A stretch of DNA of 64,000 nucleotides from Carpediemonas membranifera BICM (lineage: Eukaryota; Protista; Fornicata). The stretch spans positions 1 through 64,000 of the forward strand of contig JAHDYR010000006.1 of assembly GCA_019828565.1 (NCBI GenBank), written 5' to 3'. Under the pieces are notes generated by a model that had not been told where the DNA came from, ran no database searches, and was given only the letters and a program-made list of their open reading frames with translations. Both the position numbers and the translations under genes were made by a program. Of the stretch, positions 1 through 64,000 are shown piece by piece. The stretch's first letter is position 1. Each line of letters opens with the position of its first letter.

Positions 1-15
1 TATGAAGAAAGAGAT

Positions 16-3000
16 TTAGTATATATACAACGGACATATGAAAATTTGTTCCTCTACCCAGTCTCTGATGAGTCTCTGTTCTCTGATCTGGTCCGGTTTC
101 TCCTGGAGGATCTTCCACAGTAGGTCAATCTCAGTCTCTCTTGAGCACAGAGGGCACCTTCTCTGGACCTCCTCCTTCAGTTCGTCATCCATCGCGATGT
201 TGGCTACTGCTCTGCTCGGTCCCTCTCCTTTCTCTGCTGAGGATGGGGCTGGGCTGACATTTGCTATCACTGATACGATCCTCTTCCACTCTGCTCTGGT
301 TTGCCCCTTCTGCGGTTTCCTGTTGATCATTGGTTTTCCCAGGAAGCACTTTCCTACTCTCCGGTCTCCTGCAATCGCTATCAACCCCTTGGCTGACTTA
401 CTTTTGCACCTCTTCATCCAGTTTCTGGTGATCTCCTCTTTACCGTACTCGAGTAGCGCTATCTTGGTCGCCCCTCTTCTGGTGTCGCTGAGGATTCTCT
501 GCGCTCTGTCTCTTGCAATCCACATGATGGTACCTCGTCTCCACTCTCTGTCTCTCACTGGTATGCTCTGGTCTCTGCTGTTCACTGTCCTTTTCACTGC
601 AAGCATCTCCATGTGGGCTTGGAGGTCGACCCAACCGTTCATCAGCCTCATGGCGGCGCCCCCTCCGGGTCCAGTGCCTGCCATGATACCTTGCCAGTCA
701 TTCCAGATCTTCCTGGCCCCTGTCTCGTTTCCCCACACTTCAATTCCAAAAGTGATCCTCGGCCAAATGTAGATTTCTAGGAGGAGTCTGCTGGCTGTCG
801 CTGGCATGTCTGCTCTAGTCCACCCCGCCCATCTCACTAGGTTCTGGTACCTCTTGCTCTGTTCTTTCTTCTTCCCGATACATGCTCTGAGGGGGTCACT
901 GCCACTGGCTAACCATAGTCCAAGGTACCTCGCCTCTTCCGCTGGTAGTAGCGTGACGCCGCCTATTCTGACCGTGGCTGCTCTGTCGACACTGATCATG
1001 ACGTTCTTCTGCTCGTTGACGCCCATTTCGTGTTCTCTGATGATCGCTATGACCAGGTTTGCTATGATCTGGCTCTGTACCGGTGTGTCTCCCGTGACTG
1101 CAGTGTCATCCACAAACATGGTTAGCACTGCCGGGAGTGGGTCTCTGGTACTTGTTGTTTCCACTGGTGGTTCTCTGATATCATAGGGCTCGCTCATGTG
1201 CTTTTTCCTGACCAGGTGGGGCCAGTTTGCCATGAAGAGAACAAACAGGGTCGGGGCTAGTACGCACCCTTGCTTCACCCCCTGTTTGTCCTTTCCCATG
1301 ACTTAGCCCCTTTCACTGATATCCATGTCTCTTGTAGTGTGCTCTGGATTGCTCTGATAAGGTGGGCCTCCACTCCCATTCCCTGGAGTTTGTCCATCAG
1401 GGTGTCTCTTGGCACTGTGTCGTATGCCTTCTCTATGTCTAGGAACACTGAGGTCGTCTCCCCCCTTCCTGGTGCCTCTGCACTATATACTGGATCTGCT
1501 GCACTACGTCCCTTTCAGGTTGGAATCCTGCCTGTTCTCTGGGTATGAACCTTTTGGTGGCCTTCTCCAGTCTCTTCTTTAACAGCCGACCGTATACTCT
1601 GTACAGCAACGGGGTGAGCGAGATGGGTCTATACGACTCTGGCTTAACTCTGAGTTTTCCGGTCTTGTGGATAGCTGACACTGTTGCGTATTTCCACGTC
1701 TCTGGGATCTTCCCTTCTCTATATACCCTGTTCATAAATCTGGTAAGCTCCTTGAGTCCTCGCTCATTGAGTTCTCTTAGCATGGTCCCTGTTGTGTTCT
1801 CTGGGCCCGGGGCTGTGTCTCTCTTAATCTTACTGATGGCTGCTCTCACTTCCTCCTTGGAGAATTCGTCCCTCCTATGCCAGGCCACTCCTTCCACTCT
1901 GGTTCTCTGCCTCTACTTACCTTCGCGTACTGCTTAAGCAGGATTTCACTGATCGTGGCCTTGTCCGTGGTGATCATTCCGTCCTTGAGCAGGCTGCCAG
2001 GCATCCCTTTGTACTGGTTGTCGCACCACCATCTTCTGACTGCAGCCTCTACCATTGATCTCGATGCTTTGTATCCCTCTCTTGTGCTCTTGCTGAGGTC
2101 GGCTATCCACTCTTCTCTGCGTTTGTCCCAGCACTTCTTCAGTTCGCTGTTCATTAGTCTCGTCCTCACCTTGTTGCCTGCTTCTGACCATTCTGTTTCA
2201 TGGAGGTCGGCCCATGCGCTGTCTTGTACTATCTGCTCTCGTGGTTTGGCTCTCTTCTCCCCGGCTGGTTCCCCCAGGCAGGCTCTGATTGTCTCCTCCC
2301 ACTGATCTATCGATCCGTTTCTGTCTAGCTCCTTGATTGTTGTGTGGCCCTCCCTCTCTTTCATATTCCATGTGTGCACTCCTGGCATTTCCAGGCCACT
2401 GTCATCGTCTCTGTTGGCTCTGTATCGGGGTTCTTCCCAGGCAAGCTTGACCCCTTTGTGGGCCGACCCCCATACTCCCAGCACTGTCGAGCTGACCACT
2501 TGAATCTCTGCTTTCCTGATTCCCTCTGAGACCATTGCGAAGTCCGGTGTGGTGTTGCCACTGGATAATGTGCCCCTCTCTGGTATGATTGCTCTGAGTT
2601 TGTGTTTGTCCATAACATCCTTCCACCTGGTGGTTCCGTGTGCCGGCCCTGGGGCCATGTTCCAGTCCCCAATGATGATTGCTTCCATGTCCCCTTTCAT
2701 GTCCAGTATCTCTTGGATGTTGTCTCTGAACTGATCTTTCACTGTCTTCCCTTTATCTGAAGTGGGTGCATACACTGTGATTACCATGATGTCTCTGCTC
2801 GTCCTCATAATACTCGCCTGCACTCTTCCTGACAGGCTGTCAGTGATGCCGACATCCCATGTTGCTCTGGCATGCGGGCTTACGATTGTGCCGATGCCTT
2901 CTCTGGTCCCGTGCCACTTGGGTGTAGGGGGTCGTCACCTGTGATTCCCAGTTGTCTGTTCACGCGATGCTGGCACCTGGTCTCTCTTTTCCGCTTTTCG

Positions 3001-3224
3001 TTCGTTGTTGCTAGTGTTTCCTCTGTTTCTCTGCCTGCTAAAGCGTACTGGAAGTCTATGAAGCTGTGGACTCTTGTGTTTGCTGTTCTCCATGTCTCTT
3101 GTATACAAACCGCTTCAATGTCTCTGAGTTTGGTTTGAATTGCTGTTGCTATTGATGCCGTGAAGTCCTTTCCTCGTCCTATGTGCCCCTGAGTGTTCAG
3201 GCTTAAGATCTTGAACGTTTCCAT
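16..3224 (-). pseudogene. LINE ORF2: apurinic endonuclease + reverse transcriptase + partial C-terminal CxxC; split by at least 4 frameshifts, several in homopolymer runs
   Basis: APE motifs LSLNTQG, CIQETW, VYAPT, IIGDWN, S(A)H. RT motifs APGP, YRPISL, EQAGF, FLDIEKAYD, GVKQGCVLAP, FVDD, YLG. Pieces: 3224-2880, 2823-1846, 1897-1439, ~1455-1280, 1299-16. Confidence 0.93.
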
Positions 3225-3557
3225 GTTGTACTATGCTCTGATCCTTATCCTGCGAATTCTGAGAATTTCTGCAGGGGCTAAGGGTTCACTGTGTCACTGT
3301 CCCGTCAAGGGGCCTCGATGCCGGTCTTGGTAACCCTTGGCGGGCCAGCCTCCGTGCTTCTTGGTGACCGATTCGCCCTCGGGCATGGATACTTAGGAGG
3401 GGGCGCAGTGGCGTGACCCCCCCTTTGGCTGCCGCCTGCAACCTACTGGCAGTGCCCGTGGGCTAATGCCAGGCCCTGGGTGGGAGCCAGGGTTATATAA
3501 AGAAAGAAAGTCTGATACACTAGTTTCTGAAAGAATACTGCTTTATCTCTGATCCAC

Positions 3558-6500
3558 TTACTCCTCCGAGACCTCACTTTCACTGGCATCATCATACGGT
3601 TCAGGGTCGCGGGCCTGACCACCTTGCATGTTGGCCATGAAGGACATGAACTGTGTCATCATCTCCATGGGGTCCATCTGTCTGGTGGTCCTGGTTCTCC
3701 TGCTCTTGTTCCTGCGACGGGGCACTACCGCGGCGTCTCTGTTCTTGACCATCTCAATCGGTGGTCTGACAAGGGGGTCGGGTTCAGTGCCTGCCAGGTC
3801 TGCGGGTCTCTGCCGGGCGGCCTTGAGGGCTGAGATTTCTCGCTGTGCCTCTGCCAGTTGAAGTAGGAGCCTCTGTTTCTCGGCGTCCTGCTGGTCCGGT
3901 AGTCTGCTTCTTACCGTCCCAGCGGTGTCGTCACTGTGTCTGCTCCTCTTTCCTGACTCGGATAGGTCGTCTCTGCCTTGGCTGCCTCGCTTGCCGGCTG
4001 CTGAGGAGTGGTTGCCTCTGCGGTTGTCTCTGGCTGTTCCAAGATGTTCTCTAAACCACTCGTTTCTCTCCCGCTGGCGCCTCTCTGCCTCTTCGAAGTC
4101 GGGTCTGATCCGGAGACCGCCCTGTTCTGCTCTGTTGGCCCTGGCTTCCAGACGTTCGAGCTCCGTGTCGCGTTCATAGATTTCAGGACGTCTGATTTCT
4201 CTGTCGATGAGGCGCCCAGCCTCTCTGTCGTCAGGGTGTCTGATGTCTCTTTCGGTGGGTTGGTCAGCTTCTCTGGCGATGGGGCGTCTGACCTCATAGT
4301 CAGCCGGACGTCTGGCCTCTCTGTCGGCCAGGTGTATGGCTTCTCTGTGGGTGGGATGTCCGATCTCTCTGCCAGTAGGGCGCCTGACTTCCTGGTCGAC
4401 CGACCGTCTGGCCTCTCTGTCAACTTGGTGACCCACCTCTCTGTCGTGGTGTCTCTCATCTCTGATGTCCGGGCGCCTGATCTCTTTGTGGTCACGGCGC
4501 TCGTCCTCGCGGCGTCTGTCCACCCGGGTTGCAGGGTCCAGGATGTCTCTGAAGTTCCTGCCTACCACTTGGTGCTCGACTTCGCCGACTGCCGTCTGGA
4601 GGTGAGTGTCTCTGTACGTGACCCTGAAGGGCATCTCGTCCTTGCCGTCCACGTCGGGTTTGTATCCGCTGGGTGGGATGCCCCCATTCTGACTCTGGCC
4701 TCTTCCGGGATCACTGTGGTGACCATGCGTCGGCCTTCCCAGCGCATGCGCTTCAGGATAGACCCCGCGTCTCTGGTTCTGATCAGTCCCCAGTCTCTGG
4801 GGATGAATGCGACTCTGATGGAGGCTCTGGCGTTCGGGGGGCTTTGACATTGGCTATGCGCCCTTCAAACTCTCTGAGTGCCTCTGCTAGCTCTTCGCAT
4901 CCCCAGGTCTCTTGCCGGGCGATGCGCTCTCTGCTGGGCCACCAGTTGACGAGCTGTGACAGTGTGACCATGTTCTCTTCGTTGTGCGCTCCAAGGCCGG
5001 CTCGGCCCTGGACCGCTCTGAGTTGCTCTGGGTTGTCTAGCTCCTCTTCCAGTGTCCAGATAGGGTTCCTAGTGACTCTGTTGTCTCTGTCAGTGAAGGC
5101 GTCAGGGGATAGGAGCAGGCCCTTCATCCCCATCGCTACCTCTGCAAATCCGAAGCCAATGCCGAACCTGTGTTCTCTGTCTGGCACTACAAGGAACCTG
5201 TTGCCCTGGTGCCCGTCTCTGATCTCTCTGAACGCTGGGTGGGGGCCAAACTCCTGGAACGCTGTGTGCCTCGGCTGGAACCCCAGCCCTGCTATGATGT
5301 CACTGCTTTCTCTGGCTGCTCTGACCTCTTCCTCAATGGCTGGCTGCAGCAGTCTGAGGGCGTCCTCTAACTCACCGATGCCGTTGGTGCCTCTGAATAG
5401 TGCTAGAACTCTGATTGCGAACAGTGTGCTGTCCGCCAGTGCGCAGTGATAGCACCCCGCCGTGTGGCTGTGGTAGGGGCATACTCTCTTGGGTGCTTCC
5501 CGTGACTGCCACCGGCTGGTCCACAGGTCTAGCCACTCCATGCTCTGCGCGTTGTTGTAATTGACTCTGAATCTCTGTTCGAGGTCGGGTCTAGCCCTGA
5601 CCAGCAGCGTTGGCAGCTCGTTTTCGTCCACTAGTCTCTGTGCGAAGTAGTCTCTGCTCTCTGCGGCTAAGCCGTTCGCTGCGTCTGTGAGGAGGAACAT
5701 CTCCATGTGCTTTCCCTTGGCGAACAGGTGGACTCTGCAGCCTTCTCTTCTCTCATACGCTTTGAGCTCCGTCGCTAGACGGTCGCCCCACGCCTGGAAG
5801 GTGTGGACGTGCTGCTCTAGGTCTCTGGGGGGTCTTCCTGTCGCTATGTCCACGAAGGTCGCTGGTGGTAGGCCTGTGACAGCCCATGATGTGTGCCTTG
5901 ACTGCTCGACTCTGTTGAGCGGCATGTCCTGGTAGAACATACCGTGGCCGTGGCCGACCACTTCACTGCTATCCACATCTATCATGACAATGCCTCCTTC
6001 GACCGGGATCGCTGGTGTGCCTTGTCTTGAGCTGCCCGTGTAGCTGCACTCAAAGTCAATGGCTGCTAGGACAAGTCTCTGGTTCGGCTGGGTCTCTGAT
6101 AAGGGCAGGCTGCTGGTCTCGTGCTGGCTCCTCCCTTCGCCTGCCATCCTTCTGGCCTCCTGCTGATCTCTGATATGCTCTTGGACGATGTCTTCCAGGC
6201 TAATCCTCGGCGGCACCTCCTTGTCTCTGTTCACACTGTCTATAGGAAGCTGAGTGCGCTTGCCTGATGCCTCGCCCCCAGCACCTGCCGCTTGGGGGTT
6301 CTTGTGGTTCTCTTGTTGGCACTGACTCTGTTTATCCTCTGAGACGCTGGGGTTGCCGGGGCTTGGCTACCACAGATACTGTCCGGCCTCGTCATCTCTA
6401 CGTCGCTGTCGATGTCCGTGCTAGCAGACCTGTCCTCCTGGGAGGCATGTTCGGCTCTCTTGTCACGGCTGATCTCTGCTCCGATGATTTCGGCTCTGAC

Positions 6501-7330
6501 TACTGCAAACTGCGGCTTGCCACTGAGCGGCGTCTCTTCCCCTCGCTTCCGGATACCGCTACGGCCGCTGGTGTCTACTCCTGAGCTATTCCATGCCGCT
6601 TGCCACACCACTGGTGCCTCTGGTGCCTGCAGTCTCAGGATGTCTCTTGCCTCTTCCATGTACCTGGTGATGGGCCATGCCTCCGTGTCTTCCAGGTCCA
6701 GTAGAACTCTGAAGGTGCCATCCTCTTGCTCTATGGCTACTCTGGTGATGGGTCCTCTGTTGGACGGGTCCCACACTTGCTCGCCGCTGAGGCACTCGGG
6801 GGCTTCATCCTCTGCTGTCCCTGTGATGACCGAGTACATGCCAGTCTCTCTGTTTTCGACGCTGTCTCTGACGTTGTCCCACTGAATGGGGTTCTGGCCT
6901 CTGGGTTGCAGGACTGCTTGTTCGATGGACTGCTCCTTGGGCCATCTGGCCATGTCCTTGTGCCCTGGTCTCACTGATGTGGGCTCGTTAGAGCTGGCGA
7001 TGCGCTGAATCTCTGCTTCTCTGGGGTCTAGGGCCTCTGTACCATGATGAAGAGGTCGCGAAGCCCGTGGATGCCGTTCGGATGTCTGAGGATGGTGTCC
7101 CTGTTGTCGGTCACTCCTGAGGCTGTGAGGATCCTTCTGACGTTGGTTAGTACTTCCTTGCGGGCTGTGGAGCTTGCGCCGAAGGACTTTTCGGAAAAGT
7201 CGTCACTTCTGCGCAGTAGTAAGGTCCGGGCGTTTCCTTCCTTGATCAGGTAGCTGTCTAGTAGTTCTCTGATGGTACTCCACTGTTTTTGCGTAGATTC
7301 TCTGGTTTTCTCTGATATTTCTACCTGCAT
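3558..7330 (-). CDS. ORF1-like protein (~1250 aa when 4 apparent single-base deletions are repaired) with Maelstrom/DEDDh nuclease domain, 8-aa repeats and coiled coil
   Basis: ORFs 7330-7028, 6974-6240, 6234-4783, a bridging frame (~4840-4680) and 4850-3558 join by successive -1 shifts, three of them at G5/C5-6 runs. Domain motifs: IDFE, IPVEGG, HTS..VTGLP, CPYH-x6-HCALAD. Confidence 0.7.
4180..4490 (-). repeat. Degenerate 24-nt (8-aa) tandem repeat, ~13 units (E[IVA]RRPxDR-like)
   Basis: EVGHQVDR EARRSVDQ EVRRPTGR EIGHPTHR EAIHLADR EARRPADY EVRRPIAR EADQPTER DIRHPDDR EAGRLIDR in the translated frame. Confidence 0.8.
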
Positions 7331-7654
7331 TCACTGTGCCGTTTTTGTGCGTATGAAAAAAGGTTGGCGAATGCATCGTCCTGAAAATCGGTCAGCGTGG
7401 CCTTGTGCGGCTCCTGTAACTGTGTAGGGGTCTCGGTTTTCTTCTTTTTCTCTGGTTCGGCCGTAAACTGCGTTACGGCGAAATGGCGCACTGTCCAAAA
7501 ATGCACGCTGATTTTCTCGCTGGGTGGTCTCGGGATTCTAGGACTGACTTCACTCCAGGTAGTGCCTACATGAGGGCTATCTTTGGTCTCTGTGCCTCTG
7601 CTTGATCACTCCTCCTTCACCGTGAACATGCCAAAAACCAAAAGTGGTCGCGGC

Positions 7655-7670
7655 TTCTCGGTGTTCTCTG
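7655..7670 (+). repeat. Target-site duplication TTCTCGGTGTTCTCTG, left copy (right copy 10718-10733)
   Basis: An exact 16-bp direct repeat lies immediately on each side of LINE copy 2. Confidence 0.92.
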
Positions 7671-10600
7671 ATGGTGGAAGCAGCGGTAAGAAGATGGTGG
7701 TGTGAAAACCAGTTCAAGGGCATGCCAGAGAGCATACTGAAGGACGGGAAGATTACCACCAACAAGGAAGAAATAGGTAAGATCCTCCTACAACAGTATG
7801 CAGGAGTGAGCAGGGGCAGGGAACCGGAGTGGAAGGATAGAGGCAATGGAAAGAGGGAGGACGAATTTAAGGAGAGAGAAATACGAGAAGCGATCAGAAG
7901 GATAAAGAGGGACACTGCACCGGGACCGGACCACACTACAGGGGACATGCTCAGGGACACAGATGACCAGGGGATCGCTCAGATAACTAGGCTCATGAAC
8001 AGGGTATACAGGGAGGGCAAGATCCCGACAACATGGAAGTATGCTACAGTCTCGGCCATCCACAAGACAGGGAAGCCCAGAGTGAAGCCGGAGTCGTACA
8101 GACCCATCTCGCTAACACCACTACTGTATAGGGTGTATGGTAGGCTCCTGAAGAGAAGATTAGAAGCAGCCACATGGCACCTCATCCCAAGAGAGCAAGC
8201 AGGGTTCCAATCGGATAAGGACGTAATACAACAGATACAATACATCGTGCAGAGACACCAGGAAGGGGGGAGACCACGTCGATCTTCCTAGACATAGAGA
8301 AAGCCTATGACACCGTCCCGAGGGACATCCTCATGGATAAGCTGCAGGGAATGGGGGTCGAAGACCACCTCATCAGGGCAATACAGAGTACACTAGAAGA
8401 GACATGGATCTCGGTGAAGGGGGCAGGGTCATGGGAGAGAACAAACAGGGGAGTGAAGCAAGGATGTGTCCTAGCGCCGACCCTGTTCGTTTTGTTCATG
8501 GCAAACTGGCCTCACCTGGTCAGGAAGAAGCATCAGGGACAAGAGTACGATATCAGGGAACCACCAACGGAGTTACCAAGAGCCCGGGACACGCTGCCGG
8601 CCACCCTAACCATTCGTGGACGATACAGCGGTCACAGGGGAGACACCGGAAAAGAGCAAGATAGTGGCGAACCTAGTCATAGAAGTTATCAAGGAGCACC
8701 TCATGAGGGCAAATGCACAAAAGAGTGAGATGATCAGTGTAGACAGGGCAGCAGTGGCGAGAGTGGGGGGAGTTACCCTAATGGCAAAAGAGGAAGCTAA
8801 GTACCTAGGTCTCTGGATAGCCAGCGGAAAAGACCCACTGGCAGCCTGTATCAGAAAGAAGCGGGAGCAGAGCGAAAGGTACAAGAAGCTAGTGAGAAGA
8901 GTGGGATGGACCAGAGGCAACATGCCGGCGCTAGCCAGCAGGCTCCTCCTCGAAGTTTACATATGGCCGAGGATAATGTTTGGAGTGGAGGTGTGGGGCT
9001 ACGCAGCAGGGGGGAACAAGATATGGACGGATTGGCAGGGCATCATGGCCGGAACAGGCCCAGGTGGGGGCTCGGTCATGCGCATCTTGAACGGATGGAT
9101 GGACCTGCAAGCCCACCTGGAGATGCTAGCAGTCAAGAGGATCGTGACAAGCAGGGGCCAGGATATACCAATCAGAGACAGGGTCTGGAAGGAGGGATCG
9201 ATTATGTGGAAAGCCAGGGACTCAGTGAACGCACTCCTCAGAGGAACAAGAGAGGGAGCAACGAATGCAGGGAAGATAGACTTTGGTAGGGAGATGGTAA
9301 GAATGAACTGGACCAGGAGGTGCAAGAGCAAGACAGCGGTGGGGCTCATGGAAGTCCTAGGACCCAAACGTATGGGAAAGTGCATGGCGGGGAAACCGGC
9401 CATAAGTAGGAAGACAGGGAAGTGGCAGTCAAGGGCAGAGTGGAAAAGGATAGTGTCGGTGGCAGCGAATGTCAGCCCGTCTCCATCATCAGCGGAAAGG
9501 GGAGAAGGCCCAGAGCGAGCGCTGGCGGACCTGGCGATGGGTGAGGAACTCAAACACAAGATACAAAGGAGGTGCCCCCTGTGCACAAAGGAGAGCGAGA
9601 TAGAGTTACTGTGGCAAATAGCGAGAGCAGCCAAACCAAGCCAGGAAGCAGGCACTAATCAGGGGAGTGGGTAAGGGGTCAGCCGCTGGGATCGGCGGCC
9701 CACATTATGTGTGAGTGCCCAGAGGTTGAAAGAGGAGATGACTGGGAAAAGATATGGAAGACAGCTAAGGAGAGGACCAGGGAATTGCAAGTCAGAAGAG
9801 GCCCGAATGGGAGGTGGTATGAGAAGAGGCCAATCTTAGAGGTGCAACAACTAGTGTTAACAGGGTCGGAAGAGATATGGGAAGGACTGCGAGCTGGGCT
9901 GAGAGCCCTGGCAAAGGTCTATGATAGCTATAGAATAGATGGATAGATAAGGAACACCACATCCAGAAAGGGGGCAGGGAAGCATAGACTCTGGGATCAA
10001 GGGGAGACCCCCCATGTTTCCCAGGGAGAGGGCAGGGCCAGGGACAGAGGAAATCCATCAATTGGATGGTTGCACCACTCGCGGTGAACCTAAGGAAACT
10101 GCAGGGACTGAGCATGGGATACGGGGGGACATGACGTCCCCGCCGCCCTTGTGAACGATAGAGGGACGCTGGGAAGTGTAGCACAAGAGAACTATCATAA
10201 GGGGTACTAGGCCTTGCAGATCTAGAGTCTGTGTTAGCCCTAACCCACGCCGCCTAACAGGGGGTAGATGAGAGGGACTTAGTTGCTTTCCCCGCCCACG
10301 GGTAGGCCACTTAACAGGGTCGTGGGGGCACTGAACAGGGAATCTGGAAAGAGGAGAGGGTGCCATGCTTGAACGACCCCGTAGGGACTGCAGGGAATCA
10401 GGGAGTGCTATAAGAAGGTCTTGCAGGACAAACCTGCCTGTGGAAGCACCGAGGACAGACCCCCAGGCTCCCTGGAAGCTGCCGGGTTTACAGGGAGACA
10501 GGAAAGCGCTCAGCGCACGGAGATGGCGAAGGCCTATGGGGGGAAGTGAAATCGGGAGTGAGCGGAAGCAGTAGCACCGAATCGCTCGTTGGACGCAGCT

Positions 10601-10717
10601 GACAAGTTCAATCGCAGGGAGGAGGCAGCGCCCCGGGGAACTCGGCTCCAGTAATAAGGGAGATCAGCCTAAGTAACCGGGGCCCGATACCAGGCACCAT
10701 AAATTTTCTTTCTTTCT
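7671..10717 (+). mobile_element. LINE copy 2, 5'-truncated (RT + CCHC zinc knuckle + ~770-nt 3'UTR + (TTTC)n tail)
   Basis: The protein is clearly homologous to copy 1 (YRPISL, QGCVLAP, FVDD, CPLC...HIMCEC). It ends in ttttctttctttc at 10704-10717 and is flanked by a 16-bp TSD. Confidence 0.93.
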
Positions 10718-11037
10718 TTCTCGGTGTTCTCTGTGGGTTTCCCTGCTTTCTCTGTTAAATCTCTGTTCATTGTACTCTTGTATTGTCTCTGTGTTGGGCG
10801 TGGAGCTCCCACTCGCGCCCGGCGGGGATCCATGAATGCACCTTTGAGTTTGGCGGACAGGAAGCTGAGGCCGCTCCTTCTGAGCTGATGGGGGCGCTGT
10901 ACCAGTTTACTGGGACAGGCCGTTGGCCTTTTGTCCATCCCCGAACATAGTCTTTCGACTTAGCTGAATTCGATGGCGGACTGACTCCTTATCATTTAAT
11001 CAGTTGATGATTACGACACCATTGTGTCGAGATTAAA

Positions 11038-11643
11038 ATGTTTCCCACCGACAACGTCAGGAGCGTTGATGAAGGTGAGATTGTCCGCTTCCAGGAGGAC
11101 GTAGCCGCTCTACAAGCCCTCGCCCGCGTCAAGATTCGCGCGTACGAGGCGCGCAAGGCCAAGGCCACAGCAGACACTCATGCGTGGGAGAGAGAACAAT
11201 ACGTTCTCCTGCGCTACCCGGGCAAGCCCCCGGCTAAGATCTACACCCCCCTGCGCGGACCCTTCCGCATGGAGGGGAAGGGCAAACACCCGAACACCTA
11301 CCGCGTCCGTGACCTCGTCACAAGATGCGTCAGCACGGTCCACGCCGACAGAATGGTCCGATTCGAGACCGATTTATCCGACACCGAGCTCGAGCGGATC
11401 GCCGCTTTCGAGCAAGGCGAACAGCCCGTCAAGGAGATCGTCGGTCACAAGAAGAAGAAGAACGGCTCATTGGAGCTCCTCATCCGTTGGGAAGGCCTCA
11501 CACCCGACGAAGACTCCTATGTACCCTATAACCGGTACTATGACCAGCTAGCGGCTCTCGATGATTACCTCGTCGCTCATCCAGAGCATGAAGCCGCGTT
11601 CGCCGCCGCCAAGAAGAAGTTCCGCAGTTCCGGGCGCCGTTAA
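11038..11643 (+). pseudogene. Ty3/gypsy chromovirus integrase C-terminal remnant (GPY/F module + chromodomain)
   Basis: KIYTPLRGPFRM...NTYRV...VHADRM is a GPY/F module. VKEIVGHK...LLIRWEGLTPDEDSYVP is a chromodomain. The DDE core is absent upstream. A purine tract follows. Confidence 0.85.
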
Positions 11644-11654
11644 TGCGTCCGCAT

Positions 11655-11711
11655 GGGGGGAAGTGTGACCCTAAACTGCGGGAGTTGGTTGCATAAAATT
11701 CATTCGTAACA
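11655..11711 (+). repeat. Polypurine tract (GGGGGGAAG) and candidate 48-bp 3' LTR TGTGAC...GTAACA (11664-11711)
   Basis: The PPT follows the integrase stop closely. The TG...CA ends show a 5/6 inverted match. The DIRS RT frame resumes right after. Confidence 0.55.
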
Positions 11712-13313
11712 CGGCACAGCCGTATAGACTTGACGTCAGGGTACCAACAGGTAGGAATCAGACCGAAGGACCGCAGGCTGCTCGGCTTCATGATAGACGG
11801 GCGTCCATACGCTTTCCGCGTGCTTCCATTCGGCTGGTCAGCAGCACCGTTTCATTTCCAGATGATAATGCTAGAAGCTGCTCGCCTTGTTTCGGCCCGA
11901 TGGAACGTCAAGATCGTCGTATATCTAGACGACTGGGCCTTTCTTGCGCCGAAAGACTACCTGACAAGCTGCATGCCGCAGATTGTGCGCTTTCTGCAAA
12001 ATTTGGGCTTTATCCTGAACATCAAGAAATCCCAGCTGGACCCCGCCACTGTTACCGTATTCCTAGGGATGCTGATCGACTCCGCGCGCAGAACGATATG
12101 TGTCGAGAGCAACAAGGCGCACAAGTACTCTTCGCGAATTGCCGATGCCCTAGCCCACGGCTCCTCAGCGGCCGAGTGGAAGAGGCTGACAGGCAACCTG
12201 TCCTTCGCGTCAACGGCAGTCCCGGAAGGCCGCCTCTGGCTCAGACATCTCCAGTCCTGGGAGCCCGTGGAGTCTCATCGAGTCAAGATCCCCGAGGAGC
12301 AGCGAAATGCGCTCGTCCAATGGCAGAAGCTTCTCAACAACCATACTCCACGTCCCTTGAAAGAGCTACTTTCCCTTTGGGGCACTTCCAGCAACCTGGA
12401 CGTTACAATAGCCTCAGATGCTTCGACATTCGCGGCAGGAGCTGTCATCAGCATCGATGGAACGACGAAGACAATCTCTGTACCAACGAGCACCAACAAG
12501 GACCGTCATATAACAGAGCTGGAGTTCTTCGCTGCAATGGAGGCCATCAACTTCGTTCTGCAGGAGACAGCGATCTCAGACCGAGAGATCCGCGTGTTCT
12601 CCGACTCGACAGCGGCCGTAGCTTGGATCAACAAGCAGGAATCGTCCCACTGCCCACAAGCCGTCATTACCGAGCTCCATCGCATCCTTCCAAGGCTGAG
12701 AGCCAGAGGACTGCTGCTCAAGGCGGTTCATGTGAGCGGGCACCTCAATGTACGCCCGGATCGGCTGTCACGGCTCAGCAAGGTCGATTGGTGCACGCCG
12801 CAGGTGGTCCTCGACCATATTATCGACTCTTGGGGGCCACTACAGGTGGACGTCACAGCACAGGAAGGCAAGACGCTGCAGATCGGGGCAAACCCGCTCA
12901 TGCCCCTTACTCGCGCGCAGGATGGCCTCTCCTCCCAATGGGAGGGCCTCAGAGTCTACGCAGCACCCCCGTGGGCCCTCATTCCGGCCACCCTATCGAA
13001 GCTGGCTTCCATCGCCGCCCCTTCACAGGACGGAGATCCCTCCAGCTGGTCTTCAATGGCGGTAGTGCTCGTGCCGGACATAGTTTCGGCCGCGAACCTC
13101 GCCCTCAAGCGCTTAACGCCCCACAGGCGGTACTTCCGCCTTCCTCCGGGCTCATTCGATGGGACAGAGCTACAGAAGACGGCACGGGCCGATGTCACGG
13201 TCAGATTGATGACTCTCGCGTTCCGACTGAAGCCTTTAACAGTCTCGTTGGACATCCCAGGCTCTGAGGCCTCTCAGACTCCTACAAACGCCACATCGCG
13301 GGTACTCTGGTGA
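11712..13313 (+). CDS. DIRS-type retrotransposon RT - RNase H - Dam-like methyltransferase ORF, 5'-truncated
   Basis: IDLTSGYQQ, LPFGWSAAP, YLDD, FLG (RT). SDAS, HITELE, SDS, HVSGHLNVRPDRLSR (RNase H). DGLSSQW...VYAAPPW (MT). Confidence 0.92.
   Translation, partial: RHSRIDLTSGYQQVGIRPKDRRLLGFMIDGRPYAFRVLPFGWSAAPFHFQMIMLEAARLVSARWNVKIVVYLDDWAFLAPKDYLTSCMPQIVRFLQNLGFILNIKKSQLDPATVTVFLGMLIDSARRTICVESNKAHKYSSRIADALAHGSSAAEWKRLTGNLSFASTAVPEGRLWLRHLQSWEPVESHRVKIPEEQRNALVQWQKLLNNHTPRPLKELLSLWGTSSNLDVTIASDASTFAAGAVISIDGTTKTISVPTSTNKDRHITELEFFAAMEAINFVLQETAISDREIRVFSDSTAAVAWINKQESSHCPQAVITELHRILPRLRARGLLLKAVHVSGHLNVRPDRLSRLSKVDWCTPQVVLDHIIDSWGPLQVDVTAQEGKTLQIGANPLMPLTRAQDGLSSQWEGLRVYAAPPWALIPATLSKLASIAAPSQDGDPSSWSSMAVVLVPDIVSAANLALKRLTPHRRYFRLPPGSFDGTELQKTARADVTVRLMTLAFRLKPLTVSLDIPGSEASQTPTNATSRVLW
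11900..13267 (+). CDS. 455-codon alternative frame overlapping the DIRS RT ORF, in frame with the recombinase
   Basis: ATG at 11900, same frame as 13310-14167, separated from it by a single TGA. Long overlaps are typical of DIRS elements. Confidence 0.5.
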   Translation: MERQDRRISRRLGLSCAERLPDKLHAADCALSAKFGLYPEHQEIPAGPRHCYRIPRDADRLRAQNDMCREQQGAQVLFANCRCPSPRLLSGRVEEADRQPVLRVNGSPGRPPLAQTSPVLGARGVSSSQDPRGAAKCARPMAEASQQPYSTSLERATFPLGHFQQPGRYNSLRCFDIRGRSCHQHRWNDEDNLCTNEHQQGPSYNRAGVLRCNGGHQLRSAGDSDLRPRDPRVLRLDSGRSLDQQAGIVPLPTSRHYRAPSHPSKAESQRTAAQGGSCERAPQCTPGSAVTAQQGRLVHAAGGPRPYYRLLGATTGGRHSTGRQDAADRGKPAHAPYSRAGWPLLPMGGPQSLRSTPVGPHSGHPIEAGFHRRPFTGRRSLQLVFNGGSARAGHSFGREPRPQALNAPQAVLPPSSGLIRWDRATEDGTGRCHGQIDDSRVPTEAFNSLVGHPRL

Positions 13314-14167
13314 CATTCGTCGACTTAGCCTCAACAACACCCACGGTAGAGCAGGTAGCTACCTGGGTGCGGCAGCAGAGAGCCTCCTGCAGCGAAACCA
13401 CGATCATGCGGAAGGCCCAGCTCATCATCACTCATGGGTCCGACATCTTGGGCATCCAGCTCCCTGAACACTTCCGTCCGGCCATTAAGGAGGCCGCCAA
13501 GGGCGCAGCCGGCAAGCCGATCGGTCAGGCCCCACCCATAAGACTGCCACTCTTCCACAAGGCACTGTCAGAGGCAGCCGTCTCCGGCCCCCTTCCGAAG
13601 ACGTGGGTGCAAGCCTTCGCCTTCTCACTAGTGGCCTACTCGACGACCTCAAGACCTGGCGAGATCTTCGGGTTAACAGGAGGAGACGTGAAGCCCGCGG
13701 GCGCGGGCGGTATAACGATCCGTATTCAGGCGACCAAGACTGGGAGGTCTAACGTGCTCAAGCTCGTACCGGACGTGCGGGGTCACCCGCTTTCCCCTGC
13801 GCTGTGGCTGGCCCGTCACATTCAGAACCTCCCTCAATCTGATCTGAACGAATCTATCTGGCGTGCGCCGCGTGTCGATGGCTCGCTCTCATCCACGCCC
13901 ATCTCCTTCGACCTACTTGGAGACTACATGGCTGGCGTCTTCCACAGAGTCAGCATCCGGGCTCACGGGCTTAGGCGCGGCTCAGCCGCCGACCTAGTCC
14001 TGGCTGGCGTTTCCCCTTACGTAGTCGCAGCCAAGGGTACATGGGCCGATATCAATTCGATGCTCCGGTATATTGACGACACGATGAGACTTGACCTCGC
14101 GACGTCCGCCAAGTGCTTCACACCGCTCATGGCACAAGGGCTGCCAGACGAGATCAAGTTCGAATAA
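13268..14167 (+). CDS. Tyrosine recombinase of DIRS-like element
   Basis: Catalytic R (TSRPGE), K (ATKT), HxxR (HGLRRG), W (GTW) and Y (MLRY) are all present. Confidence 0.92.
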   Translation, partial: GLSDSYKRHIAGTLVTFVDLASTTPTVEQVATWVRQQRASCSETTIMRKAQLIITHGSDILGIQLPEHFRPAIKEAAKGAAGKPIGQAPPIRLPLFHKALSEAAVSGPLPKTWVQAFAFSLVAYSTTSRPGEIFGLTGGDVKPAGAGGITIRIQATKTGRSNVLKLVPDVRGHPLSPALWLARHIQNLPQSDLNESIWRAPRVDGSLSSTPISFDLLGDYMAGVFHRVSIRAHGLRRGSAADLVLAGVSPYVVAAKGTWADINSMLRYIDDTMRLDLATSAKCFTPLMAQGLPDEIKFE

Positions 14168-15099
14168 TAAGACTGCAAGAGAGCAGCAAAGGGGCCCATC
14201 AGTCGGGGCAGGTGGTCTGGGGAGGCTACCTCGCCCTCGACCGGGCCCTATCGCGTGGACCAAGTGTGGTCGCAATAAATTTAGAGAGAGTTTTATGTTG
14301 TTGGCGACCGGGACTCTCCATGGGTTTATATCACATTTGACATACCCAATGTCTGCATGTCAGACCGGACCACTGTCCCCACGCGCGGGCATCCGTACCC
14401 GGATGCGCGGCGAGCGCATGCTGCGGAGAGCAGCACAGAGAGAGGAGCCGGGGAGGCTCCTCCCCTCTTTTCCCAATCTGGGCATCGTCCCCTGCTGGTG
14501 GACGCCCATTTGGTCGTCGGCGTCTGCAGTGCCATAAACTGCACCGGACAGAAAGAGCGCGGATGGCCGACACCGCCTTCATTAAAACACTATTTGGGAT
14601 TGTCTACAGTTGTAGACGTGCGCCGCACGGTGTATACGTATTTCGCAAAGCCACTTTGTTAACTGAACCCTACCGGTGGGGGATGCGGCCAGCGGATGGC
14701 GCTGAGACCGGATGACCGGGTGGGATTCCAGCTGAATTAAAGGTTAACCCTGAGGGGACAGGGGCTACTTTGGAGACATGCAATTCCTTCCTTCGATTCT
14801 TGACCCACAGTAGAAGCACGTCCAGTGCGTCTAGACTGCATCCCTAGTTACTTAGTGTCGCCCAGACTATATTCAGGGATCTCACTCCTCTCACCGACTT
14901 CGCCCAGTGTTATAAGTGGCGAAGAGAATTTTCGCAGGGCAGTATTTAATGCATGTCTCAGTGTAGCCAGACAACGCAAGGATGAGCTACGCTGCTGCGC
15001 TTCTGATTCTCCAAACAACGTTGCCGGGCGGGTCTACCCGGTTGGACCCTGACCAGACCACGATTACAACTTTACGTAACATAAATGGCGCCATCCGAC

Positions 15100-16311
15100 T
15101 CACACCGGCGAGTCGCCGAGGAGCCCCTTGACCTCCTCCAGACTGAGGCCCTGGCCCCCAAAGGGCGTGGCCGCCTCCTCCTCGTCAGCCCCGACCATGG
15201 CGTATCCCCTGTCGGTCGAGTTGTCCTGATCGTCCAGGTCGCGGTCCATGACCATCTTGGACAGCTCGGTCGTGGCCTTCTCGCTCTCCATCTTGGCCCT
15301 GCGCTCTTCTCTGAGAACCTTGTCGACCTGGTGCTTGGTGAGGAACGAGATGCCCAACCCCATGACGATGGAGAGGACGACGCCGACCGCCATGATGCCG
15401 AGCTTGAAGGTGTTGCTGAAGTCGATCTCATCCGCTGAGATGACCTTGGTGAAGCTCGAGGCGGTGGACCCCAGGTAGATGTAGACGAGCTCCTCGGGGA
15501 TGAGGAAGATGCCAGTGGCGACGACGAAGTGCCAGTACTTCACGCCAGAGACAGAGAGCATGTAGGTGACCACGCAGATGGGAAGGATGGGGCACAGCCG
15601 GAGCATGATCGAGATCTTCAGCGAGGAGCGGTGAACTGCGATCTCCAGCGCCCGGAAGAACTTGTTCGTAGCAAATTTCTTCTGGACAGACTTGCCGATG
15701 AAGTAGCGGCCGAGGACGAAGCTGACAGAGGAGCCTAGGAGGTGGGCGATGTGACCAACCAGGAGCGTCCACCAGAATCCGAGGAGGAAGCCACCAAAGA
15801 TGTACAGAGTCGTGGGAGGAATGGAGATGCAGGTGCCGACGAACATAATGCCGGCGTATACGATGATGGCGAGGGGGCCAAGCGACTGAAGGAAGACGAA
15901 AAGCTTGCTCCAGAACCCAGAGGGTAAAAAGAAATTAACGACGAGCAACAGGGCGAGCACCGCGATAACAAGGACGACCTTGCACCAGAACTTGGGGCTC
16001 TTGAACGTAGAGAGCCAGTGCTTCTTCTTAATGACCTCCTCCACGGTGTTTGTGTCGAAAATGGACTCGTCGAGGACCTGCATGTCGATCGTCGTGTTGA
16101 TAGCACGGGAAACACCATGCTGGATGCGTTCTTTGGTCACTGCACTGGTCCATTTCTTTCCATTTGAGACATGATGAGCCCCGCGTGGCGAGAAACCATC
16201 GTGAGCAGAATTATCGTTCAATAGGCCATCGTCTGGTGCTAAAAGATCGTCACGGGACGAAGTATGGTCGAATTGATCCATGTGTGGACTTGAATCGGTC
16301 AAATCCATCAT
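15100..16311 (-). CDS. Tvp38/TMEM64 (DedA/VTT, SNARE-associated) membrane protein
   Basis: Multiple TM helices, GGFLLGF, LGRY, LRLCPILP, YxLSVSGV. First ATG at 16311. Confidence 0.9.
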   Translation of the reverse strand: MMDLTDSSPHMDQFDHTSSRDDLLAPDDGLLNDNSAHDGFSPRGAHHVSNGKKWTSAVTKERIQHGVSRAINTTIDMQVLDESIFDTNTVEEVIKKKHWLSTFKSPKFWCKVVLVIAVLALLLVVNFFLPSGFWSKLFVFLQSLGPLAIIVYAGIMFVGTCISIPPTTLYIFGGFLLGFWWTLLVGHIAHLLGSSVSFVLGRYFIGKSVQKKFATNKFFRALEIAVHRSSLKISIMLRLCPILPICVVTYMLSVSGVKYWHFVVATGIFLIPEELVYIYLGSTASSFTKVISADEIDFSNTFKLGIMAVGVVLSIVMGLGISFLTKHQVDKVLREERRAKMESEKATTELSKMVMDRDLDDQDNSTDRGYAMVGADEEEAATPFGGQGLSLEEVKGLLGDSPV

Positions 16312-16493
16312 AGTTGACGTGTTTTGGTGACGAAGACTGTTTCTGGAAGCAGTCAAATGAAGTCGTCATATAGAGTACCTCGCAAGATCCCAAGATACGG
16401 AATATCCGCGACTCCATCGAGCCCCAGCACACCCGTATCGAACCAAGAGTACTTTGTTTAATTCCCTGCTGCCCCACACCTCAAGCACAACCT

Positions 16494-17459
16494 CTAGTCC
16501 TGGAGCATGTCCTCGACTTCTCCCCTGGTTGGCATGGCGGGTGCGGTGCCCTCCTTGGTTACACTGAGCGCAGCAGTCGCATTACCGAACTTGGCAGCAT
16601 CGACGACGTCTCCGCCGTTTTCTACAAACTTTGTGGCGAACCCACCGATAAATGCGTCCCCGGCGCCTGTGCTATCCACACAATGCACGTGGAACGCAGG
16701 GATGAATATTGGAGTGTCCATGGCCTCCTTATCGTACACACAGACGCCCCTGCTGCCCAGGGTGACGACGACGGTGCGGACGGGCAGAGCGGCGCTAGCC
16801 TCAGCAATTGCCGTGGTTACTTGCTCAATAGGGTCCTTGGACAGGTCCACATTCACCTCAATACCCCTCTGCTGGAGCATGGTGGCGAACTCGGTTTCAT
16901 TAGGTGCGAGGATGTCGACAGAAGCCAGGGTTGTCTCGCTGATCGGTGCCATGGGCGCCGGGTTCAACACAGTGGTCACACCGAGCGCACGGGCACGAGA
17001 AAGTACCGCTTCGTTGACAGCGGGGTCTATCTCATGCTGCATGACGATGATGCCCGCCGACTGAAGCATGTCGTCCGAGACGTCCTCGGACTTGAGCTCA
17101 AGGTTCGACCCGAGCGCCACAACAATGGAGTTCTGTCCCTCATCGTTGACGAGGATGCCTGCGGTGCCGGTGGGGATAGTCGGGTGGACCTTAACGCGGA
17201 CATCGATGCCTTGCTTGGCTTGGAAGTCTCTGGCACCGGTTCCGAACAAGTCGTCGCCGACACAGCCGCAGAACATCACCTTTGTTCCATTGGAAACTCT
17301 TGCAGCTGCCACCGCCTGGTTGGAGCCCTTTCCACCTGGCCCTGTTCTGAATTTGCCAACAAGAGTCTCCCCAGGGGCTGGGAACGTCTTGGAGTTCCAA
17401 ACAAGATCTTGAGCGTATGATCCTACCACAAGTACAGCCTTATCTTCACCGTTAACCAT
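16494..17459 (-). CDS. RBKS: Ribokinase (PfkB family)
   Basis: GGKGSNQAVAAAR, NPAP, PNETE, DSTGAGDAF. Confidence 0.95.
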   Translation of the reverse strand: MVNGEDKAVLVVGSYAQDLVWNSKTFPAPGETLVGKFRTGPGGKGSNQAVAAARVSNGTKVMFCGCVGDDLFGTGARDFQAKQGIDVRVKVHPTIPTGTAGILVNDEGQNSIVVALGSNLELKSEDVSDDMLQSAGIIVMQHEIDPAVNEAVLSRARALGVTTVLNPAPMAPISETTLASVDILAPNETEFATMLQQRGIEVNVDLSKDPIEQVTTAIAEASAALPVRTVVVTLGSRGVCVYDKEAMDTPIFIPAFHVHCVDSTGAGDAFIGGFATKFVENGGDVVDAAKFGNATAALSVTKEGTAPAMPTRGEVEDMLQD

Positions 17460-17663
17460 GTTCACGATTCGTTCGTCGTTTTTGTCATAAAATGCGTTCT
17501 ATCGCCACAGCCCATACAGGGGGATCTAGACATGGGTGGTAGTCATCAGATGAGCGCTTGCATGCATTCGAATCGGCGGGCTTCATTCTGTGACAGCCCG
17601 CCGACTGTGCCACATGCCGCCTAGGACCATCCTGCACAACCACCTTAAAATGCACTAACGACC

Positions 17664-18412
17664 CTATCTAGCGCGTTTACTTCCAATCCCGAGTAGCCCC
17701 TGGACGTCAGCCAGGCTGACACCCGCCTCTTCGTCAGTCTCGAGTCCGAACTCCTCCAGTAGGTCAGGCACAGGCTTGTCCCTCCCCTCCGACATCTGAT
17801 TGATCACATCCATCACGGCCATGCGGCGGGTCTTCCATAGCTTCACTAGGTAGAGGAGTTCAGCATCAGTGCGCTTGTTGGCCTCCTCATCTATGGTGCC
17901 AACAGCCTCCTCGTTGTCCTTCAGGCGCTGCTCTAGGGCTGCGACTTCAGCTCGCCTCTTTTCAAGGAGGTCGTCTATTTCTGCGTCTGTGGGCTCCTTC
18001 AGGAGCTGGCGTGTCCGGTCCTCGAGCTGCTGCTGCTGTTCCTTCATCTCCACGATGCGGACGTTGGCCTCTCTGATGTAGGTGCGTTTGGTGTTAAGCT
18101 CGGCTGTCTGTTCTGCTGTTGGGATAGGTATCTCGGCCCAAAAGAGCTTGGAGCGGCCAAATGCTTTCATGACGAGTTGCCCGTCGGCAACAGCGGCATC
18201 CAGGGCTCGATCAACCTTAACCTTCGACTTGCCTGCCTTATTCTTCGATTGCATCCAATTCACTGTCTCTGTGGCACTGATTGGTTGGCGGTGCTCTGTT
18301 ACAAACGCAACAATCTCTCTCTGCACTGTGTTATGCCGAAACTAGCAGAAAAACAACACAAACGTTGAGCAGGAGTCCATTCACCACCCTTTCCTTTCGT
18401 ACTTCCAGCCAT
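17664..18412 (-). CDS. HOP2: Hop2/TBPIP meiotic pairing protein; one 38-nt intron (18326-18363)
   Basis: Winged helix (RQPISAT...LVMKAFGRSKLF), coiled coil, WKTRR...EEFGLETDE. Splicing restores an ATG start (MAGSTKG...QLQREIV). Confidence 0.85.
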
Positions 18413-18542
18413 TATCAATTTGAACCGAGATTCGTTGTCCGGCGCTGGCGGTGGCCAAAAATGCTCGACTCTTGCCCGAGTCACAACCATTCCCGCCACC
18501 ATCATCATCACAGCTCAATACTACATTTATCATACACCCTTT

Positions 18543-21234
18543 TCACAAGCCCGCCTGGGCAGCAAGATGCTGCAGCCAGAAACCAGACCACAGCCTGATC
18601 GACCGGGCCTGGCACGCGATACGGGGGAATGCACGGCGCCCCTTCAGGTCAAACTCGACTGGGGCGTACTCAGAGTTGACGAACATCTCTCTGGCGTCCA
18701 GTAACTCATCCCACACTCTTGAGGTCCGGCCGGCCATGTTGCTGTTGTTCCTCTCCCGCTCACAGTCAAAGATAAACGTACCGTAGCGGCATGAGTATAC
18801 ATGGTAGGCTATGTAAAGCAGCATCTCCTCATTAAACTCGAACAGGGTCGGGTGCTGCTGCGTGCACTGGTACACGGCGTCCAGCCACTGAAGGAAGACG
18901 GGCGCCACCTGCTGATCGTCAGGTCGACCGCCAATCTCATCTCCGCCGACGTATGCAAGTGCGGCGGAGCTGGAGGCCCCGTCGTCCTCGCCGGCATCGG
19001 GCAGTGTGCCGTCGCCATCCCTGAAGCCCGAGATCTGCTGGAACTTGGTCGGCCCTGAGATCTCCGCCTGAAGGGTCTGACCGCCGATGTGTCTGCATCG
19101 CGTGCTGAACCTATGTCCGGCTGCGAGCCACTCCTTTTCGATAAGGGTGATGAATCCTTCGATGGTGCGGTAGTAGGGGTCGAGAAGGAGCATGGCGAGG
19201 GACGTAACCTGCGCGGTACGATCCCATCCATCGCTGCCTGTATAAAAAACAAAAAATTAAAAACAAACAGTGAACAAGTGCGTGGCATCTGACCGTCCCG
19301 ATACACTCGGCGACCTGCATGGCGCCGGCCAGCACCGACCTGAGATGGTCGACCCATCTGGTGTTCTCAACCCTACTCTGCCAGGACTTCTCGTACGTGC
19401 TCTGGACCGAGTCTGGGCGATACTGGCCAAGCACGGTCTCGGCCTCGCTCTCATCCATGGGGGACGTGATCTGCTCTGCCAGGGCTAGCTCCAGCTTACA
19501 CACTGGAGAGACGGTGACCGTGGGCCGGACCCTCCACTGGGCCTTCGTGGTCAGCTGCTCCGTGGTGTAGACGGGAACGGGGTCAAAGGCGTCAGGGTCG
19601 TCATCACTGGCATAGGGCGAGGGTCTGGTCGACCCTTCGGTGTTCGTGGCAGAGGTGTGGACCGTGTTCCCGTCACTACCGCCGTTTGCCATGCCCGAGT
19701 CAACCCGAGTCATAGTCTGACCACTTACAGAACCGGACCGACTGTCACTGGGGCTGGAGGCAGGCTGGCGCTGCTCGAACATCGCCTTGAGCTCCTGGAA
19801 CCTGCTCTTGAACTCGTCGCCGTCGAGTTGGGACGGCTGGACAGAGCTGGTCGACCCAAGCTTCGACTGGCTGCGACTCTGCCCGAGTCTAGCAGTAGGC
19901 CGCTCGTCCTTGCGCTCCTTGGCCTTGAACAACGACATGGCCGACGACACGGCGGTGTTCAGGGTTGACCTGAGTTGGGAGTCAGGCTTGGGTCGAATCA
20001 TGTCCTCGTTTGTGACAAGCAGCGGTCTCTCGAGGACACTGAGGGTCGAGGGGGCGTCTCGCATCACCTCGCACATCTGGAGGTATGAGTTACGTACCGC
20101 ATGTATATTCGCGATGTTCAAGTATCTAACACGGGACGAGCCGTAAAACATGCCCTCCGTGCCCTTACCGGCCATCTGGTTGGCCATGGCGTTCAGGCGG
20201 GGCCGGCAGTCGAAGATGTAGAGCCTGTCGCACTGGGGCGGGGTGGTACGCATGAGGTCGATCAGCTTCTCATCAGCAGGTGACCGGGTCGTCATCCCCG
20301 AGAGCGGCTGGGCGCTCCTGCTGAGGGTTACCCCCGTGGGGTGGCGGTAGGAGAGCATGGGGATCCGCCCCTTGGACCTGAACGCCGCGGCCCCGAGGAC
20401 ATCCTCGTCCGTGATCGAGTTGGGGACGACAAGAACGGCAGGGTACGTCGGGGACATCTGGTAGTCGGTGTTGAGGAACGTCACACGCCAGCCCGACTTG
20501 GAGTCGGGCCCTCTTATAAATTTCCCAGCGGGTTGGGTAGTACCACGAACAGCGGGGGCAGGGGGCGGGCTGCCGTCAGTGCAGGCATTGAGCCGACTCA
20601 GTAGATCGTAGGCGATGGGCTTGGCTCTGGGGGCGCGGCTGATGGGGTCTCTGTTGAGGAATACAGCGTTGTAGTACGAGAGGAGGGGCCCGAGGTCCTC
20701 GGGGTAGAGGACGCCCTGCCTGATCAGCTCGGGGAAGGGGTTGTAGCACTTGCTGTCGGGTTGGTCGAGTGCCTTTCTGTGGACCACGCTGAACGCTGTT
20801 GGTTGGAGCGTGGGGGCGAACCCGATACGGCGAATGGCTTTGGATACACGGGCCCGGCTCTGGACGCGGGGGTCGAAGGCCAGGCGGATAGTCACTGGAG
20901 TCTTCAGACGAATCACTAGCTGGTACTGCTTGCGAAGGGTGGCTGTCTTGCGACCACCGATCTTGGTGAAGGAGTACACAAGATGGTAGGGAACATTCAT
21001 GATGGGAATGCTGCAATCAACCGGCTGAAAAAGCATTCGGTAGTTGGTAAGTGTGAGATCACCGAAAATGTAGCCGTCGTTCACTTCATAGGATCCTGTG
21101 AGTGGTTGATTCGTGCCAAACTCAAATTTGCTTGACCAGAAGTTCCCAACGAGAAGCTGGTTCTCTGTTACGCCGACATTCGGAATAAGATGCTCCATCT
21201 CTTCTCCAGGAAGAAGGAGAGACTTATCGAGCAT
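18543..21234 (-). CDS. Myotubularin phosphoinositide phosphatase; 31-nt intron 19238-19268
   Basis: PH-GRAM region, FRSKGRIP, NIHAVR, LLLDPYYRTIEGF. Intron removal restores the catalytic HCSDGWDRT. Confidence 0.95.
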
Positions 21235-21337
21235 CGCAGGGCGAGATGAGATTGTTTGGTCAGAGATAAACTGCACATCCCTTGTATCGACTCAATCTAA
21301 CTCCGTCATCCTCACCACGGCAGCGACTGCAAGTAAT

Positions 21338-22487
21338 TTACCGCCCAGACCTGTCTAATACGTCATAAATCGCGTTCATCGCCGAGGCAATGTCAACCAC
21401 CGCCGACACCTGCCCATCTGCTGCCCGGTCCCGAATGTGCACCGCGAAGTGGTCCAGAGCCTCCTCGAGCATGGTATTCCTGCTGCCAGGCTCGGGCGCC
21501 TCTGTGGAGATGTGTGTGGGCGATCTCTTGAGCTCCTGCCGGACGAAGGGCTCGCGGTGAGAGCGGATGGGCGAGCCGTGGAGCTTGGGATGCTGCTGTT
21601 GGGCCTTAGTCACCTCGGCCAGAGCAGCAGTATCCTTCGCTTCCGCATCCTGTCGCGCCTGGAGCTCAGCGACGACGCGCTTCTCCTGCTCATCGGCCTG
21701 CTGCTCGAGCCCTGCTGCCTTGGCCTCCGCCTCTGTCAGCACGCGGGCCTCGCACACTGGACAGAACAGGTGGCCATCCTTGTTCCGCATGAGAGGCATG
21801 GAGCAGCCGCTGGGGCAGTTCTTAGCCGTCATCGTCCAGCCGCCCAACAGCCAGCGGGAGAAGCGGGCCTGGGCGGCAGACTCGGACTCGTAGCGGGCCT
21901 CAGCAGCTTCCATGCGGGCCTTGAGGTCGGCGCGCTGGGCGGCAAGGGTCTCCTCGTCGATCTCGCTCCTCTCGCTCCCACTCTCGGAAGAATCAGAGCT
22001 GGAGGACTCTTCATTCTCCACAGGCTTGGCGGGCTGCTCCTCCACCTGCTCCTGCTCCGCCTCCTTCTCAGGCTGCTGTGCGGGTTCGGGTTCGGTGGGC
22101 TTGATGACGGGTGAGGCCTCCTCCTCGCTGGCAGAGGGTGACAGGTCCTTCAGGGGCTGCTTGCGGATCTCAACAGCCTGGAGGAAGGCATCAGAATCCT
22201 TATCGGGGTCGATGGAGTCCTCAGCGGCCTCCTGCTCCCGGATTGAGCGGGGAGGTATGGAATGCGTGGAGGAACCAGTGAAATCATACTTCTTGTTGCA
22301 TGAAACGCAGAATAAAACACTAGGCTGATTCTTCTGAGTAACTAGATGGTCTGTAACGAACTTTCTTGAGGAGAACGGTGTCGCACTCTTTGCATTGGGC
22401 CGACGTCATCGACCAGCCGTTAAGAAGGTACCGAGACATTTCCTAGGTGACAGAGTGGTTCGGTGGACAAACATTAAGGTTGCTCAT
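21338..22487 (-). CDS. SSSCA1/ZNRD2-like protein with two zinc-ribbon modules; introns 22443-22472 and 22334-22361
   Basis: Spliced N-terminus MSNLNEMSRYLLNGWSMTSAQCKEC...FCVSC. Second module LLGGWTMTAKNCPSGC...FCPVC. Confidence 0.8.
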
Positions 22488-22718
22488 CGTTCTATTATCG
22501 CTGCCTCGAATTGATTAGAGCGGTAGAGGCTTAACCTGCGAATCTCTCGGCAAGTCGCCTGCTGTGGTCCCGGTCCCTCATCACGGCCGGGTGTATGACT
22601 TGCTGGTCGGTAACAGTGTCTCTTGTCTCTCAACCGTTTTTCTAAATCGTCTTCTACACCCAGGTCCAGACGCACTCGCACCAGCCCCTCATGATCCGAT
22701 TCTGTCGATTCTATGCAT

Positions 22719-24338
22719 TTACTCGATTACATCCATCACAGGCGCCTCAGGCGACCCATAGTAAAACAGCTGGCCGCCAAACGGTACAAACTGTGACGTC
22801 AACAGCTTCACCGCCTCCTGCGCCATGATGCCGCCCAGCACGCTGCATGTAGGGGCAAGCTCACAATGGCCCCCAATCACAAACTCCCTAATCATTTGAT
22901 TAGAGGGCATGCAGGGCGAGTCAGAGGGCGACTCTCCGACCGCCCGTTCGACGATTGAGTTGACAATCTTGCTCAGGCCGACAACATCACTCTCTACGGC
23001 CGAGAGGCCAGGAACATGACCCATGTGGGACTCGAACTCACGACTAGACGCCCAGAGAATGGCCTGCTGGCCAACAGTCGGGGTGACACCTCCCTTGGCC
23101 AGCTGTTTAGGGTCTACGTCGACGGAGCTGCTGAACGAGACCACCGTGAGGTTGGACGCATTCTTCACAAGTAAGGTGAGGATCTCCTGATCCATATCTG
23201 CGACCACATCCCGGATTCTGTCACTATCGCCGCATGATTGGGCGATTTGGACCATATCTGCATGGAGTTCGGCCCTGTCAGAGGCCGCACGGCGCTGGTA
23301 GATACGCTGGAGATTCACATAAATCTCCGTAGATCCGTGCATATCTGGGATCTTACCAGTGACCGGTACGCGATGGTTCCTAGCCATGAATGCTTTGAGA
23401 GCTGCGGCGAATGTCCAGAACAGCACCTCTTTGTCATCAACACCTGGTCCGAACACGAAGCCTGTCTTCCTCACGAGCGCGTCAACAGTCTGGTGGTGCA
23501 GAATAGCGGGGAATGACGGTGTGGCGGGCTTCAAGAGCTGTGTGTTGACCATGGTAAGGGCCTCCTCGACATTGATCTCGGACCAATCCCTGTGGAAGCC
23601 CTGGAGCATGGTGCGGAGTGCTGCCATGTCTGGGTGTGACGGGGATTGGCCGTGCTGTTGTTCGAACGCGGTGAGAGCCTTATGAAGGAACACGATGGAT
23701 GGGATACGAAGGAAGTCGTCTTCCTCCTCGACATCGGTCGGCTGGGACTCAAGGAAGGCGATGAGTTCGGGCCAGGCGTGTTTGAGCTGCAGGTCGAGTG
23801 GGGTAGGTCTGTTTGGCTCAAGGACGACGTGGGCCTTCCCGCGGGGCTTGATGTAGCCGAAGAACCCGTTCGTCTGGACGGAGATAGAGCGCACACCAGC
23901 CTGGTCGAGGTGGGTAACAAGTGTCGCATCATCCTCGAGGATGGCGACGTCGACGCCGGCCAGGGCGCCATCGGAGACCACGTAAGAGCGGGGATCGGCG
24001 TGAATCCACTCAATGGTGATGTCTGGATTCATTCGAATGAGTGTCTCGACGGCTGCCTCCCCAATGTACTCCCGACCAGAACCGGTGACGAAGTAGTTGG
24101 TCTGAACGTCGGAGGCAACGATTGAGGTGTCGTCGACAATGACCAAAGAGCTTATGCCTGCCAGAGCTAGGTTCTTAGCGGCCTCTAGAACTGCCATGTG
24201 AGTTCCTAGAACACATACCCGGGCCGAATGAAGGGCCTCTTGTCCATGGCTGGATTAGAAGAGGAGGGGAAGAACGAACCGGCCCCAAACACGAATCTGA
24301 CGATCATATTTGCTCACTGAGGAACTTTCTACAGCCAT
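22719..24338 (-). CDS. NAE1: NEDD8-activating enzyme regulatory subunit (APP-BP1/Ula1); 30-nt intron 24250-24279
   Basis: Spliced YDRQIRVWGRHGQEAL, KNLALAGI, GKIPDM, GGIMAQEAVKLLTSQFVP. Confidence 0.92.
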
Positions 24339-24501
24339 CCCACTTTCTCTACACGATATGGCGTCACCGCGGGTTGTCGGGGGCCTTAGCCTGCCGCCAC
24401 CGTCAACAGCGTCGGCGCGCCATGCACAATGCTGGCTGCAATGCGGCTGCTATCCAAGCGTGCTATTCTACCAATGACCACATCACCAACCGACCGCGAG
24501 T

Positions 24502-25458
24502 TTAGTGCTTCTTCTTGAGTGACTTGGGCTTCTTGTCGCCTTCAGTCTTCTTGCTCTTGCTCCGCTTCTGCTTGACGGGAGCAGCCTCAGGCTCAGCCTC
24601 AGGCTCAGGCTCGACACGCTTCACCTTCTTGACGGGCTTCTTCACAATCAAGGCGGGCTCAGTCTCTTCCTGCTCAGCCTCTTCGATCTCCGCAGCCGCG
24701 CGCTTCTCCACCTTAGCTGTGAGCTCCCGGGTCTTGACGTAGACGGGCACAGCGATGGATCCGGGCGTCTTCATGTGAATCGTGTGAATGTTCGTCAATC
24801 CGCCGATAAAAGCGTACTCCTCATCGGCAGCAGAGAGCACGTCTATGATTGCCTTAGCGTTGGCGATGATCTGCTTGTCGTCGAGGCCCGTGTGCCCGAC
24901 CCTCGTAATGGTCTGGAGACCGTGGCCTCTGTAGAGGAACTTGGTGCTGTTCACGGCACCGAGGACGGCGGTACGCACGGTCTCGGGGTTGATGGCCTTA
25001 GCATCGTTGTAAAGCTTGACACGGATGCCCTTGGAGTAGCCTGCGAAGAGCTTGGTGAGCTTTCCGTAGATAGTCTTGTCGCCGAGGATGAGGGAATACT
25101 CCTGGAGGAACGCCTTCATGTCCTTGAACGAAGACGTCTTCCCGCGGACCTTAGCAAGCTTGCGGACGTCGAGGGTGAAGTCCATTTCCACCTCTTCGAG
25201 AGCAGCCTTCACTGCGGCCTTGACGTGGACGTCATCAGTGTCATCTCTGACGATAAGGCACACCTTAACGTTGTCTTCATCATCAACGGGGACATGAGGG
25301 ATATTGGGGAGCTTAATCGCGGCAGGAGTGTCGTTCTTGGGCTGGAAAGCCTCAAACATGCTCACAAGAAGCTCAACTGGCTGAGAATCAGAAGCTTCGT
25401 CGCCTTCAGATTGTCTGATGACCTTAACAGCTTGGGCAAGGCTTTTCTTGAAGTTCAT
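24502..25458 (-). CDS. Ribosomal L1 domain-containing protein (RSL1D1/Cic1/Utp30-like)
   Basis: IKLPN, VCLIVRD, RVGHTG, IHMKTPGSIAVPVY, lysine-rich tail. Confidence 0.85.
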   Translation of the reverse strand: MNFKKSLAQAVKVIRQSEGDEASDSQPVELLVSMFEAFQPKNDTPAAIKLPNIPHVPVDDEDNVKVCLIVRDDTDDVHVKAAVKAALEEVEMDFTLDVRKLAKVRGKTSSFKDMKAFLQEYSLILGDKTIYGKLTKLFAGYSKGIRVKLYNDAKAINPETVRTAVLGAVNSTKFLYRGHGLQTITRVGHTGLDDKQIIANAKAIIDVLSAADEEYAFIGGLTNIHTIHMKTPGSIAVPVYVKTRELTAKVEKRAAAEIEEAEQEETEPALIVKKPVKKVKRVEPEPEAEPEAAPVKQKRSKSKKTEGDKKPKSLKKKH

Positions 25459-25785
25459 TCCAGCACTAGCTCCTCTCTAGCCAAATCGATTTACACGTAT
25501 ACATACCTCTCAATGTACCGGTCCGCACCGGTCCAAGTCTGTCAAACGCCGGCCAGCCTACAGGCCGGGGGCGGAGCTGCCACTAACGCTGGCGAAACGA
25601 CGATAAACTTCGTAGTTGCCCCTGATGATGGCAATGGCGATGCCTCTAGCCAAATCTGACAAAACTACAAGGAGAAAACGAGCGCAGGAAGTCTAATAGC
25701 CACCCATACGGTCACTTAGGCATGCCATTAGTACCCTAGTACCCCATAAACAAGATTCCGAGCATCCGCTTTAATCTGCACCAAA

Positions 25786-26583
25786 CTATGCCACGCTGCG
25801 TCTCTGCTCCACGCCCATCGCTAGCTCTACCGCGGTCGTGAGCTGTGCCGGGAGTATCGCCCCCAGCCCCCTGGTCCGCACGAGTCCGACCCTCCCTCCT
25901 CTGGAGGCGATGTGGACCACTGTCCGTGCAGTAGCCTCCTCCTTCCCAGTCATGTCAGCGGCAAACTCCTGCTGGAACATGCCCACTGTGGTAACAAGCG
26001 GCGGTGCGCCATCCAGCGGCTTCCTGTCCTCCTCGTCGATGATGACGGCGCCGTCCTTCTCTCGAACGGCGGGAATGGTCAGGTCAGCCAGGGCGGCACA
26101 TGCGGCCAGAGATGACAGGTCGAGAACACCTCCGTCAGCGTCGTCAAAAACTAGGATGTCGACGCTTACGGCCCACACCTTTTCCCCGGGGAATGGGGCG
26201 AGGAGCTCTGACGAGAGATCCAGGCCACCCTTGGCGATAAGAGAGGCGTGTAGTATGTCGGTATAGAGCTCATATGTCTCGGTTTGCTCGGGAGTGGGCT
26301 CGTTTGCAGCACTGTTCATCCAAGAGATGCGGAGAATGGCCTGGTCAGGCGCATGGGGAGCTGGAGTTTCAATTGCAAGTGATATTCCAACTAGAAGACG
26401 TGTTTTGCCGATAGAGGCACGGCAGCTCACATCTGCCAGGATTTCTGGGGCTTCATCATTGGCATGGAGCACTTCGAGGCAGACTGGCCGAATATCAGTG
26501 CGTGTTCGCCCATCAATACGTATATTACTGGCAATCATCTGCGCCAGAAAGTTCTTCTCACCTTGAGAGAGCAGAACAGCCAT
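25786..26583 (-). CDS. RRP42: Exosome RNase PH subunit, Rrp42-like
   Basis: LSQGEK...IRIDGRTRTDIRP, WAVSVDILV, GGVLD, ALADLTIP. Confidence 0.8.
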   Translation of the reverse strand: MAVLLSQGEKNFLAQMIASNIRIDGRTRTDIRPVCLEVLHANDEAPEILADVSCRASIGKTRLLVGISLAIETPAPHAPDQAILRISWMNSAANEPTPEQTETYELYTDILHASLIAKGGLDLSSELLAPFPGEKVWAVSVDILVFDDADGGVLDLSSLAACAALADLTIPAVREKDGAVIIDEEDRKPLDGAPPLVTTVGMFQQEFAADMTGKEEATARTVVHIASRGGRVGLVRTRGLGAILPAQLTTAVELAMGVEQRRSVA

Positions 26584-26914
26584 CGAGATGTCGAAATAAC
26601 CTTAACCTGCGAAACTGAGCAAGGGCGTTGATGGGGCCGCGGGGATGGAATGGTGTCATGCTAGTGGTCAGCATGCTGGTGGCTAGTCATGGTGAGTTTT
26701 ACATGTGGATGCAAGCGCAGCGTCATAAAGCTTCTATGAGCAGCGCGATGGCTTGAACCCGACCGAGGGACGGTACCAGGGGGCACTGGGCCCAAGAGAG
26801 GGCATAAGTTCTTAACAGTCCGAGGTATACGTGCTGGGTTGTGTAATAGCGGTGTGTGTTGATGGTGGATTGATTTGACCGTCAGGCTGCATTCAAACCA
26901 AACATAACCGCATT

Positions 26915-29900
26915 TTAACAATATAAATCTGTCTGCTCGCCCCGTATGCTCTCCAACATCCTCGCCTGCTCTGGCCTCAGGCTGGGTCTAATCTGAGCCA
27001 CGAGATCGCCCAGAGCAGGAGACCCACCGGCCAGAGTCATGGCAAGAACAGACCCGAACACAGCGCTCAGTACAGGGCCTCCGTGGATAGTATGGATCGA
27101 TGAGAGCACACCGCAGACCATGTCCCCGACCTTCTCGACTGTTTCAGGGTCGACCAAGGACCTCCGGATGCCAGCAGTGAGATGACGAACTCGGGCAGGG
27201 TCAGCGGCGGGACACATAGCGAGGGTGGCAGCGTACCTGAGACCGTCAGACCCCCTGCCCCAGTCAGCCAGCCCAGCTACCGAGTCGGCTGTGGCCTGGT
27301 AAATGAAGTCAACCTCCCGTCTGTGTGGGAGGAGCGGGTCTACCCGGTTCATCTTGCTCGAGCACTTGATAAAGTCGTTGATGAGTCGGAGCTTGCTGCC
27401 GAGCTTCGTGGTCGACTCATAGAGGCCAGACTCAAGGTACCGGGCGAGACGGCTGCCCATGGACCCGGGGGTTGCGGCCTTATCGTCATGCTTCGCTAGG
27501 ACGTCCACAGCGGCGGCATAGAAGCTGGCATGGTGACGGAAGACGACACTGGGGCCGCTGTCAAGACTCGTAGTCTTCTTGCCCTTTCGTCCACCGCGGG
27601 CGATTTCTTCAAATGAGGCGGGGGCGTCGTAGATTTCATCACCACGACCGTCAAGAGCACGCGATGCAGCGTAGTGGAGATGATTGATCGCGAGATCTGA
27701 CCCGACCGGCGACTCATACGACTCGGGCACCTCGCGGGTGACATAACGGTCCAAGATCGACGCTGACATCAATCTGATATGCTTGGCAGGGTAGCTGAGG
27801 CCCATGATAGCTAGTCTGATAACCCCAGAGTTCTCGACAGACAGCTTGTGCAGGATGGAGCCAGATGCTGCCAAGTGGTCAAGAATCGGATACGGTACAC
27901 GGAGATACGAGAGACAATCAAGAGCAGGGAGGGGCAGCTTCATGAGCGCGTCAAAAGCCAGTGGAACAGCGCAGGTCTGGGATACTGAACCAAGCAGGCT
28001 TTGCAAACTGCGTACAGCGAGCTCATCATCGCCCAGACCTGCCTGGACGGCCTCTGGGCTGGCCAAAGTTTCCAGGAGCACGCTGCCAAAGACCCTTGGG
28101 AACGGGGTGCCAGCCTTGTAGACGTAGGGCGTCCTGTGGGGCATGCGGGACCAGACGGCGAAGAAGGCCGTCGCTGAGGGGTCAGAGTCCGCTGCCGTGA
28201 ACGCGCATAAGAGTATGTCAGCGAGAGAAACAGATTCAAGATCGTATCCCGAGATTCTGATCGATCTTCCGGGCTTGATCAAGGGCTTGTAAAGATACTC
28301 TGCGGCCTTGTCGGCCTTACCCTTTGCTAGCCGCTTGGTCATTGACTTGAACCGGCGCCGAAGAGTATCCTCTGCCACGTCATCAGCGATAAGCCTCCGG
28401 GAGTGCGAGAAGATTGTGTCGAATATCACGTCGGACCAATGGGCTACAGGGGTCTCCTCAGCAACCTCGGAAGCAGAGTTGCTTACAATAGTGAGGGTCG
28501 CGGGGCAGGCTCCTCTCTTCACCTTGCCCTTCTTTGACTTTGACTTATGAGTCGAGTCATCAGTCACGGTCAAGGAGTCGATTACACGCGACACACGACT
28601 AGAGAAATCGGGGTGAGACTCAGTTAGGGCTGGGAGGATGTGGGAGAAAGGGTCTGGGCGATAGCTGAGCATAGGGCGGGCATGGACCAAGGCAGCAATA
28701 AGATCCACGACCGCTGGAGTGCCATCGTAGGCACAGATGTCACCAAGCGCGGTCTGGGCGAATTGTGTCAGGTTGGGATGGCGGTCAAGGAACGGGATCC
28801 GGAAAACGACCAGAGATTTGAATAATTGAAGGCCATCGACCGAGCACTGCGCCATTTGCAACGAAGGCGAGGGCTTGATCATGAACCGGCCGAGCGACGC
28901 GAGCGGGATGCTTCCGAGGAGGGCCCGGTGCCGGTGAATGAACTCGGCGACTCCGGCAATCGAGGGAATGCCGGAAATGTTGAGGACAGGTGCCAAGAAG
29001 CCGGGGGCATCCGGCAGAGTCGTCATGGATGCGAGACCACCGAGGAGCTCGGCAATAATCAACGGACCATCAGCGATCTTCTTAGGATCGCCGGCTTCAT
29101 CCATATCGACATCAAACTCCTCAGCCACAAAGTCGCTAAACTCCGAATCATCGTCAGAGTCAGTCGAGTCAGCATTAAACTGCACGGCACTCTCAGACGC
29201 AATAGACTCGACCATGGCCTTGAGAAGCTCGGGAACAGGCAGGGCTCCCTGGGCACCGAGGGTTTCAGCCCTGATGAGGTCAGAAACCTCGGTCAGGGGG
29301 GCTATATAATGCGGGGCCGATTCCTGGAGTCGGTCAAGCGCGGTCAAAGTCTCGCTAATTTTGCGGCAAGATGTGGCGATAAGAAGAGCGAGGGAGGCGA
29401 GAAGCGGTCCATTCTTCGTCTTAAGGGCAGCCTTCACCACTACAGGAACGTACTTGACCCGGTAGAGTGGGATCCCACTGACTAAAACTGCGTCGACTGC
29501 CGCACGAGTCTTTGCCCCAATAGCATGGCCGTCCGCGGACAACAGGGCGGTCCAGTTGAAGGTCGGGGATACCAGCCTGGTAGCGATCCAGCGGATCGAG
29601 TCGGCAGTCCAGGGCCGGTCAGGTTGGACGTGGGCGGCAGTGATTGACTCAAGAACATATCGGATCAAATCTGGGTGAGTATCAGATACGGCAGTGATTG
29701 CGGCACCGACGGCCGTGTGGTTCAATCCCGCGTCTAACAGGGCGTCCAGCAGGGCTCTGATCTGGCCAGGGGTTCTAGTCGCAGTCAGCGGCGGGCTCGA
29801 CCCCAGGGCCAGGGCTGAGAGAACTAGGGCGGACCTGTCGGCAAGGGCGTCCATGTCGAGGATGGCGGGGGCTGCGAGTGATTGGGCGATTGAGGAGAAC

Positions 29901-30637
29901 ACGTCAGGGCCGACCACGGAGATCTGAAGGGAGCTGGCTCTGCTGAGGTGGAGGAGGATGTCGAGAACCCTCGCCTTGATGCGAGAGGGGTCGCCCTCCT
30001 TGAAACAGACGCCGCGCATGAGCTTGGGGTGTATGTTTCGTGCCAGGTTCTCAGCACACGTGGTGTGGCGGACAATAGCGAGGATGAGGTCGAGGATCAC
30101 GGCCCGGGGAGCAGCCTTGGCGTCTTTCTTGACGTGGGTGTTGAGCAGGTCAATCATGTTGAAAGAGGACCTGCCACTGCCGTCAAAGAGAGGACTGAGG
30201 GCAGTAAGGAGCTGCTGGGCGGCGGTGGCAGTGCCGGCGAGGGTGGTGAAGAGGGGGAGCACGGAACGCCAGGTGTACTTCACGGAGGAGTCCATGAGCT
30301 TGTCCATGAAGATGCTGAGGTTAGTTAACAACCGCTTGATGAGATGGGGGCGCTGGACCCAAGAACCGTCGGCAGTTTGATGCAGCACAATGTCGAGGAA
30401 GGTGCACAGGTCCGGGAAGGCGTTGTCTGGGATAGGATCCTCGTCGGGATCAATGTAATGAACTATCTCATAGAGCATTGGGGTCCGTTGAAGGATGGAT
30501 TGTGTGATTGAGGCCTTATCAGCGCCATGGATCGACAACTGCTCGTTGACGTACTTCAAGGCACTAATCAGGCCACCGGTACGACGTCCGCACAGCTCAA
30601 GATATGTCTGAGCCACCGCATCGCTTGGCGAGGCCAT
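26915..30637 (-). CDS. Large alpha-solenoid protein, probably URB1/Npa1-like nucleolar pre-ribosomal protein
   Basis: 1240-aa helical ORF. SGVIRLAIMGLS...IRLMSASIL resembles the NopRA1 motif, recognised by eye only. Confidence 0.5.
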   Translation of the reverse strand: MASPSDAVAQTYLELCGRRTGGLISALKYVNEQLSIHGADKASITQSILQRTPMLYEIVHYIDPDEDPIPDNAFPDLCTFLDIVLHQTADGSWVQRPHLIKRLLTNLSIFMDKLMDSSVKYTWRSVLPLFTTLAGTATAAQQLLTALSPLFDGSGRSSFNMIDLLNTHVKKDAKAAPRAVILDLILAIVRHTTCAENLARNIHPKLMRGVCFKEGDPSRIKARVLDILLHLSRASSLQISVVGPDVFSSIAQSLAAPAILDMDALADRSALVLSALALGSSPPLTATRTPGQIRALLDALLDAGLNHTAVGAAITAVSDTHPDLIRYVLESITAAHVQPDRPWTADSIRWIATRLVSPTFNWTALLSADGHAIGAKTRAAVDAVLVSGIPLYRVKYVPVVVKAALKTKNGPLLASLALLIATSCRKISETLTALDRLQESAPHYIAPLTEVSDLIRAETLGAQGALPVPELLKAMVESIASESAVQFNADSTDSDDDSEFSDFVAEEFDVDMDEAGDPKKIADGPLIIAELLGGLASMTTLPDAPGFLAPVLNISGIPSIAGVAEFIHRHRALLGSIPLASLGRFMIKPSPSLQMAQCSVDGLQLFKSLVVFRIPFLDRHPNLTQFAQTALGDICAYDGTPAVVDLIAALVHARPMLSYRPDPFSHILPALTESHPDFSSRVSRVIDSLTVTDDSTHKSKSKKGKVKRGACPATLTIVSNSASEVAEETPVAHWSDVIFDTIFSHSRRLIADDVAEDTLRRRFKSMTKRLAKGKADKAAEYLYKPLIKPGRSIRISGYDLESVSLADILLCAFTAADSDPSATAFFAVWSRMPHRTPYVYKAGTPFPRVFGSVLLETLASPEAVQAGLGDDELAVRSLQSLLGSVSQTCAVPLAFDALMKLPLPALDCLSYLRVPYPILDHLAASGSILHKLSVENSGVIRLAIMGLSYPAKHIRLMSASILDRYVTREVPESYESPVGSDLAINHLHYAASRALDGRGDEIYDAPASFEEIARGGRKGKKTTSLDSGPSVVFRHHASFYAAAVDVLAKHDDKAATPGSMGSRLARYLESGLYESTTKLGSKLRLINDFIKCSSKMNRVDPLLPHRREVDFIYQATADSVAGLADWGRGSDGLRYAATLAMCPAADPARVRHLTAGIRRSLVDPETVEKVGDMVCGVLSSIHTIHGGPVLSAVFGSVLAMTLAGGSPALGDLVAQIRPSLRPEQARMLESIRGEQTDLYC

Positions 30638-30665
30638 ATCAAGAAACTTCGACTTCGTTCAAGCT

Positions 30666-30675
30666 TAAACTGCAC
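30666..30675 (-). promoter_or_regulatory. Representative initiator-like motif GTGCAGTTTA; variants recur 19-44 nt upstream of about 11 minus-strand ATGs
   Basis: Also at (+ coordinates) 17488, 21267, 22531, 26602, 31463, 34337, 38882, 56959, 60538, 61834. Confidence 0.7.
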
Positions 30676-30713
30676 AAAAACAAATCGGCTGAAAGATGCC
30701 TATTTACACAGCT

Positions 30714-31433
30714 CTACGCCTTCCTGCGGGTGATATGGTCGAATATGACGCACTGAGTGTACTCCTGAGTCTCGATGGTGTGCCTCCGGGTGTTGTCGCC
30801 AGGGTTCACCTTGGGGTTAACGTTAATAACCTTCCGGTCCCTCTTATTCTTAAGCAGCAGCCCTTCTTCGTTATCCGCGACAACCTCGAAGTTTGGCGAG
30901 GAATTGGATGAGACGTTGAGAGTTTCCCAGTTGTAGAACGAGAGGTCCGAGGGGCGGGGCAGGAGCTTCTTCTTCCTGTCAAAGTACATGTCGAAGCGGT
31001 CTGTGCGGAGTCGGTGGGCATAGTCGATGTACCCAGAGATCTCCTGGCCCTTATGGTTCTTGTCGCGGATGAAGATCACAACAGCCAGCTTGCCGTTGCA
31101 GACCATCTCTTCGCGCTTGGCGAGGGCCTGAAGGAAAGGGAAGTTCTCGAGATCCTTACCTTCGTGGGCAAGAAGCCGTTCTGGCTGGGTGAGCTTTGAT
31201 AGCCGTGCGTTTTCAGCTTCAGCTTTCCGCGCCTCGAACTCCTCGCGCTTCAGAGTATCGCCATTGCCTCTGTAGCCGAGCTCTACGAGCTGCCTGGCCA
31301 TGTCTTGGTCGTCGAGGTAAAACATGTCCGTGGTGGTGATCTGCGAGTCCAGATACTCATCATATGTGTTGAACGCAAGCGCTATAGTATCAATATTGTT
31401 CTCACCGTAGTCAAATTGAACGTTGTCGCCCAT
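30714..31433 (-). CDS. CFAP299: Cilia/flagella-associated protein 299 (DUF4464)
   Basis: [46 protein letters not shown]. Confidence 0.92.
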   Translation of the reverse strand: MGDNVQFDYGENNIDTIALAFNTYDEYLDSQITTTDMFYLDDQDMARQLVELGYRGNGDTLKREEFEARKAEAENARLSKLTQPERLLAHEGKDLENFPFLQALAKREEMVCNGKLAVVIFIRDKNHKGQEISGYIDYAHRLRTDRFDMYFDRKKKLLPRPSDLSFYNWETLNVSSNSSPNFEVVADNEEGLLLKNKRDRKVINVNPKVNPGDNTRRHTIETQEYTQCVIFDHITRRKA

Positions 31434-31517
31434 TCTCTCGAACGTGCAAATTGTTGCAGACATAAACTGCACAATGAAGAACTGAAGTCTGCTATAGACG
31501 ATTGAGAGTTACTTTAC

Positions 31518-33175
31518 TGCTTGCACTGTGCACTCTATGATACTTCATTACCCCTTCCCGCTCTCCCTTCCTTCTTCTTGAGAGTGATATTTCGATAGTC
31601 TGTCATCATCGTCGGGGGTCATCAATCAGTGCTTCTCCAGTCCTCTCGCCAAGCAACTAGCTTCCCACCTATCGTCTACCCCATCTTACTTCCATCCGCT
31701 CTCTTCTGCTTGTCGGATTTCGGGGTCTTGATCATGACGTCTTTGCAATCATCACCATGGCCTTCCATCGCACAGCGGGCTCTTCTATGCCGCTGCCTGA
31801 AGATAAAACACTTCAGTTCTTCTAATTCTCGCCATTATCACTGCATAGTCTCGTTCATTAAACGTCTGTCGTCTTTGATGTGTGTTGTTAACAAGTGATC
31901 GGTTCATTCACCGCAAAACGCAGAGCTTCACATGACCAGCATCTATACGGTCAAGTTCTCCATATCCTCCATTCTCCATAACCGTAGAAACGTGATTCCT
32001 TTCATCGCGGACTTCTACGCCGGATTGGAGAACAGGCTCTGCTCGTTCACGAAGGCCAAGTACTTTCACACTTGCCTTCTGTCATACATCGCCGCGTGTT
32101 GCCACCACGCCAATCTCTCCTTGCCCGTGCATGACCAGGCTCTGCACCAGGCCATCGTTATCGTCGCCTACCGACGAAGTGGAGAGTACCGAAACCTCGC
32201 CGCCGACTCACTCGTCGACCGCTTCCTGGGCGCGAAAAAATACGCCGCAGTTCGGCAGGTTGTCACCTCAATAGCCGAGATGCCACTGTGGCATGACGAG
32301 TTCATCATCCGCCTCAGCACAGCCCTCAGGGCAGCTCGTCGACAGTGCCCTCGCGAGTTCGACGTGTGGGTACAGCAAGACCCCCAGCTTCGCGTTCGAT
32401 ATGACTCCTGCGTCATTCAAAAGCACAAATCTAGATAGTCTACAAAACTCAGTTAGGTTTGTGCTCCTCCACGAGCAGGAAATATTCGACGCTGGGATGG
32501 TCAAGAGCTTCCGCAGAGTGCGCCTGACGAACCACATCTTGCGCCAAAAGCACTTCCACAGAGCTGGGGAGCAGCTTGCTCGCACCCTAGGCTGGACTCC
32601 TCGGCGACTCCCTCGCGGTATTGCCCCTCCCCGGGCAGCCCCCACCAGGCTGGTTGTCTTCTACGGAAGCGCTAGATTCAAGACGCCCCGTCGGGTGCAT
32701 CCATGCGCGCCGTATGGTCGCCTTGCTACCTTACTACCATCATGAGAGCTTTCAACATCACTGCTGAAGTGCGGATGACTAACGAGTTCCGAACCTCACT
32801 CGTCTGCCCCTTCTGCCGCGCGAGGTTCCGTAGAACTCGCTACACGAGGCGCACGATGCGATGCCACAACCCGAATTGTCAAGGTGCTCCATGGTACAGA
32901 CAGCAACGCCTCAATTCCGATCCTACTACCACCACTTGGCTCAATCTCTCCCATAGAGACAAGACTGCTGCACAGAACATCGTGGATTGCGGCCTCATGA
33001 CGGATGCACAGTATCAAGCCAGTGCTTTCAGAAATCCAAGACCTCCAGCCCGTCTTCCCAACTATAACCCCAATACACCAATTACGGCTAACCAGCCGCT
33101 AGTCTTCGCCTCCGGGCAAGCTAATTGAAGTGGAGAGACGCAGTGCTTGCACTGTGCACTCTATGATACTTCATT
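31518..33175 (+). mobile_element. Fanzor1-derived element A (internally deleted) with 32-bp flanking direct repeats (31518-31549, 33144-33175)
   Basis: Three frames give an N-terminus (IYTVKFS), SFKST...RRVRL..HI.RQK...VVFYGSARF...AP, and NEFRTSLVCPFC...C..C...RDKTAAQNI. No RuvC-I DPG motif is seen. Confidence 0.85.
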
Positions 33176-33486
33176 CAGAGAGAGATTCGACGTCCACACA
33201 TAGTGCCCTACTCCCCAAGGCCCCCAGTAGCTATAAGGTGCGTCGCTGTGTCGGCCTTCATCAGTCCAATCGTCGGTAAAATCAAACTGTGCGACTCATT
33301 TTAATACAGTGCAGCCGTTCACGTGTTGCTGGGGGGCGACCGCATGAATGGGTTCCGCCGAGTGCCCTCCAGCCCCGTCGCAGACAGTGGGATGCTCCTC
33401 GTGCTCACACCCGACTTGGACCCGCCAGAGTCCAAAGCTTAGTATAGTCCCAGCCCCAGCCCCATCATTATGCTATAAATATACAT

Positions 33487-34296
33487 TTATTCGCTAAACT
33501 CTGTCGGCGCCGTGTAGCACGAGGCCCAATCTTCAGACGAGTCCGAGTCGTTCCCCGAAGCATCGGCAGGGATGGCGGGGCTGAGACCGGCCTCGTCAAC
33601 AGCATCGAGCTCTTCGGCAGCGAGGTCCTCGTCGGACAGGCTGTCTTCGGATGCAGGCATGCTGTGCATCTCGACGGACTCGGGCACGGGCACAGGATCG
33701 ATCTCAGGCTCAAGAGTCAGCGGGCGCTCGGGCTCGGCTACGACGGGCTCCTCGCCGCTGTTGTCAGGGGTGGTCTCAAGCTCAGGGGACAACGGGACAA
33801 CGGCGGGCTCAGCGGGAGACTCGGGGGCCTCGTCAGCCGCTTCATCCGGGGTCTCGGGGCTCTCCTCGTCCTCCTCGTCTACGGACTCGGCGTCAGCCGG
33901 GGACTGTTCCACATCGAGGACATCCGCCGCCTGCTTGACGTCATGGGGCGGCAGCGTGATGTTGGCATGGTCCTCAACATCAGCAGCCTCGAGATCGTGA
34001 AGCTGGGCCTTCTTGAGGCCGGCACGGTACGTCTTGCGGGCCTTGTAGGCCCTGATGTAGAGGGCGAACGCAGGCAGAACCTTCTTCCATACAAAGAACA
34101 GGATTCCGGCGATAACAATACCTGCAATGATGCCTAGGCCAATTGCTGCAAGTACTGCGATGATTGTATACTTGGTTTCGTTGGAAATACTTGACGAGTC
34201 CTCAAAATCGACGCCGAAGGACGTGCAGCAGCTATAAGCGACGAATGCAAGGCTTGAGAGGCATATATGCCGTATCGATAGTCTAGAACTGCTCAT
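33487..34296 (-). CDS. Hypothetical single-pass membrane protein with acidic tail
   Basis: Signal-like N-terminus, hydrophobic TM (IIAVLAAIGLGIIAGIVIAGILFFVW), D/E/P-rich C-terminus. Confidence 0.7.
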   Translation of the reverse strand: MSSSRLSIRHICLSSLAFVAYSCCTSFGVDFEDSSSISNETKYTIIAVLAAIGLGIIAGIVIAGILFFVWKKVLPAFALYIRAYKARKTYRAGLKKAQLHDLEAADVEDHANITLPPHDVKQAADVLDVEQSPADAESVDEEDEESPETPDEAADEAPESPAEPAVVPLSPELETTPDNSGEEPVVAEPERPLTLEPEIDPVPVPESVEMHSMPASEDSLSDEDLAAEELDAVDEAGLSPAIPADASGNDSDSSEDWASCYTAPTEFSE

Positions 34297-34450
34297 TTGC
34301 CTTCCTTACCGAATTACTCGATTCCGTAAATTTGCCAACTGCGAGGAGGGAAACAGTTGAGTCGAATTAGAAAATCGCGGAAGATTTGGACGATTTCTTT
34401 ATGTATCCACGCTCTACACATCCGGCCCACCCTCGCCCGGGCTTCATCCT

Positions 34451-35857
34451 TTACATGAGCTGCTCGGCTGTCCCAATCAGGAACCCCACGAGCTCGCGCA
34501 GCCCCTCACTTCCCTGCACAACACTGGGGCACGTAGCGAGGGCCGTCTCCATCTGCCCGTAGAGGCGCTGGAACTCCTCGGGCGGGGCGACAGAGGATAG
34601 TGTGTAGACAAGGGCCCAGAACGGCTCGAAGCGGGGGAGGGCACCAGAGTCGACGGCGGCCTGGGAAAGAAGGCTGATACTGCACATAGTGACGGTATTA
34701 ATCAAATGATTAAAGATCTCAGCCCATTCGCGGTCGTCCGCGCCGTCAATGACACAGTTCACACAGAACTCGATGAGACCCACAAGGATCTGTGACCCGA
34801 ACAGGGTCGATCCGATACGGGTGAACGTTGACGAATCAAGACCAACCACGTTCCGGAGCATCGCGATGGCGTTTTCCAGAGATACAGCCGAGTGATGAAT
34901 GATGGCGTTGGCCACCTGCCTTCCCTTTGGGGTGGTGGCGCGGGGCAGGACGACCGCGGCGTTTCTCATGACGTGATCAAGGAGCATGGAATGGTACTCG
35001 GGGTGGTTCGCGGGCTGACGGAGAGCCATGGCGGCTCTGGCGAGGGCGCGGGCCCCCTTGTCCGTGGCGAGAATGTCGACCAGGCGGGTTGGGTCGTTTT
35101 CAGTGATCCCGAGGAGTCCTACGAGGTCGTCGAGCTCGGCGATGAGGTCCTCGTACAGAGCCTGCTCGATGGTCTCGGCGGGGACGGGGTCCTTGGTCCA
35201 AGCGTTGACGACGTAACCCTCGCCCTGGGGAACGTCGTCCATCATAAAGATGACGTCCTCGATGCGGTACACGTCAGAGTACACGTGTTCGGCCAGGGTC
35301 GCGGGCCTGAGGGCGTGCTCCTTCTCGGTGGCAGCACCACGCTCAGCCCATGTCATGTGGTTGATGTCAATGATGCCGGCACCTGGTTTGGCGGCAACGG
35401 GGTGGGAAAGGGCGCGCCGGGGGCGGCGGGCGTTGCCTCGCTCGGGTCGGCCAAGGGTGTGGCGCTCGGACTTCTCCTCGTCGGAGCCAGAGCCAACGCG
35501 GTCTGCAAGAGCATCGGTGTACGCATAACGGCACTTGGGCTTGGGGAGAGGGTGCTTTTCGGACCATTCGGGGTTTCTGCGCATGGTCATGAGGAAGTAG
35601 TAGTCGTCGCGAAGAGTGTTGTTGTACATGGGGGTGTTGTGGAACTCAGTGGCCTTCGCAACCTCAGAGCGGGTCATATACATGCCAGAATCGTTAACAG
35701 CGTCCTTCAGAGGCCGCTGGCGGTGAATAGGCTTGTTTCCACGGAAAATGGAGGGAATCGCGGCATCAACCTCTGCTTGGGCAAAGCATTCGTTCACAAA
35801 CAGGTGACCACCACGTCTAAAGCGAATTCTTGGGGGGTTAGTGCGCTCACTGCTCAT
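34451..35857 (-). CDS. Pat1-like mRNA decapping factor
   Basis: YMTRSE...DDYYF, LGR...PRR motif, helical C-terminal domain. Confidence 0.65.
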   Translation of the reverse strand: MSSERTNPPRIRFRRGGHLFVNECFAQAEVDAAIPSIFRGNKPIHRQRPLKDAVNDSGMYMTRSEVAKATEFHNTPMYNNTLRDDYYFLMTMRRNPEWSEKHPLPKPKCRYAYTDALADRVGSGSDEEKSERHTLGRPERGNARRPRRALSHPVAAKPGAGIIDINHMTWAERGAATEKEHALRPATLAEHVYSDVYRIEDVIFMMDDVPQGEGYVVNAWTKDPVPAETIEQALYEDLIAELDDLVGLLGITENDPTRLVDILATDKGARALARAAMALRQPANHPEYHSMLLDHVMRNAAVVLPRATTPKGRQVANAIIHHSAVSLENAIAMLRNVVGLDSSTFTRIGSTLFGSQILVGLIEFCVNCVIDGADDREWAEIFNHLINTVTMCSISLLSQAAVDSGALPRFEPFWALVYTLSSVAPPEEFQRLYGQMETALATCPSVVQGSEGLRELVGFLIGTAEQLM

Positions 35858-36167
35858 ATTTGTCTGTCGTCGGATTGTACGCGCACTTTAGCCCACAGGA
35901 CGAAGAATTTGTCCGCTCAAGCCTGGGTGCAGGAAGGGCAGGCTAGTCCATCTCGTTACCCACGACTGCAAGGGGAAATATTGTGCAGTTTTAGGTTTAA
36001 GGAGAGTGGTATTTAGAGGGTTTATGTGGAGGATTCATGTAAAGGTGACTTAAGCTGTCGACCCCCCTGGGATGAACTCCAGAGGACTGAACAGGTTCAG
36101 TCTGACGGCCCACCTGTCGTACACCAGAAGGGAAGAAGGGTAGCGGAAATGAGGGCGTCGGCGATTG

Positions 36168-36941
36168 TTTAGACTCAACAATTCTAATCATGCGCAGCAC
36201 ACTACCTCCACTCACCCACTTCAGCCCTCGTCTGTACTATCGGGCTTTCGTGCTTTCAGTCGTCGGTCTGCACGAAAAGATGCGTCGTCTGTCGTCCATC
36301 GTCTGTGTCGAACGCTGCTGTCTTCTTTCGCGTCTGTGCTCGTCTGTTACGCGCTCATCTGTCGTCCATTGCCGGCGTCTGAAGCTCATGTCGTCGTCGT
36401 CTTCGTCTGTTGTGAGAGACACTAGTGGTGGAAAGCGGTTGTAGCTAGTAGTAAAGACGCTTTGTGTTGTATGATGCTGGTTTCTTGTGTTTTGAGGGAT
36501 GCTGCTAGCTGATGAACCCTGAAAAGAAATGATCGATGCAGGCAGCTCAATAGACTCCGATGCCTTCCAAGATATACACGGTGAAGGCTTCCGTTAACAA
36601 GGCCATTGGCGAGATTAACGGTGGAGGCGATAACAACGCGCCGCGGCGAGGAAATCTTGAACCCGGCATGCGTTCTTTCACGCAGGCTAAGTACACATTC
36701 ACTTGCCTGCTTGCGTGCGTCTCTGCATCTGCGCACGCGTTGACCCCACGAGGACGGTCAACCTGTTCGACCAGGAGGTCCTCAAGCAGATCGTCAGCAT
36801 TGCTCAGCAAAAGGTGTCGAAGGCAAAGGCAGCGGATTGGTGCAGGTGGATTGGCGACCTGGCGATGTGGAGGGACCCTGACATATGCTGCTTGGATCAC
36901 TGTGTGTTTTGGACTCAACAATTCTAATCCTGCGCGGCACA
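36168..36941 (+). mobile_element. Fanzor1-derived element C (N-terminal fragment only) with ~34-bp imperfect direct repeats (36168-36201, 36908-36941)
   Basis: MPSKIYTVKAS...FTQAKYTFTCLL...LAMWRD aligns with elements A and D. The repeats differ at 3 of 34 positions. Confidence 0.75.
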
Positions 36942-36948
36942 AGGAGAG

Positions 36949-38088
36949 ATGACGGACGTTCTCAGAGCCATCGCGCTCAGTCCTCCTCCGAATGTTGAGG
37001 GAGATAAGGTTATAATCTCTGAAGAGTCTTTCGATTCCTCTGCACAGCTTTCTATTGCCACTGGAGGCAAGGTGTTTTCCTTCACTCTTGCTCAACTCGT
37101 CCAAATTTGCGAGCACATCCGTAGTTTCGTCAAAGAGAATGACATCACCGCAGAAAATGTAGCTGGCAAGCGTTTTATCTTGTACAAAGCTCTTCCAGCA
37201 CCTCTGAAGCTGTGTACGGACGCCAAGACACTCGCCCTCCTCGGCCAGCTGCTTCTCACACCCGAAGCTCAAGTAGACGGCGTACTTGCCCAGTTCTCGA
37301 TCAAGGACACCACAGTCTCCCCTATTGTCGGCGGGCTGGAGCGGATCCCTGTGGCGCACATCACGAACCTCACGGAGTTCATCGACGACCTCCTCGACAG
37401 TCTGCCCTCGATCATAGACACTATGAACGGACCCGATGCTCGTGTGGCCAAGATGCTTGCCCGCACCGCACTGCCCGAGTCGATTGGGAGTTACATGCAC
37501 GTCAATAAGGACTACAGCACCATTCTTCAGCCCCCCGCTCAACCTGGCCAGAAGAAGCCGACACCCAGGGCTCCCCCGAAGGAAGTTGCGGCCCCGGAGC
37601 TGGCAGGGCGACCCATCATTGTGGTACCCCCCGTGTGCAACTCAATGTTCAACATCCTCAACGCTGCTACGATCCTGTCCTCCGGCAAGTTCATCCCTGC
37701 GACCAGTGACACCCAGCCCGCCTATATAATCAAGCACGGCTTCCCTGGGTCGAGACACACAGCCCGGTTTGAACTCTGCGACTCCCCAAAGTCACTCGCA
37801 CCCGAGGCGTGGAGCAGGGTTGTCGCTGTGTTCGCGGTGGGTCAGGCATGGCAGTTTAGGGGATGCAAGGCAGGGTACGGTGACCCGACGTTCCTCTTTA
37901 GCAACAAGCCGGGCTTCCACATTTGTTCGGACGTCCACAAAGTGTCTGCTCAGATTCGCTCTTGGAATGTCAAGCTTATATCCACTAGCACGCTCGGATT
38001 GACTGACGGCTTGAACGAGTTCTGGAACCGGGTGCAGCAGGAGATGGCCCGTAACCCCGCGTTCGCACAGAAGAGGGAGGGGCGGTGA
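36949..38088 (+). CDS. CDC73: Cdc73/parafibromin (Paf1 complex)
   Basis: PIIVVPP, WSRVVAVFAVGQAWQF, WNVKLI. Confidence 0.9.
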   Translation: MTDVLRAIALSPPPNVEGDKVIISEESFDSSAQLSIATGGKVFSFTLAQLVQICEHIRSFVKENDITAENVAGKRFILYKALPAPLKLCTDAKTLALLGQLLLTPEAQVDGVLAQFSIKDTTVSPIVGGLERIPVAHITNLTEFIDDLLDSLPSIIDTMNGPDARVAKMLARTALPESIGSYMHVNKDYSTILQPPAQPGQKKPTPRAPPKEVAAPELAGRPIIVVPPVCNSMFNILNAATILSSGKFIPATSDTQPAYIIKHGFPGSRHTARFELCDSPKSLAPEAWSRVVAVFAVGQAWQFRGCKAGYGDPTFLFSNKPGFHICSDVHKVSAQIRSWNVKLISTSTLGLTDGLNEFWNRVQQEMARNPAFAQKREGR

Positions 38089-38194
38089 GTGTAAATGATT
38101 ATTATTATTATTAGAAGGGTGTTTATGAATGGGGTTAGGTGTTTATGATGACGTTCGTTCACCACGGCTGTTCCGGAGTTTAGCAAGGTAACAC

Positions 38195-38863
38195 TCACAT
38201 GCCGAGTTCAGCGATAGCCATGGCCATCTGGGCAGCAGCGTCCCTCCCTGCAGCCCGCTCATCCGCAGTCTTGGCGGTCTGGTTGAACTTACGGATCGTG
38301 TCGGCCGCAGCCAGCAGTCTCCCGAAGTCCGCGTCAGATTCCTCGTCCGCCAGCCCAGCAATGTCCTTGGTGATAGTAGTCAGAGCATCCTGCAGTATAG
38401 CAGGCAGCGGCTTCGTCGTATCCGGCCATGGATGCGTCTGCAAGGTCACCAGCAGCGCCTGGGTCGAGTAAAGGTCCTCGTCGGACGTCTGGTCTGCCAG
38501 ACCCTTGGACTTGGCAGTGGGGTCGGGGAAGGAGTAGACTGACATGCCGTGTGTGCCGACGGAGACGTCTAGGGCGTCAAGTTGGGAGAGGGAGGCGCCC
38601 TTGGCGATGAGGATGCGGAGGTCCGCCTCGGGAGCTAATTTGGACGCGTCGACCTCATCATTGGCGTCAACGATGAAGATCATAGCACTGTGCTCTGCAT
38701 TATTGTCGCTGCATTGCGTCATTTCGAGCTCTGCTGAGAAGTACCTCGTTTTGAGGGTTATTACGGTGTGATCGTTCGATTCAGAGGCCGTCAACGCATG
38801 CAAGGCATCGCATATGCGTGTAAAATCATCATTGCTGGCGTGGACACCGATAGCGTTCGGCAT
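38195..38863 (-). CDS. Alpha/gamma-adaptin-binding p34 (AAGAB/Irc6)-like
   Basis: LKTRYFSAE, LQTHPWP, C-terminal RDAAAQMA helix. Confidence 0.65.
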   Translation of the reverse strand: MPNAIGVHASNDDFTRICDALHALTASESNDHTVITLKTRYFSAELEMTQCSDNNAEHSAMIFIVDANDEVDASKLAPEADLRILIAKGASLSQLDALDVSVGTHGMSVYSFPDPTAKSKGLADQTSDEDLYSTQALLVTLQTHPWPDTTKPLPAILQDALTTITKDIAGLADEESDADFGRLLAAADTIRKFNQTAKTADERAAGRDAAAQMAMAIAELGM

Positions 38864-39053
38864 CGATAATTGACTGTCGCCTAAAATGCGGCCAAGATAA
38901 GCGGGCTATCAGCATTCCAAGGCCGCTGGCAGGCCGAGTTCAGGATCCAAGACTGTCTCTCGACTCAGTTACTGGTATTACCACCCGTGAGACAATTGCG
39001 CAGTCTATGCCGAACGAACGGCGGCAACCATCTAGAAGCGCACAGGGCAAATA

Positions 39054-41290
39054 ATGGGCAAAAAGGACGATACCGGCATATATTATGCCTCACATAACGT
39101 CCTTTCCCAGTATGCATCATTCCTAGACCTGGACGAGAGCCTCTATTCTCCCGTCATCCGCAGCTATGAGGATGCCTTTCAAATAATCGAGGCCCGCTCA
39201 CTAACACCTGTTTGTATACACACACATGTATTACCTAGCGCATCGACGGCATCACAGCGGCTGTACAGGCCATGTATTCGGCCCACCCGTCAGTGGCACC
39301 CAGCTCCCACGGCCCTATCTGCAAATACCCACCAAACGACGCCAAGAGCTGTGTGACTATCACCCAACCCGACATGCACCGTCTGAAGAGCGGCGGGGAG
39401 CTGAACGACTCGATCATTGAGTTCTACCTCAAGTATATCACCGCAAACACCCCTGTAACCTCACGGCTCCGGGTCCATGTGTTCTCTACGTACTTCTTTA
39501 CCCGCCTCCGACGTACCCCCGACCTGTCCTCATCATTTGATTACGATGCAGTGAAACGGTGGACGAAAGACGTGGACATCTTCGACAATCACCTCCTAGT
39601 AATCCCAGTCCACCAAGCGCACCACTGGAGCCTTATCCTCGTCGTCCGGCCCGGTGACGTCGGCAGTGGACGCCGAGCCATGAACCCCCGACCCGACGAC
39701 AACAGCAGCTTCTTCGGACCGTGTATTTTGTACCTGGACAGCCTTGGGGGAACCAAGCGGCGGGGGATACAGCTGATCCGGCGTTATTTGAAGGAGGAAT
39801 GGACTGTTCGGCGACCCGGAGAGGATGCGGACTTCGCTGATACGTATTATTTCCCGGACATCGCCATATCCAACATGCCCAAGCAGCTCAATGTCACTGA
39901 CTGCGGTCTATTCGTCCTCCTCTTCGCCCATTACTTCATCCAGTTCCGGTGCCCCGAGATCAACATTGCCAAGTCAGCCTGGGTGTCTCCTCGGGACCGG
40001 GAGAAGGCAATCACCGAGGCGCAGTGGAGCAAATGGTTCTCACCACTCATCGAGCCTTATTGGGCACGCGCCGTGTTCTCGAACGCCGTCCTCAGCCTCA
40101 CACCGGACTACCTCGAGTCGTACGCCGCCAAGGCTGAGGCGGGCGTCGGGGTCGGCGACAGCTCCGACTCAGACATCGAAATGGAGCCGCCTGTCTCTCC
40201 TGCCTCTCCCGTCTCACCGCCGTACGTGCTCCCCCGGTCGCCCCAGTCTGGTCAGATGCACCCTACCCCCATGATGCGGACAACGCCGGGGAATGCCAGG
40301 CGATGGCTGGACATGAGCGGCAGCAAGGGGGGCTCGCCTGTTGGGCCAGGGCGGGGTGTGGCCGAGATCTTCGGGGGGATGGCCCTGCGAGACACATCGA
40401 GCGTCGCCTCCTACGCCACACCGCTTCTTCCTCCCTCTGTGCCCGAAGAATGCGGGTCAGACGAGATCAGGACGCTGGGTGCGGCTGACAGGGCAAGGAT
40501 GGACGACATTCTCCATCGGACAGAGATGGAGGCGGCCATCGAGGTCTCCTCAGACGACACCGGCAGCAGTGACATCGAGGGTATGTCCAGCAGGTTGAAG
40601 ACTCTGAAGCGGGTCCACCCACCTAAGGCAAGAGTAGGCCCGGGTCGGGGCGACGGGACGATGTCTGCCGAGGATTTATTCGCCGAGGTTTCGCCATCCT
40701 CGCCCATGCCTCGTGTTCCTTCATTCACTAAGTCAAGGCTTCCGATCGACTACCGTCACTCAAAGACAGGCAAGCCGACCCTGGTTCCCCCACAGAGAAA
40801 GGACCAGCTTAAAAGGGCAAACAAACCCAGAGGGTCTCCAGGCCGCGTGCAGGAGCAGCCTACACGGAAGAGAAAGCCGGCCACCAGCCGACTGGTGCTT
40901 GACCCGGAACCCGAAGAGGTTGACGTCTCGGACCCCAGCTCCTCCGAGGCCGGCAAGACACCCACACCACCGAGGAACCGAGTCCGGCTCAGCCGGTTCA
41001 CTCCAGTACCCAGCTTCTCTCCTCTGGACCATCATCTGAGATTAGGCATGGTGCGTCCTGGTGCGACCCCCCGCACGGGCTCCGGGGCTGTCAAGAGCAA
41101 CCGGGAGAGGGAAAGGGAGCAGGTAGCCCGGCGTGAGACACAGCAGACGTCTGTTACTCCTGGTGTAACGAGTGCGAGGGCCGACCGACGTGGGAAATGG
41201 GAGGAGGTGCCGGAGAATGCTACAAGGACACCGCAGGGGCGCAAGTCAGCGTACTCGTCGCTGGTGGCGGATACACCAGGAATGTATTGA
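39054..41290 (+). CDS. Ulp/SENP SUMO protease (peptidase C48); 29-nt intron 39210-39238
   Basis: LNDSIIEFYL, HWSL, YLDSL, QLNVTDCG. Splicing joins the 39054 ORF in frame. Confidence 0.92.
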
Positions 41291-41461
41291 TGGACGTTGA
41301 TTGGTATTTTATACGCGGAAGCAATAATTAGGTTACTATCTTGAGTAAAGCTCTCTCTAGACGGTTGCACGTCGAGCTACAAGCTTTGGACATACGCTAG
41401 GGTCAACACAGCCAATTACAGACCAGTAGGGCTGTTTACTGCTTGGGGATGAGGCACAAAA

Positions 41462-42741
41462 TGTTGCGCAGTATTAATATAAACACATTGTTCGAACCTC
41501 CAGACAGGGCCTGAAAGGACCGATCAAAGTGCCAAACTGTACAACATCATCCGTCCGTAGACGAATGTTGGCGGTTAGCCAATTGATGATACTGGAATGA
41601 TGTTTGAAGGCGCGGGATCGATGTGCGACTGAACGGAGAGCCACTGAGCTCATCTTCCGTGGCAAGAGAACGCCACAGGATGTTTTCTGCAGCACTCTTG
41701 TCCCGATGATCAACATTCAGAGCGGACGGAGCCTCGGCATTATTGGTCCCGAGACGGGGGCCCTCTTTCTCCCGCCCTTTCGCTCGCTTTCGAACAGGCA
41801 TGCTCGCATCATGTTGTGGCCGATAGCGGCCGAAGCCTCTCTTAATAGTCACCGCCACACAGACCCCATCGGTGCTCAGGCTGAGCAGACGGCCCATTGA
41901 CCTGGGGTTGTCCCGGTAGCGTCTTTTCTGCTCTTCTGTCAACGGATTGGTGGCGTGTGGGAGTGCGTGATTAATTCCCACACGATGACAGAAACACCTG
42001 CGAGAGCTTCTTCGAGTCGGGCGAGGGTGCCCTGTAGCCTGTCACGGTACGTCGTCACCGTGCGGGCGAGCCACAGCTTCACAGAGTTGGCGTATCGGGT
42101 GAACCACTTCCGGAGACTGGTACTCACTCCAAGCAACGCCAAACGACCTTTGAGCTGCGCGACCAGATCCTGCGTGGTAGTCTCCCGCCACATCGGCAGA
42201 GTGTCGAGCGACTGCACGATGGCCGCGTAGGCCTGACCCGGCTGACCGCCGCGTACATGTGTGAGCAGTCCGTTGTGGAAGTCGGCGTCATGTAGGGGGA
42301 GTTGCCGGCGCTGCGCATAGCATTCAACCGCGAGCCGGGCCAGCAGGCATGAGTAGAGATATTTTGCTGCGGCGTAATCCCCCACTCTCCGTTCTTCGGT
42401 GTAGTTCTGTCTGAAAGCTTGCTTGATGGAGGCTTTGATCGTATATACCTCCATCTTGTTGCGCACTACAGGTGTGCAGCTGGTCATTGATGAAGATGTC
42501 ATATAAGAGCCGACGATGAACACCATTACCAGCATATACAAGTGTAGAAGTGAATTTAATGTGGAATAGAAGACAATGAGACGACGTGTGAGCGATTGTG
42601 ATGTTTGCAGTTGTACTGACGTCCACGAAGAAGACGCTTTGTGGAAGCCCTGGAGAAGACGATCTCCCTACCGACTTAAGACGTGAGTAGGAGGGAGACA
42701 GGGCAGTGTTGCGCAGTATAAACACATTGTTGGACCCTTCA
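41462..42741 (-). mobile_element. Fanzor1-derived element D (large internal deletion) with imperfect ~35-bp direct repeats (41462-41502 incl. 6-nt insertion; 42707-42741)
   Basis: MEVYTIKAS...AKYLYSCLL...LPLHD...PMWR, WED motif STDGVCVAV, and RuvC-III HRDKSAAENI. Confidence 0.8.
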
Positions 42742-42789
42742 ATTGCACACAAAAATTGACCTTAACCTGCGATTTTCTGGAAATCCGAG

Positions 42790-45315
42790 ATGTACAGCAC
42801 AACCGGGACAATGCTGCGTACTCCGCGGCTAAAAACGCCCCGATTCAAAAGTGTTGATGTTTTACCTACTCCTGCTGGGAAGACGGTGAACTTTGCGGCA
42901 CTCACTACCTCTGTCAAGCAATCTGTACATACTTTTATGCGTATCCGCCGCTATTTGCCTCAGATCGATGCCACTTCGGAGTCTTGCATCGAAAAACGCG
43001 ACAATAGGCTATACATTGGTCAGGAAGGGGACGGCGATAGCCGTACAGCTGTGAAGCCCCAGGCCGTCCTCGCCGACACGTGCACACAGGCCGATGTGTT
43101 TGACGAAGTGATGGGCGGTCAGTTCGGCCAGAGCGGTATCTATCTCTGCTACGGCCTCACCGGCTCGGGAAAGACGCACACGATCTTTGGTGACGAAAAT
43201 GATGAGGGCCTTCTCTTCCGCGCGATCTCCCGCCTCTTCGCCAACAGTAACAATCAAATTGGCGACGAGAACTGCCTCCCCGCCATTGAAGTTGAGATTC
43301 TTGAGATTTACTGCGAGCACCTCCACGATCTCGTGGCCAAGGCCCACGCCACCACCAAGGAAGAGCGCGACGCTGCCTCTAGCCTGAAGCTCATGGACAA
43401 CGGCAAGGGTGGCATCAGTCTGCAGTCAATGTCAATCAATGACTGCTATACGGAGACTGACCTCAAGGCCCGCATCAAGCACGTCATCGGAAAATACCGC
43501 GTTGTCGGCTCCAACGGCACCCACGACGGATCCAGCCGGGGCCACGTAGCTGTCCGCATCAAGGCCACGCAGTCGGGGTCGACCCACAGCCTGACGTTCA
43601 TGGACCTGGCGGGCTCGGAGGCCATGGACGAGGATAGCAAGGCTTCGGACCAGCGTACGAAGGAGGGGAACGCCATTCGCACGTCTCTCACAGCCTTGGG
43701 TAAGTTCATGAGGGATATGACTGAGGACACGTCTGTGGAGACGCTCACTAAGATCCGGAGCGCCAGCAGGGCAAGCCAGCTCACCCGTTTGCTCTATAGA
43801 TACGTACTCGACGGCGGTGACCTCAATATCATCGGATGTATCGCGTTCAGTGCGGCAGACTACCACCGGACGAAGCGCGTCTTCGATTTTATGAAGAACG
43901 TCAAGCACGCCAACATCGAGAACATCACAGCCTCCAAATGCATGACGGCGCGTGCCATGAAGTCCGCCCGCCGCAACACCATCGCCACGACCCCCACCAG
44001 GCGAGAAATGCCCACACCCGGACAGACCAAGCGCTCCAACCTCGAGTTCCAGACGCTCAAAGACCAGTTGGTGCAGGCTAAGAACGAGAAGGCGGCCCTG
44101 GAAGTTCAGCTCACAGATGCTACAGCCAAGAAGGAGGTCCTGTCGAGCGCGTACAGGGAGGTGGCGACAAAGCTGCTCGCTGAAAGACACCAGCACCAGG
44201 AAAGTTGGTTGCAGTTTAAGGAAGCCACAGCCGAGGCCGAGGAGACTGTCCGTCACAACTCCCAGATCCACAGCGAACTGACGCACGCCAGAGAGAGGGA
44301 AGCGACACTCACTCGCTCCTTGGAGGCGGAGAGGGAGCAGATTTCCTTGCTGACGAACCAACTGGCCGCTCTTGAGGAGAACAAGGACACGCTCCTCCAA
44401 TGGGGCCGGTCGATGCGGTCCACGATCAAGGGCCAGCGCATGGAGCTCAAGACCCTGGTTACGTCGACTACAGAGGCCCAGAAGCAGGCCCGCCTGGCCG
44501 CTGAGCAGGTGGCCGCCATGGAGCGGGAGATGAGGGAGATGAGGGCGGCCAACGCGTCGCTGCAGAAGCGGCTGACTCGGGCAATGACTGATCTCCCGCC
44601 AGCCCCGGACGCCATGGAGATGGAGATCCTCAGGGCACGCGTTGCAGAGCTCGAAGACGAGCGGAAGGCGATGAAGGAGCGCAACAAGGAGGCCACACCC
44701 CAGTCGGCGATGCTGCGGCACTTTAGGCGTGCTGTTGGTTCGCCGACACCACCTGGGGTCCATGAAAGCAAGGGCGCGTTGCCCCGCAAGGCAGACGCAC
44801 CCTCTGCTGCGAACACGCCCGTCGCTGTGATGAGGAAGGAGGTTGGTGTCAACAAGGCCGACTCGCCGCCCGCCAAGCCCGTTCCAAAGGCCGCTCGCCG
44901 GGCCAAGAGCGAGGTTGTGGAGGCAGCGAACGAGATCATGAACGATCTTATGCCGACATCTCCGTTCTCGACCAAGCCGATGAACGTCAAGCGCGGCACG
45001 TTGAGCAAGGAGCGCAGGCCGAAGCGGAAGTCCGCGCGTCTGGCCAACAAGGGCCTTGCTGCGGTGCTCGCAGACTCTGAATCTGAGGCCAGTTCCGACT
45101 GGGGAGAATTCACACCGATGCCTGTCGGCCGGCGTCCAGCTCCCAAGCTCCACAGCACGACGGAGGAAGTCATGGCAATGCAGGCCCATGGGATGCAGAG
45201 TCTAGCGAAGCCCGGGGCCTCCGGCATGTCTGAGGCTGCGAACCAGCTGCTGGAGAGCGAGGGGCCGAAGGGGAGGGCGAGGAGAAAGCCCCGTAACATA
45301 GGGCGGCGTTTGTAG
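42790..45315 (+). CDS. N-terminal motor kinesin (divergent)
   Basis: YGLTGSGKT, LEIYCE, SSRGH, DLAGSE, coiled-coil stalk. Confidence 0.95.
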   Translation: MYSTTGTMLRTPRLKTPRFKSVDVLPTPAGKTVNFAALTTSVKQSVHTFMRIRRYLPQIDATSESCIEKRDNRLYIGQEGDGDSRTAVKPQAVLADTCTQADVFDEVMGGQFGQSGIYLCYGLTGSGKTHTIFGDENDEGLLFRAISRLFANSNNQIGDENCLPAIEVEILEIYCEHLHDLVAKAHATTKEERDAASSLKLMDNGKGGISLQSMSINDCYTETDLKARIKHVIGKYRVVGSNGTHDGSSRGHVAVRIKATQSGSTHSLTFMDLAGSEAMDEDSKASDQRTKEGNAIRTSLTALGKFMRDMTEDTSVETLTKIRSASRASQLTRLLYRYVLDGGDLNIIGCIAFSAADYHRTKRVFDFMKNVKHANIENITASKCMTARAMKSARRNTIATTPTRREMPTPGQTKRSNLEFQTLKDQLVQAKNEKAALEVQLTDATAKKEVLSSAYREVATKLLAERHQHQESWLQFKEATAEAEETVRHNSQIHSELTHAREREATLTRSLEAEREQISLLTNQLAALEENKDTLLQWGRSMRSTIKGQRMELKTLVTSTTEAQKQARLAAEQVAAMEREMREMRAANASLQKRLTRAMTDLPPAPDAMEMEILRARVAELEDERKAMKERNKEATPQSAMLRHFRRAVGSPTPPGVHESKGALPRKADAPSAANTPVAVMRKEVGVNKADSPPAKPVPKAARRAKSEVVEAANEIMNDLMPTSPFSTKPMNVKRGTLSKERRPKRKSARLANKGLAAVLADSESEASSDWGEFTPMPVGRRPAPKLHSTTEEVMAMQAHGMQSLAKPGASGMSEAANQLLESEGPKGRARRKPRNIGRRL

Positions 45316-45493
45316 TGGATACGGACGTCGGGTGACTAAATTATTGCAGTTCGGACAATGGCTGTTGCGATGCTGGTGTTGGTCTGTTCATTAATGTGTC
45401 GTTTCGACGCTCATTGCCTGCCAACGCTGATCAACTGATATGGACCAGACCCAGCATGCCGTTTATATACATATATACATATCTACATACCTG

Positions 45494-47782
45494 TCAGTAC
45501 TTAGGGTACTGCGGCCCCACCAACGAGTTTGCCATCAACAGGGCGACTAGAGCAAAGTATGTGAGCGAAAAGACGCCCATTGGTACCACCCAGGCAATAA
45601 CAACCTTGCCAACAAGAGTGGAGATGAGTGTGCAGGTGCAACCAAGCAACACAACGATGAATCCCGCAAACGGCATCATTAACGCACACTTGATCGTCAG
45701 GGGCACCTCGAACTGAAGCACTGACAACTCTGGCACGGTGGAGTCCACAGAGTTCACACCTACTAAATAAAGCACGAACCCCACGATCACGCTGCCAACC
45801 AGGATGAACTGTGTGCTCACTGACAGCCAGTGCACCACCAGGGACCAGTGAACGGGGCTCACGGGACGTTCGGGGCCAGTGCTGGGCTTCGGCTTGAGCT
45901 CCTCGCCGTCTGCTCTCGCTGGCTGGTGGAATTCGCTCAAGTCATCGCCTAAGTCGTCGTTTGGGCGATGATCCCTTGCTCCAACGGGCCAGTCGTCTGA
46001 GTCGGGGTTGAGTAGTGTCGCGTGTTGGTCATCGTCGATTGGATCTTCAAGATCTGCGTGATCTTCGTCAAATCTATCCATAGGCTGACTTGAGCACATC
46101 ATGACATGAGAGTTGCCAAAGATACCCTTGGTGGCTTGCTTGCCGTCAAGGAGCGAGCGGAGAGATCTTGGCCGGCGGTCCTTTCTATACGCGAAGAGGG
46201 CAAGCACTGCGTTGAAGGGCGCCTCAAGGCATGCAACGGCGAATACCGAGCAGCAGCAACCGATGCCAAGGAGGGGGTTCGCCGCTAGACTGACGAGTTC
46301 GAGAGATGCGATCGAGAAGGATATGTAGCCGGAGTCCATGTCGATAAATGTAAAGGTGGTCTCATCGGGCTGGGGTGTTTGATTGGACCACACGATCGGA
46401 TCAAGATTTGATTGAATCAAAGGTCCAGATTTCAACATTAGGTTGCCATCCTTAGTATGGAGGAAAGACATCGAGCTAAACTTGAGAATTGGGGCGAGGA
46501 AGTCGTAGTGCGATATCCTGCAGTTTCGAACACTAGCAACGGAGAACCACCCGAACGGGGAAGATGACGAGAGCTTCTCGCGGTCGACAACGGGGTCCGG
46601 CACGTTCTCATTGAGGAAATAGGAGCTGAAGTCCTGAATGAAGGCCGTCCGCAAGATGCTGGCTCCGTTGGTGTTGAGGATAAACCCGACGTTATTCTGC
46701 ACATTGAAAGCAAAACGCGAGTGCGAGCCCGGGAAATCTCCGTCGTGTACTGTCCAATCATTCCAGTTGCTCTTGACCTCGTAGAACTGGAGATCCACGC
46801 CTGGGACGTATGATACGTTCGCCGCCTTCCATAGTGGTCTGTGCATCCGCTCGGCAAGGTTGGATGAGATGATGGTGGTGCCTGTAGTGGGGTTGGTACC
46901 GTTATACATATGTGCAAGTAGGAACTTAAGTAAATCATTGGCGTTAGAGTACAAGTTGCCTGCTGGCGCGAGGTTCCAGGCTGGGTGATAGTCCGATTGG
47001 TAACCAAAGGACGGCTGGTACTGCGCCTTGCTTATCCTGGTCTCGTCGAGCTCCCAGTAGTTGAAGGAGGAGCTTGTCATCCCGAGAGGTTCAAAGATCT
47101 TGGTCTTGGCAAGAGATTCAAAGTCACCATCGCGCAGCTTCTCTACAATGTAACCGAGCAGAGCAACGCCGTGGTTTGAGTAGCTGACCGTCTCCCCTGG
47201 CTTGCGGATAATGGGAGGAAACCAGTGGGTGATGAAGTTACCGAGCTTGACCTTCTCGCTCTCGTCATGAATGAAAAGAGAGAGTACAGACTCGTCGATG
47301 CCCGCGGTGTGCGTCATCAGCTGCCACACCTCAAGTTCCTGCCGCTTGTGGCTGCAGAAAGAGGGGATATACTGGCAAATACCCCCATAACGATAGAACA
47401 ACGACGACGACATCGACGGAACCACGTCGAGAACCCGGGAGTCGAGGTCAACAAGGTTGTCCTGTACGCACTGCAAGAACATCGTGGCGGTGACGATCTT
47501 ACTGATGGAGGCGCATGGGAAGATAGTATCGGTGGTGAAAGGTACCTCGACCTTGGAGCCCCCTTCCGTCTTCTGGTAGGCAGAACCGAAGCCACTGCTG
47601 TATAGTATGGTCGTATCCTGTACGATTGTGAGAACACCGCCGCTCCAGACGTGATCATGGTCATTCTCTGTCTGTGAAGCAAGCCAACTCTCGGCCCAAG
47701 CAGAAACTGCATCCACAGAAAGTTCTACACGACAAAACGCTAATGCGACTAAGATTAGCACGCATAGCAGTGTTTTGAGCAT
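45494..47782 (-). CDS. Beta-lactamase-family (S12) serine hydrolase with signal peptide and C-terminal TM helices
   Basis: SxxK (ASISK), LMTHTAG, YSN, PLGM, HDG. Signal peptide MLKTLLCVLILVALAFC. Confidence 0.88.
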   Translation of the reverse strand: MLKTLLCVLILVALAFCRVELSVDAVSAWAESWLASQTENDHDHVWSGGVLTIVQDTTILYSSGFGSAYQKTEGGSKVEVPFTTDTIFPCASISKIVTATMFLQCVQDNLVDLDSRVLDVVPSMSSSLFYRYGGICQYIPSFCSHKRQELEVWQLMTHTAGIDESVLSLFIHDESEKVKLGNFITHWFPPIIRKPGETVSYSNHGVALLGYIVEKLRDGDFESLAKTKIFEPLGMTSSSFNYWELDETRISKAQYQPSFGYQSDYHPAWNLAPAGNLYSNANDLLKFLLAHMYNGTNPTTGTTIISSNLAERMHRPLWKAANVSYVPGVDLQFYEVKSNWNDWTVHDGDFPGSHSRFAFNVQNNVGFILNTNGASILRTAFIQDFSSYFLNENVPDPVVDREKLSSSSPFGWFSVASVRNCRISHYDFLAPILKFSSMSFLHTKDGNLMLKSGPLIQSNLDPIVWSNQTPQPDETTFTFIDMDSGYISFSIASLELVSLAANPLLGIGCCCSVFAVACLEAPFNAVLALFAYRKDRRPRSLRSLLDGKQATKGIFGNSHVMMCSSQPMDRFDEDHADLEDPIDDDQHATLLNPDSDDWPVGARDHRPNDDLGDDLSEFHQPARADGEELKPKPSTGPERPVSPVHWSLVVHWLSVSTQFILVGSVIVGFVLYLVGVNSVDSTVPELSVLQFEVPLTIKCALMMPFAGFIVVLLGCTCTLISTLVGKVVIAWVVPMGVFSLTYFALVALLMANSLVGPQYPKY

Positions 47783-48023
47783 TATTCGCGATCGTGTCCT
47801 CGAATGTCTCCACTCAAAGTCCGGGATTTGATCGATCTCATCCTCGATGCCGGATTGGTATGAACGAAGAACGGCGATGTGTGCCCTCTCGTTAGTGCTC
47901 GGCGGCAGAAATTGAGGCAGATGGCTTGGGACTGCTGGCGAAGTCGACTCAAGGGACGGATTTAACAATGCGACAGTTATATAGCGTGTATATCACGCAT
48001 ATGTAACAAGTAAACGACTCAGG

Positions 48024-51000
48024 TCAGGTCAAATGGGTCTGGACGAGGTGGAATGCGAGAGCGAAAGACTGGAGTCGCTTCAACCGACGAGAGAAGAGCC
48101 ATGCGAATGTAGCACACGCGGATACGATCATGTACAGCGCGCCGAAGAAGACAATGTATCCGAGAACGAGCAGCACGCCCGACACCCTCTGCGCCCTTCG
48201 CCCGAACTCGGCATCGAGGGCCTCAGACAATTCGATGATATGTGCCGCCGACCTTCTATGTGCCTCGGTAGAGAGGGCGTCGCTGTTCTCGTACTTTGGG
48301 GCGATTTCCGTGAACATAGTCATGTCGGCGTGATAAGCTGCGAAAAGAGTGGGAATGCGATCAACGTCGAGGCCTGAAGCAGTATAGGCGACGAACGGGT
48401 TGTCCCATGCATTGGCGTAGAGCGAGGGGATGTCCCTGGCGAGTGAGGCCAACGACCGTGTGACCGGGGAGACGTCTCTCTCGATGGGGCTTCCCGTGTC
48501 CGCCACGATCGCCTGGCTTGCCCCTGCCAGAGCTACGGCGTTCAGCGAGGCTACATCGATCAAGTTTGCGTTCATTCGGAGAATTGCGATGTTACCGATA
48601 AAAACTACCGCGAAGGCCGGCAATGTCAGCATGGCGTATAGCGCCACCACTCGCACGCATCCAGACAAGAGCGGCCGAAGAGTTCCCGCGAGGTCGCTGA
48701 CCCGCTTCTCCTGGTGCCTCGAGAACCCCCGATGGGCCGTGCCGATGAGGATACCGGGAATGACGATGGCGACGAAGATGACAATCGGGACGAGAGCGAA
48801 GGCGAAGACCACCGCCTGCCTGTTGATCGAGATGACCGTTGAACACCACGCAACCGTCCGCGCCGCCCTGTTCCGGGCCATCGTCTGCATATCCTGCGCG
48901 GCATCCAGCATACGTCCCATATCAGACGCGATGATCTTGTCCGATAGTACAAGATCCCAAGCCATACCGAGCTTCGTCGAGTCGGGGAGGGTCAGGTCGA
49001 ACGTAGAGTTGGTGAATCTGCCCGTATCTCGCTCTCGACCGCTCAGGACATCCCACGTGACAGTACTGAATGTCGTGTCGTCAGGGTCGTGAACCGACAC
49101 GGCTAGCCGGGCTGCTACGGTTGCAGCGGTGTAGATACCTTCAGCATGACTGAGGAAAGTTTCGCCAATGGTGTTGTGAGCGGCGAGCAGGATCTCAAGC
49201 TCGGCCAATGCGCGTGATGTATGTGTCACCGCGCTTTCCGAACCGGTGGCGACCACTCGCTGTGTGTGGTATAGTGCATCACTCGTGACAGCGATAATAT
49301 GGGCGAGGGATGTCCTTTCTTGAGCAATATCTAGAAAATCTGAGTCAATTTCAAGATATTCAGCACCGACAATTAGCCCTACTTCAAACACGAGGTGACA
49401 CAGTACAATTGCTGCGACAGTGAGCAGACCCGCGTTGACAGTTTGACCAAGCCGACGCTCGGGCCAGACTACGTTGAGAAGAACGAAAATGGCGGCCACG
49501 AGGAGCAGCTGAACTACAGGCGGGGCAACAAGCATGGCGAAGTCGAGGGTCAGGCTTCTGTCGATGAGCGACTCCGTCTCGGCCTCGAGAGTGTCAGCGA
49601 GACCTTTGAGGGCGGCCACCCCCGCCTTGAGCCAGTCGGCCTGCTGCTGGTCATAAACAATGGCCTGGGCGATGGCGAGCTGGGTCGTGCTGTTGAGGGC
49701 AAGATCGTAGGCCTTGTCGCTGTACCAGAGCGTCCTGCCGAACCGCTCGCTCCTGATCTCGCTCGAGCCCTCAGCGGAGTAGTTCCACGCAAACCCGGGG
49801 ATGTCAACCGATGCCAGACCGTACCCCTGGCCGGCGAGGATGACAGCGATAATGTGGTCATGGCGTCTGCGGGACATGTCCTCGATGAACCGGGCCATTG
49901 ATCGTCCAGAGCCGATGGAGGGGATGACGTGGTTCACCTCTATGGCCTTGTCGATAGCATCGCCAAACGCCTTGATATCCACATATTTGAACGAATCATA
50001 GGATCCCTTGACGAATCTGGGGAGGTGGAAATCTATCAACGCCTCGGTCTTGACAAGCGGCGCGATGTCGACCTCCATATGATCGCCCAAATCAGCCCAG
50101 CGGGCCTCGCTCCATGAACCGTAGCGTCCGGTGAGACCGAGACTGAGGCAGACGGCAGAAATGGCGACAGAGACGACTGCCAGGGCTGTGGCAACGACGA
50201 TGAGGCCGGGGCGACCAAGCCCGACGCCCTTGAGCCTGCGGAAGCGGTATTTGAGGGCTGCAGCAATACCAGAACTTTGCCTGGCACGTGGGTGTGCAGG
50301 GCGTCTGATCGCGGCGTCGAGTTCAGACATTGAACCATCAGAATCGGCACGCGAGGCACTAGTGTCACTATCCTGCACTGCGGCAATAAATCCATCAAGA
50401 TCCGATATATCCAACTGCATCTCCTCCAGCCCAATCAGCGGGTCAAACAAGGACACCTCGCTAGAGCTGGTGCTCGACTCAGAACCAGACTCGGGTGCGA
50501 TGTGGACGATCTCATCGGGGGTGTCGGCAAATACGACGCGTCTGGCCCCGGTGCCAATGGGCGTGGCCTGCATATCTCCCATCATGCTGTCGTCAGCGCT
50601 GTCGGGGAAGTCTTTGATGGTCCCCTTGTTCTCACCGTTGCCCGCGGCCTGGTCCTCCATCGCCTCAGGGGTGAAGTGGGCGACGTCTGGTCGATAGCCG
50701 TCGTCGTCAGCGAGGGTGATGTCCTTGAAGCTTTCCCGAGCTATGAATGTCAGTCGAATCTTCCTCCGGATTTGTATATCAGATACGAGAAGACAGCGTC
50801 CGACAACATCGTCGCAGTGCTTGGTAACTGAAGGAAACAGCTGCGTGTTGAGCCAGAAGGCAAGCGAAGTCAGCGCGGCGATCTCAGCAAGAATAAGGAG
50901 GAGGAAAAGAACCGCGATAAAGGCGATGGCTGAACTCATGTTGCTGTAGATGGCGCCGAGGAGAACACGGAATGCAGGCAGGAGCATACGGGCTCCATTG

Positions 51001-54000
51001 AGACTGAGAGAGTGGCTCGTGGCGTCGTCAGACACACCAGAGTCGAGAACATGTTGTAACGCGTCCTTGACCGCACTAGTGAGTGTGGTAAGTGAGGAGG
51101 AGGCAACCGAGAGTGTCACAGGGCATGTGTCATGTGCGATGAACACCAGGCTGCTTAGATCCATGGTTGATTCGACCGCAAGGAGATCGTCTTCGATATT
51201 AGATATGGTGGCGATCGCCGAATCAAGAGTACTCGCGATATCAGGCCATCCATCAGAGAAGTAAGAAGAAGAGTCGTTCAACTGTGTCGCGAGTGCCGCC
51301 AATGTGCCAAGATGTAACGCGTGTGACGCGTCATGGACGATCTCGACCTGTTCCATTCCGAACTGATGGATGAAAACGAGCATGCCAAGGATGCACCCGA
51401 TGAGCACCTGCAAGAGGACGACAAGCGCAGTGAATGTGAGTGAAACGCGTATAATGCGCACTGGGCCTCGCATGTGTTCCTTGGTTGATATGGCAGCTGT
51501 GGCCACTGATCCAACAGAGGAGACGGACGTGGGGGCGGTCGATGGTGAGGACTCGGAGCTGCTGGACTCGGACCTCATTCGCTGGGCGGCCGCGTGGTCT
51601 TGCAGGACAGTGTCGAGGAACAAGCAGTACCACTCGGCGACGAGTGGGTCAGCAGGGTTACGGCGGTGGAGGGCCGAGTACAGGGCGTTCGCTTTGAGCG
51701 CGCTCTTGCCAACACTTTGGACCAAGGTCGTAAACTGCACAATGTTCATCTGGCTGGCGAGGACGACAGGCCAAAGCTTGCTCATTCGTACGAGGGTCCG
51801 GAGGTGCTGCTCCCGTGCGTCTGCCAGCATCTTCTGTGTGCTAAGGTAGGCCGACGCCTTGTCCTCGCCGTCTAGCGCATGGATGAACTGCATGTGCTCG
51901 ATGTACGCCTCGATCCCGGTCACCATGATCCTGTTTGACGGTGTCATTTCAGTGAAATAGTCCATTTTGATTATCTCCCACATCTGTTGTGCCGAGTCAA
52001 TCATATCTGGGACCTGCACCCCGAATTTGATCTGGGCCATCCTGAGAGCGATCGTGGTCCGGCTGTCGTACTGAGCGCAGGCCTGTCTGAAGATCTTGAG
52101 CGCCAGCTTGACTGTATTGGCGCGCTGAGTGGCACAGCTAGGCCCAGCCGCCTCGCCCAGGCCATTACCATGGGCGACCACACCCCTGTAAGCACACAGC
52201 GGTCTTGTTCCGACCTCTATAGTCTTCACCGAGAGCCCCATGAGATCGGCCCGTCCCAATGTGGCTGGGGGGTTGAGTGCCAGCTGCTGGATGACGGCGC
52301 TCCTTGCCTTGGGGTGGAGTACTATGGTTCTTAGCACGTCGATGGGGCGGGTGCATATGTGTCCGTCGCCGAGGATGACTGCGAATACGAGTTGTTCGCA
52401 GTACCGGATGCGGAGGAAAGTGAGATACGCTGAGAGTGGGATAATGGCGCATGATACAGCCCCAACGAGGGCGAATAAGAAAGCAAGGGGGGTTGAGTCG
52501 GATGTAACGACCAGCTGAGCGAATGAAAGCACCGACACAAGCCCGCATGAGATCATTGCTGAGACCATTGAGGAGACCGCAACGACAGAGCCGATCGTGT
52601 TGATGGGGGTATTCGTAAATGTCGCCAGAGCCCTGTTTCCACTTACAACCGCCCCAATGAAACCAACTATGGCTGCGTAGAACAGGAAAGTGAGCCTATC
52701 CTCCTCGTCTTCTGTGCCCAAGTCCTTTGCCCCAAGACCAACTGCGGCCCCAAGCAACACCTGGCACACCATGGTTGATATTGACACACTCAGCCACTGG
52801 GAAGGGTATAGCGAGTACCACACTGGAGGCGAGTTGACCGCTGCAGAGTGGATGATGTTGTACCAGAGGCCAAGGGATAGGAGCAGTAGGCTGGTGATGG
52901 TCAGGATGATGACCTGAATGACGGAGGAGGGCGAGGGCGAGGTGTCGGCGAGGAATCGGTAGGCTGGGGCGAGGGCAAGATAAACCCCTACAGATGCATA
53001 AATAGGCACGAGGACAACGTAAATGTGGACAATCGACCCCATCCGGAGTACTGGACGAAAGAGCTTGACGGTCTTAGCGCGCCTCGTCCTGGCAGCATGG
53101 AAGGTGAGCAAGAGCGGGAGGAGGACGAATGCAGAGACGAACGCCCAGGACACTACGGGGGTGGTGTATGGGCCAATCACCGCACTCGAAGCTGGTATAA
53201 AAATGAGCGACAGATGGTCATAAACTGCGCGGAAAGCTGCACTATGGGAAGCAGCACAAGCCAGGCCTGCGATAAAGGGCATGATAACACTATACATGAG
53301 CAGCACCATTGCCGCCGGGGTATTCCACGGTCTCGTCTTCCTGTGTGGGTCGAACAGAGCCTCGTGGAGATGCTCTGCCCAGTCCTGCCTGTCCTTGGCC
53401 TGTAGCAGCTGTTGGGTACGTTCCCTGACTGCTTCTGACCTCAGCTGCTGTCTGCGGACGTTGTTGATACTCGCCTGCTCTGTCAAGAACTGGCTGATAG
53501 CGAGGCAGGCCTGACCAACGAGGTCAAGCTGGGCTGGAGTCAGCCTCCGTGTATTCCTAAACATATTAGCCGCGTCCTCAATGTCAACACCGGCCTCAGT
53601 TGCCATTTCCCCGATAAGTTCGTCCACATCCGGGCTTGGCGAGGCGGAGGTAACTCCCCCCACGCTGATCACGCCGAGGGCCGCACCGTCAAGATGTATG
53701 GCAGACGCGCACTCGGACATGAGACCACAGGGGCAGGATCCAACGAAGTATCTGCTTGCTGCCATCGTGGTGTGCGTCTGGCGATGGGCACCGCAAAACA
53801 CAATGCCGGGACCGAGACCGGCTTTCAAAGTTTGGCAAATGGGTGCGTCAGGATATTCGATCGTGATGGCGTTGCTTGCTGTGTCATAGATGGTCGCATT
53901 GACGCCATATGTGCTGCTAAACTTGTCGAGAAGGGCGTTGAGGCGGGAAACATCAAAGAGCCCGGAAATCGTTGTTTTGGACATCAGAGAACCTGCTTTG

Positions 54001-54155
54001 ATCATTTCATCGTCAAAAACAAGCCACCGGGCAAGCCTGGGTAGCTCTTGTCTTAGTTCTGTCGGTGATGAAGCGCTGCGAGAGAAAATACTACCCAAAA
54101 CTGTCTCGAAGTCATATTCTTGGTCTACAAAAGATGTGCTTGATGTAGTATCCAT
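48024..54155 (-). CDS. ~2040-aa polytopic membrane protein: N-terminal PocR-like sensor + TmcB-like region
   Basis: LLDKFS..YGV...C...CPCGL.ECASAI.LDG.ALG.I..GGV is PocR-like. Many TMs follow. YSALHRRNPADPLVAEWYCLFLDTVLQD matches the TmcB-type TPR motif. Confidence 0.75.
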   Translation of the reverse strand: MDTTSSTSFVDQEYDFETVLGSIFSRSASSPTELRQELPRLARWLVFDDEMIKAGSLMSKTTISGLFDVSRLNALLDKFSSTYGVNATIYDTASNAITIEYPDAPICQTLKAGLGPGIVFCGAHRQTHTTMAASRYFVGSCPCGLMSECASAIHLDGAALGVISVGGVTSASPSPDVDELIGEMATEAGVDIEDAANMFRNTRRLTPAQLDLVGQACLAISQFLTEQASINNVRRQQLRSEAVRERTQQLLQAKDRQDWAEHLHEALFDPHRKTRPWNTPAAMVLLMYSVIMPFIAGLACAASHSAAFRAVYDHLSLIFIPASSAVIGPYTTPVVSWAFVSAFVLLPLLLTFHAARTRRAKTVKLFRPVLRMGSIVHIYVVLVPIYASVGVYLALAPAYRFLADTSPSPSSVIQVIILTITSLLLLSLGLWYNIIHSAAVNSPPVWYSLYPSQWLSVSISTMVCQVLLGAAVGLGAKDLGTEDEEDRLTFLFYAAIVGFIGAVVSGNRALATFTNTPINTIGSVVAVSSMVSAMISCGLVSVLSFAQLVVTSDSTPLAFLFALVGAVSCAIIPLSAYLTFLRIRYCEQLVFAVILGDGHICTRPIDVLRTIVLHPKARSAVIQQLALNPPATLGRADLMGLSVKTIEVGTRPLCAYRGVVAHGNGLGEAAGPSCATQRANTVKLALKIFRQACAQYDSRTTIALRMAQIKFGVQVPDMIDSAQQMWEIIKMDYFTEMTPSNRIMVTGIEAYIEHMQFIHALDGEDKASAYLSTQKMLADAREQHLRTLVRMSKLWPVVLASQMNIVQFTTLVQSVGKSALKANALYSALHRRNPADPLVAEWYCLFLDTVLQDHAAAQRMRSESSSSESSPSTAPTSVSSVGSVATAAISTKEHMRGPVRIIRVSLTFTALVVLLQVLIGCILGMLVFIHQFGMEQVEIVHDASHALHLGTLAALATQLNDSSSYFSDGWPDIASTLDSAIATISNIEDDLLAVESTMDLSSLVFIAHDTCPVTLSVASSSLTTLTSAVKDALQHVLDSGVSDDATSHSLSLNGARMLLPAFRVLLGAIYSNMSSAIAFIAVLFLLLILAEIAALTSLAFWLNTQLFPSVTKHCDDVVGRCLLVSDIQIRRKIRLTFIARESFKDITLADDDGYRPDVAHFTPEAMEDQAAGNGENKGTIKDFPDSADDSMMGDMQATPIGTGARRVVFADTPDEIVHIAPESGSESSTSSSEVSLFDPLIGLEEMQLDISDLDGFIAAVQDSDTSASRADSDGSMSELDAAIRRPAHPRARQSSGIAAALKYRFRRLKGVGLGRPGLIVVATALAVVSVAISAVCLSLGLTGRYGSWSEARWADLGDHMEVDIAPLVKTEALIDFHLPRFVKGSYDSFKYVDIKAFGDAIDKAIEVNHVIPSIGSGRSMARFIEDMSRRRHDHIIAVILAGQGYGLASVDIPGFAWNYSAEGSSEIRSERFGRTLWYSDKAYDLALNSTTQLAIAQAIVYDQQQADWLKAGVAALKGLADTLEAETESLIDRSLTLDFAMLVAPPVVQLLLVAAIFVLLNVVWPERRLGQTVNAGLLTVAAIVLCHLVFEVGLIVGAEYLEIDSDFLDIAQERTSLAHIIAVTSDALYHTQRVVATGSESAVTHTSRALAELEILLAAHNTIGETFLSHAEGIYTAATVAARLAVSVHDPDDTTFSTVTWDVLSGRERDTGRFTNSTFDLTLPDSTKLGMAWDLVLSDKIIASDMGRMLDAAQDMQTMARNRAARTVAWCSTVISINRQAVVFAFALVPIVIFVAIVIPGILIGTAHRGFSRHQEKRVSDLAGTLRPLLSGCVRVVALYAMLTLPAFAVVFIGNIAILRMNANLIDVASLNAVALAGASQAIVADTGSPIERDVSPVTRSLASLARDIPSLYANAWDNPFVAYTASGLDVDRIPTLFAAYHADMTMFTEIAPKYENSDALSTEAHRRSAAHIIELSEALDAEFGRRAQRVSGVLLVLGYIVFFGALYMIVSACATFAWLFSRRLKRLQSFALAFHLVQTHLT

Positions 54156-54370
54156 CTTCAATGGCCAAACTTCCTCTTCAGCTCCTTCCACCACTGAATT
54201 TGGTGGAGAATTTTTGAATGCGCCATATTTCCATCATATCTCGAGATCCGGCAGAAGATACAAAACTGCACATCTCCCCTTCCCTTCGAATCTACAGCCC
54301 CTCCCTGCCCGCCAGCCGACCTCGCACCCAGACCCAACCCGACCAAATCACCGAGTCTCAAATCCACTCT

Positions 54371-56134
54371 TTAATAAAAACACAAGTCGATCATCTTCTC
54401 CTCGATCTCCTCAAAGGTCGGTCTCAGCTCATGATCCATCCTGAGGCATGACTTGACCAGCACCTTGAGCTCGGAGTCCTCGATGCGGTCCAAGTCAGGC
54501 GTCTCGCCACCACAGACCTTATGCTGCACCTGGACGGCGTTGAGACCGTACCAGGGCTCCTCCTCGGCCATCAGCTCCCATGCGACGATACCGAAAGCGA
54601 ACACATCGGCCTCCTTCGTGGCGTCCTTTCCTCCAAGGACCTCAGGCGCCATGTACCGCCATGTTCCCGCCATGTCGGGACTAGAAGCCGTAGTGGCTGC
54701 CGACGTGATCACACTGAGACCGAAATCTGACACGAGCGCCCAGTACCTCTCGTCCGAGGCAGCTGGGGGCGGAGTGTGTTTCATGAGGATGTTGGCAGGC
54801 TTCAGGTCGCGGTGGATGATGCCGTTGTCGTGGAGGTGGCCCATTCCTCCCGCTACTTGTCTCAGAATGTGCATCTTATCCTTGGCCGTAAACTGCTCGG
54901 GCTTGAATCCATGGAGGTCGTCGTCGAGACTATTGGCGCATAGATCCATGACCAAGTTCATTGTACGCCGCTCCATATCGACGTGTATGCCGTAGAGCCT
55001 GACTACGTTCGTGTGAGCCAGCGCAGTGTGCACCTTAAGCTCGTTGACAGTGTCCTGATAAGAACGACGGGTCACACCAGCAGTGATGGTCTTGATGGCG
55101 ACGGGGAGGCCCTTCTCTGGGCACCCGTCGACGTAGAAAGTGCCCTTGTACACCTGGCCGAAGGACCCAGCGCCGATGAGGGCGGCCTTGTCGTCCGTGT
55201 AGTCGAGGTGGTCGGCGGGAATCTCGACCACGCCTCCACGGAACTCGTCGGCGGCCATGGCTACGTCCTCCTCGTCGGGGACGTCCTGCAGGCGTCTGTT
55301 GGCGTCCGCGAGGGCTCTCATCGCTTCAACCTCGTCCCTTCTGTCCTGGGCATCAGCGGCAAGATATGAAAGCATCGTATCTCTAAATACAGCCAGATCG
55401 CGAGATATCTCGTCTCTACGGTCTCTCAGGAGCTCCTGGTAGCCGTCCGTAACCCCCAGACTGGTCCAGGGCTGCCCGACACGGCCCTTGGCCCGATTGG
55501 TAGCAGTGTCGGCGTACACCAGCTTGTCCCTGATAGCGGGGTTGGAGATGGACATGGAGCCTAGGGGCATGCCGACACGACCGAGGCGCCTGTTGTATGG
55601 GTTGTCGACATAGACTGGGGTGGGCTTGGAAGTGATGGCGCCAGACTTCGAGCCAACCATGGAGCCGTGGGGCATGCCCACTCGTCCGAGGGCGCGGTTC
55701 ATGCTGTTGTCCACGTACACCTTCACTCCGCCCTTGCTCGGGGAGGCTGACGACGAGGCAGAGGGGCTCTTCGAGTGAACCATGGAGCCATGCGGCATCC
55801 CGACCCGGCCCAGTTGGCGGTTAAGACTGTTGTCCACGTACACCTTCGGGCTCCTCTCGGCTTTGGCGCTGGAGGCGGTGCTGGAACCGACCGAGGGCTT
55901 TGTAGAGGACTGTGAGTAGACCGCGGAGCCGTGTGGCATACCAACACGTCCAAGACTGCGATTCAGACTGTTATCCACGTATGTACGGGAAGAGGTGGAT
56001 CTCGAAGCACTGTAGGATGATCCAGCACTGCTGCCGCCGCCACCACTTGAACGGGAAACAACCATCGAGCCCATCGGCATACCTGCACGACCTAGACTTC
56101 TGTTCGCCGCATTGTTAGCGTACGTGCGGCCCAT
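54371..56134 (-). CDS. TKL-group protein kinase with six N-terminal YVDNxxNRxLGRVGMP repeats
   Basis: IGAGSFG, VAIK, HRDLKPAN, DFG, GTWRYMAPE. Confidence 0.95.
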   Translation of the reverse strand: MGRTYANNAANRSLGRAGMPMGSMVVSRSSGGGGSSAGSSYSASRSTSSRTYVDNSLNRSLGRVGMPHGSAVYSQSSTKPSVGSSTASSAKAERSPKVYVDNSLNRQLGRVGMPHGSMVHSKSPSASSSASPSKGGVKVYVDNSMNRALGRVGMPHGSMVGSKSGAITSKPTPVYVDNPYNRRLGRVGMPLGSMSISNPAIRDKLVYADTATNRAKGRVGQPWTSLGVTDGYQELLRDRRDEISRDLAVFRDTMLSYLAADAQDRRDEVEAMRALADANRRLQDVPDEEDVAMAADEFRGGVVEIPADHLDYTDDKAALIGAGSFGQVYKGTFYVDGCPEKGLPVAIKTITAGVTRRSYQDTVNELKVHTALAHTNVVRLYGIHVDMERRTMNLVMDLCANSLDDDLHGFKPEQFTAKDKMHILRQVAGGMGHLHDNGIIHRDLKPANILMKHTPPPAASDERYWALVSDFGLSVITSAATTASSPDMAGTWRYMAPEVLGGKDATKEADVFAFGIVAWELMAEEEPWYGLNAVQVQHKVCGGETPDLDRIEDSELKVLVKSCLRMDHELRPTFEEIEEKMIDLCFY

Positions 56135-56338
56135 TCCGCCCGTCTTTCTTCAGCGCGCTTTTTGACACCCATCCGACTGTGCCCGAGTCACGGCTGTGAC
56201 GATGGCAGGCCTATAAATGTAATGTGCTCATCTCACACTCCCATTTGCCCCTGTTTTGGTTTTTGTTGTGTCGACTCGCACGCCTGTCAAATAAAAAGTT
56301 TAAAATGGCAATTGTGCCCGACTGCATGTCTCCATCGC

Positions 56339-56932
56339 CTAAGCACGGTGCGGCGCCACCCCCAGCATCGAGTCAAGTACCCCCATCTCATACAGCTCCA
56401 TGAGGCCAGCGGGCAGGGTCTCGGTCTGGGTCCAGGAATCGGACACGGGTACCGTCCTCACCCTGGCCGCTGCCCTGGATGCTTTAGTGGTCCCGTCGAG
56501 GATCCGTTGCGGGTCTTCGGTGCAAATGGTTGTCGTCTCGGGGAGGCCTCTGGTTCGGCTGTTCTGGAACCAAGTGCGGACTTTGAGGATGTCCAGGCCG
56601 GTGTACTCGGAGATGCTGGAGAGCTGCTCGCGGGACGGGTAGCGTTGAAGCTGGAAGGTGGCGCACAGAGCTGCGAGCTGTTCTGGTGTGTAGCCTCGGT
56701 GATGCGTATGCGTGCTCTTCCTGATGGCCTTTGCAGTCTTTGAGTGAGTATGGGATTTGCTGAGGAGCTCAATATCAGCAAGAATGTCCGTAGCGGTCCG
56801 TGCATCGGGATCAAGCCCTGAGCTCAATGCAGAAACCGGGGGAACAGAAAGTGCGGAGATGACACTTGCTGATGGAAGCATAGGAGTAGAAAGCGCCGCC
56901 AGGTCTGGCGGTTGGAAGTCTGAGTCATTCAT
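56339..56932 (-). CDS. Homeodomain protein (Q50)
   Basis: RGYTPEQLAAL..TF...RYPS......S..TGL....VRTWFQNSR. Confidence 0.9.
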   Translation of the reverse strand: MNDSDFQPPDLAALSTPMLPSASVISALSVPPVSALSSGLDPDARTATDILADIELLSKSHTHSKTAKAIRKSTHTHHRGYTPEQLAALCATFQLQRYPSREQLSSISEYTGLDILKVRTWFQNSRTRGLPETTTICTEDPQRILDGTTKASRAAARVRTVPVSDSWTQTETLPAGLMELYEMGVLDSMLGVAPHRA

Positions 56933-56991
56933 TCTGACGCGTCTTTCGACCGGGTGTTTAAACTGCGGGTTAATGAATCAGACTTTACTTT

Positions 56992-57217
56992 TTTTCAGCT
57001 TCAGCTTTCCGCGCCTCGAACTCCTCGCGCTTCAGAGTATCGCCATTGCCTCTGTAGCCGAGCTCTACGAGCTGCCTGGCCATGTCTTGGTCGTCGAGGT
57101 AAAACATGTCCGTGGTGGTGATCTGCGAGTCCAGATACTCATCATATGTGTTGAACGCAAGCGCTATAGTATCAATATATTGTTCTCACCGTAGTCAAAT
57201 TGAACGTTGTCGCCCAT
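56992..57217 (-). pseudogene. 5' fragment of CFAP299, duplicated with element A and frameshifted
   Basis: Near-identical to 31210-31433, with an extra AT near 57179. Truncated at a T-run. Confidence 0.9.
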
Positions 57218-57301
57218 TCTCTCGAACGTGCAAATTGTTGCAGACATAAACTGCACAATGAAGAACTGAAGTCTGCTATAGACGATTGAGAGTTACTTTA
57301 C

Positions 57302-58945
57302 TGCTTGCACTGTGCACTCTATGATACTTCATTACTCCCGCTCTCCCTTCCTTCTTCTTGAGAGTGATATTTCGATAGTCTGTCATCATCGTCGGGGGTC
57401 ATCAATCAGTGCTTCTCCAGTCCTCTCGCCAAGCAACTAGCTTCCCACCTATCGTCTACCCCATCTTACTTCCATCCGCTCTCTTCTGCTTGTCGGATTT
57501 CGGGGTCTTGATCATGACGTCTTTGCAATCATCACCATGGCCTTCCATCGCACAGCGGGCTCTTCTATGCCGCTGCCTGAAGATAAAACACTTCAGTTCT
57601 TCTAATTCTCGCCATTATCACTGCATAGTCTCGTTCATTAAACGTCTGTCGTCTTTGATGTGTGTTGTTAACAAGTGATCGGTTCATTCACCGCAAAACG
57701 CAGAGCTTCACATGACCAGCATCTATACGGTCAAGTTCTCCATATCCTCCATTCTCCATAACCGTAGAAACGTGATTCCTTTCATCGCGGACTTCTACGC
57801 CGGATTGGAGAACAGGCTCTGCTCGTTCACGAAGGCCAAGTACTTTCACACTTGCCTTCTGTCATACATCGCCGCGTGTTGCCACCACGCCAATCTCTCC
57901 TTGCCCGTGCATGACCAGGCTCTGCACCAGGCCATCGTTATCGTCGCCTACCGACGAAGTGGAGAGTACCGAAACCTCGCCGCCGACTCACTCGTCGACC
58001 GCTTCCTGGGCGCGAAAAAATACGCCGCAGTTCGGCAGGTTGTCACCTCAATAGCCGAGATGCCACTGTGGCATGACGAGTTCATCATCCGCCTCAGCAC
58101 AGCCCTCAGGGCAGCTCGTCTACAGTGCCCTGGCGAGTTCGAAGTGTGGGCACAGCAAGACCCCCAGCTTCGCGTTCGATATGACTCCTGCGTCATTCAA
58201 AAGTACAAATCTAGATAGTCTACAAAACTCGGTTAGGTTTGTGCTCCTCCACGAGCAGGAAATATTCGACGCTGGGATGGTCAAGAGCTTCCGCAGAGTG
58301 CGCCTGACGAACCACATCTTGCGCCAAAAGCACTTCCACAGAGCTGGGGAGCAGCTTGCTCGCACCCTAGGCTGGACTCCTCGGCGACTCCCTCGCAGTA
58401 TTGCCCCTCCCCGGGCAGCCCCCACCAGGCTGATTGTCTTCTACGGAAGCGCTAGATTCAAGACGCCCCGTCGGGTGCATCCATGCGCGCCGTATGGTCG
58501 CCTTGCTACCTTACTACCATCATGAGAGCTTTCAACATCACTGCTGAAGTGCGGATGACTAACGAGTTCCGAACCTCACTCGTCTGCCCCTTCTGCCGCG
58601 CGAGGTTCCGTAGAACTCGCTACACGAGGCGCACGATGCGATGCCACAACCCGAATTGTCAAGGTGCTCCATGGTACAGACAGCAACGCCTCAATTCCGA
58701 TCCTACTACCACCACTTGGCTCAATCTCTCCCATAGAGACAAGACTGCTGCACAGAACATCTTGGATTGCGGCCTCATGACGGATGCACAGTATCAAGCC
58801 AGTGCTTTCAGAAATCCAGCCCGTCTTCCCAACTATAACCCCAATACACCAATTACGGCTAACCAGCCGCTAGTCTTCGCCTCCGGGCAAGCTAATTGAA
58901 GTGGAGAGACGCAGTGCTTGCACTGTGCACTCTATGATACTTCAT
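57302..58945 (+). mobile_element. Fanzor1-derived element B, near-identical copy of A; direct repeats 57302-57332 and 58915-58945
   Basis: Same three frames as A, with a few SNPs and a 9-nt deletion near 58818. Confidence 0.9.
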
Positions 58946-59358
58946 GAATCAGGACCACGAGTGGACGAATCAAGGGCAATTGAGTGTCGCCTATTCGCCA
59001 TAAGCATGCGATTAATGCTCGGGATGGGTGGCGATGGCAATCTCAGACGATGGCGGTGCTGCTGCCTCGGTCTGGGGGATCGATGACTGTTTGTGGACGT
59101 CTATTGAATGGTGTGGAATGGCCTATATTTCTGGATATTAGGCGCGTGGTAGGTGATTTCAGGTGTCGCGACGAGTCTATTTATGATGGAGTCAGATGAG
59201 TCGGAACCGAGACACACGAGCACTGGGCCTGGCATCATGGAATAGGACGTACAACGTGAGTAACACGGCTCATCAGCTTGCATCCTCCGTTTGACCAACG
59301 AGCCAGCTCACGTATGGATCCAACGACATGCACACCCTCACACCCAACCCACGAACAC

Positions 59359-60509
59359 CTAGTTTATGCTGAACTCCGCAATCTGCCTCACCACCTCCTC
59401 CCCGGGGTCCTCCCCCCACGTGGTCACAATCACCTCCTTGTTCCCGACAACACGACACGTCAGTCGCATCTCCCCTTTGCATAGAGTCGCCGAAGTCATC
59501 CCATCGCTCCAATACTGCAGCAAAGCTGTGAGAAGCTCGCCACGCTGCTCGCTGAGCTGGCCGCGATGCTCGGTGGGGCCGCGGGTGGTTGATTGTGACA
59601 TGAAGTCCTTGGTGACAATGATAAATGAGAGCACGTGGCGAGGCATCGCTTCCACGGGCGGTGGGGTGAGCTCGATCGGGACAATATCTGAATCTCTCAA
59701 AGATTTGGAGAAATCAGATATGGCTGGGAGAATTTTGGTATCAACCCCGACTGAAATTGGAGTCAGTGTGCAAAGAATCACCTCAGACACCACCATTCTG
59801 AGCCTAAGTCTGAAGAATGACAGCCTATGCCAGGACTCGGAATAAAAAACAGGAACCGACATGTAAGAGTTGGACCCCAGCGACCTGGCCTCGCCCAGGA
59901 TCGATATGAGACGGAGCAGGGCGGGTTCCATGGTTGTAGCAAGGGTGCACATGCTTTGGAGCAGGGCCGACGTGCCTTGTACGGTTTTGTCCAGCTCCTT
60001 GAGGACATCCGTGAGGCCAGTGCGCGTGTCGTGGTCAACAACTGCTGTGGGGATCTTGCCAAGCATTGCTGCCGGGCTAGATTGGTGAACGTCAATAATA
60101 CTCTTGACGAGGTCGTCAAGCCCGTCAAACGACATAAGAGACGTCCATGACTCCTTGGAGCCGAAGATGAAGGTGAGAATATCACGGAGATCGCGTGTGA
60201 TGTTCTCTATGAGGCCGGTGCACGATGCCTTTGGCGGTGTGATCAAGATGAAGCGGAAGGAGTGGATGCGGACAATATGTACCGCGATTTCGTTCTTTCC
60301 TTCACCAAAGACAAGACACCGAGGCGGAGGAAGACCTGTGTATGAGTCTGAGAGCTGCTGCAGAGTCTGATCAGCCTTGATGATCTGTTGCGCAGTGGGG
60401 ACATTCTCGCTGCACTCTACGTGAGTTCTTGTGAGTAGTAAGACATACCAAATGAATATAGAACGTCGTCAGTATTATCTACAATGTGCAGCCCGTATAT
60501 TTCCGTCAT
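59359..60509 (-). CDS. Hypothetical protein, possibly longin-fold (Mon1/HPS1/Fuzzy-like); 32-nt intron 60417-60448
   Basis: Splicing GTATGT...CGTAG gives an open frame MTEIYGLHIVDNTDDVLYSFE... joined to the 295-aa ORF. The family call is by eye only. Confidence 0.55.
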
Positions 60510-60758
60510 TCGAGGTGCAACGATGCGTCGTCGTCAATAAACTGCACAATCGATCCCACACGGCGAGTGGACGTAGTGGCGAGTAGTACCACATGTAGTA
60601 TGCCAACAATGGCCAACTACATCCCGCTCCTCGCCTGCTTCGACCCCATCTCACGCTCATTGTCTCAGTCGTCTTGGGCTCACTTCAATAGCCGCCCATG
60701 CCAGGAGAAAGAGAGTTTATTCCTGGTAATAATGATAACAACAGCACCCCAACCCGCG

Positions 60759-61808
60759 TCACCGCCCGAAGTTAACAGCTACCGCAGACATCCAAGTTAT
60801 CGCCCGCTGCAACGCGGCCTTGTCGTCCACGCTAAGCTGCTGGCCCGGCATTCCCCGGGCCTGTACATTCGACACAAGCTCTGATATCAGCGCCAGATCC
60901 CGTACGAACTGCTTGGGGTCAAGCTCAGGCGGCATCCGCTCCATGGGCTCGTGGAAACGCAGCGTGGGATGGCCTTCGGATGCTCCTGACGCTCCGAATT
61001 CCGGAACAGAGGTGCTAATATACAGCCCAGACGACACAATCCCAAGGTCCTCCTCCCCAAACGGTGGAAGGACCGTGGACCTCGCGCTCTGGGCGGTCGG
61101 CTGGATGACCTTAACCTGCGGGCTGGGAGGGGGTTCCGAGACCTCGCCGGGGCGCTCCCCGGTGCCAAGGCACGCCTTGTCTCTCACCCGGATCACTGCT
61201 TTCCTGAACGTCGTCACAGACGCCAGAGATTGCTCGGGGTAGGCCTTGCAGTAGAGGTGCTTGAGGTTGACTAGCATCGGGCCGCCGATGGGCATGGAGG
61301 CGGATACACCCTGGTCTGCAAGGAACTGGGTGACTGTAAAGTCTCTGTCTGCCCTCGGCTTCGGTCCGCGCTTGACGTCTTGTAAGACGCCGTTCTGGTG
61401 GGCTGTAACCCATCGCTGGAGGGATTCTTTGCGAAGATGTGGGTTCTCTGACAAGACATAGTCTAGACCGTGCTTCTGGAACGCCTGTACATATGACAGC
61501 TTCTCTTGGAACGTGTATACCCGGCGTTTGGTCCTCGGTTTCTTGATGAAGCCGCGCCTGGCGGCATGAAAGCCAGTAGCTCCAAGCGCAGGTGCTGTAA
61601 TTGACGCCTCACGTTCAGCAAGTGCTGCTTGAACTTCACCAAGTGTTTGCGGCTTCGGTGGGGCCCGCGCAGGTACCACCTTTTGAGACTTCTCAGCTTT
61701 AACAAGCGAACCGACCGTGGGTGCTGGAGAAATTGATTGTATTTGATTACTTGGTCGTGCATGTACTTGGTTTGAACGTGCCAAAGGCTCCCGATCTTTT
61801 GTTTCCAT
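60759..61808 (-). CDS. Protein with Brinker/psq-type (pogo/CENP-B-like) helix-turn-helix, no DDE domain
   Basis: RRVYTFQEKLSYV...LRKESLQRWV...RGPKP. Confidence 0.6.
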   Translation of the reverse strand: METKDREPLARSNQVHARPSNQIQSISPAPTVGSLVKAEKSQKVVPARAPPKPQTLGEVQAALAEREASITAPALGATGFHAARRGFIKKPRTKRRVYTFQEKLSYVQAFQKHGLDYVLSENPHLRKESLQRWVTAHQNGVLQDVKRGPKPRADRDFTVTQFLADQGVSASMPIGGPMLVNLKHLYCKAYPEQSLASVTTFRKAVIRVRDKACLGTGERPGEVSEPPPSPQVKVIQPTAQSARSTVLPPFGEEDLGIVSSGLYISTSVPEFGASGASEGHPTLRFHEPMERMPPELDPKQFVRDLALISELVSNVQARGMPGQQLSVDDKAALQRAITWMSAVAVNFGR

Positions 61809-61891
61809 TTTGTCCACTCAGTTGGTTTAATACTAAACTGCACATAATAAAAAACGACTATAGCACAGCTTATAATCCGTTTTATATCACT

Positions 61892-64000
61892 TTACGCCGT
61901 CTTCGCCCTCTTCCCCTGCCCATCATCGCCCGCCTTCCTAGCGAGCCACCTGACGAGCACGTCCACCCGCCTCTGCAGCTCCGTCGTCGTCCTACTCTTG
62001 AGGAACCAGTCGAGGCATGTCTCCGGGTCTGTCCTGGCCTTCCTCTGGAGCTCATCCCAGCTGCCATAGCCCAGGTCGGCTGCGTGGTAGACCAGCCAGC
62101 GGTCCTCACGGTCTGTAAACTGCTTGTTGGACTGACCCTGTGGGTACGGGATGATGATGCGGCTCGGGCCCTTGCACCCGGCCGCTACGGACCTCAGCAG
62201 GGCTGTGACTTCCGCAGCCTTTTCCCTGCGCTGGTCTCCCTTGAGGACGCGCTCCTCTAGCTTTTTCCCGTCAGCCAGCCGGTCCAGATTTGACCAGAGC
62301 ACCTTGCCGTACGCCCTGATGTCTTCCACATCACGGTCGAGCTCCTCAGCTATCCTCTCGTGAGAGTCCTTGCCGAACAACTCGCAGCACTTGATGTAAA
62401 TCCTGAAGTCCCCGTGCTTCCAGTGGGCGAAGGGCTCCTTAGCAAGCAGCTCTGCCTTCTGAGCCTTCTGCTCCGCGGTGAGGGGCGGGTTCTTCTCGTC
62501 CTTCCAGTGTGCCTGTTCGATTTCACAGAGGGCCACGAGGGGCTTGGCGTAGAACTGCCACTCTGGGTAGTCCGGCCTCTTGCCCTTGCCAGCGTTCTTA
62601 GGCCGCTTGACTTCGTCTGTCAGCGCCCTAGCTCTGGCAGTGCGGAGCTTGTCCCTCTCCGCGTCAAGAGCGAGCAGGGCGACGGTCTCGGCCTTCTTGG
62701 CGGCGTCCCGCTTGAACTTCTCTCCTTCAAACTCGTAGATGTAACCAGTGTCGTGTTCACCGCTGGTGATCATCTGCAGGAGGTTGTCCTTGTGCCCAGC
62801 GAGGATCTCTCCCCGCTGCTCGTCGTGCTGGACAGCGCGTTCGAGCAGCTTATCGATGTCCGTGTCGCTGAGAACTGTGCCCTTGGCCTTGAAGATCTCC
62901 TCAGCGCCATGGGTTACTAGGGCAAGCAGCTCCTCCTTCGTAGCCGCCTTCTGCTTCTCGGGGAGCCGGCCCTGCTCGATCACCAGTGTGTCGAGCTGCA
63001 GCTTCATCTCACTCCGTTCCTGGATCTTCTGCTCGACAGTGTGTTCTGTGATAAACCGGTAGACGTTCACAGGCTTTTTCTGGCCGATACGATGTGCTCT
63101 ATCCATGGCCTGCAGGTCCTGCTGGGGGTTCCAGCTCGTGTCGTAAAGGACTACGGTGTCTGCTGTGGCAAGATTAATGCCCAGGCCGCCAGCACGTGTG
63201 GATAGGAGGAAGATGAACTTCGTCGAGTCCTCTGCGTTGAACGAGGCGATGTGCTCCTCCCGCTCCTCTGAGGACGTCTGTCCGTCGATGCGGCAGTAGC
63301 TGTAGCCCTTCATAGCGATGTAATCCTCGAGAATATCCATCATCCGGGTCATCTGGGAAAAGACGAGAACACGGTGGCCGTCAGCGTGGAGGCGGGGCAG
63401 CAGCTTGTCCAGGATGCGGAGCTTGCCGCAGTTCTCCCAGAGGTGGGGGCCGTCGGAGTAGGGAGGGCCGGGCTCAACGCCCTCGAAGAGATAGGGATGG
63501 TTGCACGCCTTCCACAGCTGCATCAGGATGTTGTGGAGCCGGCCGACGTTGGTGCGGCCTGTGCCAGCGCCTAGGGCGTCTACATGGCCTGAGAGGATGT
63601 CCTTGTAGATCTTACGCTGCACATCCGACAGCTGGCAGAGGATGGTGGCCGTCTTCTTGGGAGGCAGAGTCTCCACATCGGCCTTGACTCTGCGGAGAAT
63701 AAACGGCTTCAGCACTCTGTGGAGCTTGTGGACAATCTCTGTGTGCTGCTCCTCGTCCACGTTTTCGAACATGGACTCGAACAGGCCGGAATCTGAGAAC
63801 TGCTCGGGCACCAGGAAGTTGAGGAGCGCCCAGAGCTCCTTGAGGTTGTTCTGGAGCGGGGTTCCGGTCAGCAGGATACGATGGGCACTGGAGAAGGTGC
63901 GGAGTACCCGAGAGAGGAGCGATGACTCGTTCTTGAGACGGTGGGCCTCGTCGACGACGACTGTGTCAAAGGAGACCTTGCGGAGATGCGCCTGCTCCTT
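61892..64000 (-). CDS. ISWI: ISWI-family chromatin remodeller ATPase (5' end outside window)
   Basis: DEAH, TGTPLQN, LRRVK, FLLSTRAGGLG, QAMDRAHRIGQ, SANT/SLIDE (DWFLKSRT..ELQRR). Confidence 0.95.
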   Translation of the reverse strand, partial: KEQAHLRKVSFDTVVVDEAHRLKNESSLLSRVLRTFSSAHRILLTGTPLQNNLKELWALLNFLVPEQFSDSGLFESMFENVDEEQHTEIVHKLHRVLKPFILRRVKADVETLPPKKTATILCQLSDVQRKIYKDILSGHVDALGAGTGRTNVGRLHNILMQLWKACNHPYLFEGVEPGPPYSDGPHLWENCGKLRILDKLLPRLHADGHRVLVFSQMTRMMDILEDYIAMKGYSYCRIDGQTSSEEREEHIASFNAEDSTKFIFLLSTRAGGLGINLATADTVVLYDTSWNPQQDLQAMDRAHRIGQKKPVNVYRFITEHTVEQKIQERSEMKLQLDTLVIEQGRLPEKQKAATKEELLALVTHGAEEIFKAKGTVLSDTDIDKLLERAVQHDEQRGEILAGHKDNLLQMITSGEHDTGYIYEFEGEKFKRDAAKKAETVALLALDAERDKLRTARARALTDEVKRPKNAGKGKRPDYPEWQFYAKPLVALCEIEQAHWKDEKNPPLTAEQKAQKAELLAKEPFAHWKHGDFRIYIKCCELFGKDSHERIAEELDRDVEDIRAYGKVLWSNLDRLADGKKLEERVLKGDQRREKAAEVTALLRSVAAGCKGPSRIIIPYPQGQSNKQFTDREDRWLVYHAADLGYGSWDELQRKARTDPETCLDWFLKSRTTTELQRRVDVLVRWLARKAGDDGQGKRAKTA

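Follow-up and report, generated by a model that had tools for sequence, protein, structure and literature searches.

Decayed Fanzor1 genes as probable antisense cargo of non-autonomous LTR-type elements in Carpediemonas membranifera

Non-autonomous LTR retrotransposons of the TRIM and LARD types have TG...CA ends, a target duplication of 4–6 bp and a polypurine tract, lack pol and also occur as solo units, while CACTA/EnSpm transposons have CACTA/G ends and a duplication of 2–3 bp. A 2026 review reports no retrotransposon-encoded Fanzor. Fanzor1 nucleases, which are characterized by a Gly at the RuvC-II Glu position and a relocated Glu (PMC10530073), are carried by the Helitron2 elements CRe-1/2/3. 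Full-length CRe-1 has no target duplication, inserts after TTTT and has ends in common with Helitrons (PMC3627910). The premise of the first-pass annotation of the DNA described here, that Fanzor carriers duplicate 0–10 bp, is too narrow, as the duplications of CRe-1/2/3 measure 7–19 bp and some 44–443 bp (PMC3627910). Replitrons have repeats of 6–11 bp and an RG target, with a duplication that is variable or absent, and encode a Rep (PMC10288648).

The window, i.e. the whole stretch of DNA analysed, comprises 64,000 nt of Carpediemonas membranifera BICM (contig JAHDYR010000006.1) and contains the four loci A, C, D and B. C. membranifera is a free-living flagellate. The four related Fanzor-like remnants and the motifs listed for them in the first-pass annotation are present in the sequence. 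As far as their sequence tells, A/B, C and D belong to three high-copy Fanzor1 families and are dead copies that carry deletions. RuvC-I is missing from all four window copies and present in longer copies elsewhere in the genome: A and B have in common a 785-bp deletion that removed TDG and RuvC-I, C retains the N-terminus alone, and in D a deletion joins TDG to RuvC-III. B is not an independent locus; it is a 98.8% copy of A together with approximately 290 bp of A's left flank, and reads as a daughter of A. The features of the four loci are as follows.

31463..31470, plus strand: target motif of locus A, host promoter-like, TAAACTGC; the target duplication begins 7 bp past the motif
Approximately 40 bp from the locus A target motif, opposite strand: start of CFAP299
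31478..31482, plus strand: expected 5-bp target copy left of A, AGAAC, unmatched at A's right end
31483..31547, minus strand: full terminal unit of family A, 65 bp, TG...CA, 3' LTR-like in the minus-strand reading; its distal 20 bp are of type T1 and its final 30 bp (31518-31547) are the repeat
31548..31575, minus strand: polypurine tract adjoining the A full unit, 93% purine
31932..33128, plus strand: dead Fanzor1 gene A, with the 785-bp deletion near 32360-32369 and, as second lesion, a frameshift near 32730; VVFYG, NEFRTS, the zinc finger and RDKTAA are retained
33144..33173, minus strand: short end of family A, 30 bp, TG...CA, a truncated 5' LTR-like unit and the fixed end in all copies
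35984..35992, minus strand: target motif of locus C, in reverse orientation, 7 bp from the duplication
36000..36004, plus strand: 5-bp target duplication of C, AGGAG; other copy at 36942-36946
36005..36201, minus strand: full terminal unit of family C, approximately 197 bp here versus 38–90 bp in solo forms, with a promoter motif inside; a 5'-adaptor-tagged contig begins at the unit's end
36560..36894, plus strand: family C Fanzor remnant, N-terminal part, frameshifted
36905..36941, minus strand: short end of family C; its motif is now 23 bp upstream of the host CDC73 ATG
41457..41461, plus strand: 5-bp target duplication of D, CAAAA; other copy at 42750-42754
41462..41502, plus strand: short end of family D, carrying a 6-nt insertion
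41550..42454, minus strand: family D Fanzor remnant, with N-terminus and TDG, then a deletion up to RuvC-III
42678..42706, plus strand: polypurine tract of D, 82% purine
42707..42749, plus strand: full terminal unit of family D, 43 bp, TG...CA
42763..42771, plus strand: target motif of locus D, 27 bp before a kinesin ATG and 8 bp from the duplication
56959..56981, plus strand: target of B, consisting of motif, 7-bp spacer and 8-bp duplication (56974-56981; other copy at 58945-58952)
56982..57266, minus strand: A-locus flank carried into B, with the CFAP299 promoter and 5' part, sense on the minus strand; it finishes as A7 followed by 7 bases matching the terminal unit
57267..58944, plus strand: element B, with the same deletion as A, full unit at 57267-57331 and short end at 58915-58944

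The window also holds two LINE-like elements with endonuclease and reverse transcriptase (1-2823 and 7671-9674; 72% alike, in opposite orientation), a DIRS-like element with reverse transcriptase, RNase H, a weak adenine methyltransferase match and a tyrosine recombinase (11730-14167), a beta-lactamase-fold protein (45494-47968) and a protein of 2056 aa containing PocR and TmcB-type domains (48024-54194). At 36905-36949, the promoter motif given by the C short end may keep CDC73 expressed.

The assembly (24.24 Mb, 69 contigs) was searched with a C-terminal Fanzor piece, the pieces being used separately rather than as a mended gene, and 285 candidates were matched. Among those listed, approximately 50 were 85–100% identical and approximately 100 more 40–54% identical, and the candidates split into three families corresponding to A, C and D. 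Longer copies with RuvC-I, for which the first-pass annotation had proposed to look, were found in all three families, with the RuvC-I Asp in GFDPG; every near-full copy read has a stop or a frameshift. In alignment with outside relatives, the RuvC-II position is Gly (VFYG/VAYG) and the relocated Glu precedes the zinc finger (NEFRTS/SEFRTS/NEDRTT), while the zinc finger and RuvC-III residues C442, C461, C466 and D493 are invariant in alignment A4. A profile reached three outside proteins (E 8e-7 to 6e-4), one of which matched SpuFz1 (E 4e-4). With four bridging proteins added, the joint profile matched Fanzor1 structures at E 1e-14 to 9e-11 and Cas12f at 1e-3; a single sequence used without a profile reached no better than E 0.14, to Cas12f. 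A language-model search agreed with the Fanzor1 assignment, and an AlphaFold model built from a 10-sequence alignment reached a pLDDT of 38.5. Pfam gave no match on the long Fanzor ORFs and a single sub-threshold zinc-finger match on the C-terminal piece. The Fanzor1 call is borne out by the motif alignment and the profile matches to three Fanzor1 structures, and the proteins are best classed, by sequence, as divergent Fanzor1.

Sequence-level counts refer to 39 merged loci, mostly of family A, together with the window; C and D are represented by few full loci. The direct repeats described earlier are real. The C pair (36168-36201/36908-36941) has 3 mismatches, and the D repeat is 35 bp with a 6-nt insertion in one copy; the A pair (31518-31549/33144-33175) stands as a pair but not at 32 bp, since it measures 30 bp and the last two matches are chance. 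The repeats do not bracket the elements as had been thought, for shared sequence extends past the left repeat to a TG end by 35 bp in A, approximately 160 bp in C and 8–9 bp in D. Nor does each locus have a repeat of its own: the repeat is family-specific, that of A being the same across the 39 loci, at 22 long (left) ends and 28 short (right) ends. Similarity breaks off sharply after ACTTCA at the 28 right ends and continues for 35 bp to TGAAGT or TGAGGT at the 22 left ends; the true element ends are TG...CA. A separate target duplication lies outside them, of 5 bp in C (AGGAG) and D (CAAAA) and of 8 bp in B, and at locus A no right-side match to the 5-bp target copy was found. In 12 copies having both ends the duplication is 5 bp; in 6 others, whose long end is ragged, it is 6–12 bp. 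Terminal units are also found free of the cassette. This holds for the 65-bp A unit in 11 of 40 scored matches, whose flanks lay outside the view; solo C and D units, each with its own 5-bp duplication, were seen directly, and the D end has 265 occurrences in the genome. Because the 30-bp repeat recurs at approximately 40 unrelated loci, it must be element-encoded; this option of the first-pass annotation agrees with the recurrence of the repeat at dozens of unrelated sites, the 5-bp duplication and the terminal units free of cassette. The imperfect inverted ends noted inside the repeats exist as purine-rich and pyrimidine-rich ends and fail as element ends: since the true ends lie outside them, they are better read as a polypurine tract opposite the Fanzor strand than as CACTA-type ends. 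A mobile unit bounded by CACTA inner ends was rejected, as the CACT-like words lie inside the element and the true ends are TG...CA with 5 bp duplicated.

Read against the Fanzor gene, the order is short end, antisense cargo, purine tract and full TG...CA unit. In each of the three families a purine tract adjoins the full unit (93, 79 and 82% purine; top 0.1–1% of windows), and the opposite end is made of the first 30–35 bp of the full unit, i.e. the 'direct repeat'. This layout is most simply that of a non-autonomous element of LTR type in which the first LTR is missing its distal part and the primer site. A test for two equal LTRs came out against them, one end being the first 30–35 bp alone, and neither a TGG-type primer binding site nor a U5 follows the short end. 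Unequal LTRs and the missing primer site mean that the element works like a TRIM or LARD, yet is not a canonical one.

Of 23 intact A left ends, 22 have the TGC of a motif, WAWMNTGCR, at a distance of exactly 12 bp (20 of 21 once A's two daughters are dropped), against a background of 0.003 per position. These 12 bp consist of a 7-bp spacer with free bases and the 5-bp duplication; target bases −1 to −6 show no conservation. C and D have the same motif 7–8 bp off in reverse orientation, and insertion is oriented relative to the motif. WAWMNTGCR is found 20–40 bp before many window gene starts in either orientation (51 intergenic matches versus 21 expected), and a divergent host ORF starts 34–79 bp away at 13 of 21 A sites. 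Two contigs of run X4 open with a tag that is a published 5' RNA adaptor (PMC3061055), one starting 9 nt before an A left end and the other at the end of a C unit, both 4–8 nt downstream of the motif. On the basis of these two tagged contigs, the motif fits a core promoter element. The repeat was considered as a seed-matching guide choosing targets and rejected, as the motif does not run on into repeat-like sequence. At L025:793-840, a hairpin-like piece of 44 bp that has TG...CA ends and a 5-bp duplication at motif+7 is perhaps another small family with the same target.

The A unit has a distal 20-bp tip of one of two types, T1 and T2. When tips were compared with cargo, leaving out rows of fewer than 800 aligned bases (3 of 24), mean cargo distance was 0.0254 both within and between tip types. 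Tip type changes six times on the cargo tree, all six changes being forced by supported branches, and shuffled labels gave a mean of 6.1. Three sister sets that are 0.3–0.5% apart differ in tip type. In the C26 and C9 pairs, every member has its own 5-bp duplication and the part of the unit nearer the repeat tracks the cargo, placing the exchange point approximately 20 bp from the tip. This point lies approximately 11 nt past AGTAAA, and the host CFAP299 tail begins 11 nt past TGTAAA. Intermolecular first strand transfer is known in retroviruses (PMC5651808), and the tip exchange is as expected if such a transfer used helper strong-stop DNA in trans. TGTAAA precedes the CFAP299 poly(A) site by 11 nt and was also seen just past the CDC73 stop.

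Domain searches of the genome showed Ty3/gypsy elements to be abundant (716, 577 and 848 candidates). One Ty3/gypsy-like element (L041:1-1330, minus strand) has a 96-bp LTR, a gag-protease ORF and, where a primer site would lie, a 10-bp palindrome. It faces a family A copy head to head, and behind that copy comes one of family C, an arrangement that is one of repeated insertion at one site. The end of the gypsy LTR equals the last 9 bp of A and its start the last 11 bp of C; as the C tip matches the LTR start and not its end, the strand assignment of tips is not uniform. A homolog search with the neighbouring gag found zinc knuckles alone, and genome tip-pattern searches found no helper with an LTR match longer than 9–11 bp. 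T1 tips at G000:C13:711523 and 716974, 5451 bp apart in the same orientation and away from the Fanzor purine tract, form a candidate helper, while the T2 tip gave 15 matches and no LTR-like pair. Among the matches listed (150 of 577–848 candidates), no tip or repeat pattern flanks integrase or RNase H. A 130-bp piece present in a small A sub-lineage precedes a gag-protease ORF elsewhere. A short A remnant fused to a gag-protease leader was seen at L029:1430-3336, and the 130-bp piece in three other small A copies. The far end of B consists of CFAP299 sense sequence, A7 where the gene has A4, 7 unit-matching bases and an 8-bp duplication at motif+7; the transcript data are strandless contigs. 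Two A copies on different contigs (L014 and L056) have 330 bp of right flank in common and different left flanks, indicating flank carry-over or recombination between copies.

The data presented above have led us to propose a model, which we regard as probable, whereby non-autonomous LTR-type elements are moved by resident Ty3/gypsy machinery and the Fanzor1 gene is antisense cargo; one end appears to be borrowed from a helper retrotransposon at each move. The element would be transcribed against the Fanzor gene and packaged by the helper. Having no U5 or primer site at its 5' end, it would use the minus-strand strong-stop DNA of the helper or of a co-packaged RNA, which would jump to the element's 3' R region. 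Plus-strand synthesis would begin at the purine tract, and in the second transfer the 30–35 bp repeat would stand in for the primer site, rebuilding the precise short end together with a full unit that has a newly acquired tip. Integrase would then insert this product with a 5-bp duplication beside a promoter-bound factor. Failure to acquire a proper tip would yield a ragged end with a 6–12 bp duplication, deletion between repeats would give solo units, and transcription of the Fanzor mRNA would start from the promoter motif and run the opposite way. Against the LTR-type reading stand the lack of identical LTRs and of a primer site, the many internal deletions, which are also compatible with DNA gap repair, and the absent right-hand duplication at locus A.

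These internal deletions, with both ends retained, would also suit DNA transposons with an integrase-type DDE transposase (Ginger2/TDD-like), in which a Fanzor cassette entered a short TG...CA element, duplicating 30–35 bp, and the composite of element and Fanzor now moves by cut or copy and paste. The 5-bp duplication is in keeping with such a transposase, as are the TG...CA ends, which in family A match each other over 6 bp in inverted orientation, and excision would supply Fanzor's usual purpose (PMC13565253). We nevertheless hold it to be unlikely, as it leaves unexplained why a purine tract adjoins the full unit in each of three families, the tip exchange between sisters and the oligo(A) end of B, and no such gene was found next to any copy.

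The ragged ends invite comparison with HUH-type copy-paste, by a Helitron2 like CRe-1 or a Replitron-like element, or with breaks cut by Fanzor and patched by alternative end joining. One fixed end and ragged others with longer duplications recall CRe-1/2/3 and Replitron-1, flanks are captured, the short end has a hairpin, and the genome, from which NHEJ is missing, contains helitron-like and geminivirus-like Rep genes (PMC8516963). Full-length copies, however, have exact 5-bp duplications, unlike full-length CRe-1, which inserts after TTTT and shows no duplication. New sites could not be chosen by a guide encoded in the flank, target bases −1 to −6 are unconserved, and the Rep and helitron genes are reported to be unexpressed (PMC8516963). 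This route therefore seems quite unlikely.

The elements could also be LTR-like in every other respect and have had their tips swapped by recombination between two carrier RNAs or inserted copies, with no helper DNA. This would account for the occurrence of both tip types mostly on carriers and solo units; it is very unlikely, as the terminal 20-bp tract has no homology beyond it for gene conversion and a carrier RNA would have no known primer site to start from. The first option of the first-pass annotation, a transposase making staggered cuts of 30–35 bp, can scarcely be credited and is already refuted for current transposition because the repeat is identical across unrelated loci, the real duplications are 5 bp and solo units occur, each repeat being itself bounded by TG...CA with an adjoining purine tract, even if the family-own repeat sequences could be frozen ancestral duplications.

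What the Fanzor contributes to such an LTR-type element is a separate question. No conserved base stands beside the insertion site, so a normal TAM is missing, though a flank-encoded guide would match the empty allele. A repeat-encoded guide would target the element's own full unit, and the few scars in the repeat argue, by inference, against self-cutting. Our best guess, a tentative one, is that the nuclease converts empty alleles using a TAM that is distant or relaxed. The gene is just as likely to be decaying as passive cargo, since the near-full copies read all have a stop or frameshift. The 3' region 32990-33173, a candidate omega RNA, folds with a z of −1.55 versus shuffles, and contigs cover it without ends. 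A fuller proposal would have primer-site-free 'half-LTR' parasites take helper strong-stop DNA every cycle and carry an active homing Fanzor, the promoter motif 7–15 bp from the guide match serving as distant TAM and empty alleles being converted without excision; we consider this combination doubtful.

An LTR-type carrier of Fanzor appears not to have been described yet. Our literature search found no paper linking Fanzor with Carpediemonas, and none on this way of parasitising reverse transcription, through asymmetric ends and tip exchange, features that point to a distinct mode of doing so. With an LTR-type chassis carrying three families, each Fanzor1 family or all together running to hundreds of copies, it would become possible to test clearly whether excision is a precondition for Fanzor action. 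Insertion at a fixed place next to a core promoter motif suggests a promoter-targeted integrase and gives a first handle on the promoters of this lineage.

In comparison with the Fanzor1 nucleases of known structure (SpuFz1 8GKH, PpFz1 9CF0, GtFz1 9CER), the Carpediemonas proteins have the same TDG, RuvC-I DPG, RuvC-II Gly with relocated Glu, zinc finger, RuvC-III RD..AA.NI and length of approximately 660 aa. They differ in being very divergent, with approximately 20% identity to the nearest outside proteins, in having insertion points without adjoining conserved bases usable as a TAM, and in being carried by something other than a known DNA transposon; every copy read is broken. Like the Helitron2 elements CRe-1/2/3 (PMC3627910), the carriers contain Fanzor1 only, have one fixed end and include truncated copies with longer duplications (7–19 bp in CRe-1/2/3) and captures; unlike CRe-1, they have a 5-bp duplication, TG...CA ends, a terminal repeat, a purine tract and a motif 7 bp off. 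Terminal direct repeats, oriented insertion and flank carry-over are shared with Replitrons (PMC10288648), whereas the carriers lack Rep, have repeats of 30–35 bp and show no dinucleotide bias at the site. Ty3/Tf1-type targeted integration likewise places its products at a set distance from a promoter element. TG...CA ends, the 5-bp duplication, the polypurine tract, solo terminal units and the absence of pol are those of TRIM and LARD elements, from which the Carpediemonas elements differ in their unequal ends, one without its distal part, their lack of a primer site, a tip apparently acquired in trans and a cargo that is an antisense nuclease gene.
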